Source: a virus (lineage: Duplodnaviria > Caudoviricetes). From it: 62,814 nt of DNA. The DNA lies in the IMG/VR virus record IMGVR_UViG_3300008255_000011, positions 1-62,814 of that record; one strand, written 5' to 3'. Position numbers and translations under genes: made by a program. The notes under the pieces are model-generated. The model made no database searches. It was given only the letters and a program-made list of their open reading frames with translations, and had not been told where the DNA came from. How positions within the stretch are numbered: the stretch's first letter is position 1; each line of letters starts with the position of its first letter. Below, one piece after another: positions 1 through 62,814 of this stretch.

Positions 1-118
1 CTGCGAGCGCCGATATCCTCGGTGACGGCGCAGGAGGCACGGCCGCACGGACGGACGCTCCGGCCCTGACCGGGACCAACGTCGCGCAACTGCGTACGTT
101 CGTGGCAGGGATGAGGGA
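1..118. repeat. Terminal direct repeat, left copy (circularisation overlap)
   Basis: 1-118 is identical to 62697-62814, and an ORF reads through the join. Confidence 0.95.
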
Positions 119-208
119 CCAGATCAGCGGGACCGCGCTGAATGCGCTCGTCGCGCTTTCGGTGCGGGACGTTCCGAGGATCGTGGCAAACTCCTGATGG
201 AGGCATAG

Positions 209-1207
209 ATGGCGACGATCCACGTGAAGGCGGCTGCGACCGGAGGAGGGAACGGGTCGAGCGGATTCCCCTACACGCTGCAAGAAGCGTTCGACAACGT
301 CGCGGCTGGCGACGAGATCCGAGTCTGGGCGGATAGCACCTACTCCGTCGGGGCGCAGATTGACATCGACACGACCGCAGGGACTGCCGCACTCCCCATC
401 GTCGTGAACGGCGCGAACGCTTCCGGGACGGTCGATGGTACTCGGCCTGTGCTTCAAGCGTCGGCGGCGATTGGTCGCATTCTCTACATCGGCGCGCTGG
501 CCGACTACTATCGGATCAACTCCTTGGACTTCGACGGGAACAGTAACGCTACCGCCATCGTTGATACATCCAACGTTGCGACTGCTGGGGTTACATTCCA
601 TCGGTGCAAACTGCATGGTGCAACCGGATATGGTCTGTATTCAAATGGGTTCGTGTTCCAGCTTTTCGACTGCGACATTTACGGCAATGGTTCGGATGGT
701 TGCAAAGGCAACATTAACCTTGGTTTCAGGGCGATATCCTATTGTCGCATTCACGATAATGGCGGCGTTGGGGTCGCTCTTGGCAGACCGGCGCAAATAC
801 TTGCCGGAAATCACATCTATGACAATGGTGGGCATGGGATTGTCTGGGGTGGCGCTGTTGGAAACGTTGTGTGGGTGATTACCGAGAACACTGTCTACGG
901 AAACGGCGGCTCAGGTTTATACATCGGAGAAAATCAACACATGGGAGGAGGGATTGTCACTAACAATTCGTTTGTGGCAAACGGGGCCTACGGGGTCGCG
1001 CTGAATGCAAAGATCGTTAGCCTCATCGTATTTGACAACAACCACACCCACGGGAATACAAGTGGAGCCTGCGACGGCACGCTTCCCGGGAGCAGCAATC
1101 AGACCGGAGATCCTCTGTTTGCGAGCGTGACCGACGGCAGCGAGGACTTTACGCCGGGCACTGGCAGTCCGCTACTGGCGGCAGGGCTGGACGCAGGGAG
1201 CGCGTAG
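209..1207 (+). CDS. Right-handed beta-helix (pectin lyase-like) tail/receptor-binding protein
   Basis: GGAGG RBS; repeated N-x-I-Y-x-N-G-x-x-G motifs; tail gene context. Confidence 0.7.
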   Translation: MATIHVKAAATGGGNGSSGFPYTLQEAFDNVAAGDEIRVWADSTYSVGAQIDIDTTAGTAALPIVVNGANASGTVDGTRPVLQASAAIGRILYIGALADYYRINSLDFDGNSNATAIVDTSNVATAGVTFHRCKLHGATGYGLYSNGFVFQLFDCDIYGNGSDGCKGNINLGFRAISYCRIHDNGGVGVALGRPAQILAGNHIYDNGGHGIVWGGAVGNVVWVITENTVYGNGGSGLYIGENQHMGGGIVTNNSFVANGAYGVALNAKIVSLIVFDNNHTHGNTSGACDGTLPGSSNQTGDPLFASVTDGSEDFTPGTGSPLLAAGLDAGSA

Positions 1208-2344
1208 GTGAGCACTCGTAGCATAGGCGCGGTGCAGGCGGTCGGGACGTACTCCGCCCAAGACATCGGCGCTGTGCAGGTGGTCAGTGGGGCAGGCGGG
1301 GCGACGATCAGCCTCGGCATCCTTGCCGCTGAGGCCGCGCTCAACGCCCCCACGGTCAGCGCGGGTGCGGTCACCGTCTCGCCGGGCGTCGTCGAGGGAG
1401 TGGGGGGGCTGAATGCCACCACGGTCGCGCCCGGTCCGGCGACGATCTCCATAGGCGTCCTAGCAGCGACGGGCGAGCTGCTTTCGCACACGCTGACCCC
1501 CGGCGCCATGTCCGTAGCACCGGGTGTCGTCGAGGCATCTGCCGCCATCCAAGCGCCCTCCGTCTCCCCCGGTGCCGTCTCCGTAGCACCGGGTGTCGTC
1601 GAGGCATCTGCCGCCATCCAAGCGCCCTCCGTCTCCCCCGGTGCCGTCTCCGTAGTCGCGGACGTACTCGAGGCGTTGGCCGCCCTCCCGCAGGTGACCC
1701 TCCTGCCCGGGAGCAGGACGGTCTCCACGGACGTCCTCGTGGTGGAAGCGGTCCTGAATCCGGTGACCGTGTCCCAGGCAGGCGTGTCCGTCGGCCTCGC
1801 GGCGCTGCATGCGCAGGCGGCCGTCCTTGATCCCACGCTCTCCCCCGGGGCGGCGTCGATCGCCCTTGCCATCCTCGATGCGGCCGGCGCCCTCGCGAGC
1901 CCCAGCGTCGGCGTGCCTCCGATCTCCCTCAGCATCGGGGTCCTCGCTGCCACCGGCGAGCTCCTGCCGGCGGCCTTCGGCCTCAGCGCGCTCACCCTCG
2001 ACCTGGACGCGCTCGAGGCCGCAGGAGAACTCCACGGGCCCGCCCTGCTCATCCAGGCGCACACGATCGCCTTGGACGTCCTGTGGAGCCTCGCAGCCGC
2101 GCAGGCCCCTGGAACGGCACCCGGGGCGGTCACGATGGACCTGGATGCCCTCTCCTCCATCGCCACGGCCCTGAACGTCGCCGTTCGCGCCACGGTCTAC
2201 GTCGTGGGGGAGCGGACCGCGCTCGTGGACTTCCTCTCCTCTGCCAGGGCGAGCGGCTGGGTGACCATCGTCGCGTCCCGGGTCACGGCCCGGGTGAAGC
2301 CGGATCTTGAACGCGCCGGCGTGTTGACCTCGATCGTCTCCTGA
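1208..2344 (+). CDS. Ala/Val/Pro-rich repetitive tail fibre-like protein
   Basis: ~23-aa degenerate repeats (SVAPGVVEASAAIQAPSVSPGAV); abuts the upstream stop. Confidence 0.6.
   Translation: MSTRSIGAVQAVGTYSAQDIGAVQVVSGAGGATISLGILAAEAALNAPTVSAGAVTVSPGVVEGVGGLNATTVAPGPATISIGVLAATGELLSHTLTPGAMSVAPGVVEASAAIQAPSVSPGAVSVAPGVVEASAAIQAPSVSPGAVSVVADVLEALAALPQVTLLPGSRTVSTDVLVVEAVLNPVTVSQAGVSVGLAALHAQAAVLDPTLSPGAASIALAILDAAGALASPSVGVPPISLSIGVLAATGELLPAAFGLSALTLDLDALEAAGELHGPALLIQAHTIALDVLWSLAAAQAPGTAPGAVTMDLDALSSIATALNVAVRATVYVVGERTALVDFLSSARASGWVTIVASRVTARVKPDLERAGVLTSIVS
1511..1655 (+). repeat. Perfect 69-bp tandem duplication (2.1 copies), in frame
   Basis: 1511-1579 = 1580-1648, partial third copy to 1655. 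Confidence 0.9.
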
Positions 2345-2362
2345 CCTGCCCGGCCGCACCGG

Positions 2363-2380
2363 CGAAGTTCGGGGTGAACC
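2363..2380 (+). promoter_or_regulatory. Dispersed late motif copy (CGAAGTTCGGGGTGAACC)
   Basis: Matches the consensus; intergenic, upstream of the 2400 gene. Confidence 0.65.
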
Positions 2381-2399
2381 CACGGGTGGGAGAAGCACG

Positions 2400-3173
2400 A
2401 TGGCGGTCGGAGCAAGCGATCTGGTCCTGGTTGGATGCGCGAACCACGCGGAGGATGACGCTTCGGCGCAGGGCGGCGCGATCAGCAAAGGCAAGCTCCT
2501 CTTCTTCTCCACCGGGGACATCTCCGCGGTGGACGAGATCGAGGTCCTCGCGGACGACGCGATTTCGGCCACGATCACCATCACCGGCAGGTCCGCCGTC
2601 GGCGCCCAGATCACCGAGGCTGTCGTCTTCGCCGGCGAGACAGGCCCCAAGACCACCACCCTGGCCTTCGAGCGGGTGGAGAAGGTCCGGGTGACCGGGG
2701 GTGCGCTTCCCGCGGACGCGACGGTCACCCTCATGAAGGAGGCGGGGGACGTCGAGATCCTGAAGCTCTACGGCAGCTCTGTCTCGCCCTCGGGGACCGC
2801 CGTCACGCAGGTCCGGAAGATGTTCCTCGGGGCGGCCATCCCTGTGTCGGGGTCGAACACGTACTACGAGAAGGCCTACTGGCTGAACGCGCACGACGTG
2901 GACGCCCTCACATCCCCTCGGGTGAAGGAGTTCGCGGACCCGGTAGGGGTCTTCTCCTTCGCGCTCGAAACGGCCGCGGACGGATCCACGTCGATCGCGA
3001 ACCGGCTCACCGCGCCGACGGGTCTGTCCTTCGACTCGGCGGACAAAGACTTCTCCCCGGGGACGCTGGCCGCCGGATCGGCGATCCCGGTCTGGGTGAA
3101 GCTAGTCCTCTCCTCGGCGCTCAGCCCGGCGAAGAGCTACGTGACGCTCCGGTGCGAGGGAGAGACGCTGTGA
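2400..3173 (+). CDS. Putative virion structural protein
   Basis: 257-aa ORF, beta-rich, late motif upstream. Confidence 0.55.
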   Translation: MAVGASDLVLVGCANHAEDDASAQGGAISKGKLLFFSTGDISAVDEIEVLADDAISATITITGRSAVGAQITEAVVFAGETGPKTTTLAFERVEKVRVTGGALPADATVTLMKEAGDVEILKLYGSSVSPSGTAVTQVRKMFLGAAIPVSGSNTYYEKAYWLNAHDVDALTSPRVKEFADPVGVFSFALETAADGSTSIANRLTAPTGLSFDSADKDFSPGTLAAGSAIPVWVKLVLSSALSPAKSYVTLRCEGETL

Positions 3174-3523
3174 GCGAGCAAGCCCGGTTCAGGGAGCAGT
3201 CCGACGGCTTCGTCAAGCTCACCATCACCGACGAGGCCGGGGACGAGATCCCGGCGGGGTCGATCAACGCGATCTACTGGACGCTCTTCGACAAGGAGAC
3301 TGCCCAGGTCATCAACTCGCGGTCGAACGTCGCGGAGAGCTCGATCACGAGCCCCCACTACGTCCACCTGGTGCCGCTCGACAACGTGATCGTGACCGCG
3401 ACGAAGGCGGTCGAGACCCACGTTCTCGAGTACCTCGTGGGCTACAACTCGGACCGGGGGACGGGGCTCTCGATCCGGGGCAAGGTGGAGATCCCCGTGG
3501 ATAACCTGACGAAGGTCACGTAA
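3170..3523 (+). CDS. Hypothetical virion-associated protein
   Basis: GTGA overlap with the upstream stop. Confidence 0.55.
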   Translation: MSEQARFREQSDGFVKLTITDEAGDEIPAGSINAIYWTLFDKETAQVINSRSNVAESSITSPHYVHLVPLDNVIVTATKAVETHVLEYLVGYNSDRGTGLSIRGKVEIPVDNLTKVT

Positions 3524-3533
3524 CCGGGATGAG

Positions 3534-3848
3534 GTGAACCGCATGGAGACGAGCGCGTGGATCGCCCTCGCAGGAGTCATTCTCACGAATGGCGGAATCC
3601 TCCTTACGATGATCACTCGGCACGCCCGCTCCGAGGAGCGGGTGAATGAACGGATCCGGACCCTCGAGGTCGACCTATCGCGTGGGCGAGAGCGCTTCGT
3701 CGGCTTCGATCGCAAGCTCGATTTGCTTGCAAGTCACGTGAATGCAATTCACCTCCAGGTCGCTCGGATCTCCGAGCGGCTGGGGGTCCCGGAACGGCGT
3801 CATGCCACAGATCCAGGCCTCGACTTCGACCAGGACTCCGGCTCCTAG
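3534..3848 (+). CDS. Small membrane protein with N-terminal TM helix and coiled coil (holin/XhlA-like)
   Basis: Hydrophobic WIALAGVILTNGGILLTMI followed by a heptad region; position after tail genes. Confidence 0.5.
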   Translation: MNRMETSAWIALAGVILTNGGILLTMITRHARSEERVNERIRTLEVDLSRGRERFVGFDRKLDLLASHVNAIHLQVARISERLGVPERRHATDPGLDFDQDSGS

Positions 3849-4408
3849 TCCCCGTCGGAGGGTGCGACCTCGAGTCCGCCGTAGCGGAGCCAGTACTCCG
3901 CGCACCGCCGGGCCGCTCCGGACAGCTGCTCCTCGCCGCGCTCGACGCGGGGGTAGTAGCCTGCCGAGAGCCCGAGCTGCTCGGCCGCCTCGGCCTGGGT
4001 CAGGTCGCGGTCCAGACGTGCGTCCCGGAGCCGATCCCAGATCACCTCCTCGCCCAGGAGGTACTCGCCGTCCTCGTCCACCGCCCCCTCGGCGTCCAGG
4101 ATCCACGCCGGGGCTCCGGCCGCGACCGCCGCCTCGATTGCCGCGCGGACCCCGGAGGAGGTCCCGTCCGTGTGCGGGATCCGCACTGCTTCGTGCGTGA
4201 CCCCGTGCTCGTCCCGGTAGGTGGTGAGGGTCCAGTCGTCAGTCCGCTCCTCGGGCAGGTAGATCAGGGACGGGTCCACCGCCGCGATCTCCTCCGCCTC
4301 CTCCACGGAGAGGCCGTCGCGGGCCTCCTCGATGGGAGTAGTGTACTGGCTCAGGGTCCGGCCCGTCCGCCGGGCCTCCTCGATCGCCTCTTGTCCGGTC
4401 AGTCTCAT
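3845..4408 (-). CDS. XRE-family HTH regulator with N-terminal extension (only confident minus-strand gene)
   Basis: C-terminal RLRDARLDRDLTQAEAAEQLGLSAGYYPRVERG HTH; GAGGAG RBS before ATG 4408. Confidence 0.8.
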   Translation of the reverse strand: MRLTGQEAIEEARRTGRTLSQYTTPIEEARDGLSVEEAEEIAAVDPSLIYLPEERTDDWTLTTYRDEHGVTHEAVRIPHTDGTSSGVRAAIEAAVAAGAPAWILDAEGAVDEDGEYLLGEEVIWDRLRDARLDRDLTQAEAAEQLGLSAGYYPRVERGEEQLSGAARRCAEYWLRYGGLEVAPSDGD

Positions 4409-4444
4409 CTCTCGCTCCTCTCGTCGCCCCATCGCGACAGAGGG

Positions 4445-4497
4445 ACTATACGTCACGGATAGCACGCGGTCAACGTGAAATCTATCCGTGACGGATA
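4445..4497 (-). promoter_or_regulatory. Sigma70-type promoter TTGACC-N17-TATAGT overlapped by two palindromic operators
   Basis: -35 at 4473-4468, -10 at 4450-4445; TATACGTCACGGATA 4447-4461 and TATCCGTGACGGATA 4483-4497. Confidence 0.75.
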
Positions 4498-4544
4498 AAA
4501 TCTCTTCGCTCCATCCGTCCCACGTGTCGCCCGGCCTCCCGCTC

Positions 4545-4580
4545 TGCCCGCGTCCCTGGCGGTCGCCGCCCGAAGTTCGG
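4545..4580 (+). promoter_or_regulatory. Dispersed late motif copy (TGCCCG-N20-CGAAGTTCGG)
   Basis: Upstream of the holin-like/lipoprotein genes. Confidence 0.65.
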
Positions 4581-4674
4581 ATCGGGCGGGGCCACCCGCC
4601 GTGGCGGACGCAGGGGTCACCCGTGCCCCGAGGCCCCGCCCTACACGGGACACGGGTAAACGGGACGGTTCAGC

Positions 4675-4827
4675 ATGAAGACGTTCTTCCAGAGCAACAC
4701 CGTGCGGGTGTGCCTCGCGGCGATCCTGACCGCGTGGGGCACCTACTTCGCGGGCCAGATCGACCTCCAGTCGGCGATCACGGCGACCTTCCTGGCGGTG
4801 GGGGGCATCTTCCTCCGGAAGGGCTAG
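4675..4827 (+). CDS. Putative holin (50 aa, two TM segments); not in the ORF track
   Basis: MKTFFQSNTVRVCLAAILTAWGTYFAGQIDLQSAITATFLAVGGIFLRKG, translated by hand. Confidence 0.6.
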   Translation: MKTFFQSNTVRVCLAAILTAWGTYFAGQIDLQSAITATFLAVGGIFLRKG

Positions 4828-4839
4828 GGCGTCCCGATC

Positions 4840-5328
4840 GTGAAGGCGTTTCTCTTCGCGGTCCTCGTGACGGGGCTCGTGGCGTGCGCCACGGACGGCG
4901 TCTCGAAGCCCGCCACCGCGACCACCGGGGTGGGCCAGTACGGCTCCCTCTCCGGCGTCCAGTCCGGGCAGACGGGAATTACGATGGGCGGAGACGTCCA
5001 CTACGAGATCCACACCGGGGGCGCGGCGGACATGCCCGACGCGCTCAAGAAACAGGTCCTCGACGGGCTGGCGGTCTTCGACTCGGCGATCGAAAAGACG
5101 ACTGATCCCGACGTCCTGATGAAGCTTCTCGATAAGAAGACCGTCTACATGGACAAGATCAGTCGGGCTTTCGGCGTGACCATCGTGATGGTGGGAGACT
5201 CGACGGGCGGTGCCGCCGGACCTGACACGGGAGTCCCCGTCGAGGCAGAGCCAGAGAAGCCCGGGGCGATGACCGACGCAGCGAAGGCTGCAGCCGAGGC
5301 ACTGATCCCAGGGGGCACCGGTGGGTAG
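4840..5328 (+). CDS. Lipoprotein (spanin-like candidate)
   Basis: Signal peptide with lipobox LVAC; next to the holin-like gene. Confidence 0.6.
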   Translation: MKAFLFAVLVTGLVACATDGVSKPATATTGVGQYGSLSGVQSGQTGITMGGDVHYEIHTGGAADMPDALKKQVLDGLAVFDSAIEKTTDPDVLMKLLDKKTVYMDKISRAFGVTIVMVGDSTGGAAGPDTGVPVEAEPEKPGAMTDAAKAAAEALIPGGTGG

Positions 5329-5512
5329 CGAGGCAAGCTGGTGGGAGGGGCTCGCGAAGCGCCTCCCACCGTCCCTCGCCCGCTCCGCGAACACGATTCG
5401 CCGCGACTTCAAGCTCTCGGCGGAGACGTTCCGGGCGGACCTCTACCGCGAGCTCGGGCAGGAGGAGGGCGACCGTGTCTGGGCAATCTTCGAGCGGACC
5501 TTCCTCGGGTGA
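5321..5512 (+). CDS. Hypothetical protein
   Basis: 63-aa ORF overlapping the lipoprotein stop. Confidence 0.5.
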   Translation: MGSEASWWEGLAKRLPPSLARSANTIRRDFKLSAETFRADLYRELGQEEGDRVWAIFERTFLG

Positions 5513-5734
5513 CCGCACCTGGTGGCCCATCTACTGCGTCGGCCCGGACTGCCTCCGCACCGTCCGCGCGTACCAGGCGCACGAGGGGCCGATCTGTGAG
5601 CACTGCCGGCGAGTCTACCCGTGGATCACGGCCGCCAGGCCGCTGCCCCCGCTGCGGGGGTGACACGATCCTCCAAGCCGGTGAGCTGGTCTGCCCGTGG
5701 GGATGCGGGCGCTGGCCGGCGCGGTAGTCCGCCG

Positions 5735-5770
5735 TGGATTCTCTGGCGAGAGCGTGGTAGACTTTCGCCA
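5735..5770 (+). promoter_or_regulatory. Candidate extended -10 promoter and operator for the csf operon
   Basis: TGGATT-N17-TAGACT with TGn extension; inverted repeat TGGCGAGAG (5744-5752)/CTTTCGCCA (5762-5770) flanks the -10. Confidence 0.45.
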
Positions 5771-5772
5771 CT

Positions 5773-6726
5773 ATGGCCTTGACTACGCCATGCCGGCTCA
5801 TCCACGAGCTCCGCGGCTCGCTCCCACAGCCCGGGGCTCGTGCGATTCCGGGCGAGTGCTACGTCTGCGGCCTGCCTCATGATCGCGCCCTACCGCGCGA
5901 GGACGTCGTGAGGACATCGTTCACCAACGCAGATTCCGCCGGTGCGCCGTGGAGCGACACGGTCTGCGAGCCGTGCGCTGCGGCGATGCGCGGGAAGCCG
6001 AGCAAGACGGACAAGCCCCTCAGGATGGACTCGCACCTGTACCGGGACGGTGTATGGACGCGCTTCGGCAAGGGGGACGCGGGCGCTATCGCTTTGACCT
6101 GGCGGACCATGCTAGACCCTCCCGAAGGCCCGTGGTTCCTCGCGCTCGCGGAGTCTGGGCAGCTACACGTCTTGCCATGGACATCGCTCTGCGATGGCCG
6201 CGGACCATGGCGCATCAGGTATGAGCGGGACGACGTCGCGTGTGACCCGGTCGCCTTCGCATCGCTCACATGGCACGTCCTTTCGCTGTATCTTGCGGGC
6301 ATCCCTCGCGATGACATCCTGAGCGGCAGCCCGGGAGCCACAGCGCTCCGGCGGGTGGGGGTTGAGGTTTTTCGCGAGCACGATCCGTGGATCCGGCCGT
6401 GGCGGGGTGGTCCTGCCCTCCGGTTGGTCTGTGGGCTGCTCAGGCGGGAGGGCATGGATGCGATCCGAGATATTGCCGCCGACGTCGCGGGAGTCCGACG
6501 AGACTCTCCGGCGGATCGCGGCGCGACTGATCCTGACGATCCACCGGATGGTGGACTGGCAGCAGGTGGACCCGAGGTCATACTGGGAGCGGATGCCGGC
6601 GGCATTCCGCGCGCGGGCGCAGATGGCGACGAGCTACGGCCAGATGATCGAGGCTCTCCGGAAGGCTCTCCGACTGCGCCCGTGGACAGGAGAGGCTGCC
6701 AGCGAGGTCTCTTCGATCGGACGTGA
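5773..6726 (+). CDS. csf1: Type IV CRISPR large subunit Csf1 (Cas8-like)
   Basis: Zn motif CYVCG...SFTN...VCEPC and PPEGPWFLALAESGQLHVLPW; first gene of the csf operon. Confidence 0.8.
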   Translation: MALTTPCRLIHELRGSLPQPGARAIPGECYVCGLPHDRALPREDVVRTSFTNADSAGAPWSDTVCEPCAAAMRGKPSKTDKPLRMDSHLYRDGVWTRFGKGDAGAIALTWRTMLDPPEGPWFLALAESGQLHVLPWTSLCDGRGPWRIRYERDDVACDPVAFASLTWHVLSLYLAGIPRDDILSGSPGATALRRVGVEVFREHDPWIRPWRGGPALRLVCGLLRREGMDAIRDIAADVAGVRRDSPADRGATDPDDPPDGGLAAGGPEVILGADAGGIPRAGADGDELRPDDRGSPEGSPTAPVDRRGCQRGLFDRT

Positions 6727-6841
6727 CCTCGCGAACCCTGTGAGTTTCCGGCGCTTCTGCCGGCTCGTGCGCGAGGAGGGGGCTCTCCTCGCCGCGGAGG
6801 TCCGCGTCACACTCGACGCGATGAAGGAGTCGAAGTCATGA
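6458..6841 (+). CDS. cas11: Type IV-B small subunit (Cas11-like)
   Basis: 127-aa helical protein; GGGAGG RBS before ATG 6458; lies between csf1 and csf2; ATGA-coupled to csf2. Confidence 0.65.
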   Translation: MRSEILPPTSRESDETLRRIAARLILTIHRMVDWQQVDPRSYWERMPAAFRARAQMATSYGQMIEALRKALRLRPWTGEAASEVSSIGRDLANPVSFRRFCRLVREEGALLAAEVRVTLDAMKESKS

Positions 6842-7845
6842 GAAGGTCCCTCAGGTGCAACATGGTGTTCACCATGCTCTCGGCCCTGCACCACGGGCAG
6901 GGCGTGGACGGCAACGTCGCTCTCTTCCGCACGGGGCGCTTCCTCGTGCGTGGGGAGGTGCAGGACCTCCCCTACATCTCCGGCAACGCCCTCAAGCACG
7001 TCCTCGTGCGCGACCCCGGCGTCCGGCACATGCTCCGCGTCCTCGAACTCAAAGACGGGTCCCTGAGCAAGGGTGCGATTCACCTGCTGTTCTCTGGCGG
7101 GTCGCTCTCGGTGAAGGGTTCGGCGGTCTCGCTGTCTCAGTACCGGGAGATCTGCGAGCTGGTCCCGATCCTCGCGATCTGCGGGGGCGCCGTCGGCAAC
7201 TACATGATCGAGTCTCGGATCTCCGTTGGTGACGCCCGGCCCGTGTGCGATGAGCACGGGGACCGCATCCCGGTCGCCGAGCTGATCGACGCCGGCATGA
7301 TCGACCCCGAGGACGTGGAGCGTCCCATCGGTCACCTGCTTGACGTCCAGATGGGGACTCGACACGACCCGCTTCGGGCACCGACCGTCCGCCGCTATCT
7401 GACGGGCGGGGAGCAGCGCCAGCTCGAGCTCGACAAGAGCGCCGCGCTCGCCGTCCGGGAGGAGGGTGGACACGCGGACAAGGGCGACTCGCAGCAGATG
7501 CTTTACGAGAGACAGGTGCTCGCGGCAGGGACGCGGCTGCACTCCAGGCTGTACACCCGCGATCTCACCGAGATGGAGGAGGCTGCGCTCTGGTCAGCGG
7601 TCGGGGAGTGGCTGCGTCGTCCCTTCCTCGGGGCGAACTCATCGGTAGGCAACGGCGAGGCCCGCCTCCGGATCCTGCCGTCCGAGCCGGTCTCAGTCCC
7701 TGGTACGGTCTGGGAGGGGACGACGGCCCCAGTGGCGGTGGGCGAGCCGGAGCACTGCCAGATGCACACATGGATGAGCCGCTACGATGAGCAGCTCCTG
7801 GAAAGGAAGGCGGACATCCTCGCGGCGCTCGGGAAAATCCGGTGA
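6838..7845 (+). CDS. csf2: Type IV backbone subunit Csf2 (Cas7)
   Basis: RAMP motifs LSALHHG, LPYISGNALKH, LLFSGGSL, ICGGAVGNYMIESRISVG, FLGANSSVGNG. Confidence 0.88.
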   Translation: MRRSLRCNMVFTMLSALHHGQGVDGNVALFRTGRFLVRGEVQDLPYISGNALKHVLVRDPGVRHMLRVLELKDGSLSKGAIHLLFSGGSLSVKGSAVSLSQYREICELVPILAICGGAVGNYMIESRISVGDARPVCDEHGDRIPVAELIDAGMIDPEDVERPIGHLLDVQMGTRHDPLRAPTVRRYLTGGEQRQLELDKSAALAVREEGGHADKGDSQQMLYERQVLAAGTRLHSRLYTRDLTEMEEAALWSAVGEWLRRPFLGANSSVGNGEARLRILPSEPVSVPGTVWEGTTAPVAVGEPEHCQMHTWMSRYDEQLLERKADILAALGKIR

Positions 7846-8450
7846 CGACGGCCACGAGCGAGGTCCGTCTCGTGACGATTCGCCTGACGCAGGCCGAGAT
7901 CTGGGGCGCTGCGCCCGCCACCCGAGATCACCCGGATCTCATCTACGCTGTGCATTGCCTGCTCGCTGGTCGGTACGGTGACGCGGCGCCTCGACCATGG
8001 CGGCTGTCCATCCAGGGAGAGGGTCTGCTCGTCCGCGGGTACGTGGGGCCGGACTGGGCGCTCCCAGCGGACAACGTTTGGATACCGACGGTGGGCGATG
8101 AGGTGCGGGTCCGGATTGCGGCCATCGCGACCGCACGTCGAGATGGGAAGGAACGCGACGTTGCGATGCTCTGGGGCCGGCCCGCGCCGGGCGTGTACGT
8201 CGAGTGGCTGTGTGACCAGATTCCACGTCGCGGCGGCGGAGACGTCATCTCCGCCCAAGTCGAGCGATGGGCACTCTCGGACGTGCTGCGACTGACGCAT
8301 GGACCGAGTCGGTTCGCGAAGACCCGTCGCTTTCCCGCTGTACACTTCCTGGCCACCGTGCGATCCGGACACGGCTTCGCATCCTTCCTCCGCAGAGGCG
8401 TCGGGCGCCACCGCGCTTTCGGCTCAGGCTTCGTCGAGGTGCTCCCATGA
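7842..8450 (+). CDS. cas6: Cas6 (Cas6e/CasE-like) endoribonuclease
   Basis: N-terminal DLIYAVHCLL...APRPW and C-terminal G-loop RRGVGRHRAFGSGFV. Confidence 0.78.
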   Translation: MTTATSEVRLVTIRLTQAEIWGAAPATRDHPDLIYAVHCLLAGRYGDAAPRPWRLSIQGEGLLVRGYVGPDWALPADNVWIPTVGDEVRVRIAAIATARRDGKERDVAMLWGRPAPGVYVEWLCDQIPRRGGGDVISAQVERWALSDVLRLTHGPSRFAKTRRFPAVHFLATVRSGHGFASFLRRGVGRHRAFGSGFVEVLP

Positions 8451-9145
8451 CAGGGCCTGTTGTGATCGAGCGCGCCACCGGGCACCGTCCTATGCGCGTG
8501 CTCGCGCGTCTGGCGTCGTCCGTCGTCACGGTGGACGGACTCCTGCATCTGGATGGCCTGCTCGCCTACGTGGCGTACCGGAGGTATCCGGATCGCGGCT
8601 CGCTTCTGCCGGTCGACCTCGAGCGCGAGCCGATGGACTTCGACCTCCCGCTCGCGCGGTGGCGGTACGGGGATGCCTGGGGCTGGTGCGCGTCGTCCAT
8701 CGAGGCGGACTGGGTGGCAGAGGAGACCCGGTGGCTCAGCAAGCCTACTCCATCCGGGGAGATGGCTCGGCTCACGGACTCGCCCTCTGTCAATGTTGGG
8801 GCTGGACCGCACAAGGCGTGGCGCCTGCCCTTCCCTGCCCGTCTCGCGAGCGAGGCGCGGTGGTACGCGGTCGGAGATCTCGCCGCGGTGCGCGACATGC
8901 TCCGGGACATCCACCACCTGGGCAAGCTCCGGCATCACGGCGCCGGAGAGATTCTCGGGTGGGACGTGGAGCCGTGGGACGCCGACTGGTCACTCGCGCG
9001 CGGTGGTCGTCCGATGCGATACCTGCCATGGGGATGGCCGGAGGTCGAGGGGGCGCGGGTGATGGCGGGACTCCGGCCTCCATACTGGCACCGAGCGCGG
9101 CAGGCGGACGCGCTTTCCCCTCAGCAGGCGGAGAGAGGGAGATGA
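8447..9145 (+). CDS. csf3: Type IV Csf3 (Cas5-like)
   Basis: LHLDGLLAY, LPLARW, WCASS, WYAVGD, HLGKLRHHGAGEI, MRYLP, RPPYWH motifs. Confidence 0.85.
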   Translation: MTGPVVIERATGHRPMRVLARLASSVVTVDGLLHLDGLLAYVAYRRYPDRGSLLPVDLEREPMDFDLPLARWRYGDAWGWCASSIEADWVAEETRWLSKPTPSGEMARLTDSPSVNVGAGPHKAWRLPFPARLASEARWYAVGDLAAVRDMLRDIHHLGKLRHHGAGEILGWDVEPWDADWSLARGGRPMRYLPWGWPEVEGARVMAGLRPPYWHRARQADALSPQQAERGR

Positions 9146-9414
9146 TCCGCGGGTCCGTGTTCATCGGGCCGCACGCGGTACGACGGTACGTTGAAAGGTG
9201 CCGGCCGGGACTCTCCTACGATGCGGCCCGCGAGGAGCTTCTCGCGGCAATCGCTGACGCCCATCCGATCAAGTCATCCGGGGACTGCGTCGTGCTCCGC
9301 ACCGGTCGTGCCTTCGGCCGGATCCGGCTCGTGGTGGGGCCGGGCAGAGGGCCATTTCCGGCGCTTTTGACCGTGCTCTCCGCCCGGACGAGCAAGGGGC
9401 GGCGCCGGTGCTGA
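9142..9414 (+). CDS. Small protein with HAxxRYxER motif (possible BECR/RelE-like RNase fold)
   Basis: ATGA-coupled to csf3; FIGPHAVRRYVER...RIRLVV...LLTVL. Confidence 0.55.
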   Translation: MIRGSVFIGPHAVRRYVERCRPGLSYDAAREELLAAIADAHPIKSSGDCVVLRTGRAFGRIRLVVGPGRGPFPALLTVLSARTSKGRRRC

Positions 9415-10136
9415 TCGAGAGCCCTCGCCACAGGCCGGACGACCTGGCGCTGTGGCGTCGATGGGAGGCGGTCGACGTTTGGCGCGGCCGGAGGATTGGG
9501 CTCAAGGCAGATGCCGCCAGGGCCGTCCTCCGCGACTTTGCCGCGGCTGGGCCGTGCTACGCAGGCACCTCGTGGGGTAAGGATTCCACTGTAGTCACGC
9601 ATCTGGCCTGGTCATCAGGGTCAGATATCCCCGCCGTCCGCGTCCGGATCGAGCAGGGAGAGAATCCCGACACGGATCTGGCGAGGGATGCATCGCTCGC
9701 GATGATGCCCGGGCTCCGGTACTCGGAGCGCATAGTCCGGGCTCGCCATGATGCGGAGGGATGGTACGTCCGCGGAGGGATCACCGGCGAGCTGCGCGCC
9801 ATCACCCATGAACTTGGCGGCCGGTACGTCTCCGGGATTCGCGCAGCGGAGTCGGCAGAGCGCGCGCTCCGCACGCTGCGATACGGAGAGAGCACGGCGA
9901 GGACGTGCGCCCCGATCGCCCGATGGTCCGCCGCAGACGTGTGGTCCTACCTCGCGGCATACGACCTGCCGGTCCATCCCGCCTACGCATGCACCGGAGG
10001 CGGCCGCTGGAACCGCGACCGGATCAGGGTCGGGCCGCTCGCGATCGTGCTCCACGTCCGGCCCGGAGAGGTCGAGGGGGAGGGGCACGGTCGGCTGATC
10101 TGGGAGCGAGAATACTACGGGGCCCCGATGGCGTAG
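9408..10136 (+). CDS. cysH: CysH-like / PAPS reductase family protein of type IV-B
   Basis: PP-loop SWGKDS, GIRAAES, PIARWSAADVWSYL...LPVHPAY. Confidence 0.85.
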   Translation: MLIESPRHRPDDLALWRRWEAVDVWRGRRIGLKADAARAVLRDFAAAGPCYAGTSWGKDSTVVTHLAWSSGSDIPAVRVRIEQGENPDTDLARDASLAMMPGLRYSERIVRARHDAEGWYVRGGITGELRAITHELGGRYVSGIRAAESAERALRTLRYGESTARTCAPIARWSAADVWSYLAAYDLPVHPAYACTGGGRWNRDRIRVGPLAIVLHVRPGEVEGEGHGRLIWEREYYGAPMA

Positions 10137-10204
10137 CCTCGCGAGCCGGGCGCACGAGTCGGGACCCTCGCGAAAAAAATCTTTCCATTCCCCCGGAATT
10201 CGCC

Positions 10205-10232
10205 TTGACATGTCATGCGACGATGATATGCT
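10205..10232 (+). promoter_or_regulatory. Sigma70-type early promoter TTGACA-N16-TATGCT (TGn extended)
   Basis: A-rich tract upstream; ATG at 10239 near the expected +1 (leaderless). Confidence 0.75.
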
Positions 10233-10238
10233 ATGGGT

Positions 10239-10562
10239 ATGGAAACGAACACGAGGAACGGAAGGCCAACCAAGCTCAGAACCGGCGCCTGGGGCGCCAC
10301 CGTCGACGGCGCCGTGAGGGCCGGCGACACCGTGACCATCCGCACGGCCGCCGGGAAGACGTGGCAGGCTCGCGTCGCCTCGGTCGTGTGGACCGGAAAC
10401 GGGGTGACGATCTGTGCGACCGAGAGCATCGATCGGCCGGCGACCTCCCGCCCCGCGACCAGCAGCCGCCGCACGGGCTGCTCCTGCGGGAGCCGGGAGG
10501 ACCAGTACGGCGATCTGATCCCGAGCGCGCGGAACTGCTCGGATTGCAACCACGATGCGTAG
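10239..10562 (+). CDS. Hypothetical early protein with C-terminal Cys cluster
   Basis: CSCG...CSDC; probable leaderless start. Confidence 0.65.
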   Translation: METNTRNGRPTKLRTGAWGATVDGAVRAGDTVTIRTAAGKTWQARVASVVWTGNGVTICATESIDRPATSRPATSSRRTGCSCGSREDQYGDLIPSARNCSDCNHDA

Positions 10563-10590
10563 ACGCCTGATGAACACGAGAGGAGACGAG

Positions 10591-10842
10591 ATGACGACCG
10601 AGATGACGACCGAGATGACCTGGACGCTCACGACCTACACGGACCGCTCCGGCCTACGGCGCGCGATCCAGATCCCGCACACGGACGGGACCTTCCAGGG
10701 GGTCCGCGCGGCAATCGAGGCCGCAATCGCGGCCGGGGCGCCGGAGTGGATCCGGCGCGCCGAAGGGGCGGTGGACGAAGATGGTGAGTACCTCCTGGGC
10801 GACGTGATCCCGGACATCCTCACCGAGGAGGTATCACGATGA
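10591..10842 (+). CDS. Hypothetical protein, paralog of the middle domain of the 3845-4408 regulator
   Basis: Shared WTLTTY...IPHTDGT..GVRAAIEAA.AAGAP.WI..AEGAVDEDGEYLLG; AGGAG RBS. Confidence 0.75.
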   Translation: MTTEMTTEMTWTLTTYTDRSGLRRAIQIPHTDGTFQGVRAAIEAAIAAGAPEWIRRAEGAVDEDGEYLLGDVIPDILTEEVSR

Positions 10843-11072
10843 GCAGGCTCGCCCTCACGCCGGCCGAGGGCCGGCTCACCAAGATCCTACAGGGGATCGG
10901 GTCCCGGCGCGCCGGGCTACCCGAGGCGAACTGGGGGATCTACTGCGTCTCCCATGAGCCGTCGGGGTACTACCCGTGCGCCGACGGGGGGCAGTACGGG
11001 CACTGCCTTGGCCAGACCGAGGCGGAGGCCCGAGCTACGATCATGTCGTGGCACGAGGAGGTGTCCCGATGA
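10839..11072 (+). CDS. Hypothetical protein
   Basis: ATGA overlap, GAGGAGG RBS. Confidence 0.65.
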   Translation: MSRLALTPAEGRLTKILQGIGSRRAGLPEANWGIYCVSHEPSGYYPCADGGQYGHCLGQTEAEARATIMSWHEEVSR

Positions 11073-11248
11073 CCGCCCGCGACGACTACCCAGTGACCCA
11101 CCTCTATCGCATCCGGCGCTGGGGGTCAGATCGCTTCGGCCAGCCTTGCCAGGTGCTCGGCCGCGGCAGGAACGGCAATGTCCTCGTACGGTTCTCGGAC
11201 GGGCATCTCACAGTGACCACACGCTGGGGCATCAGGAGGATTCGATGA
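11069..11248 (+). CDS. Hypothetical protein (small beta-rich)
   Basis: ATGA overlap, GAGGAGG RBS. Confidence 0.65.
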   Translation: MTARDDYPVTHLYRIRRWGSDRFGQPCQVLGRGRNGNVLVRFSDGHLTVTTRWGIRRIR

Positions 11249-11442
11249 CCCTCCCCGACCGCATCCGGGCGGCGCGCGCCGCGGCCGGGCTCTCTCAGCA
11301 GGAGCTCGCGGTCCTGCTCGGAACATCCATCGGCGCGGTCTGCCGGTGGGAGTCTGGTAGCCGGGAGCCGACAGGGCTCTACCGCGCCGCGATCCTCGAC
11401 TGGCTCGAGGATCAGGCGTGGATCGAGGAGCAGGAGGCATGA
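11245..11442 (+). CDS. XRE-family HTH protein
   Basis: RIRAARAAAGLSQQELAVLLGTSIGAVCRWESGSREP. Confidence 0.85.
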   Translation: MTLPDRIRAARAAAGLSQQELAVLLGTSIGAVCRWESGSREPTGLYRAAILDWLEDQAWIEEQEA

Positions 11443-11645
11443 CCGCACCGGTAAAACGGAAATTCCGAACCTGGTGCCGGCGCATCCGGTGCCGTCTCGG
11501 CTGACACCGATGGCAGTACCTGCTCGCGCCCCCGATCTGGAAGATCCGGGATCAGTACGAGCCGGGACTGTGGTGCCTGTACTGTGGGAAGAAAGATCCC
11601 GCATGGTCCAGGGAGGAACTCGAACGATGGCTTGGTTTGAAATGA
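11439..11645 (+). pseudogene. Small Zn-binding (DUF1660-like) gene interrupted by an in-frame TGA at 11502
   Basis: CRLG*HRW...WCLYCGK; ATGA-coupled at both ends. Confidence 0.55.
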
Positions 11646-12082
11646 GCGATGGAGTCCGCGTGAACATGGGGCGCATTCTAGATCGCCTATCTGTTGGTCC
11701 GGGCGGCTGTTGGCTGTGGGAAGGGGCAACCGATCGCGGGGGCCATGGAAAGATCATGGGACGAAAATCGGACGGGCGGATCACCACATCCTACATCCAC
11801 CGTGCCATGTACGAATGTCACTTCGGCCCGATACCTACCGGGCTATACGTAATTCACGAGTGCGACATGCCAAACTGCGCAAACCCATCACACCTGCGGT
11901 GCGGCACGCAGGAGGACAACATCCGCGGTGGGCTGAAACGCGGAAGGCCGATCGGAAGGCCGCGTGGTACGCATTGCAACCGTGGCCACAAATTCATAGA
12001 GCAGAGAGGTCGGAACGTATGTCTCCTGTGCATTCCCATTGCTCGCTCGATACGAAAAAAACCCGGGAGGATCTTCGAGTGA
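11642..12082 (+). CDS. HNH endonuclease
   Basis: CWLWEG, HRAMYE, IHECDMPNCANPSHLRCGTQEDN. Confidence 0.88.
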   Translation: MSDGVRVNMGRILDRLSVGPGGCWLWEGATDRGGHGKIMGRKSDGRITTSYIHRAMYECHFGPIPTGLYVIHECDMPNCANPSHLRCGTQEDNIRGGLKRGRPIGRPRGTHCNRGHKFIEQRGRNVCLLCIPIARSIRKKPGRIFE

Positions 12083-14268
12083 ACTACTCCGACTTCGTCG
12101 CAGGGAAGCGCATCACGTGCGCACCGGCTGGCATCGACCCAACCATGCCGATCAGCCCGGCGCTCTACGACTGGCAGGCCGACATCGTGAGGTGGGCGCT
12201 CCGGCGCGGCCGCGCGTGCATCTTCGCGGAGTGCGGGCTCGGGAAGACGCTCATGCAGCTCGAATGGGCGAGGCACGTCCCCGGCCGCGTCCTGATCCTG
12301 GCCCCGCTCGCGGTCTCCGGGCAAACCGTCGATGAGGGCGCGCGGTTCGGGCTCGAAGGCCGCTACCTCCGCGCCGACGACGGGGAGCCAGGCATCGTCG
12401 TCACGAACTACGAGATGATCGAGCACTTCGACCCGGCCAACTTCTCCGGCGTCGTCCTCGACGAGTCGAGCATCCTCAAGGCTCACGATGGGAAGACGCG
12501 GACCCGGATCATCGAGTCCTTCGCGGCGACCCCGTACCGGCTCGCGTGCACGGCGACCCCCGCCCCGAACGACCACATCGAGCTCGGGAACCACGCCGAA
12601 TTCGTTGGGGCCATGACCCGCGCCGAGATGCTCGCGATGTTCTTCGTGCACGACGGGGGCTTGGTCCAGAACTGGCGACTCAAGGGCCACGCCCGCGAAT
12701 CCTTCTGGACGTGGATGGCGTCGTGGGCCGTCATGATCAAGAGCCCGGCCGACCTGGGATACGACGGGTCGACGTTCGTCCTGCCGGAGCTGCGGACCCA
12801 CAACCACGTCCTCGACCTCGCCAAGCCGCTGCCCGGCCATCTCTTCGCCGACACCGCGAAGACATTGAACGACCAGCGGGCCGCGGCGCGGGCGAGCCTG
12901 TCGGAGCGGGTCGCGAAGGCGGCGGCGCTCGTCAACGACAGCGACGAGCCGTGGATCGTCTGGTGCAACCTGAACGCCGAGCAGGACGCACTAGAGACGG
13001 CATTCGGGGACCTTGCGCTCTCTGTTCGTGGGTCTGACTCACTGGACCATAAAGAGTCGTCGATCGCCGCATGGATGCATGGGGAGCGTCCTGTACTCAT
13101 ATCGAAAGTGTCGATCTTCGGGTTCGGCATGAACCTACAGCACTGCGCGAAGGTCGCCTTCGTCGGCCTGTCTCACTCGTGGGAAGCCTACTACCAGGCC
13201 ATCCGCCGATGCTGGCGGTTCGGACAGAAACGGCCCGTAGACGTGCACGTGATCGTCTCCGACGCCGAGCTTGAGATCCTCCGCAACATCGACAGGAAGG
13301 AAAGGGAAGCCGCGATCATGACCCAAGAGATGACTAGCCGGATCAGCGTCCACACGAACCTACGCAGCATGGAGCCGATCACCGAGACGGAGTACGAGAC
13401 GGACGTGGCGACCGGAGACGGGTGGACCATGCACCTCGGGGACTGCGTCGATGGCGTCGCGGGGCTGGACTCGGACTCGATCCACTACACCGTGTTCAGT
13501 CCGCCGTTCGCGAGTCTCTACACCTACACGAACAGCCTGAGGGACATGGGGAACTGCAAAACGGGCGATGAGTTTGCGGCCCACTTCCGCTACCTCGTGG
13601 GGGAGCTGTACCGCGTGACGATGCCGGGGCGGCTGCTGAGTTTCCACTGTATGAATCTGCCCACTTCGAAAACGCGCGACGGCGTGATCGGGCTCCGCGA
13701 CTTCCGCGGCGAGCTGATCGAGAGCTTCGTCGACGCCGGGTGGATCTATCACTCCGAGGTCGCGATCTGGAAGGACCCCGTAACCGCGATGCAGCGCACG
13801 AAGGCCCTCGGGCTCCTCCACAAGCAGTTGAAGAAGGATGCGTGCATGAGCCGGCAGGGTATCCCGGACTACCTGGTCACGATGCGGAAGCCGGGCGAGA
13901 ACCAGGAGCCCGTCACGAACACCAACGAAACCTTCCCCGTGAAGATGTGGCAAAACTTCGCGTCGCCGATCTGGATGGACATCAACCCGAGCGACACGCT
14001 CCAGTTCCGGAGCGCCAGGGAGAACAACGACGAGCGGCACATCTGCCCGGTCCAGCTCGAGGTCATCCGGCGCGCCGTCCGGCTGTGGAGCAACGAGGGC
14101 GATCTCGTCCTGTCTCCGTTCGCGGGGATCGGGTCGGAGGGTCACGTCGCCCTGGGGCTCGATAGGCGGTTCCTTGGGTTCGAGCTGAAACGATCCTACT
14201 GGTCCGCAGCGTGCGCGAACCTGCGCGCGGCGGAGATCGAAGCCAGGACGGGAACTCTCTTCTCATGA
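12079..14268 (+). CDS. SNF2-like helicase fused to an N4/N6 DNA methyltransferase
   Basis: CGLGKT, LDESS, TATP, QAIRRCWRFGQ, then FSPPF and VLSPFAGIGS. Confidence 0.85.
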   Translation: MNYSDFVAGKRITCAPAGIDPTMPISPALYDWQADIVRWALRRGRACIFAECGLGKTLMQLEWARHVPGRVLILAPLAVSGQTVDEGARFGLEGRYLRADDGEPGIVVTNYEMIEHFDPANFSGVVLDESSILKAHDGKTRTRIIESFAATPYRLACTATPAPNDHIELGNHAEFVGAMTRAEMLAMFFVHDGGLVQNWRLKGHARESFWTWMASWAVMIKSPADLGYDGSTFVLPELRTHNHVLDLAKPLPGHLFADTAKTLNDQRAAARASLSERVAKAAALVNDSDEPWIVWCNLNAEQDALETAFGDLALSVRGSDSLDHKESSIAAWMHGERPVLISKVSIFGFGMNLQHCAKVAFVGLSHSWEAYYQAIRRCWRFGQKRPVDVHVIVSDAELEILRNIDRKEREAAIMTQEMTSRISVHTNLRSMEPITETEYETDVATGDGWTMHLGDCVDGVAGLDSDSIHYTVFSPPFASLYTYTNSLRDMGNCKTGDEFAAHFRYLVGELYRVTMPGRLLSFHCMNLPTSKTRDGVIGLRDFRGELIESFVDAGWIYHSEVAIWKDPVTAMQRTKALGLLHKQLKKDACMSRQGIPDYLVTMRKPGENQEPVTNTNETFPVKMWQNFASPIWMDINPSDTLQFRSARENNDERHICPVQLEVIRRAVRLWSNEGDLVLSPFAGIGSEGHVALGLDRRFLGFELKRSYWSAACANLRAAEIEARTGTLFS

Positions 14269-14298
14269 CCGCGCCGGGCAGAATTCCGGATTCCGGGG

Positions 14299-14326
14299 TT
14301 GACAAGCCGAGCTGTACGCGTACACT
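14299..14326 (+). promoter_or_regulatory. Sigma70-type promoter TTGACA-N16-TACACT
   Basis: ATG at 14334, 7 nt after the -10, no SD (leaderless). Confidence 0.75.
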
Positions 14327-14333
14327 TACCCAT

Positions 14334-14522
14334 ATGGACACGTACAGCGAGCGGCTCAGGCGGTGGCGAGAGGACTCCAACCTCTCTCAGGAGCAGGCGG
14401 CGCGGGCGCTCCTGGTCAGCCTGAGCACGTACCAGTCGTGGGAACTCGGCCGGCGCGAGCCGGACGAAGGGAGCCAGCCGAAGGTGGACCGGCTGCTAGG
14501 TACCGGAAAGGGAGGTGAGTGA
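14334..14522 (+). CDS. Cro-like XRE HTH protein
   Basis: RLRRWREDSNLSQEQAARALLVSLSTYQSWELGRREP; first gene of the replication operon. Confidence 0.85.
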   Translation: MDTYSERLRRWREDSNLSQEQAARALLVSLSTYQSWELGRREPDEGSQPKVDRLLGTGKGGE

Positions 14523-14788
14523 TGGCAAGAGACGGGAAATTCGGGCTGCCGTGGCGCGACTACCCGGAGAGGGCGACGGCCGGGAACGACCTCGCCGCCG
14601 AGATCGACGCGGCCTACCGCGAGATCCGCCGGGACCGGGTGCTGTCGTACCTGGACGAGCGCGACGTGGAGCGAGGGGTCACCCGGGAGCAGGCGGCGAA
14701 GGCTCTGATCGTCGGGGTCTGCTTCCTGGTCGCGGCGGCCGTCGTCATTGGCTCCGTGATCCTGCAGGCCACCGGGGTGTGGTCGTAG
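14519..14788 (+). CDS. Hypothetical membrane protein
   Basis: C-terminal TM segment; GGAGGT RBS. Confidence 0.6.
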   Translation: MMARDGKFGLPWRDYPERATAGNDLAAEIDAAYREIRRDRVLSYLDERDVERGVTREQAAKALIVGVCFLVAAAVVIGSVILQATGVWS

Positions 14789-14886
14789 GCCAGAACGAGG
14801 AGGGCCCCGCGGGATCGTGACCCGCGAGGCCCGGAAGGAAAGACCGTGACAGCTCCGAGTCTATCTCGGGGAGGAAGGAAGGACAA

Positions 14887-15069
14887 GTGTCCATCACCAT
14901 GACCGAACCCCCGCGCACCGTCCGGATTTGCGGGTACTGCCTCGACGAGGGGCGCGAGGAGCCGCGCGTGCGGCCCTGCGACGACGTGGACTACGGGACC
15001 TGCGAGCGCCACCAGGCGCAGATCCGCAAGGCCCTCAGGATGCCGCAGACTGCGGCGCGGGAGGAGTGA
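14887..15069 (+). CDS. Small Zn-finger-like hypothetical protein
   Basis: CGYC...CERH. Confidence 0.5.
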   Translation: MSITMTEPPRTVRICGYCLDEGREEPRVRPCDDVDYGTCERHQAQIRKALRMPQTAAREE

Positions 15070-15070
15070 G

Positions 15071-16213
15071 ATGACGAGCAACCATCTGCCCGCGACGGGC
15101 ACCACGAGGCGTGAGGAGTTCGGCGGGCTTGAGCACCGGCGCTCCGCGGAGACGGCCGTCAGCGCAGCCGCGGCGCAGGCACAAGCGCAGGTCCAAGCCA
15201 TGTACATCATGGCTCTCCAGCGGCCCCGGGACTGGATGGCCGTGCGGGAGAAACTCCTGAACGAGTGCGAGCGCCGGGGCCTCGCCGAGGTAGCCCGATA
15301 CACGCTGCCGTGGATGATCGACCAGAAGACGCGGAAGCCGGTCACCGGGCCGTCGATCCGGCTGGCAGAGGCGGCGCTCCGGTCGATGACGAACATCCAC
15401 GTCAAGACCATGATCACCTACGACGACGAGCAGCGGCGGATCGGCGAAGTGCTGGTCATCGACCTCGAGACGAACACCCCCCTGGCGGCCGGCTTCTCCA
15501 TCGAGAAGAGCCGCGAGGTGAAGAAGCTGAAGGGCGGGGAGGTTGTTCTCGGAGAGCGGGTGAACTCGAACGGCGAGACGACCTACCGCATCATCGCCGA
15601 CGAGGCGCAGGTCAACCAGAAGCAGGAGTCCATCGTCTCCAGGCACCTCCGGAACCTGATCCTCAGGATCCTGCCCGGAGACCTCCTCGACGAGGCCCTT
15701 GCGCAGTGCGATGAGACCCTGGAGCGGGAGGACGAGCAAGACCCGGCCGGGACCGCCAAGAAGATCGCCGACGGCTTCCACTCTCTCGGGATCTCCGCGA
15801 CCCAGCTCCGGGACTACCTCGGGCACGCCGTTGACCAGGTCACCCCCGACGAGGCGCGGGACCTCCGGGGCGTCTACTCGGCCCTGAAGGACCAGCAGAC
15901 GACGTGGACCGAGGTCATGGAATCCCGCCATGCCGACCAGCCGGCGACCACCGACGAGAAGGCGTCGAAGGCACTCCTGCTCAAGCGGATCGCCACGGCG
16001 CGGATCCAGGACGGCAAGGCGTACGCCGCTGCCCGCGAGTACGCCGGCGTCGGGTCCGGTGTGCAGGACTCGGCGCTCCCCGTCGAGACGCTCACCCGCA
16101 TGGCCGAGTCGCTCGACGCGGCGGCCGGTACCGGTGCAGCGAAGCCGGCGATGGACCCCGAGATCAAGAGCTACATGGACCAGCTCGGCGCCGCCCCGGC
16201 AGAGGAGGTGTAG
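15071..16213 (+). CDS. Conserved phage protein, possible DNA annealing/recombination protein
   Basis: RPRD...ARY...GPSIRLAEA motif; next to the SMC ATPase and helicase; function inferred from context. Confidence 0.5.
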   Translation: MTSNHLPATGTTRREEFGGLEHRRSAETAVSAAAAQAQAQVQAMYIMALQRPRDWMAVREKLLNECERRGLAEVARYTLPWMIDQKTRKPVTGPSIRLAEAALRSMTNIHVKTMITYDDEQRRIGEVLVIDLETNTPLAAGFSIEKSREVKKLKGGEVVLGERVNSNGETTYRIIADEAQVNQKQESIVSRHLRNLILRILPGDLLDEALAQCDETLEREDEQDPAGTAKKIADGFHSLGISATQLRDYLGHAVDQVTPDEARDLRGVYSALKDQQTTWTEVMESRHADQPATTDEKASKALLLKRIATARIQDGKAYAAAREYAGVGSGVQDSALPVETLTRMAESLDAAAGTGAAKPAMDPEIKSYMDQLGAAPAEEV

Positions 16214-16214
16214 G

Positions 16215-18755
16215 GTGCACCGCATCACGAAGATCGAAACCGTGGGCGTGCGCGCCCACGACCGGGAGATGGACCTCGGCCCCCTGACTCTGCTCAGGGG
16301 GCCCGTGGGGGCCGGGAAGACGTCCATGGCCGACGCGATCCGCATCGCGGCCCTCGGCTGCGTCCCGAGCATCGGACGCGACTCGACGGCGATCGCCCGG
16401 CTCATGCGCGGCGGGCGGATGAACGTTCGGCTCAGCCTGGATGACGGCCGGACCTGCGAACGCGGGTACGTCCGGCGGGGGGAGCGGATCACGGGCGAGG
16501 CGAGCGCGAGCTGGATGCCGCCGAAGTCCCGGCTGACCGACGTCGCGGAGTCGATCCGGTCCCTCATGGGCCGGGACGACCGCGAGGCGGCGGAACACCT
16601 GGATCTCCGCCAGCTTCTCTCCTGCTCGCCGGCGGAGCGGGCCAAGAGGATCGAGGAACTGCTCGACGCCACGGGGATCCCTGTGGGCGAGCAGATCCGT
16701 CGGGCGGCGACCCTGGCCGTCCTCCGGCTTGCGGGGGTGGACCTCGCCCGGATCCCGGACGACCTCGAGTCGGCCGAGGGCGCGGCGAAGGGCGCGATGA
16801 TGCTCCTCACAGGGCCGGTCCAGGCCGTGCTGCCGGGCGTCCACCGGATGGTCGAGCGCGAGCTGGAGTCCGGAGGGATCCCGAAGACGCTGGATCTCGC
16901 GAAGGGCAAGAAGCTCGACGCGGCCGAGGCCATGCGCCGGCGGATCGCGGCCCGGGCGGAGCTGGAGGACCGGGTCAACTCGCTCCGGGCGCCCGCGGAA
17001 GCCCTGACAGAGATCTCCGCGCGCCGGGAGGCGGAGGTCTCCCGGAGAGCGGCTGCCGAGCGCGACGTGCGCGAGGCGGAGCGGGTCGCCGGGATCCGCG
17101 CCGAGCTGGACCCGCTGGTCCCAGCTCTCAAGCAGCGGATCGCCGAGGAGGAGGAGCGCCTCGCGGCGGCCGTCTCCCGGATCCCCGAGGCCGACGCGGC
17201 CCGGGCGGAGGCGGACGGCCTGACGGAGCCGCCCCCGATCGACGCGCCGGCCGTGGTCCAGCAGGATGCGGAGCAGATCTCCGCGGCGGAGGCACTCCTG
17301 GCAGACGCCCGGGCTCTCCCAGAGCCGGAGGCGGTGGCGATCGACCCGGCGGATCTGATCCGCGTCGAGTGCCTCCGGGCGGACGCGGAGCGACTTTGGG
17401 ATGAAGTCGACGAGGTCGTGGTCCCGGAGCCGCTCTACACGACGGTCTTCGAAGCCACACGCGACCAGGCCGCGCGCGAGCTGGCCCGGATGCAGACCTC
17501 GCCCTGGCGAGAGGTGGAGCACGTCGCGGACGGGCTCGCGGAGTGGGGCGCCTCGCTGCCCACGATCCTCCCGAAGCGGAACGCGATCGGGCTGGCGGTG
17601 ACCCGTCTCCGGGAGCTGGCGACCGAGAACGGTGGTCGGCTGGCGGAGACCGAGCTCGCGCTCGATCGGGCGAGGCAGGCCCTCACCAAGGCGGAGAAGG
17701 ACCGGACCGTGCGCGACCGCCAGATCCGGGATGCCCGGGAGCGGATCACATCGCTCAGGGAGTCCGCGGAAGAGGCGGACCAGCTCGCGTCAAAGGTGAC
17801 CGAGGACGCCAACGCCGCGGCCGACCGGGCATCCGCGACGGCGCGCGCGCAGTGGCTGGCCCAGGTCCGCGCGCTACAGGACCGGGCCGCGACCCTGCGG
17901 AAGGACGCGGTGGCCGCGGCGAAGCAGGAGAACGACGCACTCCGGAAGGCCTACGCGGAGGCAGTCGGGGACCGCGAGGTTCAGGTCGCCGAGATCTCGG
18001 ACCGGCGGAAGGCCCTCCTCGCCCGGGCGGAGTCGATCCGGACCGCGGCGGTGGAGAGCCAGAGCGCCCTCGACCGGGCGAGGGCGGACCTCCGTGCGGC
18101 GGAGGAGCGGCTCGCCGGCATCGCGTCGGTGACCCTCGACACTGCCACGGCGCGCACCACGATCGAGCAGGCCACGGCAGCGATCGCAGAGCACGACCAG
18201 GCCCTCAAGACCCTCCGGGCGGCGGACAGCCTCCGGGCGGAGATGAAGGCCCTCATCACCCAGATCGACGCGGCGACGGCCGAGCGGGACTGCTGGACGG
18301 CCGCAGAGTGGGCGCTGCAGCGGATCCGGGAGATGGACCTCGCTGCCCGGGCTGCCGGGCTCGAGGCGAGGATGCGCCGGTACCTCCGGGTCGCGGGGCG
18401 GACGGAGGACCCGTACCTCCGGGCGAGCCGGGGCACGTGCGACTTTGGAATGAGGCGCGGGAGGCAGGAGATCAGCGTCGAAGCGCTTTCGGGAGGCGAG
18501 ACGGCCCTCTTCGTGGCCTGCCTCGCCGGGGCCGTCATCAGCCTCCGCGGCCCGGAGATCCGGATCCTCCTCCTCGAGGCGGCGGATCTCGGGGACCGGC
18601 CGGAGGCTCAGCAGACCCTTCTCGCCTGCCGGGAGATGGTGGCCAGCGGGGACATCGACCAGGTGATCGCCGCGACCTGCATCGACATCGAGGCGCCGGA
18701 CGGCTGGACCACGGTCGACCTGGAGCCGCTGGAGGTCGAGGCGGTGCAGTCATGA
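16215..18755 (+). CDS. SMC/Rad50/SbcC-like coiled-coil ABC ATPase
   Basis: Walker A GPVGAGKTS, long coiled coil, LSGGE signature, ILLLE Walker B. Confidence 0.85.
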   Translation: MHRITKIETVGVRAHDREMDLGPLTLLRGPVGAGKTSMADAIRIAALGCVPSIGRDSTAIARLMRGGRMNVRLSLDDGRTCERGYVRRGERITGEASASWMPPKSRLTDVAESIRSLMGRDDREAAEHLDLRQLLSCSPAERAKRIEELLDATGIPVGEQIRRAATLAVLRLAGVDLARIPDDLESAEGAAKGAMMLLTGPVQAVLPGVHRMVERELESGGIPKTLDLAKGKKLDAAEAMRRRIAARAELEDRVNSLRAPAEALTEISARREAEVSRRAAAERDVREAERVAGIRAELDPLVPALKQRIAEEEERLAAAVSRIPEADAARAEADGLTEPPPIDAPAVVQQDAEQISAAEALLADARALPEPEAVAIDPADLIRVECLRADAERLWDEVDEVVVPEPLYTTVFEATRDQAARELARMQTSPWREVEHVADGLAEWGASLPTILPKRNAIGLAVTRLRELATENGGRLAETELALDRARQALTKAEKDRTVRDRQIRDARERITSLRESAEEADQLASKVTEDANAAADRASATARAQWLAQVRALQDRAATLRKDAVAAAKQENDALRKAYAEAVGDREVQVAEISDRRKALLARAESIRTAAVESQSALDRARADLRAAEERLAGIASVTLDTATARTTIEQATAAIAEHDQALKTLRAADSLRAEMKALITQIDAATAERDCWTAAEWALQRIREMDLAARAAGLEARMRRYLRVAGRTEDPYLRASRGTCDFGMRRGRQEISVEALSGGETALFVACLAGAVISLRGPEIRILLLEAADLGDRPEAQQTLLACREMVASGDIDQVIAATCIDIEAPDGWTTVDLEPLEVEAVQS

Positions 18756-21040
18756 CCGCCACCGAGACCCTCATCTCCAGCCTGACCGAGAAGCAGCACA
18801 GGGCGGTGACTGCCGCTGATCGGATCGTCCACATCTCCGCGGGTCCGGGATCCGGCAAAACACGGACCCTGGCCGCGCGCATCGCGCACCTGATCGATGA
18901 GGGCGTGGACCCCGCCGGGATCTGTGCCTTGACCTTCACCCGCTCGGCGTGCGACGAGATCAGATCCAGGGTCGCCGGGCAGGTCGGGCCGGTGGCCGAG
19001 TCGGTGACCATCGAGACGTTCCACGGGGCCGCCCTCGCGCTGGGGCCCCGGGACGGCCTGCAGGTTGCGTCGGCGCCCGAGGCCGACGCGGCGGTGCGGT
19101 CGCTCATCTCGGGGCCAACGAGACGGCCTGCGCGCGATCACGGGGGGATCTCCCGGATCCGGCGCGACCTTGTCCACCACGAGGCGCAGGACGGGCACCC
19201 CTCGACAGACGCTGTGGCCGTGGTGCGGGAGCGGCTCATGGACGCCGGCCTGGTCCCGACGTGGGACCTGGTCCCTCGGCTCATCCGGAGGGGGCCGGCG
19301 CGCCGCTACGATCACGTCCTCGTCGACGAGGTCCAGGACGTCACCCCGGGCGAGGCGCAGATGGCGGCGCTCCTCCTCGAGCCGGACGGGCGTCTCTTCC
19401 TCGTCGGGGACGGCCGGCAGTGCATTCCGGAGGGGCAGACCGTCTCGACTCCGAATGGTCCGCGGCCCGTGGAGGCGATCCGGGTTGGCGAGGAGGTCTT
19501 CGCTTCGGTCGGGGGTGGCGAGTCGCCCGCGCGCGTGAGCGGCGTTACCCGGACAATGCAGGAAGAGGCGTACGAGTTCGAGACCGAGACGGGCTCGAAG
19601 TTCCGAGCGACGGCCGGTCACGTCCTATTCGCTGCGCTCGGAGAGCCTGATGGGCACTACGTCTACCTGATGCACCGTCGCGGGTACGGGTTCCGAATCG
19701 GCGTATCGAGCCTCGGAGCGACCCGGGACACCCGGAACATGTGGAAGGTCCGAGCCCATGGCGAACTGGCAGATCGGATGTGGATCCTCGCGCACACGGA
19801 GGACCCACATGAAGCTCACCGCCTCGAGCACACGCTCTCCTACCGGTATCAGGTCCCGATGGCGCCGTTCAGGCCTCGCCCGGACACGATGTTCAGGGAC
19901 GCCGAGACAGCCAGGGAGTGGTTCTCGGAGTTCTCGGGGAACGGAGCGCGAGTCCTGAAGGCCTTCCGGCAGTCGAGCGACTGTGCGCCGTACGTTGCGA
20001 AGAGCAGCGGAAGCGGCAGGATTGCGGTCAACGTAGTCCACGGCACCAAGGGCGGATACAGCCAAGTGTCCGTTGAGTCATCCCTTGTACCCGAGTTGGT
20101 GGCGGCGGAGCACGAGTTCCGACCGGGCCGGCGCGGCACCCTGCATATCAGGAAGTGCTTTCGGGACGCTCGCGCTGCCTATCGGTACGCCAGCGAGCTC
20201 GCGGGGGACATCGAAGGGGAGGTCGTCGAGACCTTGTCTGTCCCGTCGGCCGACAGGCGGGTGTTCGCGGTCCGGGCCTCCGGCGTATTCCCGACCATGC
20301 TGGTGCCCGAGGTCGGTCCGGACGGCGTCGTTCGTCTGGTTCGGGTCGTCAGCCGGAGGAAGGTGCCAGCCCACTGGTGTTACGACCTCGAGGTCCCCGG
20401 CGGGGGCAACTTCATCGTCGGGAACGTGGTGGTTCACAACTCCATCATGGGCTGGCGAGGGGCCGACGCGAGCGTCCTGCCGCGCGTGACGCACCGGCTC
20501 ACGCGGACGTTCCGGTTCGGCAGCCTCGTCGCGGAGGAGGCCAACGGCCTCGGGGTGGGGGACCCGATCACCGGCGACGCCGGGATGCTGACCTCGATGG
20601 TTTTTCGCGACCTCGGCATCGGAGACATTGGAGCGCTCTGCCACCGCGACCGGCGGCCGGGGTGGTCCACCGCGATCCTGTGCCGGACCCACGCTGACTG
20701 CGAGGCGATCGCGGGGCTCTACCCGGACTGCGTCCGCCACGTCGAGCGCGACCCGCGGGACGGGCTTTCCTCCGCCGCGGATCGTCTCGCGGAGGCCACG
20801 GCGGGAGGGATGGTCCCGGCCCTGACCATTCATAGCGCGAAGGGGCGCGAGTGGGACCAGGTCATCGTGGTCGGCCCCAGCACGATCCAGTGGGGCTGGG
20901 CGTCCGACGACGAGGAGGAGCGAAGGGTGTTGTACGTCGCGGTCACCCGCGCGCGGCGGCGGCTGGTCCTGATCGGAGGGATTCCAGAGATCGACGGGTG
21001 GCGCATCCGGGCAGACGGGCTCGCGGGAGGTGGGGCGTGA
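18752..21040 (+). CDS. UvrD/PcrA-like SF1 helicase with intein
   Basis: AGPGSGKT, LTFT, VDEVQD, VGDGRQ|SIMGWRGA, TIHSAKGREW, YVAVTRAR. Confidence 0.9.
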   Translation: MTATETLISSLTEKQHRAVTAADRIVHISAGPGSGKTRTLAARIAHLIDEGVDPAGICALTFTRSACDEIRSRVAGQVGPVAESVTIETFHGAALALGPRDGLQVASAPEADAAVRSLISGPTRRPARDHGGISRIRRDLVHHEAQDGHPSTDAVAVVRERLMDAGLVPTWDLVPRLIRRGPARRYDHVLVDEVQDVTPGEAQMAALLLEPDGRLFLVGDGRQCIPEGQTVSTPNGPRPVEAIRVGEEVFASVGGGESPARVSGVTRTMQEEAYEFETETGSKFRATAGHVLFAALGEPDGHYVYLMHRRGYGFRIGVSSLGATRDTRNMWKVRAHGELADRMWILAHTEDPHEAHRLEHTLSYRYQVPMAPFRPRPDTMFRDAETAREWFSEFSGNGARVLKAFRQSSDCAPYVAKSSGSGRIAVNVVHGTKGGYSQVSVESSLVPELVAAEHEFRPGRRGTLHIRKCFRDARAAYRYASELAGDIEGEVVETLSVPSADRRVFAVRASGVFPTMLVPEVGPDGVVRLVRVVSRRKVPAHWCYDLEVPGGGNFIVGNVVVHNSIMGWRGADASVLPRVTHRLTRTFRFGSLVAEEANGLGVGDPITGDAGMLTSMVFRDLGIGDIGALCHRDRRPGWSTAILCRTHADCEAIAGLYPDCVRHVERDPRDGLSSAADRLAEATAGGMVPALTIHSAKGREWDQVIVVGPSTIQWGWASDDEEERRVLYVAVTRARRRLVLIGGIPEIDGWRIRADGLAGGGA
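19421..20440 (+). mobile_element. Intein (340 aa) in helicase motif III
   Basis: Begins CIPEGQ, ends YDLEV...NFIVGNVVVHN before Ser; removing it restores GDxxQS. Confidence 0.9.
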
Positions 21041-21279
21041 GCAACCCCGACATCAAGGTGCTCACCCGGGACTACCGGTTCCGGCTCGAGCGCGCGGAGC
21101 GGTGCGAGTCCTGCCGCCACGTTGCTCCGCTGCCACTTCTTCCAAACGGTGCTCGCATCGGCCCGGACGCGACGTGCAGGCTTCTCAATCACTTCATTGA
21201 TCAGGTCGGAACGTCCGGGTGTCCGGGCTACCAGGAGGACTTCTACCGGCGCCGGGAGCAGGCGGGGAGGCAGCCATGA
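21037..21279 (+). CDS. Small Cys-rich hypothetical protein
   Basis: GTGA overlap; CESC...C...C. Confidence 0.55.
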   Translation: MSNPDIKVLTRDYRFRLERAERCESCRHVAPLPLLPNGARIGPDATCRLLNHFIDQVGTSGCPGYQEDFYRRREQAGRQP

Positions 21280-21527
21280 CCGGCCCCCGCCGCGCGATCA
21301 ACGACGAGGCGGGCCCGCTGTGGTCCGGCAAGAACGACTCGACCTCCGGAGCCCTGCGCGACAAGCGCCCTCTCCGGCGCGCCTTCTACGGCAGTTACGA
21401 GCCCTTCCGCTGCGCCATGTGCGACGGCACCGAGTACTTCGAGCTCCCGACGGACGCGAACTACCCGGTCCACCCGCGGAGGGAATGCCTGAAGTGCCAC
21501 CCGCTGGTGGCGAGGAGGTCCTCGTGA
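21276..21527 (+). CDS. Small Zn-ribbon hypothetical protein
   Basis: ATGA overlap; CAMC...CLKC. Confidence 0.55.
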   Translation: MTGPRRAINDEAGPLWSGKNDSTSGALRDKRPLRRAFYGSYEPFRCAMCDGTEYFELPTDANYPVHPRRECLKCHPLVARRSS

Positions 21528-22003
21528 AGAGCCTCCACATGGAGCACACCCAGGTCGCAGCCACGAAGACGGTGAGCGAGATCCAGCAGGTCCTCGCCGC
21601 CTCCGGCCTCGTCCGGTCTGTGAACATCCGCTACCTCGGAAGCCGCATCGAGGGGGTGGCCTTCTCGATCGAGATCGCTGGGAGCGAGGTCTCATTCCTC
21701 CTGCCCGCGAGGGCGGAGCCGATTTTCAGGATCCTGAACGGCCGGAGGAGCGGCTTCCGCGGGGGCGGCGTCGCGGCGAAGGACCGGGAGCAGGCCGACC
21801 GCGTCGCCTGGAGGCAGATCCTCCGCTGGGTGCAGGCCCAGCTCGCCATCATCGAGACGGGGATGGTCAGTGCCTCCGAGGCATTCCTCGGGTACGCGCT
21901 GGTCGCGCCGGGGGAGAGCCTCCACGAGAGGTTCATCCAGTACACGGAGCACCGCGTGGCCCTGCCGGCACCGGAGTACTCCGCCGGGCGGGAGGGGGAG
22001 TGA
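21524..22003 (+). CDS. Conserved phage hypothetical protein
   Basis: QADRVAWRQILRWVQAQLAIIE motif; GAGGAGG RBS. Confidence 0.65.
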   Translation: MKSLHMEHTQVAATKTVSEIQQVLAASGLVRSVNIRYLGSRIEGVAFSIEIAGSEVSFLLPARAEPIFRILNGRRSGFRGGGVAAKDREQADRVAWRQILRWVQAQLAIIETGMVSASEAFLGYALVAPGESLHERFIQYTEHRVALPAPEYSAGREGE

Positions 22004-22923
22004 TGGACCGAGAGAAGAGGATCGAGGACTTATTCGAGTTCGTGGAGTTTGTCACGGATCGGTTCTTCAACAATTACGGCTACACCGATGCGGAGTGGAA
22101 GGAGTGGATTGCGAGGATGGCACCCAGAGCCCGAGCCGCCTGCGAGCGCCTGCTCGCGGGGGAGGGGGAGCGGTTCATCCAAGCCGCAATCGCGCATCTG
22201 CCGAAGGACGTAGCGGACCGCGTGACCAATGGCGATCCCGACAGTAAGGAGGGGCAGGAGATTCAGGACGACGTGAGGGATGCCTGTCACTTCGGGCTTC
22301 GCGCCTTCCTCGCCAGCCGCCCCGAGCCTTGTGAGTGTAAAGCAGAATGGATAGAAGAAGCCCACTGCGTCCGTTGCGGTGCCGAGTTCGAGTCCGCGCC
22401 GGAGCCCGAGGAGCCCGCCGAGAACGTGAAGGAGCACTTCTGCGCGGCGAGCCTTCGCCAAGCGGACGCCGCCCGCGAACTGATCGATGCCCTCATACAA
22501 CCTGACGCCGGGGTGCTCTCGCGAGCGTGGGAGGAAGCATGCTTTCAGTGGGGTCGCCACGATTCGCCCTATCTCCTCTTCTCTCCAGTCCCGTTCCGAA
22601 TTGATGCGGAGCCCGCCGAGAGCAAGGGGAAACCAGAACGCCTGTTCGCCAAGCACCAGCCGTGCGGATGCGTGGTTTGCACTTGCGAGGACGATGAGAA
22701 GTGCCAAGGGTGCGGGGCGCATTGGTGCGGCACTCATCCCGTACCCGAGATCCCGATCCCGGTGTACGCGGGCGGGGCGGCAAAAGCGGTCGTGAACATC
22801 GCGGTCGAGCGGCTCCGCGCCGACCTGGCCCACCTACGCGAGAACACCGACGACGACGAGCACTGCTTCACATGCGGCTACGACAAGGCGTGCGACTGCT
22901 ACCCCGATAGGAGGGATGCGTGA
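22000..22923 (+). CDS. Mosaic Cys-rich hypothetical protein
   Basis: Several Cys clusters; visibly lower-GC patches. Confidence 0.55.
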   Translation: MMDREKRIEDLFEFVEFVTDRFFNNYGYTDAEWKEWIARMAPRARAACERLLAGEGERFIQAAIAHLPKDVADRVTNGDPDSKEGQEIQDDVRDACHFGLRAFLASRPEPCECKAEWIEEAHCVRCGAEFESAPEPEEPAENVKEHFCAASLRQADAARELIDALIQPDAGVLSRAWEEACFQWGRHDSPYLLFSPVPFRIDAEPAESKGKPERLFAKHQPCGCVVCTCEDDEKCQGCGAHWCGTHPVPEIPIPVYAGGAAKAVVNIAVERLRADLAHLRENTDDDEHCFTCGYDKACDCYPDRRDA

Positions 22924-22998
22924 GCTCTCTCTTTTTGTCTTACCAGCCGCGGAAATGACGTTTCACCACAACATCTTGCGCATGAGGAAGGAGGACAG

Positions 22999-23370
22999 AT
23001 GACCGAGGAGTACCAGACGCTCGACCTCGTGAACGTGGCGCGCGGCGCCGCGGTGGAGCAGTTCGAGGAAGAGTTGCAGCGCGTCACGGACAACATCCGC
23101 GACATCAACACCCCCGCGACAGAGAAGCGGGAGATCGTCCTCAAGTTCACCTTCAAACCGAACTCGGAGCGCAACTTCGCCACCGTCGTGATCGAGGCGA
23201 AGTCAAAGCTCGCCGCGGTCAACGGCGCCGCTGGGGAGTGCTTCATCGGGGTCCGGCACGGGAAGAACATCGCCGTCCCGAACAACCCCGAGCAGATGCA
23301 GATGGAGTTCGACGAGGAGTCGAAGCCGCGCTCGGTGTCCGAGAAGCGGAAGGCCACCGCCGGCGAGTGA
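22999..23370 (+). CDS. Conserved phage replication-region protein
   Basis: GAAVEQF...NIRDINT.ATEKREI; AGGAGG RBS. Confidence 0.65.
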   Translation: MTEEYQTLDLVNVARGAAVEQFEEELQRVTDNIRDINTPATEKREIVLKFTFKPNSERNFATVVIEAKSKLAAVNGAAGECFIGVRHGKNIAVPNNPEQMQMEFDEESKPRSVSEKRKATAGE

Positions 23371-23411
23371 CCGGCGAGGCAGGACCAGCAGCACCAGGAA
23401 AGGACAATAGC

Positions 23412-24176
23412 ATGCCCGAAGACAACACCGTCCTTGGCGCGAACGCCGTCGCGGAGATCGAGCGAATCGTGAGGCTAGGCACCACCAGGATCGTGGACGT
23501 CGACGAAGGGGAGTTCACATCCCTCCCCGTCTTCCTCCCGCCGGAGCCGCGCTGCGAGCCGGAGCCGAAGGCGATCGCCCTCCACACCCTCCAGAGCTTC
23601 GCGGACTACACGAAGAGCTGCATCGACAAGAGCTACGTGGCCCCCCGGGGGGCTTTCGTTCACGTCGAAAGCCCTACCACCGTCCGGCTGCTCACCGAGA
23701 TCTTTGGCGAGCGGAACCAGAGGGTCTGCGTGGCCGTCGCCGGCGCCACGATCCCGGGCTTCCTGTTCGGCCAGTACTACGACCAGGAGTCTTTCGTGAT
23801 CCTGATCCAGACCTGCTTCGCTCCGGAGCTGGACCGCGCGAAGGTCCTCGAGGTGGTGGGCAATCTCACCGACGAGACGGTGAAGACCTACACGGACGAC
23901 GGCGTGACCCAGGTCGCCGCGATGAAGGCCGGGGTCGTGAGGAAGGCCGAGGCGAAGGTTCCGAACCCAGTCATTCTCCGCCCGTACCGCACCTTCGCAG
24001 AGATCGAGCAGCCGGACTCGCCGTTCATCCTCCGGCTCCGCGGCGGCGGAGAGGGGAAGCTCCCGAGCTGCGGCCTCTTCGAGTGTGACGGTGGGCTGTG
24101 GCGGATCCCGGCTGTGCGCCTGGTGCGCGACTGGCTCCGACAGGAGATCCCGGAAGAGACCAGCATTTTCGCGTAG
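23412..24176 (+). CDS. Conserved phage protein (LFExDGGxW family)
   Basis: DDGVTQ, PNPVILRPYRTFAEIEQPDSPF, LFECDGGLW. Confidence 0.7.
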   Translation: MPEDNTVLGANAVAEIERIVRLGTTRIVDVDEGEFTSLPVFLPPEPRCEPEPKAIALHTLQSFADYTKSCIDKSYVAPRGAFVHVESPTTVRLLTEIFGERNQRVCVAVAGATIPGFLFGQYYDQESFVILIQTCFAPELDRAKVLEVVGNLTDETVKTYTDDGVTQVAAMKAGVVRKAEAKVPNPVILRPYRTFAEIEQPDSPFILRLRGGGEGKLPSCGLFECDGGLWRIPAVRLVRDWLRQEIPEETSIFA

Positions 24177-24186
24177 GAGGGGGCAC

Positions 24187-24909
24187 ATGGACGTCCGGTG
24201 GAAATGCCCCAAGCACGGCCTGGCAGACGCCACAGGCATGCCCGGCGGCATCTACTGCATCGAGGAGGACCTCGGCCGTCCGCACGGCGTCTGCGGGCGG
24301 CTGTGCAAGGGGCCCGCGGTATCGACGGCCACGGGCCGGACCCTCTCGGCCAGTCCTCCGCCTGCGAAGGGCGAGGAGTTCAACCCGCGGTTCGAGGGCG
24401 CCCGCAAGCCCAGACGGCCGGCGGGCCCCGAACTTCCGGCTTCGCCTGCCTCCGCGAGGGACGGAAAACAGGGAGTTACGAAGGTGATGGTGGACGACAT
24501 GGCGGAGAAGAGCGTGCTCCAGCACGGGACCCGGAGCTGCGAGATCTGCGGAAGAGACCTCGCCGGCGAGCACACCCGGGCCAGAGCCCACAAGGCATGC
24601 CGGACGAAGGCCGCCAGCGCGCCCAGGACGCGCCAGGAGCCCGGGAGGACCAAGGGCGCCACCCCGGCAGCCGCGGCGCCACACACGGGAACCAGCGCGC
24701 CCCCCGTCGACGACAGAGCGCCGAGCAAGCTGCCGCCCGAGGCACGAGTCGACTTTTCCCGCCTCCCCGTGTCTCTGTCCCGCTCGGAACTCGACCGCAT
24801 CGACGCCCTCCTCGAGTCGGGCTTCTGGGGCAAGACCCGCGGAGGCTGCGTCGAGCGGATCGTATCGCGGTTCCTCCAGTCGCTGGATGCCGGCGCGAGG
24901 CGGCGGTGA
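24187..24909 (+). CDS. Hypothetical protein with Zn motifs and C-terminal ribbon-helix-helix
   Basis: LPVSLSRSELDRIDALLESG...RGGCVERIV is CopG-like. Confidence 0.55.
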   Translation: MDVRWKCPKHGLADATGMPGGIYCIEEDLGRPHGVCGRLCKGPAVSTATGRTLSASPPPAKGEEFNPRFEGARKPRRPAGPELPASPASARDGKQGVTKVMVDDMAEKSVLQHGTRSCEICGRDLAGEHTRARAHKACRTKAASAPRTRQEPGRTKGATPAAAAPHTGTSAPPVDDRAPSKLPPEARVDFSRLPVSLSRSELDRIDALLESGFWGKTRGGCVERIVSRFLQSLDAGARRR

Positions 24910-25067
24910 GCGTCCTGCGAAGGAACTGGAGCCAGGGCGCGAGATGCCGCTCATGGAGGGCATCCGGATGTCCGTGAGCGGGATCTCGATGACTACCTGG
25001 CCCGCGTGCGCGAGGCCCGGGGTAGCGGGGAGCTGGGGCAGCAGCAGTGGTAGCGGAGGAGGAAGGC

Positions 25068-26090
25068 GTGGCGATCTACCGGAAGATCTACGAGAGGCTC
25101 TGGTGGTCGGTGGAGTTCCAGTCCCTCCCCATGGAGGACCGGTTTCTCGCGGTCCATTGCCTGACCGGCCAGGCCAACCGAATCGGACTCTTCCGGTTCT
25201 CGCTCGCGATGGCCCATGAGGCCACGGGGATACCCTTCGAGACGTTGCCGAAACGTTTCGAGAATGTCTGCCTGGCCTTCGGCTGGCAGTGGGATCCGGC
25301 ACCCGCCCGGGTGCTCTTCATCCCGTCCTGGTGGAAGTGGAATCGACCCGCGAATCCAAACGTCCTTGCGGGAACGTTGGATGATCTAAACGAACTCCCC
25401 AAGTCCATACTTATCAAGGCTTTCTGGCAGAACGAGCGGCACCTAGACGGCGGGCTCCTGAAACGTTTCCGGGAGTGTCGGGTAAACGTTTGCGCCTTTG
25501 TCGGACAACAGGAACAGGAACAGGAACAGGAAAAAGACACCCCCCAACCCCCCGTGCTCCTGGCCGACCCGGAGCCGCCCCCGGAGCCGCCCCCGGAGCC
25601 GCCCCCTGCCGGGGAAGACCAGGCGGTGGTGGCGGTGGTCAGAGAGTGGCTCAGGGCACAGCCGGAAGGGGAGCGCCTCGCCATGTCCCCGGTCCTCCAG
25701 GATCAGATCCGCGACTCCGTGCTGCGGCACGACCCGGCGCGGGTCCTGGAGGCCATCGGCATCGCCGTCGCCAACGGCCGGGTGACCTGGTCGTACGTCG
25801 AGGGCGTCCTCGCCAACCATGGCAGCACCCGCCCACCCGGATCCAACGGCCGGCCGAAGTTCGGACCGGACCACCCGCAACACTTCGCCCACGGCCACGG
25901 GCCAGGCGACATCTGGTTCATGCTTCTCGACGGGGAGACGACGGTCCGCATCGGATGGCCGAGGGACGTCACCGACCCGGTCTTTTGCCGGTGGCAAGCC
26001 AAGGAGGGAGGCGAATGGAAGCCCATGTCCGACGACCTGAGGCTGCGACTGACCCCGTGCTCCGACTCGTCGAAGGCAGGCGTGCAGTGA
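25068..26090 (+). CDS. Phage replication initiator (replisome organiser/DnaD-like)
   Basis: YRKIY..LW...F N-terminus, QEQEQE linker, WSYVEGVL motif; upstream of DnaB. Confidence 0.7.
   Translation: MAIYRKIYERLWWSVEFQSLPMEDRFLAVHCLTGQANRIGLFRFSLAMAHEATGIPFETLPKRFENVCLAFGWQWDPAPARVLFIPSWWKWNRPANPNVLAGTLDDLNELPKSILIKAFWQNERHLDGGLLKRFRECRVNVCAFVGQQEQEQEQEKDTPQPPVLLADPEPPPEPPPEPPPAGEDQAVVAVVREWLRAQPEGERLAMSPVLQDQIRDSVLRHDPARVLEAIGIAVANGRVTWSYVEGVLANHGSTRPPGSNGRPKFGPDHPQHFAHGHGPGDIWFMLLDGETTVRIGWPRDVTDPVFCRWQAKEGGEWKPMSDDLRLRLTPCSDSSKAGVQ
25854..25864 (+). promoter_or_regulatory. Intragenic copy of the motif core CCGAAGTTCGG
   Basis: Exact 11-mer core inside the initiator gene; flanks do not match, so it may be incidental. 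Confidence 0.3.
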
Positions 26091-26187
26091 TCGCCGCCGA
26101 CCTGCCCAGGTACACCGGGTTCGGCCAGATCGAGGCCCGGGCCATCCTCGCGGTCCTGGACCAGATCATCCGGGAGGCGAAAGCCCT

Positions 26188-27519
26188 GTGAACGAGGCAC
26201 GCGTACCTCCTCACGACCTGGCCGCCGAGCGCGCAGTCCTCGGGGCCCTCCTGATCGACGCCGAGGCGCTGGCCGAGGTGGTCGCCATCCTCCGGCCCGA
26301 GGACTTCTACCGGTCCTCCCACCAGGCGATCTTCGCCGAGGTTCACGCAGCCTTCTCGGAGGGATCCGAGGTCGACGTGGTGATCCTCCGGGAGCGGCTT
26401 GACCGGACTGGGAAGCTCGAGGTCGCCGGCGGGGAAGATGCCCTCCACGACCTCGCCACGGCATTCCCGACTTCCGCCAACGCCGCGCACTACGCCAGGA
26501 TCGTTCGGGAGCACGCCACCCGCCGGGCCGTGATCCGGGCCGCGGTGGAGATGACCCAGGAGGCCTTCGACGGCGAGGGGAAAGCATCCGAGATCCTGGA
26601 CGCGGCCGCCGGCCGGCTGATCGCGATCGACCGAGCGACCACTCCGGGGTCTGGTGCGGATCTCGCCGGCATGCTCGACGGCTTCGTGCGCAACTGGGAA
26701 CGCGGAGAGAAGCAGGCACCAGGCATCCCGACACACCTCCACGACCTGAACGAGTACATCGGCGGCTTCCGCCCGGGCGAACTCGTGATCGTGGCGGGTC
26801 GGCCCTCCATGGGCAAGACGACGCTGGCCATGAACTTCGTCGAGCACGCAGCGCTCCAGCACCAGACCCCCGTGGCCGTCTTTTCCCTCGAGATGCAGAA
26901 GGAGCAGATCGGGGAGGGGATCATCGCCAGCAACGCCGGGGTCAACCCCCGCTCGCTCCGAGATGGAGTGAGTCCCGAGGACTGGCCGCGGCTCGCCTCG
27001 TCCGCCTCGAGGTTCCTCGCCGGCGCCCGGGTGATCATCGACGACTCCCCGCGGGTGACGACCGTGGGCATCCGCTCCTCGCTCCGCAGGATCATGGCCA
27101 GGACCCCCGACCTCGGCCTCGTGGTGGTCGACTACCTGCAGCTCATGGACGCCTCGAAAAAGGCAGAGAGCCGCCAACAGGAAGTGACGGAGATCAGCCG
27201 TTCGCTGAAGGCCATCGCCCGGGAGTTTCGGGTCGCGGTGATCGCGGTCTGCCAGCTGTCCCGCGCTGTAGAGAACCGCACGCCTCCGCGGCCGAGAATG
27301 AGCGACCTCCGCGAGTCAGGGAGTCTCGAGCAGGACGCGGACCTGATCCTCCTCCTCTACCGGGAGGATTACTACGACCAGGACACGGAGAACAAGGGGG
27401 TCGCCGAGATCAACGTCGCGAAACACAGGACCGGGCCGACGGGAACGGTAAGAGTCGCCTTCCAGCCACACCACCTCCGGTTCCGGGACGTCGCCCGGAA
27501 CTACGGGTTCCCGGCATGA
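26188..27519 (+). CDS. dnaB: Replicative DNA helicase
   Basis: PPHDLAAERAVLG, GRPSMGKT, VVDYLQLM, LRESGSLEQDAD, KHRTGPTG. Confidence 0.95.
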   Translation: MNEARVPPHDLAAERAVLGALLIDAEALAEVVAILRPEDFYRSSHQAIFAEVHAAFSEGSEVDVVILRERLDRTGKLEVAGGEDALHDLATAFPTSANAAHYARIVREHATRRAVIRAAVEMTQEAFDGEGKASEILDAAAGRLIAIDRATTPGSGADLAGMLDGFVRNWERGEKQAPGIPTHLHDLNEYIGGFRPGELVIVAGRPSMGKTTLAMNFVEHAALQHQTPVAVFSLEMQKEQIGEGIIASNAGVNPRSLRDGVSPEDWPRLASSASRFLAGARVIIDDSPRVTTVGIRSSLRRIMARTPDLGLVVVDYLQLMDASKKAESRQQEVTEISRSLKAIAREFRVAVIAVCQLSRAVENRTPPRPRMSDLRESGSLEQDADLILLLYREDYYDQDTENKGVAEINVAKHRTGPTGTVRVAFQPHHLRFRDVARNYGFPA

Positions 27520-27748
27520 GCCCTGCCGTCGAGATTGTCACCTCTCAGGGTGGGGTCATGGTCCGCGTCCAGTCCGTCACCGCCTGGCTCTTCGCGGACA
27601 AGTTCGGCGCGATCCGGATCTGTCCCCCTGGGTGGCCACCCGGATCAAGGACGTGACCCAGCTCGAGGACGTGACGGCGGTCCTGTTCGTGGTCGCGGAC
27701 AGGATGCGGCGGGGCCTCAATCCGGCGACGGGGGAGCCAATCCAGTGA
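27516..27748 (+). pseudogene. Small gene apparently split by a 1-nt frameshift near 27624-27632
   Basis: ATGA-coupled start; the -1 frame continues to a stop overlapping the next GTG. Confidence 0.35.
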
Positions 27749-28386
27749 CCCTCCCCTCCCACATCCCCGCCGAGGTCTACGCCGCCTACGTTCGGGAACA
27801 ACGTGCGAGGCCCGGCCTCGGACTCGAGAACTTCCTCGCGGAGCGGGCCCCCGGCCTGCTTCCCCCGGAACCCCGCCCGCTGGCCGAGTGTGCGGGCCCG
27901 ACGATCCCATCCGGATCCAAGGGCCAGCTGGTCGCCGAACGCGACGTGGGCCAACGGGGGGCGCCAGGGCGCACGGAGCACCGCGTCACGGGATCCCGCC
28001 ACAACGCGATCCGGGTCCACCGGCCGGACCTCGGCGTCACCTTCCGGAGCCTCACCGAGGAGCGGCGGCACGACCACCTGGTCGCGCGGCAGGACGTCGT
28101 CCACCTGGACTACGAGCCGCTCTTTCGCATGCCGAGCGGGAACACGTACCGGGCGGACTTCCTCGTCTGGACCTGCGCGTGTACCTGCTGCCACAAGCCC
28201 GCCTGTGGGGTCTGCGCGAAGGGCGACCACTACCCAGTGGCCGAGTGGGTGGAGGACGTGAAGGCGCCGGGGAAGCTCGGGACCGCCTTCCTGCGGGCCC
28301 GGCGCGAGTTCGACGCCTGGCACCCGCTCGCGCCGCTGCGGGTGATCTCGTGGGATGCGAAGGAGGCGGAGTGGATCGATCGGTGA
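27745..28386 (+). CDS. PD-(D/E)xK nuclease-like protein (DUF1064-like)
   Basis: GVTFRSLTE, YRADFLV, VEDVK. Confidence 0.65.
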   Translation: MTLPSHIPAEVYAAYVREQRARPGLGLENFLAERAPGLLPPEPRPLAECAGPTIPSGSKGQLVAERDVGQRGAPGRTEHRVTGSRHNAIRVHRPDLGVTFRSLTEERRHDHLVARQDVVHLDYEPLFRMPSGNTYRADFLVWTCACTCCHKPACGVCAKGDHYPVAEWVEDVKAPGKLGTAFLRARREFDAWHPLAPLRVISWDAKEAEWIDR

Positions 28387-28530
28387 TCAAGAAGCGGGGC
28401 GGTACGGGTGGTGAAAACACCCGCCCGCCCCTGACCCAGAGGACCGTCGGGTGGTTGAGGCACCTTCGCGGTTGCCTTCCAGGCTGTCCTCGATCTTGCC
28501 ACGGGGGAGACCCCCGCGAGGAGGAAAGCT

Positions 28531-28842
28531 ATGTCGAGGGCGTTCGAAGACGCAGTCCAGGACCTGCAGGCGGGGCTCCGTGCCCTGGAGCGGCTGTTCC
28601 AGGGCACGGCCCCGGAGGGAGAGCAGCTCGCCCTCGTCCATCGGCGGATCGCCGCCGTGGTGCGGGAGTGCGGTACCCGGATAGAGGCCATGCTCTTCGA
28701 GGCAGACGACCTCGAGCTGACCGCGAAGATCGCGCGGTTCGAGCGGCTCCTCTCTGGCATGTCCCGCGACCGGAAGCTCCGGCTCGTCGAGCGGCTGGAG
28801 CGGATCATCAACGGCGGGGAGTTCCCGCCTCAATTCGCGTAG
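28531..28842 (+). CDS. Hypothetical helical protein
   Basis: GAGGAGG RBS; 103 aa. Confidence 0.6.
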   Translation: MSRAFEDAVQDLQAGLRALERLFQGTAPEGEQLALVHRRIAAVVRECGTRIEAMLFEADDLELTAKIARFERLLSGMSRDRKLRLVERLERIINGGEFPPQFA

Positions 28843-28846
28843 CACG

Positions 28847-29104
28847 ATGCCACCAGGAAGGAGGCCCGCTCTGAGTCCCGGCGCCCGAGATCTCCGCACT
28901 GTCCGCTGCGCCTGCGGGAGGTTCCTCGGCGCCGACGAACACCCCGCGGCCGACGGCACCTTCGTGATCTGCCGCGGCTGCGGGAGGCGTGGTCGCATGC
29001 GGGACTTCTTCGGGGGGCGCTGGGACCTGATCGGACACGTGGGCCGAAAGCCTCCCCCGCATGGTGGGGCAAAACACCTTGACGGCACAACGGGTGGGCC
29101 TTAG
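28847..29104 (+). CDS. Zn-ribbon protein, Mu Com-like
   Basis: VRCACGRFLG...VICRGCGR. Confidence 0.5.
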   Translation: MPPGRRPALSPGARDLRTVRCACGRFLGADEHPAADGTFVICRGCGRRGRMRDFFGGRWDLIGHVGRKPPPHGGAKHLDGTTGGP

Positions 29105-29107
29105 CCT
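29079..29107 (+). promoter_or_regulatory. Sigma70-type promoter TTGACG-N17-TAGCCT for the sigma/glycosylation/packaging operon
   Basis: Consensus spacing; upstream of the structured leader. Confidence 0.6.
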
Positions 29108-29150
29108 CTCAGGCTGACAGCTCGTAAAAGGGATAGCCCAGTCGGACCAA

Positions 29151-29245
29151 GGGAAAGCCCCCCACTCTCACCGGAGGCGTGAGCTCCGCGGGAGATGTTC
29201 CCCGCGTAGTTTTCGCAGCACCTGGTGCGGGTGGGGGGCTTTTCC
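29151..29245 (+). ncRNA. Candidate four-way-junction structured RNA leader
   Basis: 17-bp closing stem 29151-29167/29229-29245 enclosing three small hairpins. Confidence 0.5.
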
Positions 29246-29266
29246 GATTCCAGGAGCGAGGTGGGA

Positions 29267-30043
29267 GTGCTGACCAGATCACGGATCGCGGCTACTGGAT
29301 GCGCCCTGCTCCTCACGGCGGTCGCTCTCAAGGCGGCGGACGAGGCCGAACTCTGGGCGCGCCGGGACCGGGACCCGACGGCGCGCCAGGAGCTGGTCGG
29401 GCGATACCACTTCGTCGTCGGCAGGGTAGTGCGAAACGTCATCCGCCGCCTCCGTCTGCCCGAGCGCATCGATGCCGACGAGATCGTGTCCGACCTCTAC
29501 GAGACCTACGTCCGGACGATCGACCGCTACGACCCGACCCGCGGCGTCCGGCCGGAGACCTTCCTCGACCGGCGGCTCAGGTGGGCGGCGATCGACTGGC
29601 TCGGCGGGCGCGTGTCGGCGGAGCGTCGGCTGCAGGCCGCCGAGCAGGAGTTCGAGGCACACCCGAGCCCCACGACAAGCGCTCGCCTGGCCGCGACCAG
29701 GTCGGCGGCCTCTCTCGCGGCGCCGGCGTCACTCGAGGAGGCTGTGCAAGGAAAGACCGACCGCGCCCTCGTGCAGGTCGTGGAGGCGGAGATGGCCGCC
29801 GCGCCGCCCCCCTTTGACCGTGTGGACCGGGCGCATGTCGCCGATCGGCTGAGGGCTGATCTCCAGGAGAGGCCCTGGTCCGTCATCGCCGCGCACTACC
29901 TCCTGGGATGGCCCCTGGACGACATCGCCTCGGGCTTGGGACTCACTCCATCCTACGTCCAAGACGTCCATCGGCGCGCGCTCCAGGACCTCCGGGAAAC
30001 GGGGGCTGGGGAGTGGCTCCTCGGGCTGGCCTCGGCAGAGTAG
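29267..30043 (+). CDS. Phage RNA polymerase sigma factor, FliA/WhiG-like (start uncertain)
   Basis: Region 2 IDRYDPTRGVRPETFLDRRLRWAAIDWL; region 4 HTH LDDIASGLGLTPSYVQDVHRRAL. Confidence 0.82.
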   Translation: MLTRSRIAATGCALLLTAVALKAADEAELWARRDRDPTARQELVGRYHFVVGRVVRNVIRRLRLPERIDADEIVSDLYETYVRTIDRYDPTRGVRPETFLDRRLRWAAIDWLGGRVSAERRLQAAEQEFEAHPSPTTSARLAATRSAASLAAPASLEEAVQGKTDRALVQVVEAEMAAAPPPFDRVDRAHVADRLRADLQERPWSVIAAHYLLGWPLDDIASGLGLTPSYVQDVHRRALQDLRETGAGEWLLGLASAE

Positions 30044-30053
30044 GAGGTCGCGC

Positions 30054-31028
30054 ATGGTTGACCCCGGGCGAAACGACCCCTGCCCCTGCGGATCGGGCCG
30101 GAAGTGGAAGGTTTGTTGCCTGCACGGAGATGTCGCGGCGAAGGAGCCTGCCTTCACTCTGCCCGCGGCGAAGCGGTTCCTGATGGTCCTCTCCGGCGGG
30201 ATGGGGGACGCGCTCTTCGCCCTCCCGACGCTCCTCGCGGCGAAGGACCGGGCAGACGCTGAGTGGCGCCGCAGTCAGGCCGCGTGGATGGTCCGCAGTG
30301 GGACGGTGCCGATCCTCGAGGTCATCCGCGCCGGACGGCCGGACCTGGCCGAGCACCTTGAGCCAGTGGTCGTCGAGGACGTCGGTGTCCGGGTCGGGTG
30401 GGACGCGCCGCCGGCGGAGTGGATCAAGGCATACCCCGGCTTCCACGGCGCGCTGAACGCCTCGATCCGTAAGGCACCTCCGCGCGACGTCCATCTCACC
30501 AGGTGGATCGGCCACCTGGCGGGAGTCGAGCCCGTGTCGGAGCCGGTCTTCCTCTCTGCGGCGGGGGTTGCCGCCCTCGACCCAGTAGCCCCGGTCGGAC
30601 GGGTGGTCTACCAGCCGACCTGCGCAGCCCCTGAGCTCGTGCCGGTGGACCTGCTCTACGCCCGCCTCCCGCGAGGAACGATCGTCGTCCGGCAGGGATC
30701 CGACCCAGGTCTTCCGGCCGAGCTCCTCGAGCGCTACGGCTACGAGGAGTGGGTGAACAGGCCGCTCGCGACGGTAGCGGCGACGGTGGCCCGGGCCCGG
30801 CTCGTGGTCGGATGCTCCGGACTGCTCCCGCTCCTGGCCGCGCACCTTCGCGTGCCGGCGGTGATGGTGCACGAGGGGACGACCCCGGAGACGTGCGGCA
30901 TCACGCCGTGGGGCGGTCTCGATCTACTTGCTCCGCGTTTCCAGGGCGCCCTCGAGGTTCTCTTTCAGCGCCTGCTCGGCGAGGCCTACGTCGAGCAGGA
31001 GGAAGGAGCGGTGCCCCTTGTCCGGTGA
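30054..31028 (+). CDS. SEC-C motif fused to a GT9-like glycosyltransferase
   Basis: GRNDPCPCGSGRKWKVCC; GGMGDALFALP; ARLVVGCSGLL.LLAAHL.VPAV. Confidence 0.7.
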   Translation: MVDPGRNDPCPCGSGRKWKVCCLHGDVAAKEPAFTLPAAKRFLMVLSGGMGDALFALPTLLAAKDRADAEWRRSQAAWMVRSGTVPILEVIRAGRPDLAEHLEPVVVEDVGVRVGWDAPPAEWIKAYPGFHGALNASIRKAPPRDVHLTRWIGHLAGVEPVSEPVFLSAAGVAALDPVAPVGRVVYQPTCAAPELVPVDLLYARLPRGTIVVRQGSDPGLPAELLERYGYEEWVNRPLATVAATVARARLVVGCSGLLPLLAAHLRVPAVMVHEGTTPETCGITPWGGLDLLAPRFQGALEVLFQRLLGEAYVEQEEGAVPLVR

Positions 31029-31599
31029 CCACCTCCACGAGGTCACGGCGGTGATCCCGGTCGGCCCGGGGGACACGCCCTACCCGGCGCTCCGGACCCT
31101 CCGCGGCCCGCGTGAAATCGTCGTCGTCGACGATCCGGACGGGAGGGGGGCACCGTGGGCGAGGAACCGCGGTTTCGAGAAGGTCCGGACTCCGTTCGTG
31201 CTCTTCTCGGACGCGGACGTCGAGTGGGAGCCGGACGCGGTCGAGGCGCTGTGCGCGGCGCTTCTGGCCGCTCCTGAGGCGGCCTACGCCTACGGCTCCT
31301 ACGAGATGGACGGCGCGGTCTACTGCGACCGCCCCTTCGACGCGGCGGCGCTGCGCCGGAACAACTTCGTCTCGACGATGAGCCTCGTCCGCCGGGAGGC
31401 CTTCCCGGGCTTCGACGAGGACCTCCCGCGGCTCCAGGACTGGGACCTGTGGCTCACGATGCTCGAGCAGGGCCGGACCGGGATCTCCTGCGGGTGGCGG
31501 ATCTTCCGGACGCAGAAGCGCACGGGCATCTCTTTCGGCGGCCCGGTCACGTGGGAACAGGCCCGCGCGATCGTCGCCAGGAAGCACGGGTTGCCATGA
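31018..31599 (+). CDS. Glycosyltransferase family 2
   Basis: VIPV, ARNRG, FSDAD, FDEDLPRLQDWDLWL. Confidence 0.85.
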   Translation: MSGDHLHEVTAVIPVGPGDTPYPALRTLRGPREIVVVDDPDGRGAPWARNRGFEKVRTPFVLFSDADVEWEPDAVEALCAALLAAPEAAYAYGSYEMDGAVYCDRPFDAAALRRNNFVSTMSLVRREAFPGFDEDLPRLQDWDLWLTMLEQGRTGISCGWRIFRTQKRTGISFGGPVTWEQARAIVARKHGLP

Positions 31600-32360
31600 G
31601 GATCGCAGTCGTCACCATCACCCGGGACCGTCTCGAGTACACGAAGCGGTGCTTCGCGGCGCTCCGGCAGAACGCCAGGGTCCCGTTCTCACACTACGTG
31701 ATCGACAACGGGAGCGAGGATGGGACGGCCGACTGGCTCGAGGAGAACCGCGGCGGGTTCACGCTCGTGCGGATCCTCCCGGAGAACAGGGGGATCGGCG
31801 TGGCATGGGCGAGGGGTGTGCGCGCTGCCCTCGCCGCGGGAGACGAGGCAATGGTCAAGCTCGACAACGACGGAGCGCTGGTCACGCACGGCGCCCTCTC
31901 CGTCCTCGCCGGCCTGTTCCGCGCCTTCGACCGGATCGGAGAGAAGTGGATCCTCTCGCCCCGGGTCGAGGGGATCGTCCACCAGCCGCGCCGCGTCCGG
32001 GAGTCCCTCCTCGAGGCCGACGGCCACGACGCCCACCAGTTCGACCAGGGGTACCCGTTCCGCATCGGCGAGACGGGCATGGTCGGCGGTCTCTGCCTCG
32101 CGGCGCCGGCGGATCTCTACCGGGAGTACCCGTGGCCGACGGGCCTGCCAAAGGCGCAGGGCTGGGACTCCGCGCTCTGCGCGTGGGCGCGCGCCCACGG
32201 CTGGCGGACCGGTTACGTCGAGGACCTGGTCGTCGAGCACATGGACGGGACGGACGCCCAGGCCCGGCGCTACCCGAGCTACCACGCCCGGAAGATGCGC
32301 GAGCTCGGGCGGCCGTCGGAGCACTGGGACGCCCTCGCCGCGCAGGGGGGTGGCGAGTGA
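31596..32360 (+). CDS. Glycosyltransferase family 2
   Basis: VIDNGSEDGT, ENRGI, KLDND. Confidence 0.85.
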   Translation: MRIAVVTITRDRLEYTKRCFAALRQNARVPFSHYVIDNGSEDGTADWLEENRGGFTLVRILPENRGIGVAWARGVRAALAAGDEAMVKLDNDGALVTHGALSVLAGLFRAFDRIGEKWILSPRVEGIVHQPRRVRESLLEADGHDAHQFDQGYPFRIGETGMVGGLCLAAPADLYREYPWPTGLPKAQGWDSALCAWARAHGWRTGYVEDLVVEHMDGTDAQARRYPSYHARKMRELGRPSEHWDALAAQGGGE

Positions 32361-32863
32361 GGGTGTTCGTGACGGGCACGGGCAGGATGGGCAGTCTCAC
32401 CTTCGCGAAGGCTTGCGAGCACGTTCACGGGTTCACCGCGGCCCACGAGAGCCTCCGTGGGGAGCAGCTCCTCGACCCGGTCTACCCTGACAACCACATC
32501 GAAATCGGTCCCCACCTGGTGTGGATCATACCGGACCTGCTCTATCGCTATCCGAGGGCGAAGTGGTTCGTCCTAACGCGCGACCGGGCGGCAGTGGTCC
32601 GCAGCATCGCGCAGCGGCCGTCACTCCCCGGGTGGTCCAGGCTCGCGTTCAACCGGACCGAAGTCCCCTCGCCCGACGCCGCGGCGCGGTTCGTCGACTT
32701 CGTCGAGGGCGCGCTGCATGGGATGCTCCCCGAGGCAACCTGGCTCCGGACCCCGGTCGACCAGGTCGACTGGGAGGATTTCCTCTTCGATCTCCGTGCG
32801 ACCGCCGACCCCGTGGCCCTGCAGGTCCTCCAGACCGTCCACAACGCGGGAGGTGCTGCGTGA
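32357..32863 (+). CDS. Sulfotransferase-like P-loop protein
   Basis: VFVTGTGRMGS, AHE, YPRAKWFVLTRDRAAVVRS. Confidence 0.65.
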   Translation: MRVFVTGTGRMGSLTFAKACEHVHGFTAAHESLRGEQLLDPVYPDNHIEIGPHLVWIIPDLLYRYPRAKWFVLTRDRAAVVRSIAQRPSLPGWSRLAFNRTEVPSPDAAARFVDFVEGALHGMLPEATWLRTPVDQVDWEDFLFDLRATADPVALQVLQTVHNAGGAA

Positions 32864-33402
32864 TCACCGTCGAGCCCCTCCTTCCCAGGCGCCTCGAGAT
32901 CGGCGGCCACCCCGCTCCGGTACCGGGCTTCGAGCAGCTCCCCGCCGGCGTCCGGTGGGGGACCGACCGGCTGCCGTACCCGGACGGCACCTTCGCCGAG
33001 GTCTACTCCTCCCACGTGATCGAGCACGTTCCGTGGTGGCTCACTCAGGCGGCGATCACCGAGGCGGTGCGTGTCCTCGAGCCGGGCGGCCTCCTCGAGA
33101 TCCACACCGTAGACTTCGGGTACCTCGTCCGCTGCTACCAGGCTCGCGACGCCGGTGACGGGTGGCAGGCCCGGGGGAAGAACCCCCATCTCCACCCGAT
33201 CCGCTGGCTCGCGTCCCGCCTCTACTCCGTCGACGAGGACCTCGGCGGGGACAACTGGCACCGGGCGGTCTTCGACTGGCCCTACCTGGTGGAACTGCTC
33301 TCCGGCGCTGGCCTCGCGGGGATCGACCGGGCGTGGGAGCCCCGCGGGCGGGAGAAGCACGGCGCGATCAACATCGGGATCCGCGGGAGGAAGCCCGCAT
33401 GA
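32860..33402 (+). CDS. SAM-dependent methyltransferase (Methyltransf_11-like)
   Basis: LEIGGH, LPYPDGTF.EVYSSHVIEH, RVLEPGG. Confidence 0.85.
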   Translation: MITVEPLLPRRLEIGGHPAPVPGFEQLPAGVRWGTDRLPYPDGTFAEVYSSHVIEHVPWWLTQAAITEAVRVLEPGGLLEIHTVDFGYLVRCYQARDAGDGWQARGKNPHLHPIRWLASRLYSVDEDLGGDNWHRAVFDWPYLVELLSGAGLAGIDRAWEPRGREKHGAINIGIRGRKPA

Positions 33403-34217
33403 ACTTCGCATCCTTCGCCGACCTCGCCCGCGACGTCCTCGAGCTGATCCCCTTCTGCCTGGAGCGCGATGTCTCCGCGGTCTACGGCGTGCCCCGCTCC
33501 GGGCTGGCGCCGGCGACGATTCTCGCGACGGCCCTCCACGTCCCGGTGGGGATCCCAGGCGGCGAGCTCGTTGCGGGCCGCAGGGTGACCACCAGGGCGC
33601 GGCCGGCGTGTGGGCTCCCGCTCCTGATCGACGACACGGTGAACCACGGCGGGAGCCTGCGGAAGGCCCGGGCCGCCATGGGGGACCGCGCCCACCTGGC
33701 CGCCTGCGTCTACGTCACGCCCGGAAGCGAGCAGCACGTCGACGCCTACGCGAGGCAGCTCCCCGGGCCCCGGGTGTTCGAGTGGAACCTCTTCCACTGC
33801 GAGCAGAGCCCGCGGTTCATGTTCGACCTGGACGGGGTCTTCGCCTTCGACCCGCCGATCTTCGACGACGACGGCCCGGCGTACGAGGCCGCGATCACCG
33901 ACGCCCGACCGAAGCACATCGCCACGTGGGGGGTCGGCTGGATCTGCACGAACCGGATCGCGCGGTGGCGTCCGCAGACCCTGGCGTGGCTGAGGCGGTA
34001 CTCGATCATGGTCGAGCACGAGCTCCTCATGCAGCCGTACGCGACGGCCGCGGAGAGGCGCGCTCGGTCGACGCCGGCGGCGTTCAAGGCGGCCCGGTAC
34101 CGGGAGGCCCCGGGCTGCCAGCTCTTCGTCGAGTCCCACGAGAGCCAGGCCGTGGAGATCGCGCGCCTCTCGGGCCGACCCGTCCTCGCCATCGACACCA
34201 TGAGGCTCCACGAATGA
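33399..34217 (+). CDS. Phosphoribosyltransferase-HAD phosphatase fusion
   Basis: GVPRSGL and LLIDDTVNHGGSL (PRPP loop); FDLDGV HAD motif I. Confidence 0.78.
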   Translation: MNFASFADLARDVLELIPFCLERDVSAVYGVPRSGLAPATILATALHVPVGIPGGELVAGRRVTTRARPACGLPLLIDDTVNHGGSLRKARAAMGDRAHLAACVYVTPGSEQHVDAYARQLPGPRVFEWNLFHCEQSPRFMFDLDGVFAFDPPIFDDDGPAYEAAITDARPKHIATWGVGWICTNRIARWRPQTLAWLRRYSIMVEHELLMQPYATAAERRARSTPAAFKAARYREAPGCQLFVESHESQAVEIARLSGRPVLAIDTMRLHE

Positions 34218-35461
34218 CCCCCGAAATCGACATCATCATCCCGGTCTGGAACCAGCCCGAGCTCACCGTGGCCTGCCTCCGCTCGATCCGGGAGCACACC
34301 CCGGAGGCCTACCGGATCGTCCTCGTCGACAACGGAAGCGAGCCGGAGGCCTTCGCCGCGGTGGACGCGGAACTGCAGAACCATCCGCACCTGCTCATCC
34401 GCAACCAGACTAACCTCGGCTTCGTGAAGGCGACGAACCGCGGGATCTGCGCGTCGGACGCGCCGCTCCTGGTGATCATGAACAACGACACCGAGGCGGC
34501 CCCAGGTTGGATCGCAAAGCTCACGGCCCCGCTTGCAATCCCCATGGTGGCCGCGGTGGGGCCACTCACGACGACTCCGCACTCCTGGCAGGGGCAGTGG
34601 GCCGGGCGAGGCGGCTGGGTGGTACTCGGGCCAGATGCGATGCTCGCCTTCTTCTGCGTGCTCATCCGCCGGCGAGCGGTGGACCAGATCGGCCTCCTCG
34701 ATGAGGACTACGGGATCGGCTTCGCGGATGACGACGATTACTGCTCGCGGCTCCACGAGGCTGGCTGGCGGCTCGCTCTCGCGCAGGACCTCGTCATCCC
34801 GCACCACCACCGGACGTCGTTTCGCCAGCGATTCACGGACGATGAGATCTCGGAGATGCAGGACGCCTCCCGGGCGGCGGCGAAGCCGATCCCTCGGCGG
34901 GTCCAGATCCGAACCGATCTGTCCGAATACCCGGACGGCCTCGACGACCGGCTTCTTTGGCTCGCGTCACTCTTGCAGACCTGCCCGGAACTCCCTGGCT
35001 TCGTCCTCGAGGCAGATCCGTGGTCGGTGGCAACTCTGGTCATGCTGGCGGACATCGGCAACGCCCGGTTGCCGACGATCGTTCCGGTCTTTGACGGCCG
35101 GCCGGGCGGTGCCGCCGCTCTCCCGGGGCGGCCTCGCGTTGGCCAGGGGGCCGCGCAGCGGTACCTGGAGCGGGTCCGCCTCGATCTATCCGCGGGGTGT
35201 GTCGCCCATCTCGAGGTCGGCCGCGCCGGCGCAGAGCGGACGCTGATGACGAACCCGGGCCTGCCCATGACTCTGCTCGTCGGTCGGTGGCCGGCCCCCC
35301 GTACCCCCAGTCAAGCGGAGATCGATGTCGGGCGGGGGCTGATGAGCGCCGTCCACGACGTGCCGTACGCCGTGATCCGGGACTTCCTTTCCGACCGGGG
35401 GATCGCCCTCCCCCCGGGATTCGAGGCCTTCGAGGGGGCGGAGGAGGAGGTGATACGGTGA
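34214..35461 (+). CDS. Glycosyltransferase family 2 with C-terminal extension
   Basis: IIIPVWN, VDNGS, NLGFVKATNRG, MNND, LDEDYGIGFADDDDYC. Confidence 0.88.
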   Translation: MTPEIDIIIPVWNQPELTVACLRSIREHTPEAYRIVLVDNGSEPEAFAAVDAELQNHPHLLIRNQTNLGFVKATNRGICASDAPLLVIMNNDTEAAPGWIAKLTAPLAIPMVAAVGPLTTTPHSWQGQWAGRGGWVVLGPDAMLAFFCVLIRRRAVDQIGLLDEDYGIGFADDDDYCSRLHEAGWRLALAQDLVIPHHHRTSFRQRFTDDEISEMQDASRAAAKPIPRRVQIRTDLSEYPDGLDDRLLWLASLLQTCPELPGFVLEADPWSVATLVMLADIGNARLPTIVPVFDGRPGGAAALPGRPRVGQGAAQRYLERVRLDLSAGCVAHLEVGRAGAERTLMTNPGLPMTLLVGRWPAPRTPSQAEIDVGRGLMSAVHDVPYAVIRDFLSDRGIALPPGFEAFEGAEEEVIR

Positions 35462-36093
35462 CCAGGACTGAAGCACTCGCGTTCGTCTCGCGGCAGACGC
35501 AAGAGGCGCAATCGCGCGCGGAGAAGTTCCACTTCCAGGCCTACCGGCAGAGCCCGGAGTATGCCGCGGAGGCCGCACTCATCGGCTACCTGTCGGCGTT
35601 CTCTCCCGGGCCGGATCTACCAGACGGAATGCGGGCGGCGTGGATCGAGCGGCAGGCGCACGACCTCGCGAACCTGATCATGGCCCCGTTTTTACGGGAC
35701 GAGTTCCGCAGGGTGCCGCTCGGGTGGATCCACGACTCGATCCAGTCCGTCGGGAAGGTGGCGATGGCCGCGTTCCGTGAGGAGGCTCCTCCTGAGCAGA
35801 CCGAGGTCCAGAAGGCGCCTCAAGTGGGGATCTCCGAGTTCGCCGGCGACAAGTTCCCGCTGGTCTCTACGCCACCGGATGGCGCCCGCGAGGAGGACCT
35901 CGAGGAGGACTGCGAGGAGGACCTCGAGGAGGAATGGGCCGACGCCAGCGACCCGGCGGAGGGCATCGACGCGACGCAGCGTGCCATCGATCTAGCGGCC
36001 GAGCACCGGGTTGACCTTTCGCTCGTGGATGGAACGGGCGTCCGGGGGCGGGTGACTGCGGCGGACGTCGAGCGCTTCATGGATGGAACGTGA
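35458..36093 (+). CDS. Hypothetical protein with C-terminal E3-binding (peripheral subunit-binding) domain
   Basis: ATQRAIDLAAEHRVDLSLVDGTGVRGRVTAADVE. Confidence 0.75.
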   Translation: MTRTEALAFVSRQTQEAQSRAEKFHFQAYRQSPEYAAEAALIGYLSAFSPGPDLPDGMRAAWIERQAHDLANLIMAPFLRDEFRRVPLGWIHDSIQSVGKVAMAAFREEAPPEQTEVQKAPQVGISEFAGDKFPLVSTPPDGAREEDLEEDCEEDLEEEWADASDPAEGIDATQRAIDLAAEHRVDLSLVDGTGVRGRVTAADVERFMDGT

Positions 36094-36374
36094 AAGAGAT
36101 GGGTGCAAGGCACGGTCGGGTCCGGATGCTCCACTTCGATCCGTGCGTGCTTGTCGCCTGGATGAAGGACGGAAGGATCCCGGAAATGACCCTCATCTCG
36201 GAGCGGTTGCCCGAGGACGCGGTTATCGTCGGGTGCGGTTTCGATGTGAGCCGACAGCAGGTGGTTGTCGCGGTCGAGAGCCTTGAGTTCGACCTGGTGG
36301 CCAACAACGTCGGTGCCGGGATACCGCAGGTCGAGATACCCAGCTGGGGGCTGAGAGGAAGGAAGGAGGCGTGA
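36090..36374 (+). CDS. Hypothetical protein
   Basis: GTGA-coupled, 94 aa. Confidence 0.55.
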   Translation: MKEMGARHGRVRMLHFDPCVLVAWMKDGRIPEMTLISERLPEDAVIVGCGFDVSRQQVVVAVESLEFDLVANNVGAGIPQVEIPSWGLRGRKEA

Positions 36375-36610
36375 CGGTGTCCGATGCCCGCGAATCGTGC
36401 CGGCACGACGAGAGCGTGACGATCCATCCTGTCTCGCGGGGGCCGCGGACCACTGTGGAGTGCGACACGTGCGGAGCCCGGTGGGATGTCGACTCGGGGA
36501 TGGTCGTCCTGTGGAAGCTCATCCTCGACCGCCAGGAGTCGATCGTGGCGCAGATCATCGAGGACGACGGGGACGAGGAGGAGGAGGATGACGATGGTCA
36601 AGAAGCGTGA
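36371..36610 (+). CDS. Small Zn-ribbon hypothetical protein
   Basis: CRH...CDTCG; acidic tail. Confidence 0.55.
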   Translation: MTVSDARESCRHDESVTIHPVSRGPRTTVECDTCGARWDVDSGMVVLWKLILDRQESIVAQIIEDDGDEEEEDDDGQEA

Positions 36611-37883
36611 GAAGCAGCGGATGCGGAGGGCTCGGGGCCAGGAGCGGCCCGAGACAACGGAGTCTGTCCGCCGTCCGGAGACGGAGGCGCAGGATCCAGA
36701 GGAACTCTGGATCGCCTGGTGCCCGTCAGACGACGGCGGATGCGGGTGGTATCGCATGATCGACCCCGCCTGCGAGATCGATCCCGCGTTCCTCGCGCGC
36801 TGCGAGGACCCGAACCAGGCGTTGGAGGCCCCCCGGAGCAAGCGCCTGGCAACCTGCCTCCCGGGAGTCTCGGAGGCTCAAGTCGCGAGCTGCGACGTCG
36901 TGGTCTTCCAGCGGGTCTACGACCCTCAGACCCTCGACCGAATGGTCAGACTGAAGCGCCGGGGCCTCCTCGTGGTCTACGACCTGGACGACGCGATCTG
37001 GGCCCTCGGCCCGGAGTGCCTTTCTCCCGTCTACCCGGTCTTTATGCAGTCCGACCGAATGGAGTACCTGACCCTCTGCATGCAGGAGGCCGACCTGGTC
37101 ACCGTCTCCACGGAGGCACTCGCGGAGGAGGTCCGCCGATGGTGCCAGCACGTGGAGGTCTTGCCGAACCGGGTGAAGCTCGATAGGTGGGACAAGATCT
37201 CCTCCGTCCGCAGGTTCGGACGGATGGGGAAGGAGGTGGTAATCGGGTGGGCCGGGTCCGCCACGCACGAGCGCGACATGCGGATGATCCTCCCGGAACT
37301 CCAGGCCATCGACCGGGAGTTTGCCGGGCAGCTGCTCTGGCGGTTCATCGGGGACCACAAATCGGTCTGGCCCTGGTGCGAGGCACTGACCCAGAACGAG
37401 ACGGACGTCCACCCATGGACCCGATTCGAGGACTACCCGGGGCTGCTACGCGCCCTCGACCTGGACATCGGTATCGCGCCTCTCTGGCCGCACATCTTCA
37501 ACCTGTCGAAATCTCCGGTGAAGGCCTTCGAGTACTCCCTCGCCGGCGCCGCTGTCGTTGCGAGCGACTACGGCCCCTACTCGATCCTCCGGGACGGCAC
37601 GGACGCACTCCTCTGCCGGACGCCGGCGGACTGGGCGGCCGCGCTCCGGGCCCTCATCCTGGACGGAGAGCGTCGGAAGGCCATGTCCTCGTCCCTCGCA
37701 TCCCGGGTGCGGAGCGACTTCGCCATCGAGGGGGCCGGGCGTCGGTGGGTGGATGTCTACTGGAAGCACCTGCTCCGGGTCCGGGAGCAGGAGGAGCGGT
37801 GGCTCTTCCACTCGAGGCGGTGGGCGAGTCCCGCCCGACCGACGACGGTGGAGCGGATCGGGATGGTCGAGAGGAGGAACTGA
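36594..37883 (+). CDS. Glycosyltransferase, GT4-like
   Basis: GCGWYR, YDLDD, IGWAGSATH, DIGIAPL, KSPVKAFEYS. Confidence 0.85.
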   Translation: MVKKREKQRMRRARGQERPETTESVRRPETEAQDPEELWIAWCPSDDGGCGWYRMIDPACEIDPAFLARCEDPNQALEAPRSKRLATCLPGVSEAQVASCDVVVFQRVYDPQTLDRMVRLKRRGLLVVYDLDDAIWALGPECLSPVYPVFMQSDRMEYLTLCMQEADLVTVSTEALAEEVRRWCQHVEVLPNRVKLDRWDKISSVRRFGRMGKEVVIGWAGSATHERDMRMILPELQAIDREFAGQLLWRFIGDHKSVWPWCEALTQNETDVHPWTRFEDYPGLLRALDLDIGIAPLWPHIFNLSKSPVKAFEYSLAGAAVVASDYGPYSILRDGTDALLCRTPADWAAALRALILDGERRKAMSSSLASRVRSDFAIEGAGRRWVDVYWKHLLRVREQEERWLFHSRRWASPARPTTVERIGMVERRN

Positions 37884-37884
37884 G

Positions 37885-39213
37885 ATGGTGCCCAAGGTCG
37901 AACATCGGCGCATGAAGGTCGCGAACCTGACGCCCTCGGACTACAACCCCCGCACGATCACGGAGGAGGCGCTGGCCGGTCTCCGTGCCTCGATGGGCCG
38001 ATTCGGGCTGGTCCAGCCCGTCGTCTGGAACCGCCGGACGGGGCGCGTGGTGGGGGGGCACCAGCGGCTGAAGGTGCTTCTCGCGGACGGAGTCGATCAG
38101 ACCAACGTCGTGATCGTGGACCTGCCCGAGAGCGAGGAGAAGGCCCTGAACGTGGCCCTCAACTCGCCGGCGATCGCCGGGACCTTCACTGACGAGCTCG
38201 ACGCGCTCCTGGCGGAGATACACGCCCACGAGCCGGATCTGTTCGATGAGCTGCTCCTCCACGAGCTGGCAAGCTCGCTGCTCCGCGACACCCTGGCGGG
38301 GACCGAGGGGCTGACGGATCCGGACCAGGTCCCGGAGCCCCCGGACGAGGCTACCTCCCTCCGCGGGGAGATCTACCAGCTAGGGAAGCACAGGCTTCTC
38401 TGCGGCGACTCAGGGAGCCCTGAGGACGTGGACCGGCTCCTCGGGGGAATGCGGATCCACCTCGTGAACAGCGACCCTCCGTACAACGTGAAGGTCGAAC
38501 CGCGGTCGAACAACGCGATCGCCGCCGGGCTTTCCTCCTTCTCCGGTACGACCCACCACCAGAAGCTCGACGTCACGCGGCACCCCGAGAAGGCGAAGCC
38601 GACGGGGAAGATGCGAGCGAAGGACCGGCCCCTCGAGAACGACTTCATTTCGGGGGAGGCCTTCGACGCCATGCTGACCGCCTGGTTCGGCAACATGGCA
38701 CGGGTCCTCGAACCGGGGCGCGGCTTCTACATCTGGGGGGGCTATGCGAACCTCGGGAACTACCCCGCCCCCCTGAAGGCCTCCGGCCTCTACTTCAGCC
38801 AGGCGATCGTGTGGGACAAGCAACACCCCGTCCTCACGAGGAAAGACATGATGGGCTGTTTCGAGCTCTACTTTTACGGGTGGAAGGAAGGCGCCGCCCA
38901 CAGGTACTTCGGCCCTCCCAACGCCACGGACCTCTGGCATCTGAAGAAGGTGAACCCGCAGTCCATGGTCCACCTGACCGAGAAGCCGGTGGAGCTGGCG
39001 ACACGGGCGATGGAGTACTCCTCGCTCCCGGGGGAGAACGTCCTCGACCTGTTCGGCGGGAGCGGATCTACCCTCATCGGCGCGGAGAAGATCGGCCGCA
39101 TCGCCTACCTGATGGAGATCGACACCCCCTACTGCGACGTGATCCGACAGCGGTGGGCGGAGTTCGTCCACGGCCCCGGCTGCGACTGGAAGGCTCTTAC
39201 CCCCGTGGCATGA
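37885..39213 (+). CDS. ParB-like N-terminal domain fused to a DNA adenine/N4-C methyltransferase
   Basis: YNPR, VGGHQRL; SDPPY; H.TEKPVEL; VLDLFGGSGS. Confidence 0.9.
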   Translation: MVPKVEHRRMKVANLTPSDYNPRTITEEALAGLRASMGRFGLVQPVVWNRRTGRVVGGHQRLKVLLADGVDQTNVVIVDLPESEEKALNVALNSPAIAGTFTDELDALLAEIHAHEPDLFDELLLHELASSLLRDTLAGTEGLTDPDQVPEPPDEATSLRGEIYQLGKHRLLCGDSGSPEDVDRLLGGMRIHLVNSDPPYNVKVEPRSNNAIAAGLSSFSGTTHHQKLDVTRHPEKAKPTGKMRAKDRPLENDFISGEAFDAMLTAWFGNMARVLEPGRGFYIWGGYANLGNYPAPLKASGLYFSQAIVWDKQHPVLTRKDMMGCFELYFYGWKEGAAHRYFGPPNATDLWHLKKVNPQSMVHLTEKPVELATRAMEYSSLPGENVLDLFGGSGSTLIGAEKIGRIAYLMEIDTPYCDVIRQRWAEFVHGPGCDWKALTPVA

Positions 39214-40130
39214 GCAAACCTACCGCATCAGTTCCGGACTGGAACCCCGACCAAGCCGCGGAGCTGCTTCGTGCGCTCCGTGCCGGCGCCTTCCTCGAGG
39301 ACGCTGCCGCCTTCGCGGGGCTTTCCCCCGACGACCTCCGGGCCTGGGTGGACGCCGGCACTGCGGAGCCACAGAGCCCGTTCGGACTGCTTCTGGTGTC
39401 CGTTCGGAAGGCCCGGGTCGACCTCCGGGTGGCGAACCTCGCGCAACGGACAAAGGCAGCGCAGGCAGGGAACGTCGCGGCGGCCCGCTTTCTCCTGCAG
39501 CAGGCGGAGGGTGACCAGGAGTCGATCCGGCCGGAGCACCAGCCGGCACCTCGGAGTGGCGCGGCCCCGAAGCTCGCGATACCAGGGAAGACCTTCGCCG
39601 AGCAGATCCGCACCGGCCGCATGGATCCGAAGGACCTGGATGCTGAGCAGCGGCGCCAGTGCGTCCTCTGGCTGGAATCGCGGGGAATGCAGCGGGAACG
39701 GATGGCGGAGTTCCTCGGTGTTTCCCGCCGAACGCTCCTCAAAGACCTCCACGAGATCGGGAAGGAGCTGGAGGACTCCGGGTACGACGTCACAGCCATC
39801 CTCGGCTGGATCTCTCGCACCGTCGATCACGTCCAGGCTCAGGCACGGCGGGTTGCGGCGAAGGCGGAGCGGGACAAGGAGTACGCGGCGGCCGCGAGCA
39901 GTCTTTGGAAGTGCTGGCGGGCGGTGAAGGAGTACGTCGACACCCTTCAGTCTCTCGGTCTACTTCCGAAAGCCGCGGACAAGGTGCAGATCGACGTCCG
40001 GGTCGAGGAGCGGGTGAAGGTGATCTACAGCATCGTGGTGCAGGCCGTTCTCGCCGAGGTGACCGATTCCGCGACACGGCAGCGCATCGAGGAGAGGGTG
40101 ACGCGTGAGCTGGGCGAAACTCTGGTCTGA
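39210..40130 (+). CDS. Putative terminase small subunit (HTH-containing)
   Basis: Immediately upstream of the large terminase; HTH MAEFLGVSRRTL. Confidence 0.6.
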   Translation: MSKPTASVPDWNPDQAAELLRALRAGAFLEDAAAFAGLSPDDLRAWVDAGTAEPQSPFGLLLVSVRKARVDLRVANLAQRTKAAQAGNVAAARFLLQQAEGDQESIRPEHQPAPRSGAAPKLAIPGKTFAEQIRTGRMDPKDLDAEQRRQCVLWLESRGMQRERMAEFLGVSRRTLLKDLHEIGKELEDSGYDVTAILGWISRTVDHVQAQARRVAAKAERDKEYAAAASSLWKCWRAVKEYVDTLQSLGLLPKAADKVQIDVRVEERVKVIYSIVVQAVLAEVTDSATRQRIEERVTRELGETLV

Positions 40131-41916
40131 GACCTGGCGCGAGCGGGCCGGAGAGCCGGGGCGGCCTCCGACCTGGTCGCCGGCATGGCAGTACGCGACG
40201 GAGTACCACCTGACTCCGCGGAACGAGCCCATGTCATTCGTGGGGCGCCACTACCTCGAGGAGCCCTACAGGATCCTCACGCCAGAGTTCCTTGCGCACC
40301 GGGAGATCAACTTCATGAAGAGCCCCCAGGTGGGGGTGTCCGAGATGATGATCTGCATGATCCTCGGTCTGGCAGGGGAGATGGGCTGGCGGATCCTCTA
40401 CATCCTCGACACCTTCAATACGCGGAACCGGTTCGTCCAGGACCGGATCGACAAGCCCCTCCGGCGGGTCCCGCACTACCGGCAGATGACCCACACGGGG
40501 AGGGGAGGCGCCGACAATCTGGCGAACAAGGACTTCGGCCGAGGAGTGATCGTCTTCGCGGGGAGCAACACTGAGGGGCAGTTCATCGAGTACTCGGCGG
40601 ACCAGGTCGTGAACGACGAGCTGGACCGGTGCGACCAGGACAACGTGGCTATGGCAGTGGACCGGCTCCAGGCGGAGGGGATTTCGAGGGGCTCCCTGGT
40701 AAACCTTTCCTCGCCGACCTACGAAGGCTTCGGGATCGCGCTCCGCTTCGCGAACTCGACCCGCCACCGGTACTGCCGTCCTTGCCCGGATTGTGGGGAG
40801 TCCTCCGAGTTCTCCTGGCTCGGCTGCGTCGCGGAGCAGCGCGACACGGACTTTGAGCTTTTCGACCGAGACTGGAGCCCGGAGCTCGAACGCGACATCC
40901 GGGCCTACTGCCCACTCTGCGGCGCTGTCCTGGACAGGGATCTGCTTGGGGAGTGGATCCCCACTGACCCCGGTGCCATGGCCGTCGGGTACCACATCCC
41001 GAAGCTCATCGACGGGCGGGTCCAGCTGCGGGCTGCGTGGGAGGACTGGCAGATCTCCCGCGGGAACAGCCGCCGGCGTGAGCTGTGGTGGAACCGGTGG
41101 CCAGGAATGCCCCACACCGAGGCCGGGTCGAGACTCACGGAGCCGATTCTCGCCCGGGCGGCTGGGGACTACCTGATGCCGGCCTCGTGCGACGGGCCTT
41201 GCGTCGCTGGCCTCGACGTGGGGAAGGGGCAGCTTCACGTCCACGTGACCGACGAGAGCGAGTTCCCGGCCCGGACAGTGTTCCTGGGGCAGATTCCGGT
41301 CAGGCTCGAGGAGGTCATCGCGATCTGCAGGAGGTACGGCGTCCGGCAGCTCGTCTTCGACGCTGATCCGGAGACGAACATGATCTCCGCCTGGTGCGAG
41401 TTCCTTCGCCGCCAGCGGCCGACGATCAAGGCCTGGCGGTGCCGGTATGCGGAGGACCAGCTCGGGGAGATGGCGATCGACCACGTCGAGCACATCGTGA
41501 AGCCGGACCGGACGATGAGTCTCGACACCTCAGGGGAGGACTTCACCGCTGATGTGCCCCGGGTCCTGCTGCCGGCGGACTTCAGGACGATCGACGGCGG
41601 GGCGTTCGTCGAGCAGATGGGGAGGCCGGTCCGGGTAATCGAGGAGCGCCGGGGCCGGGCGGTGGCGGTGTGGAAGAAGAACCCGCCGGAGGACTACCGC
41701 CACGCGGTCAACTACTCCCGCGTCGCGCGAGAACTGTACGAGCGGTTCGGCGGGGGGAGCCGAGGGACGATTTCCGGCGGCGGACGGGTGACCTACGGAG
41801 GGACCGTCGCCCCGCCCGCGGCGCCCGGGACGAAGCCGGTGGGGCCGGTCGCTCCGCCGAAGCGGAAGGGGAAGGCGAGGATCGTGGGGTCACCGGGGAA
41901 CCGGATGCCTCAGTAA
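40105..41916 (+). CDS. Terminase large subunit, lambda GpA-like
   Basis: KSPQVGVSE, NDELDR, SSPT, CPDCG...CPLCG, GLDVG. Confidence 0.85.
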   Translation: MSWAKLWSETWRERAGEPGRPPTWSPAWQYATEYHLTPRNEPMSFVGRHYLEEPYRILTPEFLAHREINFMKSPQVGVSEMMICMILGLAGEMGWRILYILDTFNTRNRFVQDRIDKPLRRVPHYRQMTHTGRGGADNLANKDFGRGVIVFAGSNTEGQFIEYSADQVVNDELDRCDQDNVAMAVDRLQAEGISRGSLVNLSSPTYEGFGIALRFANSTRHRYCRPCPDCGESSEFSWLGCVAEQRDTDFELFDRDWSPELERDIRAYCPLCGAVLDRDLLGEWIPTDPGAMAVGYHIPKLIDGRVQLRAAWEDWQISRGNSRRRELWWNRWPGMPHTEAGSRLTEPILARAAGDYLMPASCDGPCVAGLDVGKGQLHVHVTDESEFPARTVFLGQIPVRLEEVIAICRRYGVRQLVFDADPETNMISAWCEFLRRQRPTIKAWRCRYAEDQLGEMAIDHVEHIVKPDRTMSLDTSGEDFTADVPRVLLPADFRTIDGGAFVEQMGRPVRVIEERRGRAVAVWKKNPPEDYRHAVNYSRVARELYERFGGGSRGTISGGGRVTYGGTVAPPAAPGTKPVGPVAPPKRKGKARIVGSPGNRMPQ

Positions 41917-41925
41917 GGAGGGAAC

Positions 41926-42750
41926 ATGCCTGAGCGAGGGAAGTACCAGTTCTTCGCGGACCTCCGGGACGAGGAGTACTCCGCGCTCCGGGAGGACATC
42001 CGGAAGCGTGGCGTCCTGATCCCGGTGGAAGTGGACGAGGCGGGTGAGGTGCTCGATGGCCACAACCGCCTGCGGATCGCGGCGGAGCTCGGCATCGAGT
42101 GCCCGCGGGTCGTCCGCGTCTTCGGGACGGAGGAGGAGAAGCGCGAGCACGCGCTGAAGATGAACCTCCTCCGCCGGAACCTGGACGCCGTGTCGTGGGC
42201 GGAGGCGTTCGCCGAAGTGGCGAAGTCGCGGGGCGTGCGGCTCGGATCCCAGGGGCGCCAGGAAGTGAAAACGGCCACTGTGGCCGTTTTAGCGCAAGAG
42301 CTTGGCGTTCCTGAACGTACGGCGCGCCGGCGGCTCGAAACGCTCAAGCTCCCGAACCCCATCCGGGAGGCCGTGCGCGCCGGCGAGATCTCGCCCGCCG
42401 AGGCCGTCCGGAAGCACGCCCGGGATGAGAAGCGCCGGGTCCGCGTGCCGCGGATGACTCCACCGAAGCCGGACCCGAACCAGCAGCGCCGGGAACTCAT
42501 CCTGTGGGAGCGCATCAACAACGGCGACGTCCTTCTCAGGGTCTACCTCCCCGACGGGACACCCGTCGACGGCTGTCCCTCTGTGGCCCTGGTCGACAAG
42601 ATCAAGGGCATCCAGGGCCAGCCCATCCCGGCGAAGGAGGCCCTGCTCCGGCTGCGTGGATGGTGGGAGAAGCCCCCGACCCGGGATCACAAGTACGTCC
42701 CCATACCAACGAGCATGCGCGCCGCGCTGAAGGCGGAGGGCCTGCTGTAG
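41926..42750 (+). CDS. ParB-like nuclease domain protein
   Basis: LREDIRKRGVLIPV..VLDGHNRLRIA. Confidence 0.75.
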   Translation: MPERGKYQFFADLRDEEYSALREDIRKRGVLIPVEVDEAGEVLDGHNRLRIAAELGIECPRVVRVFGTEEEKREHALKMNLLRRNLDAVSWAEAFAEVAKSRGVRLGSQGRQEVKTATVAVLAQELGVPERTARRRLETLKLPNPIREAVRAGEISPAEAVRKHARDEKRRVRVPRMTPPKPDPNQQRRELILWERINNGDVLLRVYLPDGTPVDGCPSVALVDKIKGIQGQPIPAKEALLRLRGWWEKPPTRDHKYVPIPTSMRAALKAEGLL

Positions 42751-42752
42751 TG

Positions 42753-42780
42753 CCGAAGTTCGGAGCGTGGACCACGCTCC
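42753..42780 (+). promoter_or_regulatory. Dispersed late motif copy plus hairpin before the portal gene
   Basis: CCGAAGTTCGG; inverted repeat GGAGCGTGG/CCACGCTCC. Confidence 0.65.
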
Positions 42781-45379
42781 CGTCAGCTCCGGTTTCATCG
42801 GCCCTCTCGCCCGCCAGGCCGCCGACCTCGCCCGCAAGCGCCCCGACATGAGGAGACGGATTGCTCCGGCGGGTTTCGGAGGAAGCCTCACCTCGGGGAT
42901 CTGGAGCGACGTGGCAGGCCTCGCCCGGCAGTCACGGAGCGGCCAGCTCCCGATGGACATCCTCTTCCGGATGCGGCTCGACCCGCAGATCCGGATCGGG
43001 CTCCGGTTCTTGAAGGCGCCGCTCGCCACCGCGAGCTTCTGGATCGAATCGGACGACCCGGCGGAGGAGGCCCTCCTCACCGAGATCGTCGTGAATCGGC
43101 TGATCCGGCGTCTCCTCCGCACGAGCACCCTTGCCTACGACTTCGGCTTCGCAGCCCACGAACTATCCTGCCGGGTGGACGACGTGAAGGTCTCGGTCCC
43201 GGGATCGGAGGGGAAGGAGAGCGAGCAGGTCTTCTCGGACGTCTTCCTGATCCACTCCGCGAACGCGATCAGCCCGGACCGGGTGACGGTTCTGCGGCGG
43301 CCCGGGACCTTCAGCTTCGCGGGCCTCGCGGTCGCCCAGGACGGAGGCGAAGTCCTCCTCGGGCCTGAACAGGTCTTCGTCTTTTCGAACGAGTCGGAGT
43401 TCGGGGACCTCTACGGCCGGCCGCGGATCCACTCCGCCTATGAGCCGTGGTACGACGGACAGGTCCTCCGATTCGCGTGGAGCCGCTACATCGAGATGAG
43501 CGGTGCTCCCCAGGTGAAGGCGTGGATCCCAACAGACGAGGACGTGTTCGATGGGAACGGCAACCCAGTCGAGGACCCTGTAGCCTACTTCGGAGCCATC
43601 CTCCCGGACGTGATCAAGTCCAGCTCGGTGATCGCCCTCGACGGCACGATCGACCCGGTCTCGAAACTCCGGAAGTGGGACCTCGAGTACATGCAGATCG
43701 ACTCGAGGAAGGACGAGTTTCAGGGGCGTCAGGCGGAGGTGGATGTGAAGAAGCTTCGCGCCCTGTGCGTGCCGGAGCGCGTCGCCACGCAGGACCAGTC
43801 GACGGGTTCCTACGGCATGTCCGAAACGCACCTGGACGTCCACCTGCAGGGCCTGAACGAGGACCTCGACGCGTTCGTGGACGAGGTGAACGACCACCTC
43901 CTTTCCGACCTTATGCGGGTGAACGACCTCCGCGGGAAGGTGCAGCTACGGACGACCGGGATCTCCCGGGAGAGCCGGGAGGTGCTCCTCAAGGTCTACG
44001 AGAAGATCACGGACGCCGAACTTGCAGCAGCTGAGGGCAGGATCACTCCGGATGCGGTGGAGAACCTCACGACGGCGATGGTCGATGCGGAGAAGCTCCT
44101 CGCGGGCCTTCGGGTGCCGGTGGTCCGGGGGCGCCCGCGGCCTGTCGAGATCAAGGGCCGGCCCGGGCAGGCGACCACGAAGGAGGCGAAGGGAGCGCCG
44201 GAGACGGGCCGGACCGGCGGGGCGGGCGCGGCTGCGACCGGGCGGAAGCAGCTGTCGAGGCGGGCAAGTCTCGCAAGCTCGGGGCCGATCATTGACATCT
44301 CCGAGCTGGAGGACCTGTTCAGTGGCTTCCTCGTGGCGGAAGAGGCCCTGCTCGCGGACCTGTCTGAGCCCTACCGCCGGGAAATCGAGAGCACGGAGAA
44401 GGGGGTCCGGGGCATCGCGCTCCTTGCCCTCCTCCGGGCTCGGAGGCAGCGGGTGGATGGGACCGCGATCCCACCGACGAACCGCTTCAACGGACTCGGC
44501 TACGGCGCCGACGGCAAGCTCCTCCCGCTCCGGACGATCGCCAAGAACCACGACAAGATCGTCGCCGCGGCGAAGGAGATCCTCCCATCTCTTGACGGCA
44601 CTACCCTCGTCCAGCAGGGGAACAAGGGCCTTGTCGCCCGCACCACCCGGGAGATCGAGGGGACGATCCGGGATCTGCTTGCGGACCTCCGGGAGATCCG
44701 CCCCCCTGGCGAGTATCTCGACCGGGCCCGGAAGCTCGCCGGCGACCAGTTCGACCGGGCGGCGGACGTCCTCGACATCGAGCCGGGCCCCCTCGCGGAG
44801 AAGGCCCGCGTGCCGGTACCGGATGGGGGCCTGCCTTCGCTTCCGAAGGACGATCTCTCCGCGGAGGAGAGGGAACTCGTCCGGATCGAAGAGACGAACG
44901 AGGACGGCTTCGACCGCAACGTGGAGAACATCACGATCCGCGGAAACCGCCACGTCGCGGAGATCGTGGGGAACGCTTTCTTCACGAACCGCCGTTTGGC
45001 GAAGGGCATGGGGATCCTCGACGAGCTCCTCGAGTGGCACCTCCACCCGAACTACACAGACCTCACCCTCGAGGCCCACTTCAGGGCCGTCTACCGAAAG
45101 GTCTGGCTCGAGCTCGCCCGCGAGGCGGGGCTCCGGTACTTCGTGCAGATCCACCCCCCGATCACTGTGCAGGGCGAGGACGCGAACTGCCGAGGCTATG
45201 ACGGCCGGATCGGAAGCTACGACGACTGGGGGCGTATCGGGGAGAAGAAGTTCAACACCGCGGACCCGCTCGACCAGTTCGGGATGCACCACGGCTGCCG
45301 GGCCTTCTGGTTCCCTGTGCCGGCCGAGACGGTGGTCGCGGCCCTGAAGGACGCCGAACCAGGAGCCCTTCTGCTGTGA
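42767..45379 (+). CDS. Portal protein (Mu gp29/DUF935-like) fused to a minor head (gpF-like) domain; start may be 42848
   Basis: GFAAHEL, LYGRPRI, GSYGMSETH; C-terminal HHGCRAFWFP. Confidence 0.72.
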   Translation: MDHAPVSSGFIGPLARQAADLARKRPDMRRRIAPAGFGGSLTSGIWSDVAGLARQSRSGQLPMDILFRMRLDPQIRIGLRFLKAPLATASFWIESDDPAEEALLTEIVVNRLIRRLLRTSTLAYDFGFAAHELSCRVDDVKVSVPGSEGKESEQVFSDVFLIHSANAISPDRVTVLRRPGTFSFAGLAVAQDGGEVLLGPEQVFVFSNESEFGDLYGRPRIHSAYEPWYDGQVLRFAWSRYIEMSGAPQVKAWIPTDEDVFDGNGNPVEDPVAYFGAILPDVIKSSSVIALDGTIDPVSKLRKWDLEYMQIDSRKDEFQGRQAEVDVKKLRALCVPERVATQDQSTGSYGMSETHLDVHLQGLNEDLDAFVDEVNDHLLSDLMRVNDLRGKVQLRTTGISRESREVLLKVYEKITDAELAAAEGRITPDAVENLTTAMVDAEKLLAGLRVPVVRGRPRPVEIKGRPGQATTKEAKGAPETGRTGGAGAAATGRKQLSRRASLASSGPIIDISELEDLFSGFLVAEEALLADLSEPYRREIESTEKGVRGIALLALLRARRQRVDGTAIPPTNRFNGLGYGADGKLLPLRTIAKNHDKIVAAAKEILPSLDGTTLVQQGNKGLVARTTREIEGTIRDLLADLREIRPPGEYLDRARKLAGDQFDRAADVLDIEPGPLAEKARVPVPDGGLPSLPKDDLSAEERELVRIEETNEDGFDRNVENITIRGNRHVAEIVGNAFFTNRRLAKGMGILDELLEWHLHPNYTDLTLEAHFRAVYRKVWLELAREAGLRYFVQIHPPITVQGEDANCRGYDGRIGSYDDWGRIGEKKFNTADPLDQFGMHHGCRAFWFPVPAETVVAALKDAEPGALLL

Positions 45380-45382
45380 GAG

Positions 45383-45426
45383 TGCCCGCCCGCGCAGCGC
45401 TTCCGCGCCGAAGTTCGGAACGAACC
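45383..45426 (+). promoter_or_regulatory. Dispersed late motif copy (TGCCCG-N20-CGAAGTTCGG)
   Basis: Intergenic, before the protease gene. Confidence 0.7.
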
Positions 45427-45440
45427 CGAGGAGTTGCCTC

Positions 45441-47333
45441 ATGAGGCTGCCCATTCACGCGATCGCCGACCCGGACGCGAAGCCCGACTTCGTCCGGGCG
45501 GACCTCGAGCACTTCTGGAAGGAGGTTGTCTGCGAGGGCTCCTTCGTCCATCCGGACTCCGGGCAGGTCATCGAGATCGACAAGCCGCGGATGGACCGTT
45601 GGGTGAACCGGCTCGCGAAGATGAAGGAGGAGAAGATCCTCCCGACTCTGCCCTACGGCCATCGGAACCTCTTCAACGACAAGGAGAACGCCGGGTTCCT
45701 CGACTCCCTCGAGGTCCGGCAGCGGGAGGACGGCCGCTTCGGGCTCTGGGGTCTCTTCGACGTGCCGAAGGCGACCGACGCCGAGAACATCGGCACCACG
45801 ATCCGCGGGACCTCCATCGGTGTGAACTTCAACCTGAAGACCGCCGACGGCGCCGGCGGCATCAAGGAATGGGGCGAGGTCATCGACCACGTCGCCCTGA
45901 CGAACCACCCAGTCGTGTCGGACACCGAGGGCTTCCAGCAGGTCGAGGAGGAGCCTGTCCCTGCCGGGGCCCTCTCCACCTTCCGCTCGGTCTACTCGGT
46001 GGCGGACGGGGACGAGGCTGTCCTTCGGTTCGCCCACCTCTCCAGGGCCGACCTAGCCGCGTCGGAGAAGCTCTGGGGCGAGGCCGACAAGGCGATGCTC
46101 CCCGCCTCCTGCCACCTCCACGTGGGCGACCTCTCTGACCGGTCCACCTGGAAGCTCCCGGTCTACGAAGGGGCCGGCGCCCTGGTGGACGGTCCCGGCG
46201 GCGGGAAGGTCTTCGCTCGGCGCGGAGCGCTCAATCTCGGCGGCCTGCGAGCGGCCGCGGCCACCGTCGCCGGCGCGCGCGGCGGGATCGACCTCGCCGT
46301 GGACGAGACGAAGGCTGTGGCGAAGGACCTCGTCCGGCTCCTGAGGGAGAACGAGATCGAGCCCACCGACGGGCTCAGGAAGGCGGCGGGCATGTATCTT
46401 TCGATCGATTCCTCCTGGCTCGAGCAGGTCGCGGGCGAGATCGCGGTCCCCACCCTGAAGGCTCTCTTCCACGACCGGGAGATGGAGGACCAGCTCTGGC
46501 GGGCGACGTCGGCGCTGAACGAGGTCCTCCGGCGCGTCACCTCTTCCGACACCCTGACCGGCGAGGAGAAGAAGGCTCGGATCGACGGTGCCGTGGAGGA
46601 CTTCAAGGACCTGTTTGTGGCCCTCGAACCCACGATCGGGCTCGATGCGGTGCGTGCGGAGCTCCTCGCCCTCGCCCGCGTCTGCCCGACGTCCGGTGGC
46701 GGTGGCCTCGAAGTTCGGGGCGACACCAAGAGGACTGACCCGGAGGACGACGAGATGAAGATCAAGGATCTGATCACGAAGCTCAAGCCCGCGGCCGACC
46801 GGTTCGGCCTCTCTCTCGGCGAGGACGCCGACGAGTCGGCGGTCGACGCCTGCCTGGAGTCGATCCTCGGGAGGATCCCTCCTGCCGAGCAGCCCGAGAC
46901 CGAGCGCGAGAAGGCCATGCGGATCGAGCTGGAGCAGATCAAGACCGGGAACCGGATCTCCGCCGTGCGGACGGCGAAGTCCCGGGCGAAGGCGCTCCTC
47001 GAGCGCGGCAGCATCACCAGGAAGCAGCACGCCGCCCTCGAGAAGCTCCTCACCGCGGACAGCGGGAAGGTCTTCCACCTCGCCATGGAAGGCGAGGGCG
47101 AGAAGAAGGCCGAGGTCCTGAAGGACGAGGAGGTCGACGTCGCGGCCCTGGCGCTCGAGTTCGCGGAAGCGATCCCGGCCCAGGGAGCGTTCGGCGGCCG
47201 GCTGGTCGTGCCCGAGGTCCGGGACGACGGCAGCGACGAGGGAAAGAAGCGCGGACAGGCGGTGCGGAGTCTCCTGTCACACGCGGGCGCCAACCCCGAG
47301 ACCGGGGAGGTCGGAGGGGCGCGCACCGGATAG
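45441..47333 (+). CDS. Mu I-like capsid maturation protease with C-terminal scaffold
   Basis: HVALTNHPVV; WKLPVY...AGARGGID; charged helical C-terminus. Confidence 0.75.
   Translation: MRLPIHAIADPDAKPDFVRADLEHFWKEVVCEGSFVHPDSGQVIEIDKPRMDRWVNRLAKMKEEKILPTLPYGHRNLFNDKENAGFLDSLEVRQREDGRFGLWGLFDVPKATDAENIGTTIRGTSIGVNFNLKTADGAGGIKEWGEVIDHVALTNHPVVSDTEGFQQVEEEPVPAGALSTFRSVYSVADGDEAVLRFAHLSRADLAASEKLWGEADKAMLPASCHLHVGDLSDRSTWKLPVYEGAGALVDGPGGGKVFARRGALNLGGLRAAAATVAGARGGIDLAVDETKAVAKDLVRLLRENEIEPTDGLRKAAGMYLSIDSSWLEQVAGEIAVPTLKALFHDREMEDQLWRATSALNEVLRRVTSSDTLTGEEKKARIDGAVEDFKDLFVALEPTIGLDAVRAELLALARVCPTSGGGGLEVRGDTKRTDPEDDEMKIKDLITKLKPAADRFGLSLGEDADESAVDACLESILGRIPPAEQPETEREKAMRIELEQIKTGNRISAVRTAKSRAKALLERGSITRKQHAALEKLLTADSGKVFHLAMEGEGEKKAEVLKDEEVDVAALALEFAEAIPAQGAFGGRLVVPEVRDDGSDEGKKRGQAVRSLLSHAGANPETGEVGGARTG
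46683..46727 (+). promoter_or_regulatory. Intragenic late motif copy ahead of the nested scaffold start
   Basis: TGCCCG-N20-CGAAGTTCGGGGCGAC, then GGAGG and an in-frame ATG at 46755. Confidence 0.65.
46755..47333 (+). CDS. Nested in-frame scaffolding protein
   Basis: Own SD and motif; analogous to Mu I/Z. Confidence 0.6.
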   Translation: MKIKDLITKLKPAADRFGLSLGEDADESAVDACLESILGRIPPAEQPETEREKAMRIELEQIKTGNRISAVRTAKSRAKALLERGSITRKQHAALEKLLTADSGKVFHLAMEGEGEKKAEVLKDEEVDVAALALEFAEAIPAQGAFGGRLVVPEVRDDGSDEGKKRGQAVRSLLSHAGANPETGEVGGARTG

Positions 47334-47454
47334 ACGCCGCGGAAGAGGCCGGCGCTCCCCGCCGGCCCGCCCCTGACCGGCTCGGCGCCGGCTACGGGGG
47401 ACGATAGACGCACACTGTTACGGATCCACTCACCCCTGACGAAAGGCAGACACC

Positions 47455-47916
47455 ATGGGGTACGGATCTCCGATCGACCTGGGCACCGAGCGCACGGACA
47501 CCCCGAACCGCGACTGGCTCCTCAAGAAAGGTGGTGCCTTCACCAAGGGCATCATCATTGAGTCCGCCACGGTCGACTCCGGCAACTCCGGCGAGCGGAC
47601 TACGAAGCTCCGGTCCGGTCTCGTGATGGGCAAGATCACCGCCACGGGCAGCAACCAGAACCAGTACACCCAGTGCAACGAGGGCGCTTCGGACGGCAGC
47701 CAGGGGGCCATGGGCATCCTGTTGTCGAAGATCGACACGCTCGACGAGGACGGCCAGGCGGGCGACCGCATTGGCACCCTTCTCTTCGGGCCGGCGTACG
47801 TCGACGCGACGAAGTGCTACGTGACCACGGGTGGCTCGCAGGTGACACTCGCGAACGCTGCGACTTCGCTGGCCGCCCTCCGGGGCGACGGCATGGTCTT
47901 CAAGGGCGACGCATAG
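47455..47916 (+). CDS. Head decoration protein
   Basis: LRSGLVMGKITATG...ASDGSQ.AMGIL; precedes the major capsid gene. Confidence 0.75.
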   Translation: MGYGSPIDLGTERTDTPNRDWLLKKGGAFTKGIIIESATVDSGNSGERTTKLRSGLVMGKITATGSNQNQYTQCNEGASDGSQGAMGILLSKIDTLDEDGQAGDRIGTLLFGPAYVDATKCYVTTGGSQVTLANAATSLAALRGDGMVFKGDA

Positions 47917-47929
47917 AAAGGAGGCTTCG

Positions 47930-48934
47930 ATGTACGACGAATACGGCTTCCTGAAGCGCGAGACGCTCACGGAGGCGGCCCAGAAGTTCAAGTTCCCGAA
48001 CTACAAGCTGCGGGCTCTTTGGGAGGCCACCGGCTGCTTCAATCGGGCCCTCTCCGGGATCTACGCGAAGTGGAGGACCACCGAGGCGGACGACACGCTC
48101 GACAAGGACTTCGTGTCCGAGGAAAGCCAGTCGCAGCCGATGGACCTCGGGAAGCGCGGGTCGCAGAGCGCCCGCATGCAGATGACGTTCAAGTACAAGT
48201 CGTTCCCCGCCGAGATGGTCGGGAACGTGGAGGAGGCGGAGGCCATCGTCGCCGACGAGATCATGCAGATGCGCATGGTCGCCGGCGACCAGCTCGACGA
48301 GTACATGCTCGTCGGGATGCTGCAGGACTCCATCGCCACCACCGTCGACGGCGTGGCCAGGACGATCACCCCGGGGATCCCCGCGGGGAACAAGACGACG
48401 GCCGCGTCCGCCTGGTCCGACGCGTCCGCGGATGTCGCCGCGGACGTCGAGGAAGACCTCCAGATCATCCGCAACCACGGCTTCGAGCCGCGGTACGCCC
48501 TGGCCACCGGCAAGGTCTTCAACTCTCTGAAGAAGAACACCGTGGCGAAGGACTACCTCGCGCGGATGGGCATCGGACAGGACGCCTTCGTGAAGGGCGA
48601 GCTCCCGGATCTCTTCGGCCTCACCTGGATCAAGTACGACGCCGTCCACAGCGTCTTCAGCGGATCGCCGGTGCGGTTCCTGACGGAGGGGAAGGTCATC
48701 TACTTCCCCGAGCCGTCGCGGAGCTGGACGGAGTTCCAGGTGGGGCGCGTGGCGATGGGCGGAGGCGAGCAGGTGGGTCAGGGGATCCCGACGTTCCCCA
48801 TGACCAACGGGTGGGCGAGCTGGTACGAGAAGACCAATGACCCTCCGGGGTTCGTGGTCCGCGGCCGGTACGCCCGTCTCCCGGTCCTGAAGGTGCCGAG
48901 CCTCGTCGTGGTGCGGACCACCGGAATCACATAG
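47930..48934 (+). CDS. Major capsid protein (lambda E-like)
   Basis: 334 aa, GGAGG RBS, WSDASAD motif, follows the decoration gene. Confidence 0.8.
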   Translation: MYDEYGFLKRETLTEAAQKFKFPNYKLRALWEATGCFNRALSGIYAKWRTTEADDTLDKDFVSEESQSQPMDLGKRGSQSARMQMTFKYKSFPAEMVGNVEEAEAIVADEIMQMRMVAGDQLDEYMLVGMLQDSIATTVDGVARTITPGIPAGNKTTAASAWSDASADVAADVEEDLQIIRNHGFEPRYALATGKVFNSLKKNTVAKDYLARMGIGQDAFVKGELPDLFGLTWIKYDAVHSVFSGSPVRFLTEGKVIYFPEPSRSWTEFQVGRVAMGGGEQVGQGIPTFPMTNGWASWYEKTNDPPGFVVRGRYARLPVLKVPSLVVVRTTGIT

Positions 48935-48959
48935 CCCGGAGGTCCAGAAGGAAACTCGG

Positions 48960-48995
48960 GGGCCGGGCCGGTTCGTCCGGCTCGGCCCTCTCTCT
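48960..48995 (+). terminator. GC hairpin after the capsid gene (possible terminator)
   Basis: GGGCCGGGCCGG/CCGGCTCGGCCC stem, weak TCTCTCT tail. Confidence 0.45.
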
Positions 48996-49010
48996 ATCGG
49001 GGAGGCGGCC

Positions 49011-49556
49011 GTGGCGTACTACACGCTCGAGGCGGACACCGGTTTCCTCGCCCGGCTCACCGAGCGGGGCGGCTCCGGAAAGGTGCCCACCCCGGAGGAC
49101 CTCCGCCAGGCGGAGCAGTGGGCGGACGCGGAGGTCGACCAGCTGCTCATCGGTTTGGTGGGGGCCTACAACGCGGCCACCGTGATCTCCTCCTTCCGGT
49201 CCTCCCCACCGCCGGCGTTCGCCGCGCTGGCCTACCTCTACGGCGCCGCCTGGATCTTCGACAAGGTGGCCACTCGCGAATGGCAGATGACAAAGAAGGG
49301 GCAGCGTACGACGTCGGAGCACCTCCGGGAGCTCGCGAAGCGGATCGAGGGGACGATCCGGGCCTCGGGATACGTGACGCTCTCTGACGGCACGCTGTAC
49401 GCCCTGAGCGGGAAGAGGCGCCGGGGGATCGTGGTGGAGAACCCGGGGGTCCGGTTCTACGGGCCGGACGCGTCCACGACAGCGTACGGCCTGACCTCCC
49501 GCCACAACCTCGAAACGCTCTTCAGGGAGGCGAACGTGGAGGCCCCGATCCTGTGA
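49011..49556 (+). CDS. Putative head-tail adaptor
   Basis: Position; ADAEVDQLL motif. Confidence 0.55.
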   Translation: MAYYTLEADTGFLARLTERGGSGKVPTPEDLRQAEQWADAEVDQLLIGLVGAYNAATVISSFRSSPPPAFAALAYLYGAAWIFDKVATREWQMTKKGQRTTSEHLRELAKRIEGTIRASGYVTLSDGTLYALSGKRRRGIVVENPGVRFYGPDASTTAYGLTSRHNLETLFREANVEAPIL

Positions 49557-50095
49557 CCACCTGGGGCAGACCCGCCGGCGCCGGACCGCGGTTTCGCGTT
49601 TCCTTCCCGGACTACGCCCGGATCGCGAACAACATCACCCAGACCCGGGCGAACTTCAAGGACATGAAGAAGGGATACGGGAAGGCGGAGACGAAGGTCC
49701 ACGCCGCGGTGAAGGAGTGGTTCGACACCGAGGGCCGCGGGAGCTGGGTGGGCCTCGCGCGGTCGACGATCGAGGCCCGGAGCAATCGATGGGGCTACTA
49801 CCGGCTCGGTTTCCGGGAGGGCCCGGCCCACCGCATCCTCCACGCCCGCCACGTCCTCCGGCGCTCCCTGACAAGCCGTGGAGCGAAGAACTTCAGCTAC
49901 ATGCAGGGGAAGGTCTGGCGGTTTGGGAGCGAGGACCCGAAGGCCGCGATCCACGACGCCGGCGGGGAGGCGGGAAGCAGCCGTAACCCCCTCCCGGCCC
50001 GGCGAGTGGTTCCCCGGAAGCAGGTCCGGGCGATCGTCGCCGGCGAGCTCCGGCTCCACGTCCTTGGGCCCTGGCTCAAGCGGGGGGGAGGGTAG
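49553..50095 (+). CDS. Virion morphogenesis/tail completion protein (gpS-like)
   Basis: WVGLARST, LRRSL, AAIHDAGG, LPARR. Confidence 0.72.
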   Translation: MTTWGRPAGAGPRFRVSFPDYARIANNITQTRANFKDMKKGYGKAETKVHAAVKEWFDTEGRGSWVGLARSTIEARSNRWGYYRLGFREGPAHRILHARHVLRRSLTSRGAKNFSYMQGKVWRFGSEDPKAAIHDAGGEAGSSRNPLPARRVVPRKQVRAIVAGELRLHVLGPWLKRGGG

Positions 50096-50098
50096 GCG

Positions 50099-50653
50099 AT
50101 GGCCGACTTCACGGACGGGATCGACTTCACCGCGGACGCGCCGTTTGTGAAGGTGATCCGGCAGGCGAAGGTGAAGCTCACGAAGAGGGTGGATGGGTAC
50201 CCTTCGAAAAGCCTCCTCGAGTGGGCCGACCAGCGCGGAGGCCTCGAGGTCTTCGCATTCGCCGGAGACGACCCCCGCATCATGGTCCCCGAGCCGCACC
50301 AGTGCCCCGCGATTCTCATCTGGCTCGCATCCTCGCCGGAGGTAGAGGGGGTCTACAACTCGACGGCGGCGCGGGAGTTCTTCCTGACCCTCCGCTTCGA
50401 GGGGTTCCTCTACACTGCCGACCAGGAGGAGATCGCTCAGTTCGCCTGGCTCTTCCTCGGGGCAATCAGCAAGCCGTGGATGAAGAACGGCTTCGACGAG
50501 TTCGCGGGACCGACGAAGGTGGCCGAGCTGGACTACTACTGGCCGTCGAGCCCGCTCGACTTCGAAGCCTGGGGCCGGAACGCGGACGAGCCGGAGATCT
50601 TCAGCTTCCGGCAGGACATCACCTTCCGGATGAGCCAGGACCTCTTCCGGTAG
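50099..50653 (+). CDS. Putative tail terminator
   Basis: Acidic, PAILI motif, precedes the tail tube gene. Confidence 0.5.
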   Translation: MADFTDGIDFTADAPFVKVIRQAKVKLTKRVDGYPSKSLLEWADQRGGLEVFAFAGDDPRIMVPEPHQCPAILIWLASSPEVEGVYNSTAAREFFLTLRFEGFLYTADQEEIAQFAWLFLGAISKPWMKNGFDEFAGPTKVAELDYYWPSSPLDFEAWGRNADEPEIFSFRQDITFRMSQDLFR

Positions 50654-50656
50654 GGG

Positions 50657-50701
50657 CTGTCCGTGTTCGCCGGAAACAGTCGCCGAAGTTCGGAGTGACC
50701 C
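50657..50701 (+). promoter_or_regulatory. Dispersed late motif copy (TGTCCG-N20-CGAAGTTCGGAGTGACC)
   Basis: Intergenic, before the tail tube gene. Confidence 0.7.
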
Positions 50702-50738
50702 GAGAGACGAGAGACGACTCTCCGAGGAGGAAAAGCCC

Positions 50739-51887
50739 ATGCCGACCCCAACTTCCCAGCTCACGGACCTCGAGTACCTGATCCTCGAGAAGGAGCAGGC
50801 CACCGGGTGGGCCGAGCGCGACGCCACCGCCACCGCCCACGGGATACCGCTCATGGACGGCGAGTACGGCGTCGAGCTCGACGACCCGATCCGCGAGCAG
50901 CCCATCACCACCGGCGACGCGAACGCCACCTGGCTCGAGCAGGACGAGCGGCGGCTCCAGGGAACACTCCGGATCCCGCTGTACCCCGCGAAGGCGAAGA
51001 CGATCCTCGACTGGGCTCTGCTCCGGACGTCGAACGAACTCGACAGCTACACCGGCACCCACGTCTCCCCGGACGTCGAGACCCGCCGGCACTTCGGTCT
51101 GAAGCCGGACCGGATGCGGATCGAGGGGGCGCAGAAGGGCGACGTCGTCGCGAGCCTCGACCTGGTCGGCCGGTACGAGACGAAGGTCGGGAGCGCGCCG
51201 GCGGCGCCGACCATGCCGACGATCGAGGCATTCACCTTCGCGCAGGGCCGGTTCCTTCTGTCCCTGGACGGCGGATCCACCGAGATCGAGCCTGAGGCGA
51301 TCGAGGGCTTCAACCTGGAGCTCGCGAACAACCTCGACCGGGGTCCGAACAAGGAGGACCGGGCCGACGACGACAAGAGCATGTCGATCAACTGGCTCCT
51401 CGCGGGGAAGCCGGAGATCTCCGGCTCCGTGACGGCCCTCTGGGACCGGGCCGCCTACGGGGACATGCAGCGGGGCAAGCTGCAGGGCTCTTTCCGGATG
51501 GTCCTTGGCCACAAGGGCGGGGACTCGGCAACGGTGGGCGTGGGTGGCGCGGCGGCCGGATCGACGGTCTCCGTCCTCGTTGACAGCTCCGCCGGGTTCT
51601 CCGTGGACGAGGTGGTCCGCTTCGAGTCGTCCGCCGGCGTCCTGAAGTGCGGGGGGAAGATCTCGGCGATCGCGGACGGCACCCACATCACGATCACGAC
51701 CCTGGAGAAGGCCCTCGTCTCCGGCGACCTGGTCTACGGGAAGGCGCTCTCCCTCTACGTCCCGCGGATCTACTGCTCGGGCGTGCCGAAGCGCCGGGCC
51801 CGGAGCCAGCGGGTCCGGGTGACGCTCAACTTCCGGGGGTTCGCGGACGTCGGGCAGAGCCTGATCGAGTACATCGCGGAGGGATAG
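50739..51887 (+). CDS. Major tail tube protein with inserted beta domain
   Basis: FNLELANNL, ISGSVT; position before the chaperone and tape measure genes. Confidence 0.72.
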   Translation: MPTPTSQLTDLEYLILEKEQATGWAERDATATAHGIPLMDGEYGVELDDPIREQPITTGDANATWLEQDERRLQGTLRIPLYPAKAKTILDWALLRTSNELDSYTGTHVSPDVETRRHFGLKPDRMRIEGAQKGDVVASLDLVGRYETKVGSAPAAPTMPTIEAFTFAQGRFLLSLDGGSTEIEPEAIEGFNLELANNLDRGPNKEDRADDDKSMSINWLLAGKPEISGSVTALWDRAAYGDMQRGKLQGSFRMVLGHKGGDSATVGVGGAAAGSTVSVLVDSSAGFSVDEVVRFESSAGVLKCGGKISAIADGTHITITTLEKALVSGDLVYGKALSLYVPRIYCSGVPKRRARSQRVRVTLNFRGFADVGQSLIEYIAEG

Positions 51888-52056
51888 CCGGCCGGCGTTC
51901 CTTCCTTCCCCAGGCCCGGTGGGGACTCACGCTCCTCGCCGGGCCAACCTCCTCTTGCGGTTGATAGACAGTCCGCCCAGGACGTCCAGGATCGCGCGTG
52001 TTGCATCGGTGCCCGCGGTGGTCCCGGACGACGTCCTCGCCACGCCGCGCTCACGC

Positions 52057-52100
52057 AGCCCGCCCCGGGCGCCCCTGTCTCCCGAAGTTCGGGGTGAGCC
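52057..52100 (+). promoter_or_regulatory. Dispersed late motif copy (AGCCCG-N20-CGAAGTTCGGGGTGAGCC)
   Basis: Intergenic; followed by a GAAA-loop hairpin and a 14-bp inverted repeat. Confidence 0.7.
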
Positions 52101-52197
52101 GCGAAAGCGGTCTCGCCCGGGGAGCGGGTGTCCTGCTCGGATCTCTTCCCGCTCCCCGGGCTTCACGAAACCCAGAGGCCGAGCGAAGAGGCCGAGC

Positions 52198-52755
52198 ATG
52201 TCCGAGACGAAGAAGACGCTCCGGGAGGAGCTCACCGAGCGCGCCGAGCGCATGTTCCTTTCCGGCGAGGTGCCCGGGTGGATGGAACTCCAGTCCTACG
52301 ACCTGGCAAAGGTTCGGCTCCCAGGCGGGCACGAGGACGCCTACCTCGTCGTCGCCTCCCCGCCCAGAGCAGCGAAGAACGACCTCGACATCGCCAGGAG
52401 CCGGCTCGAGGCTTTCCAGCAGCGCCACGCCGGCAACCCGCCGAAGAACGACGCCGAGGAGGAGAAGCTCGAGAAGGACATCCGCAGGCTCCTCGAGCAG
52501 ACCGAGCGGGCCGAGGCAAGGTACCTCAGTGCCTCCATCCGGGAGGTCGGCCCGGGGGTGGTCTTCCGCTCCGACGTCGGGGCCTACAGGGACGGCGACA
52601 CCATCCCGGCGCCCCGGGACATCGCGGACGAGGCGGTCCGCCGCCAGGTCCTCTTCGAGGGATTCCCGGACATCGCCCTCGTCCGGGCCCACACGGCGCT
52701 GTCCCTCATGGCGGCCCGGATCCACTCCCTGGGGGGCGACGAGGGAAACGGATAA
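52198..52755 (+). CDS. Tail assembly chaperone (G-like)
   Basis: Between tail tube and tape measure; slippery GGGAAAC near the end. Confidence 0.7.
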   Translation: MSETKKTLREELTERAERMFLSGEVPGWMELQSYDLAKVRLPGGHEDAYLVVASPPRAAKNDLDIARSRLEAFQQRHAGNPPKNDAEEEKLEKDIRRLLEQTERAEARYLSASIREVGPGVVFRSDVGAYRDGDTIPAPRDIADEAVRRQVLFEGFPDIALVRAHTALSLMAARIHSLGGDEGNG

Positions 52756-53063
52756 AGGGCGCCGGCTGGTTCCTCGGGGCACTCGGCTCCGAGGACGCGT
52801 CGGACGCCTGGCAGGAACTTGCGGAGGAGGACCCGGCGCTTGCTGCCGGGCTCGCGGAGGTGAAGGTGTGCATGGCGTTCGGACGGTACCCGCTGGAAGG
52901 ATGCCTTGACGACCAGTCTGAGGCATTCCTGGCCCTCGCGTGGGTCCTCGCCCGGACGGGCATGCTCCCGCCGTCTCCCGCCGCGGCCAGGGTCGCGCTC
53001 TCGCAACTCGAGGCCACGAACCAGCTGATCAGGATGGTCTACCAGGCGCTCGGAGGTAGGTGA
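52743..53063 (+). CDS. -1 frameshift extension of the tail chaperone (GT-like)
   Basis: G GGA AAC at 52743-52749; open -1 frame to 53063. Confidence 0.7.
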   Translation, partial: GKRIKGAGWFLGALGSEDASDAWQELAEEDPALAAGLAEVKVCMAFGRYPLEGCLDDQSEAFLALAWVLARTGMLPPSPAAARVALSQLEATNQLIRMVYQALGGR

Positions 53064-56000
53064 TGGCCGACGAAAGGTTTCGCATCATCTTCGAGGGGCA
53101 GGGCGACCTGGACCCCGTCCTGCAGAAGCTCGAGCGGGCCTTCGATCGTCTGGCCTCCTCGGACCCGTTCGCGAAGATCACCGAGACCGCTCAGTCCGCC
53201 ATGAAGGCCCTCGACGACCTGGCGTCCCGGGTCTCGGAGGGATTCACCGGGGTGACCCGGGCGATCGACGCTCTGCAGCAGACCCTTCAGCAGATTCCGG
53301 TGGACAAGGCCGATCAGCTCGACCGGGCCATGGACCGCGTCGAGAAGACGACGAAGCGCACGATCGTCGGGTTCGGCCATCTCCAGGCCGCCCTCGGGGC
53401 CGTGGCGCACTCCGCCAGCCGGGGCTTCGACGCCGTGGGGACGCAGATCCGGTCCTTGGAGGAAGGCCTCGGCCAGTCCATCGGCGGGGCTCTTTCCGGG
53501 ATCGGCACCAGCCTCGGGAAGTTCGCTTCAGGGGGGCTGTCGGGAAACCTCTTTTCGGGGCTGATCGAGGGGGCTCGGAACGCCCTGACCACCATCGCTG
53601 GCGTGTCGAACTCGGCAGTGCAGGGAGTGATCTCGGCGGCCCAGTCGATCGTCGGATCGGTCGGGAACCTTTTCGGTGAGCTGCAGAAGGCAGGGTCGAG
53701 CGCGGTGGGGGGGATCCTCGGAGCGCTGACCGGTGTCGTCACCGGGCTTGGGCCGGCGGTTGCGGTCGTTGGGACCATGATCGGGAACGCGGTCGGCTCG
53801 GCGTCCAAGGCAGTGATCGACATGCAGGTCGGTCTCGTGAATGCCGGCCTCTCCGTCGCGTCCGGGGTTGCGGATCTCGCCACGGGATTCGCCCAGGCGG
53901 CGGTGAACACGGCCGCTGCTGTGCTGAACGGTCTGGTCACCGTGGCGCAGAACGTGGTCGAGAAGGTCGCGCAGGCATTCGCGGGGCTCGTCGAGAAGGT
54001 GACCGGCTTCGTGGGCGACCTGGTCGGGAAGGTCACCCTGGGGCTTACCGGGATCTCCTCGGTAGCCGCCACCCAGTCGATCCGCTTCCGTGACGAGATG
54101 GCGGTCACCTTCGGCCTGGTGGCGGAGGAGGGCCCGGAGGCCTTCCGCTCCATGGTCGCGCAGGTCCGGGACGTGATGGCGGAAACGCCGTTCCTTTCGT
54201 GGACGGAGGGGGCTCGGGGTCTCTTCCAGGCGATCAGCTTTGGCATCCGGGACCCGATCCAGCGGATCGAAGCTTTGCAGGCGGCCACGGACCTCGCGGT
54301 CGGCGGCGGGATGAAGGACCTCGGGACGTCCATGCAGGCGATCGCGCGCCTGATGGACCAGTTCGGCATCTCGGCTCGGGAGGCAGCGGACCGGATCTTC
54401 ACGATGCAGAACCAGGCATCCCTCGCCGTCTCGGACATCGCGCAGGGGATCGGGCAGGTGGTGGGGACGGCGAGGCTCGCCGGGCAGTCCCTGGACGAGA
54501 TCGGAACCGCCATCACATTCATCTCGCGGGTGCTGCCGCCGGAGGAGACCTTCGTTTCCCTGAACCGTCTCCTTCTCGGACTGGTCCAGCCGCCGCCGGC
54601 GACGGCGAAGTCCGGCTACGCGAACCTCTTCGAGGAGATGGGGGTGCAGCTCCGGGACGCGGAAAACCACTTGCTCCCGCTCTCCCGGATCATGGACCAG
54701 CTCCGATCCAAGAACCTGAACGACCAGCAGCTCACGGATCTCTTCCCAAACATCCGCTCCCTGCGGGGCGCAATCCCGCTGCTCATGAACTCGGCGGAGC
54801 AGACCGAGGCGATGACCGCGGCGATGAAGCAGTTCGAGGGATCCGCCCAGCGCGCGAGCGAAGTGGTCGAGTCGCAGCTCGGGGCGCGACTTTCGAAGAC
54901 CTGGAGCCAGTTCACGGGGCTCATCGACCAGGTCGTGGAACGGATTGAGGGGCCGCTCGGGGATGCCCTCACGGGGTTGACAGACTACCTGCGGGAGATC
55001 CGGCAGTCGCCGGGTTTCGACTCGTTCGCGGACTCGGTAGGCCGGGCGCTCAGCTCTGTGGTCTCGTTCGTGGAGAACGGCCTCCGTTACGTGATCGAGA
55101 ACTGGGGGCAGATTGAAGCGGGCGCCCGCCAGGCGTGGGGCACGGTGGCGGAGGTGGCGAACACCGCCTACGGTGTGCTCAAGACCACCTGGGATCTGCT
55201 GCAGGGATGGGTGTCCGGGGGACCGGAGTCGGGGATCGCGTCGGCCTGGGACGCGGTGAAGGCGGCGAGCACGGAAGCGCTTGCTGTGCTCCGAGCGTAC
55301 GCATCTGGGGACGTGGAGCCGCTCCGGCTGGCGTTCGAGCGGCTCTGGACCTGGGTGGAAGGTCGAGCCACGGTCGCCTGGGACAAGATCAAGGCGACGG
55401 CGCTCTCGTCTGTGGCGGGGCTGGTGGACACTTTGGCCGGCTTCCTCGCCGGCAAGATGCAGGCGGCGCTGTCAGACAGCCCGTTCCTCGCGTTCTTCGC
55501 GGAGCTCTCGGGAGTGAAGATCCCGGAAGTCCCGGAGGGCATGAAGGACCTCCTTCTCGCGCAGCGAGACGTCGGGCGGATCCAGGAGAAGCTGCCGGGG
55601 CTGGAGCCTGGAGAGAACGCGAACGCGCTGCTCAGGAGCCTGTTCGGTGTATCGCCGGCGATCCCGCGCCTGAATGAGGTCGCTGGCCAGTCCATTCAGG
55701 GGAAGTCCCGAGAGGAGTTGGGCGCGCTCCTCGAGACCCTCTCGGAGCAGATCGCGGCAGATCTCCGGGAGATGAACCCGGTCCGGCCGTTCACGCAGGA
55801 GCTCGAGCGGATGGCGGAGGAGGCCGGGCAGGCAGCCTCGGAGCACGCGAAGATCACCGCCGAGAAGAACGACGAGCTCCGCGAGGCGTACGAGGACGCG
55901 GTCCGTGCCTGGCGGAAGGCGGCCGGCCCGACCGGGCCGCTCGGCGAGGTCGGCCTCGCGGGTGTCGAGGGGGTGCTAGGCCCGCCGATGCCTTCCTTCG

Positions 56001-56866
56001 GGGGCAGCACGAGCTCGGCGGCCGGGCCGCTCGCCTCGCCGTTCTACTTCATGGGAGGGTCCGTGCCCTCGGTGGCGGAAACGACCGGGACCTCGGCCAT
56101 TGCCGATCTGCTCCGGCAGTCGCTGGTGATGGAGCAGCCGACCACAGCGAAGCCCGCACCGGAGGAATGGAAGCCCAAGGAGTTCTTCCCTGGCATGCGG
56201 AATCCGAGGTCGCCGCTGGAAACCATCCCGATCGGCACCTTTACCTCGCCTGGGCCGAAGCGGGCCGTCGGTGAGTCCTCGACGTTCGGCATGGGATTCG
56301 GTTCCCTCGGCACCCGGGTTGACGTGATCCGGCAGAACGAGCAGCGCATGCAGCAGATGATGAAGGAGCGGACCACGATCCTCGGCGGGCTGGACACCGA
56401 CACGAGGAAGCGCGTCGTTGGCCGGCTCTCGCCGCGGTACTCGCTGAACGACCTGCGAACCGCCGCCGAGGAGGAACGCACCACGGGGCCGCGGGTCGAG
56501 GTCTACGCCTCGCAGAAGAAACAGCGAGGCGCGTCGTTCTACGGGGACGCAGAGATCCCGAAGGCAGACGGGGGCGCCGTCGCCGGCCAGCTCGGCGCCG
56601 CGGCGGCCGCAGCGGAGAAGGCCGCTGACGCGACGGACACCGGTGTCGCGGAGGAACTCGCTCAGGGTCAGCAGCTGGTGGAGCAGCTCGAGGCTCTCGC
56701 AGCGGCCACGAAGGAGCGGGCAGACGCCGCAGGCCAGGCCGACGCGGAGCAGAAGGCCCTCTTCGACGAGGTCCTCGCGAACGTGCGGGACGAGATCCAG
56801 AAGATCAAGGCCGAGGTCGAGGACCTGAAGCGGCGGCGGGAGCAGGCGAAGCGGCAGTTCTCGTAG
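53060..56866 (+). CDS. Tape measure protein
   Basis: 1268 aa, Ala/Gly-rich helical, TP901-type core (AATDLAVGG, MGVQLRDA). Confidence 0.88.
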   Translation: MMADERFRIIFEGQGDLDPVLQKLERAFDRLASSDPFAKITETAQSAMKALDDLASRVSEGFTGVTRAIDALQQTLQQIPVDKADQLDRAMDRVEKTTKRTIVGFGHLQAALGAVAHSASRGFDAVGTQIRSLEEGLGQSIGGALSGIGTSLGKFASGGLSGNLFSGLIEGARNALTTIAGVSNSAVQGVISAAQSIVGSVGNLFGELQKAGSSAVGGILGALTGVVTGLGPAVAVVGTMIGNAVGSASKAVIDMQVGLVNAGLSVASGVADLATGFAQAAVNTAAAVLNGLVTVAQNVVEKVAQAFAGLVEKVTGFVGDLVGKVTLGLTGISSVAATQSIRFRDEMAVTFGLVAEEGPEAFRSMVAQVRDVMAETPFLSWTEGARGLFQAISFGIRDPIQRIEALQAATDLAVGGGMKDLGTSMQAIARLMDQFGISAREAADRIFTMQNQASLAVSDIAQGIGQVVGTARLAGQSLDEIGTAITFISRVLPPEETFVSLNRLLLGLVQPPPATAKSGYANLFEEMGVQLRDAENHLLPLSRIMDQLRSKNLNDQQLTDLFPNIRSLRGAIPLLMNSAEQTEAMTAAMKQFEGSAQRASEVVESQLGARLSKTWSQFTGLIDQVVERIEGPLGDALTGLTDYLREIRQSPGFDSFADSVGRALSSVVSFVENGLRYVIENWGQIEAGARQAWGTVAEVANTAYGVLKTTWDLLQGWVSGGPESGIASAWDAVKAASTEALAVLRAYASGDVEPLRLAFERLWTWVEGRATVAWDKIKATALSSVAGLVDTLAGFLAGKMQAALSDSPFLAFFAELSGVKIPEVPEGMKDLLLAQRDVGRIQEKLPGLEPGENANALLRSLFGVSPAIPRLNEVAGQSIQGKSREELGALLETLSEQIAADLREMNPVRPFTQELERMAEEAGQAASEHAKITAEKNDELREAYEDAVRAWRKAAGPTGPLGEVGLAGVEGVLGPPMPSFGGSTSSAAGPLASPFYFMGGSVPSVAETTGTSAIADLLRQSLVMEQPTTAKPAPEEWKPKEFFPGMRNPRSPLETIPIGTFTSPGPKRAVGESSTFGMGFGSLGTRVDVIRQNEQRMQQMMKERTTILGGLDTDTRKRVVGRLSPRYSLNDLRTAAEEERTTGPRVEVYASQKKQRGASFYGDAEIPKADGGAVAGQLGAAAAAAEKAADATDTGVAEELAQGQQLVEQLEALAAATKERADAAGQADAEQKALFDEVLANVRDEIQKIKAEVEDLKRRREQAKRQFS

Positions 56867-56974
56867 GGGGCGCCGCGATCGCGCAGGACGCGTCGGAGGC
56901 CGAGGTCGATCTGATCATCACCCACGCGTCGAAGCGTAGCTCCTGCCCCCGCCAGCGCCGGCATGGTGCACCAT

Positions 56975-56993
56975 CCGAAGTTCGGAGTGACCC
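56975..56993 (+). promoter_or_regulatory. Dispersed late motif copy (CCGAAGTTCGGAGTGACCC)
   Basis: Directly before ATG 56994. Confidence 0.7.
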
Positions 56994-57650
56994 ATGGGAG
57001 ACCGCATCGCATACTTCGGATCTGTAAAGCTCGGCACCGAGCTGCTGTCGATCGACTCCACCCACGAGCGCCAGGGTCGGACGGCGATCGCCGGCATCGA
57101 CCAGGCCAGGGTAAAGCTGGAGACCCGCTCCCCGAACTTCCTCTGGACGCACCGGGTCTGGACGCAGGAGGTCGCGGCGCCGGCGTCCCGGACCACGGAG
57201 CAGCTCGCAAAGGACCTCCTCGACGAGATGGTCGACCTGGAGGACGTCTCGGACGATAACATCCTCCGACCGCTCGTCTGGATCGAGGACGCAGCGAAGG
57301 CGACGACCGTCTCCGGGGTAGAGACCGCGGGCGCCACCGTCCAGGTCGAGATTGCCTCCCTCTCCACCCTCGGCGCCGTCGCCGGCGACTATGTCTTCAT
57401 CCTCGGCTCCACCTTCGCGGAGGTCTGCCTCGTATCGGGGACCCACACGAGCGCGGACTACGTGACACTGGCCACCCTCGCGAACAACCTCGCCGGTGGG
57501 GAGGCCATCATTCTGGTCTCGGTCCACTACCCCTCCTGCCGGTACGACGGGCAGGACCCCGGCCGGGCGGAGGACCGCAGCGGGAACCGCGTCCGCTTCC
57601 GGAAGAGCTACGTCTTTACCGCCGAGGCCCAGCCCCTCTGGAGGGCGTGA
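56994..57650 (+). CDS. Putative distal tail protein
   Basis: Follows the tape measure gene. Confidence 0.55.
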   Translation: MGDRIAYFGSVKLGTELLSIDSTHERQGRTAIAGIDQARVKLETRSPNFLWTHRVWTQEVAAPASRTTEQLAKDLLDEMVDLEDVSDDNILRPLVWIEDAAKATTVSGVETAGATVQVEIASLSTLGAVAGDYVFILGSTFAEVCLVSGTHTSADYVTLATLANNLAGGEAIILVSVHYPSCRYDGQDPGRAEDRSGNRVRFRKSYVFTAEAQPLWRA

Positions 57651-57653
57651 CCC

Positions 57654-60600
57654 GTGGCCACCATCTTCACCGAGGCCTTCGGCGGCACCCCCGGCACGGA
57701 GGTCGCCGGCTTCACCCTGATCCGGGGATCCCTCCTCCTGCACACCGGCGGCGGATACGCGACCGGCCAGGACGGCACGGACACCCTGATCCGGTACGAC
57801 TCCTGGTCCGGAGTCCGTGCGGTGGTCGCGAAGACGCAGCTCAAGTTCGCGGCGCCGGCGACGGGTGACTGGCAGTTCGGGCTCTGCCTCTTCCTCGACG
57901 ACGACAACTTCTACGAGCTCCGGATCCGGACGGACAACAACAGCCCCCCGAAGCTCTCGATCCTGAAGGTCGTCGCCGGCGTCGAGTCCACGGTGATGGC
58001 GGAGACGAACGGACCTGTGCTCTCCGCGGGCACTTTCGTCACCTTCGAGCTCCGGCGGAACGGATCCACCCTCCAGGCCTTCGTCGATGACACCCAGTAC
58101 GGCGGGGACCAGACCGACGCGACCCTGACCGCGAACTGGCGGACCGGGTACCGCTGGATCTACTACTCGTCGAACGCCTGGCACGTGGACGACCTCACCA
58201 TGGAGGACTTCACCACCGAGCCCTCGCCCTCGGGCCGGGTCCTCCAGGTCGGGACGTCCTCCTACGACGAGGACGGGATGCGGGCGGCGAGCATCGCCCT
58301 CGGTCGGCTGGAGATCTCCTACATCAGCCCCCGGCGGCTGACCTTCCGCGAGTACGTCTCCCACACCGAGGCGAGCTTCCGGCCGGAGCTGGAGGTCAGG
58401 CTCCTGCAGGGATCCCCGCGGCAGACCGACTTCCGGGGGGTCCTGAAGGTCGTCCGCCACCTTGCAGATGCCGCCGGGGGCGAGTACGTAGAGTACGAGG
58501 CCTGGGGCCCCCGGCAGCAAGCGAAGTATGTGACCCCGTCCCATCCTGACACGGGCGCCCTTTCCATCACCTGGAACGCCGACCCCGAGGACGACGACTA
58601 CGACGCGGACTACGCGGACAAGACGATCGGAGAGATCCTGACCTGGTACTTCGACACGTTCAACGAGGACCTCCGGAAGCACCGGGCGGCGCCCAACGGG
58701 GACGTCTACGTGGCGGCCGAGCTCGCCCTCCTCGACGTGAAGCCGACGAAGTTCACGATCCGCGGGGACTTCGAGGCGCTTGTCCAGACGCTGATCGGTT
58801 TCCAGACCGTGTACGCCTGCCTGATCGACCACGACACCGGCATCTGGCACTTCGTGGACTGGACCGCGTCGCCAGCAAAGGACCTGAGCTTTACCTCCCT
58901 CGTGACGCCGGCGAACCAGGTGGACGACGACTCGTCCATGGCCTACACCGCGGTCCTGCTCCGAAGCATCCGCCGGGAGAAGGTGGACTTCCGGGCGAGC
59001 ACCGAGGACGGCGGCATGGAGCCGGCCTGGTCGAAGGAGCTGGAGAAGTACTACACCCCGTTCCGCTCCCAGCGGTCATCCATCGGGTGCACGGTGAACC
59101 AGGTGATCGGCGCACGGATCGTGGAGCTCGCGATCTCCTACGAGCGGGACGAGGTCTACACGAACGAGTGGCAGGGCACGACCTGCCGTTTCATTGGGGG
59201 GGACGCGGCAGGGGGAGAGGGGGACACCGGGAAGCTCTTCACGATCGGCTCGAACACCGCGAGCTCCGGTGGTCTCTTCCGGGTGACCCTGACCGCTGAC
59301 CTTACCACTGCGCCGTCTCCCGGCGACGCAGTCGATCTGACGGACTCCGACGAGTACGTGACCACCGACGAGCCGAACGGGTTCAAGAAGGTCCACAAGT
59401 GGTACCGGGTGGCCGATGAGCTGAAGCGGGACCTGTTCAAGAAGTCGTGCACTACGGCCTTCCTGGTCCGGCTGGAGAACAGCAATTCCTCCATCAAGCA
59501 GCGGGTCCCCCTCCAGATCGAGTTCGCCATGTCTCCGGGGGTGATCGCAGTGGGCCTGCCCATCGTCACTTTCGGATCGGACACGAAGGGCGCCGCATGC
59601 GAGACGCCTGGAGACTACGAGTCGGCCGACCTCGAACTGAATGCCGAGCACTGGAAGACCACCGTCCTCGAGCGGCGGTACCCGACCGCCGGATACCACG
59701 GCACGGCGTACTCGACGGACCAGAGCCGGTGGGACGGCGGGGGGCCTCCCCTCCCGACCGACTGGGGCGTGATGCGGGAGATGATCATCGAGGACCCGCA
59801 CTACACGTCGGAGGATCAGAACGACGACGTGGACGCGCTCCTCGAGTCCTGGCTCCTGCCCCGGTGCTCGAAGCCCTTCGCCGGGCGGCACGCCTACCGT
59901 GCCTCTGCGGGGGACGGGGTCGACCGCGACTTCGTGAACTTGAACACCTCGGTGACCTTCTCGTCGACGCGGCGGACCACCGGCTGGGAGAGCGGGGCCT
60001 ACATCTTTGCCCACTCCGTGACCTACGACTACGGGCAGGAACTGACCGTGCTCGAGCTCGGGAGCGAGGCGACCTTCGAGAACCCCGAGTACGAGCGGCT
60101 GCGGGACGGGATCCTCCGGGAGGGGAAGCAGTCGGAGATGGAGCGGCTCCTGGAGACGCTGCGCGACGAGTGGGAGTGCAAGAGAGATGCCTTCGTGAAG
60201 GCGGCGCGGGAAGCGATCGGGCCGATCTGCGGATCGCAGGTCCGGGTCCAGACGACGAGGAAGGTCTCCACCTCGGTGACGAAGATCATTCGGGAACTGG
60301 AGCGCGAGATCCAGATCCTGAAGGCGAACAAAGACGACGAGGAGGAGATCACCCCGGACCCGATACCGGATCCGGAACCAGAGAGCGAATCCTCTGATGG
60401 CGGAGTTCCCGCGGTCCGGGACTCACAGGGCGCCGCCTGGGCTGTGGACTCGGACGGGAACTGGCGGGGGCTCACCCTCTCCGGTGGAGTTGTCGTCACG
60501 GGATCCGACGGCTACCCCATCCTGGGCGACCCCGGCACCCCGGCCCGCGGCCCGAAGAGCCACAAGCACTACGTGGCCACGAAGACCGACTGGGACGGGG

Positions 60601-60881
60601 TCGATGACACCTGGCCGCTCGAGGTGACCCCCCGACTGGACGATCCTCCGATCTGCTACTGGTACGACCCCGGCTCCGGGGAGGCGGGGATCTACCTCGA
60701 GGGCGTGCACTACACCGTGGCCGGCTCCACGGTGACGTTCACGGCCCCGCCAGCCGCCAGCCGCCGGACTCACATCCACCTCGAGGTCGAGAACTACCGG
60801 GTCCACCGCCAGTGCCGGGCGCGCGTGGACTTCCTTCGGACGGTGGGAGCCTCCGTCTCCGTCCTCGCCGACTGGTCCTGA
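57654..60881 (+). CDS. Large tail tip/hub protein with N-terminal lectin-like beta-sandwich
   Basis: 1075 aa; WHVDDL ConA-like end; context. Confidence 0.6.
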   Translation: MATIFTEAFGGTPGTEVAGFTLIRGSLLLHTGGGYATGQDGTDTLIRYDSWSGVRAVVAKTQLKFAAPATGDWQFGLCLFLDDDNFYELRIRTDNNSPPKLSILKVVAGVESTVMAETNGPVLSAGTFVTFELRRNGSTLQAFVDDTQYGGDQTDATLTANWRTGYRWIYYSSNAWHVDDLTMEDFTTEPSPSGRVLQVGTSSYDEDGMRAASIALGRLEISYISPRRLTFREYVSHTEASFRPELEVRLLQGSPRQTDFRGVLKVVRHLADAAGGEYVEYEAWGPRQQAKYVTPSHPDTGALSITWNADPEDDDYDADYADKTIGEILTWYFDTFNEDLRKHRAAPNGDVYVAAELALLDVKPTKFTIRGDFEALVQTLIGFQTVYACLIDHDTGIWHFVDWTASPAKDLSFTSLVTPANQVDDDSSMAYTAVLLRSIRREKVDFRASTEDGGMEPAWSKELEKYYTPFRSQRSSIGCTVNQVIGARIVELAISYERDEVYTNEWQGTTCRFIGGDAAGGEGDTGKLFTIGSNTASSGGLFRVTLTADLTTAPSPGDAVDLTDSDEYVTTDEPNGFKKVHKWYRVADELKRDLFKKSCTTAFLVRLENSNSSIKQRVPLQIEFAMSPGVIAVGLPIVTFGSDTKGAACETPGDYESADLELNAEHWKTTVLERRYPTAGYHGTAYSTDQSRWDGGGPPLPTDWGVMREMIIEDPHYTSEDQNDDVDALLESWLLPRCSKPFAGRHAYRASAGDGVDRDFVNLNTSVTFSSTRRTTGWESGAYIFAHSVTYDYGQELTVLELGSEATFENPEYERLRDGILREGKQSEMERLLETLRDEWECKRDAFVKAAREAIGPICGSQVRVQTTRKVSTSVTKIIRELEREIQILKANKDDEEEITPDPIPDPEPESESSDGGVPAVRDSQGAAWAVDSDGNWRGLTLSGGVVVTGSDGYPILGDPGTPARGPKSHKHYVATKTDWDGVDDTWPLEVTPRLDDPPICYWYDPGSGEAGIYLEGVHYTVAGSTVTFTAPPAASRRTHIHLEVENYRVHRQCRARVDFLRTVGASVSVLADWS

Positions 60882-60911
60882 TCCGCTGCATCCCTGGGAT
60901 CGCCTCCACCC

Positions 60912-60930
60912 CCGAAGTTTGGGGTGACCT
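60912..60930 (+). promoter_or_regulatory. Dispersed late motif copy (CCGAAGTTTGGGGTGACC)
   Basis: One mismatch to the consensus; intergenic. Confidence 0.65.
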
Positions 60931-60953
60931 GAGCCTGAGGAGGTGCGCTGCCC

Positions 60954-61472
60954 ATGGACTGGAATCCCGCCGGTGCGAACGACATCACGATCCCGGATGG
61001 CGCGGTGGCCGACGCGATCGCGATCTTCCCCGTGATCGAGCTGCTCCGGAAGGGCGGCGCCGATAGCTGCGAGACGTGCCGCCAGGACGTGATCCGGCTG
61101 CGGCTCGATCCAAAGCTGGACAGCACCCACGCGGTAGTCCTGAAGCCGCATGGCACGCCCATGGCGGGGACCGTCGCGGTCCCGGGGGACGAGCTCCAGA
61201 TCCCCGAGGGCTACCGCATCACCGGGGTGAAGGTCTTCTACCGGCCCCACGACCGGATCGCCGCGGAGCACGGCCGGAAGGCCGCGCAGCGCAGGCGCTC
61301 GGACCCGGGCGACCCGTACGAGGTTCCGCGGTGGGAGGGGCCGATCGCGGAGTTCGCCCTGCCCGCAGGACGGGCACGGGCCGACGCAGAGCTCAAGGAG
61401 GCGAACGCGCGCCTCCGGACGGACCACAGGACGTACTCAGTCCACCCGGCCCACGCCGGAGAGGAGAACTAG
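60954..61472 (+). CDS. Hypothetical protein
   Basis: GAGGAGG RBS; 172 aa. Confidence 0.6.
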   Translation: MDWNPAGANDITIPDGAVADAIAIFPVIELLRKGGADSCETCRQDVIRLRLDPKLDSTHAVVLKPHGTPMAGTVAVPGDELQIPEGYRITGVKVFYRPHDRIAAEHGRKAAQRRRSDPGDPYEVPRWEGPIAEFALPAGRARADAELKEANARLRTDHRTYSVHPAHAGEEN

Positions 61473-61474
61473 GC

Positions 61475-61924
61475 ATGGCAAACTTCATCCACAACAGCTT
61501 CCACGAGGCGGTCCTCGACGCCTGGCTCTCGGGGAAGACCCTGAAGATGACGCTGCTCGGCTCCACGTTCGACGGAGACGACGAGGACGTCTACATGAGC
61601 GACCCGATCACCCTTGGTGAGCTGTCGGGAGGTTCCTTCTCCGCCGGCCACGGCGGGACCATCAGGAAGACCCTGGCGAACGTCGTCACGACCCTCGACA
61701 ACCCCAACAACCAGGTGGAGCTCGACTGCGACGACGTCGTCTACACCGCGATCAACGTCGGGACGATCGAGTGGGTGAACGTCCACAAGGCCGGCACGAT
61801 AGACGACACGGACGCCACCATGATGTTCGAGTACGACGTGAGCCAGGCCACGAACGGCGGGGACATCACGGTCTCCATCAACGCGGAGGGGCTCTACAAG
61901 CTCGGCCGCGCGGCAGGCAGCTAG
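61475..61924 (+). CDS. Small tail-associated structural protein
   Basis: ELSGG...RKTL...DCDDVVY...TNGGDITVSIN pattern. Confidence 0.65.
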   Translation: MANFIHNSFHEAVLDAWLSGKTLKMTLLGSTFDGDDEDVYMSDPITLGELSGGSFSAGHGGTIRKTLANVVTTLDNPNNQVELDCDDVVYTAINVGTIEWVNVHKAGTIDDTDATMMFEYDVSQATNGGDITVSINAEGLYKLGRAAGS

Positions 61925-61928
61925 GCCG

Positions 61929-62558
61929 GTGGAATACCGCGCGGCCGAGAGTCCATCCGAGATCCTCCGGGCGTGTGGGATGGTCTACGACGCGTTCCTG
62001 CGTCAAGGGCTCATCCCGCCGGATCCCTCGCGGATCTACGTCCACCACGAGGCGCTCGTCAACCCGGCCTGCGTGGCGGTGGCGCTCGAGGACGACGGGC
62101 GGATGGTCGCGACGGCCGGGGGGATCCTCGACGGTCCGGGCGGGCTGCCGCTGGATCGAGAGTATCCGGATGAGATGGCGGTGCTCCGGGCGGTGCTCCG
62201 GGCGGGGCACACGGTCGCGGAGTGCGGTGTGATCGCGTCGGACTCGCCGACGAGTCTCCGAACGATGATGGGCGTGATCTCCGTGCTGCTGTCGTGGGGT
62301 CGTGAGTTCGGCGCGACGGCGGTGGTCACGAGCTGCCATCCGCACCACGCGACGTTCTACACCCGCGGCTACGGGCTCCGTCAGGTCGGCCCGGAGCGGC
62401 ACTACGAGAGGCTCTCGGGTGCTCCGGTGGTCATGCTGGCCGGGGTGCTCGCGGAGATGGCGGCGCAGTCTGACCTCCGGGGCGTGCGCCACTGGCGCGA
62501 GCACCCGGCGGATCTGTCTCGGCTGATGGAGCCCGCGCGGCTCAGAGAGGTGGCTTAA
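61929..62558 (+). CDS. N-acyl amino acid synthase FeeM-like GNAT protein
   Basis: VYDAFLRQGLI, DGPGGLPLDREYPDE, VAECG.IA, CHPHHATFYTR, GAPVV. Confidence 0.72.
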   Translation: MEYRAAESPSEILRACGMVYDAFLRQGLIPPDPSRIYVHHEALVNPACVAVALEDDGRMVATAGGILDGPGGLPLDREYPDEMAVLRAVLRAGHTVAECGVIASDSPTSLRTMMGVISVLLSWGREFGATAVVTSCHPHHATFYTRGYGLRQVGPERHYERLSGAPVVMLAGVLAEMAAQSDLRGVRHWREHPADLSRLMEPARLREVA

Positions 62559-62814
62559 TGGCGACGCAGCAGCTCACCGAAGTACAGCGTACCCTGGTAA
62601 ACGAAGTGGTCCGTCCGGCCATCGAGTACCTGATCGGAGTGCGGTACAGGCTCGACGCGCTCGTGACGGAACTCGACAACCAGCAGTCTCCGATCACTGC
62701 GAGCGCCGATATCCTCGGTGACGGCGCAGGAGGCACGGCCGCACGGACGGACGCTCCGGCCCTGACCGGGACCAACGTCGCGCAACTGCGTACGTTCGTG
62801 GCAGGGATGAGGGA
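62558..62814 (+). CDS. Hypothetical ~111-aa protein spanning the circular junction (continues 119-197)
   Basis: TAATG overlap; frame is open across the repeat to TGA 195-197. Confidence 0.7.
   Translation, partial: MATQQLTEVQRTLVNEVVRPAIEYLIGVRYRLDALVTELDNQQSPITASADILGDGAGGTAARTDAPALTGTNVAQLRTFVAGMR
62697..62814. repeat. Terminal direct repeat, right copy
   Basis: Identical to 1-118. Confidence 0.95.

What the first reader, a model, noticed from the sequence alone, without database searches (positions are those of the whole stretch)
5773..10136. Phage-encoded type IV-B-like CRISPR effector with a Cas6e-like nuclease and an extra gene but no array
Seen: a tightly overlapping operon csf1-cas11-csf2-cas6-csf3-orf90-cysH. 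Known: type IV-B loci (csf1, cas11, csf2, csf3, cysH-like) occur on mobile elements, typically lack Cas6, cas1/2 and arrays, and have unresolved function. Inference: Cas6e implies this variant makes its own guides, either by capturing host type I-E pre-crRNA (anti-CRISPR sponge or retargeting) or from non-array hairpins, and then recruits the CysH-like enzyme. This is the best candidate for an undescribed system here.
Basis: partly seen in the sequence, partly recalled or inferred. Interest (0 to 1): 0.92.

Follow-up and report, generated by a model that had tools for sequence, protein, structure and literature searches.

The report
Phage type IV-B CRISPR operon with Cas6e
A complete groundwater phage genome carries an array-less type IV-B CRISPR-Cas operon that has picked up its own Cas6e RNA-cutting enzyme and a small unknown gene, a rare but not unprecedented variant that offers a handle on which RNA these enigmatic complexes use.

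Summary
Window 5773-10136 (+) is a translationally coupled seven-gene operon, csf1-cas11-csf2-cas6e-csf3-orf90-cysH-like, in a complete 62.8-kb tailed-phage record with terminal repeats. The 202-aa protein is a Cas6e by three tests. Pfam PF08798 scores above its cut-off. An AlphaFold model (pLDDT 91.6) matches Thermus Cse3 best. The Tyr/His pair and the glycine-rich loop are kept. The phage has no array, no I-E-like solitary repeat, and no cas1, cas2 or DinG.

It is less new than claimed. Pinilla-Redondo et al. note 12 IV-B loci with a Cas6. In my survey 19 of 79 other IV-B loci carry a Cas6e-family gene, acquired at least three separate times. This scan has also reported phage IV-B plus Cas6 on other DNA. 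This phage's copy is a separate capture from array-linked type I-E Cas6e, and its nearest viral relative lacks it.

The source of the RNA is unresolved. Host I-E transcripts are my leading guess. A dispersed phage motif followed by an I-E-handle-like 8-mer is a bolder alternative. Verdict: new variant of a known kind, with moderate interest.

The parts
5773..6726 (+). csf1 (type IV Cas8-like large subunit), 317 aa; the last ~90 residues are low-complexity and overlap cas11 in another frame
   Evidence: PADLOC typeIV_Cas8 PDLC01721 E 1e-16, residues 25-225; TIGR03114 E 1e-8, below cut-off; 47% identity to the csf1 of L003
6458..6841 (+). cas11 (type IV small subunit), about 127 aa from ATG 6458; the ORF opens at TTG 6362
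   Evidence: PADLOC typeIV_Cas11 PDLC01695 E 1.3e-4 and PDLC01482 E 3.1e-4, residues 49-158 of the long ORF; 47% identity to the L003 counterpart; its stop overlaps the csf2 start as ATGA
6838..7845 (+). csf2 (type IV Cas7 backbone), 335 aa
   Evidence: PADLOC typeIV_Cas7 PDLC01724 E 1e-49; relatives at 78% to 30% identity; 68 viral and 10 genomic loci with relatives
7842..8450 (+). Cas6e-family endoribonuclease, 202 aa (alternative start at 7872, 192 aa)
   Evidence: PF08798, 31.5 bits against cut-off 25; AF2 pLDDT 91.6, pTM 0.86; Foldseek top hits Thermus Cse3 3qrp_A E 1.9e-10, TM 0.66, and E. coli CasE; D32, Y35, H38 and the G186/G188/G194/G196 loop are conserved among 58 aligned sequences
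8447..9145 (+). csf3 (type IV Cas5), 232 aa
   Evidence: PADLOC typeIV_Cas5 PDLC01727 E 6e-41; TIGR03116 E 6.5e-22, 78 bits, below the 140 cut-off
9142..9414 (+). orf90, a small accessory protein of unknown family with an invariant PHAV motif; it recurs in related IV-B loci
   Evidence: No Pfam, NCBIfam, PADLOC or PDB sequence match. Homologues lie in L003, L004, L005, L007 and L070, inside or beside their IV-B operons, and a 69%-identical protein is on record with a longest contig of 7650 bp, the same length as given for the 78% Csf2. Atlas structure neighbours include a cluster of which 46% is DUF4258, TM 0.69: a lead only
9408..10136 (+). CysH-like PP-loop enzyme (CasCysH type), 242 aa
   Evidence: PF01507 E 4.9e-10, 40.1 bits against cut-off 22.5; weak DndC, QueC and BrxP matches; 35-43% identity to the cysH-like genes beside csf3 in many other loci; an SWGKDS PP-loop-like motif and no cysteine in the last 39 residues (read)

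Best explanation
This is a genuine subtype IV-B CRISPR-Cas effector operon on a complete tailed-phage genome. It has two extra genes inside it. One is an intact Cas6e-family endoribonuclease, captured separately from a type I-E lineage and inserted exactly between csf2 and csf3. The other is a small protein (orf90) that recurs in this branch of IV-B loci.

Shown:
- the gene identities and the translational coupling;
- the Cas6e fold, with the Tyr/His pair and the glycine-rich loop kept;
- no array, solitary I-E-like repeat, cas1, cas2 or DinG anywhere in the phage;
- IV-B loci have picked up Cas6e-family genes at least three separate times.

Inferred, in falling order of confidence:
1. The Cas6e is active and belongs to the Csf ribonucleoprotein. 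It would hold a stem-loop at the 3' end of the bound RNA, as Cas6e does in Cascade and in type IV-A variants.
2. Its hairpin RNA comes in trans, because the phage has no cognate repeat. The most plausible source is the host's type I-E CRISPR transcripts.
3. The loaded complex either withholds host crRNAs from Cascade (counter-defence) or re-uses them. The CysH-like PP-loop enzyme and orf90 would act on whatever nucleic acid the complex holds.

My odds: identity of the system 0.95; Cas6e active and part of the complex 0.65; host I-E RNA as the substrate 0.35.
For: Identity: family matches for six of the seven genes.

Cas6e:
- Model pLDDT 91.6; Foldseek best hits are Cse3/CasE.
- The profile matches Cse3/CasE chains in the PDB, 8yb6_B at E 7.7e-12.
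- D32, Y35 and H38 are at least 90% conserved, and four loop glycines are invariant, in 58 sequences.
- Type IV Cas6 and Cas6e use a His/Tyr active site (PMC8175902, passage).

Coupling: four-base start/stop overlaps on both sides of cas6e.

Origin:
- The best relatives reach only 27-49% identity, among 333 hits at E <= 1e-3.
- Of 80 metagenomic loci encoding them, 0 of 80 encode Csf2 and 38 of 80 have 28-30-nt repeats at 61-nt period downstream.
- In a Cas6e tree the window groups with these 29 array-linked proteins (SH-aLRT 98). It does not group with the 16 upstream-of-csf1 IV-B copies (one clade, 96) or the 2 csf2/csf3 copies.
- In the Csf2 tree the window pairs with L003, which has no cas6 (100), apart from the other csf2-cas6e-csf3 loci.

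Recurrence: 19 of 79 other IV-B loci encode a Cas6e-family protein; 10 of 10 tested pass Pfam's cut-off.

No cis substrate.

Consistent with supply in trans: 3 of 3 bacterial genomes that carry an IV-B locus with Cas6e also hold I-E-type arrays.
Against: - No RNA data exist for this phage, so the substrate is inferred by elimination.
- The host is unknown. The large terminase is at most 22% identical to any isolate's, there are no tRNAs, and no spacer in the fetched arrays matches the phage. Whether the host has a I-E system is therefore unknown.
- The one experiment in print found no enrichment of co-expressed I-E crRNAs in an IV-B complex, although that complex has no Cas6 of its own.
- Pinilla-Redondo et al. 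report a negative correlation between IV-B and other CRISPR-Cas systems in hosts. They also judge an anti-CRISPR of this complexity unlikely.
- The window's Cas6e sits on a long branch (1.82), and the I-E comparison set was chosen by likeness to it, so the tree placement is partly by construction.
- The 3-of-3 co-occurrence is a tiny sample, and I ran no comparison genomes for it.
- A dispersed phage motif with a handle-like flank offers a cis alternative.
Confidence: 0.45

Rival explanations
1. The Cas6e works on the phage's own transcripts. A dispersed unit, the palindrome CCGAAGTTCGG followed by an 8-mer like AGTGACCC, stands in short intergenic gaps before late genes. It would act as a distributed set of solitary repeat-like sites. 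Cutting at the 3' side of the palindrome would leave RNAs that begin with an I-E-like 5' handle, on which Csf3 and Csf2 assemble.
For: - There are 7 exact copies, all with the same central base on the + strand, against 0.07 expected; 0 of 100 shuffles reach 7.
- Several copies lie in gaps just before the portal gene and other late genes.
- The 8-mer right after the palindrome scores at the 98th to 99.7th percentile of the window in 5 of 7 copies. The scoring matrix is the 5' handle of the I-E repeats linked to the nearest Cas6e relatives. The score is best in exactly that register (mean -1.8, against -9 to -20 at offsets of 1-3). Mann-Whitney p is 7e-5.
- The motif is absent from 5 of 5 related IV-B viral records that lack this Cas6e.
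Against: - The test was post hoc and the copies are not independent. In effect one consensus matches the handle at 6 of 8 positions.
- The palindrome gives at most a 4-5 bp stem and does not fold into one consistent hairpin. 6 of 9 contexts have z above -1.3, and the predicted pairings differ between copies.
- The I-E repeat model does not pick these sites up.
- A palindrome before late genes is equally what a DNA-binding regulator or a promoter element would look like.
- The five records without the motif need not be related phages outside the IV-B module. The terminase was not found in 3 of 3 of them.
Confidence: 0.15
2. The Cas6e adds nothing sequence-specific. The complex binds heterogeneous RNA as the JS623 IV-B complex does. 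The Cas6e is then only a structural cap, or a recently acquired passenger on its way to decay.
For: - The only characterised IV-B complex assembles on heterogeneous RNA.
- Neither the phage nor 18 of the 19 other Cas6e-bearing loci show a clear cognate repeat within 7 kb.
- The nearest viral relative, L003, works without a cas6.
- No close homologue of this Cas6e exists in 5.8 billion clusters. Yet Csf2 and orf90 do have relatives, at 78% and 69% identity.
Against: - The gene is intact, is coupled by overlapping start and stop codons on both sides, and folds with high confidence.
- It keeps the Tyr/His pair and the loop glycines, despite only about 30% identity to any relative. That pattern is what purifying selection on activity would give.
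- Three separate captures of the same enzyme family by IV-B loci argue for a shared use.
Confidence: 0.2
3. The Cas6e acts alone as a counter-defence decoy. It would compete with the host's Cas6e for pre-crRNA, or bind processed crRNA hairpins, without being part of the Csf complex. Its place in the operon would reflect co-expression only.
For: - Its nearest relatives are array-linked Cas6e.
- The phage has no repeat of its own.
- The idea that mobile elements use IV-B parts to neutralise crRNAs is discussed in print.
Against: - Insertion exactly between the Cas7 and Cas5 genes, with translational coupling, suggests set subunit ratios.
- Type IV-A complexes are known to include their Cas6.
- The same enzyme family was taken up by IV-B operons repeatedly rather than found scattered in the phages.
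Confidence: 0.1

Closest known systems
Subtype IV-B CRISPR-Cas, e.g. the Mycobacterium sp. JS623 megaplasmid Csf complex (Zhou et al. 2021, PMC7937560; passages read)
   Same: The csf1-cas11-csf2-csf3 core with a cysH-like neighbour. No array, no adaptation genes, no helicase, and carried on a mobile element.
   Different: JS623 has no Cas6 and no orf90, and its complex binds heterogeneous RNA. Here a Cas6e gene sits between csf2 and csf3, orf90 sits between csf3 and cysH, and the carrier is a complete phage.
The 'rare exceptions' of IV-B loci with a Cas6: 12 instances in Pinilla-Redondo et al. 2020 (PMC7038947; passage read; Supplementary Data S1 not seen)
   Same: An IV-B gene set together with a Cas6-family gene.
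   Different: The paper only counts them. I cannot tell their Cas6 type, gene order or carrier, so I cannot say whether this architecture is among them.
Cas6e-bearing IV-B loci found here. 16 have cas6e directly upstream of csf1 (among them loci from Frankia, Nocardiopsis and Microbispora genomes). L056 and L067/L068 have cas6e between csf2 and csf3
   Same: A PF08798 protein inside an IV-B operon with no ordinary array. L056 and L067 even share the csf2-cas6e-csf3 order.
   Different: Their Csf2 lies in other clades and their Cas6e in other branches, so these are separate acquisitions. L056 has three I-E-like hairpins about 1.3 kb downstream. The window has none.
Type I-E Cas6e (Cse3/CasE), e.g. 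Thermus thermophilus 3QRP/2Y9H and E. coli Cascade 5CD4
   Same: The fold (TM 0.57-0.67), the glycine-rich loop and the Tyr/His pair.
   Different: About 20% sequence identity. It is shorter than its nearest relatives (202 against about 245 aa), which carry an extra insert of about 45 residues after the first beta-hairpin. There is no Cascade, cas3, cas1/2 or array beside it.
Type IV-A variants that use Cas6e (Taylor et al. 2021, PMC8175902; passage read)
   Same: A Csf complex paired with a Cas6e-type enzyme that has a His/Tyr active site.
   Different: IV-A has DinG and an array and lacks Cas11 and CysH.
Virus-borne IV-B loci with their own repeats. The Fuxivirus IV-B locus has a two-repeat mini-array (PMC10541130; passages read). 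Viral contig L057 has IV-B, a generic Cas6 and a four-repeat array
   Same: An IV-B module on a virus with some means of making a defined RNA.
   Different: Those loci have repeats in cis. This phage has a processing enzyme but no repeat.

Membership tests
Subtype IV-B CRISPR-Cas | Csf2, the type IV Cas7 signature protein | tested here: met
   PADLOC typeIV_Cas7 E 1e-49; TIGR03115 E 9e-8 but below its cut-off
Subtype IV-B CRISPR-Cas | Csf1 (small Cas8-like) and Csf3 (Cas5) | tested here: met
   PDLC01721 E 1e-16 and PDLC01727 E 6e-41; TIGR03116 E 6.5e-22
Subtype IV-B CRISPR-Cas | Cas11 small subunit between csf1 and csf2 | tested here: met
   Two typeIV_Cas11 models at E 1.3e-4 and 3.1e-4, which is weak. 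The position fits, and it is 47% identical to the L003 counterpart
Subtype IV-B CRISPR-Cas | Adjacent cysH-like gene | tested here: met
   PF01507 above cut-off; 35-43% identity to the cysH-like genes of other IV-B loci
Subtype IV-B CRISPR-Cas | No CRISPR array | tested here: met
   The repeat model itself works: it finds arrays in 3 of 3 bacterial genomes
Subtype IV-B CRISPR-Cas | No cas1/cas2 and no DinG helicase | tested here: met
   PF01867, PF09827 and PF13307 give 0 matches in the whole record, and the tool's control genomes ring. A RecD-type helicase next to the operon was not sought by family. The phage's Dda-like helicase lies at 17543-21040, away from the operon
Subtype IV-B CRISPR-Cas | No Cas6 (as the subtype is usually described) | tested here: not met
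   A Cas6e gene lies inside the operon. This makes it a variant of IV-B, like the 12 exceptions noted in print
Cas6e / CasE (Pfam PF08798) | Family profile above the curated cut-off | tested here: met
   31.5 bits against 25; the profile of its alignment hits Cse3/CasE chains at E 7.7e-12
Cas6e / CasE (Pfam PF08798) | Double ferredoxin-like Cas6e fold | tested here: met
   AF2 pLDDT 91.6. The top Foldseek hits are all Cse3/CasE (E 1.9e-10, TM 0.66). Other Cas6 types follow at TM 0.3-0.46
Cas6e / CasE (Pfam PF08798) | Catalytic His with nearby Tyr, and a glycine-rich loop | tested here: met
   Y35 and H38 are at least 90% conserved and G186/G188/G194/G196 invariant. The His/Tyr active site is stated in PMC8175902. 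The Thermus and E. coli residue numbers are recalled, not from a call
Cas6e / CasE (Pfam PF08798) | A cognate I-E repeat to process | tested here: not met
   None in the phage. The nearest relatives have them in 38 of 80 loci
Cas6e / CasE (Pfam PF08798) | Hairpin-specific RNA cleavage | not testable with these tools
   Needs a cleavage assay
DUF4258 / RelE-like small RNases (considered for orf90) | Match to the family profile | tested here: not met
   0 of 8 aligned homologues match DUF4258 in Pfam, even at E 10. There is only an Atlas structural neighbour, of which 46% is DUF4258, at TM 0.69
Assimilatory CysH (PAPS/APS reductase) | C-terminal catalytic cysteine motif | tested here: not met
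   There is no cysteine in the last 39 residues of the translation. The motif itself is recalled. This fits the CasCysH description in PMC8175902

The most novel reading that the evidence does not exclude
The phage runs a 'distributed array'. Instead of a CRISPR locus it scatters solitary units through its late region, each a short palindrome followed by an I-E-like 8-nt handle. Its captured Cas6e cuts the late transcripts at these units. The IV-B complex then assembles on the handle-bearing 5' ends of the phage's own mRNAs, and the CysH-like enzyme and orf90 act on them. Type IV-B would then be an RNA-processing or RNA-marking machine for the element's own transcripts, not an immune effector.
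Probability: 0.12. Interest if true: 0.9.

Novelty: new variant of a known kind. Interest (0 to 1): 0.55.

Why it matters
Type IV-B is the least understood CRISPR-Cas subtype. The RNA it binds in nature and the job of its CysH-like partner are both unknown. A natural IV-B operon that carries its own hairpin-specific RNA enzyme gives a direct experimental handle. One can purify the complex with and without an active Cas6e and read which RNA is bound.

IV-B operons on phages and actinobacterial elements took up Cas6e-family genes at least three separate times, almost always without an array. This suggests that at least some IV-B complexes use defined hairpin RNAs. That bears on the standing 'crRNA scavenger or sponge' hypotheses.

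It is not a new kind of system. The core is textbook IV-B, and IV-B with a Cas6 has been counted in print and seen elsewhere in this scan.

Tried and rejected
- **Single-sequence fold of the Cas6e.** It failed (pLDDT 39.5). I repeated it with an alignment.
- **phmmer of the single Cas6e against the PDB.** It gave only antibody noise. The profile search worked.
- **Single-protein scans of viral contigs.** Scans with Cas6e and with Csf2 found nothing. The alignment-based scan found 68 loci.
- **Megablast of the operon against isolate phages.** No match. tblastn of Csf2 found one record, Skermania phage SPI1, at 32% identity, with every gene annotated hypothetical.
- **Window Cas6e against 401 Actinomycetota genomes.** One weak hit at E 9e-4, which is uninformative.
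- **Cluster look-up of the nearest Cas6e relatives.** It gave only 'CasE' names and no context.
- **Hairpin census.** There are 107 perfect 6-bp GC-rich hairpins, against 86 +/- 8 in shuffles, and no repeated family. The CCCCCG-CTG-CGGGGG hairpin at 5646-5660, 110 nt upstream of csf1, is one of many and not an I-E repeat. The loop is too short, and the repeat model scores it at E 6.8 on the other strand.
- **Rfam at E <= 10.** Three chance-level hits.
- **Spacers.** A short-word blastn of the 80 Cas6e-relative loci against the phage gave only short matches. Some are coding-sequence matches, and I checked that one lies outside its locus's array. None is a full-length spacer match.
- **Motif scan of viral contigs.** It returned 87 single, scattered matches, which fit chance.
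- **Complex prediction of Csf2 with Cas6e.** No verdict.
- **Sequencing runs.** No RNA holder is listed. Laying contigs showed identical DNA in three further groundwater runs.
- **orf90.** Nothing in Pfam (8 homologues) or in the PDB.
- **Literature.** The searches behind 'not described in print' are 'type IV-B' + cysH + Cas6 (7 papers), 'type IV-B' + CRISPR from 2022 (22 papers) and IV-B + Cas6e (6 papers). None describes an IV-B operon with Cas6e between csf2 and csf3. Subscription journals and supplements were not searchable. A search for the Cse3 catalytic residues found nothing relevant, so those residue numbers are recalled.
- **Rows left out.** The Csf2 tree used 64 of 80 rows. The other 16 were dropped because the best single-domain match was under 200 aa, and 9 of those carry an upstream Cas6e. 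The careful tree search did not finish, so the quick tree is reported.
- **Array script.** It flagged 8 loci, but only L057 has evenly spaced CRISPR-type repeats. I did not follow the three-copy repeats in L015 and L046.

Full report
**What is there.** The window is a whole virus record of 62,814 bases. It has a 118-nt direct terminal repeat and is rated 100% complete. G+C is 64-73%. It encodes a large terminase (40105-41916), a portal (42767-45379), a major head protein (47930-48934) and tail proteins. The terminase is at most 22% identical to that of any isolate phage, and there are no tRNAs, so the host is unknown.

On the + strand, 5773-10136 holds seven consecutive genes:
- csf1 5773-6726
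- cas11 6458-6841 (the ORF opens at 6362)
- csf2 6838-7845
- a Cas6e-family gene 7842-8450
- csf3 8447-9145
- orf90 9142-9414
- a cysH-like gene 9408-10136

PADLOC's type IV models match at E 1e-16 (Csf1), 1.3e-4 (Cas11), 1e-49 (Csf2) and 6e-41 (Csf3). The TIGR equivalogs match below their cut-offs, so these proteins are diverged. Pfam places the 202-aa protein in PF08798 (31.5 bits, cut-off 25) and the last gene in PF01507 (40.1 bits, cut-off 22.5).

Four junctions are ATGA or GTGA overlaps. orf90 and cysH overlap by 7 bases. A sigma-70-like promoter at 10205-10232 follows the operon.

**Is 7842-8450 a real Cas6e?** Yes.
- An exhaustive profile-free search of 1.84 billion representatives found 333 proteins at E <= 1e-3. 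Only the protein itself was below 1e-30, and the rest were 27-49% identical over the matched parts.
- Aligned with 57 of these hits, the protein keeps D32, Y35 and H38 (each conserved in at least 90%) and four invariant glycines of the C-terminal loop.
- The alignment's profile matches Cse3/CasE chains in the PDB (8yb6_B E 7.7e-12; 1wj9; 2y8w; E. coli 4qyz_K).
- AlphaFold2 with that alignment gives pLDDT 91.6 and pTM 0.86.
- Foldseek's best hits are all Thermus Cse3 and E. coli CasE (E 1.9e-10, TM 0.66). Other Cas6 types come far behind.
- Taylor et al. 2021 state that type IV Cas6 and Cas6e use a His/Tyr active site (PMC8175902, passage). That fits Y35/H38.

The protein is shorter than its relatives (202 against about 245 aa). 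It lacks their insert of about 45 residues after the first hairpin.

**Is there anything for it to cut?** I found nothing in the phage.
- TRF, the repeat finder and my own array script found no array or mini-array.
- Rfam had nothing at gathering score.
- The I-E stem pattern had 0 matches.
- I then built a specific probe. The 80 metagenomic loci that encode the nearest Cas6e relatives contain no Csf2 (0 of 80). In 38 of 80 they carry arrays of 28-30-nt repeats at 61-nt period, 1-2 kb downstream. Most of the other 42 are short contigs.
- A covariance model of 25 distinct repeats found nothing in the phage with filters off; the best hit was E 0.51.
- The same model found arrays in 3 of 3 bacterial genomes searched, so it works.
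- cas1, cas2 and the DinG-type helicase domain are absent from the whole record.

- Pinilla-Redondo et al. [quoted passage not shown]
- I collected 79 other loci that encode Csf2 relatives: 68 viral contigs, 10 genome contigs and Skermania phage SPI1.
- A profile of the Cas6e alignment, run over their six-frame ORFs, found a Cas6e-family ORF in 19 of 79. L067 and L068 are identical. A second, iterated profile found the same 19. 10 of 10 tested pass Pfam's cut-off for PF08798.
- In 16 loci the gene lies directly upstream of csf1. Two of these carry a C-terminal zinc-finger-like extension (L023, L075). The set includes loci from Frankia, Nocardiopsis and Microbispora genomes.
- In L056 and L067/L068 the gene lies between csf2 and csf3, as here.
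- None of the 19 matches the window's protein by tblastn at 1e-3.
- Earlier reports of this scan describe phage IV-B operons with a Cas6 on other DNA.

**Separate captures.**
- In a Csf2 tree (64 of 80 rows, quick search), the window pairs with L003 (SH-aLRT 100). L003 has no cas6. This pair is sister to the clade that holds the upstream-Cas6e loci. L056, L057 and L067/68 form a distant clade (97).
- In a Cas6e tree (48 rows), the 16 upstream copies form one clade (96). The window's protein groups with the 29 array-linked proteins (98), away from both IV-B groups.
- Two cautions apply. The window's branch is long (1.82). The I-E set was chosen by likeness to it.
- Together with the different gene positions, this points to at least three acquisitions.
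- The closest relatives of Csf2 (78%) and orf90 (69%) are each on record with a longest contig of 7650 bp. No comparably close Cas6e exists among 5.8 billion clusters. So this Cas6e looks like a gain in this lineage.

**The other accessory genes.**
- orf90 has no family, but it is not an orphan. Homologues with an invariant PHAV motif lie in L003, L004, L005, L007 and L070, always inside or beside the IV-B operon and at varying positions.
- The Atlas's own model of orf90 has structural neighbours in a cluster of which 46% is DUF4258 (TM 0.69). That is a lead, not a result.
- The CysH-like protein has a PP-loop-like SWGKDS motif and no C-terminal cysteine. This matches the 'CasCysH' description, a likely ATP alpha-hydrolase or adenylating enzyme rather than a sulfate reductase (PMC8175902).
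- In L003 a radical-SAM-like gene (CxxxCxxC) stands where cysH would be.

**How it most likely works.** By analogy with Cascade and with type IV-A, a Cas6e encoded between the Cas7 and Cas5 genes, and coupled to both, should be a subunit that binds and cuts a stem-loop and stays on its 3' product. The phage has no such stem-loop of the I-E kind, so the RNA would have to come from elsewhere. Host I-E CRISPR transcripts are the obvious candidate: the enzyme's relatives process exactly those, and the three bacterial genomes with Cas6e-bearing IV-B loci all have I-E-type arrays. The outcome could be sequestration of host crRNAs or their re-use.

Four points count against this:
- The JS623 complex did not take up co-expressed I-E crRNAs, though it has no Cas6 of its own.
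- IV-B correlates negatively with other CRISPR systems.
- The host is unknown.
- There are no RNA data.

I put this reading at about 0.35, within an overall 0.45 for the statement as a whole.

**A bolder lead.** I confirmed it.
- CCGAAGTTCGG occurs 7 times, always with the same central base on the + strand, against 0.07 expected.
- Near-copies lie at 2362, 46708 and 60912.
- Most copies lie in short gaps before late genes.
- The 8 bases that follow score at the 98th-99.7th percentile in 5 of 7 copies on a matrix of the I-E 5' handle, and only in that register.
- The test is post hoc and the copies are not independent.
- The palindrome does not fold into one consistent hairpin, and a DNA operator or promoter element would look the same.
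- The motif is absent from five related IV-B viral records, but those need not be related phages.

I give this reading 0.12-0.15.

**Distribution.** Contigs identical to this stretch occur in four coded aquifer or groundwater runs from four studies. One of them is probably the source. Run X2 covers part of cas6e with no differences.

**Verdict.** This is a new variant of a known kind: IV-B with a separately captured Cas6e and the orf90 accessory, on a phage. Its value is as an experimental entry point to the RNA partner of IV-B complexes. The wider pattern of repeated Cas6e capture by array-less IV-B operons is worth more than this one locus.

Noticed in passing
window 4570, 25854, 42753, 45408, 50683, 52082, 56975 (near-copies at 2362, 46708, 60912): The dispersed palindrome CCGAAGTTCGG occurs 7 times on the + strand against 0.07 expected. 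Most copies lie in short gaps before late genes and are followed by an AGTGACCC-like 8-mer. It could be a regulator site, a promoter element or an RNA processing site.
   Followed up: partly
window 6458-6726: cas11 overlaps the low-complexity tail of csf1 by 269 bases in a different frame. The same arrangement is seen in L003 (csf1 match to 6475, cas11 match from 6135). It is unclear which frame is under selection in the overlap.
   Followed up: no
window 3845-4465 (-) and 10555-10842 (+): Inverted paralogous genes (69% identity over 59 aa) bracket the block that holds small membrane/lipoprotein-like genes and the IV-B operon. This may be a cassette boundary or a recombination site.
   Followed up: partly
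L003 8709-10169 and 6578-7984: In the closest viral relative, a radical-SAM-like gene (CxxxCxxC) stands where the cysH-like gene would be, followed by an orf90 homologue. Its Csf2 also has an N-terminal extension of about 130 aa. An earlier report of this scan describes the same radical-SAM swap on other DNA.
   Followed up: partly
L057 11025-12029 and about 12535-12800: This viral contig has an IV-B operon, then a generic Cas6 ORF and a four-repeat array with 61-nt period about 3 kb downstream. It is an IV-B locus with its own array.
   Followed up: partly
L056 10433-10555 and 2401-2570: This IV-B locus has the csf2-cas6e-csf3 order and three I-E-like hairpins (CCCCGC, 4 nt, GCGGGG) spaced 50-55 nt apart, about 1.3 kb downstream of csf3. 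A cluster of five similar hairpin repeats lies 4.5 kb upstream. These may be degenerate cis substrates.
   Followed up: partly
L023 693-1781 and L075 4686-5774: Here the Cas6e-family domain is fused to a C-terminal cysteine-rich (zinc-finger-like) extension, giving 363 aa, directly upstream of csf1. L075 comes from a Frankia genome.
   Followed up: no
window 5646-5660: A perfect GC hairpin (6-bp stem, 3-nt loop) sits at the end of a small zinc-ribbon ORF, 110 nt upstream of csf1. Two overlapping frames here both encode CxxC motifs.
   Followed up: partly
window 1497-1703: A 69-nt tandem repeat with 2.8-3 copies at 96% and 65% identity to the first copy.
   Followed up: no
window 11710-14268 and 37558-39213: Two large fusion proteins carry DNA methyltransferase domains: a helicase-methyltransferase and a ParB-like-methyltransferase (PHROGs).
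   Followed up: no
window 6164 to 9743 (coded run X4): One 246-nt, low-depth contig joins 6164 to 9743, which would remove most of the operon. Only 30 bases lie on the shorter side, so it may be an assembly artefact.
   Followed up: no
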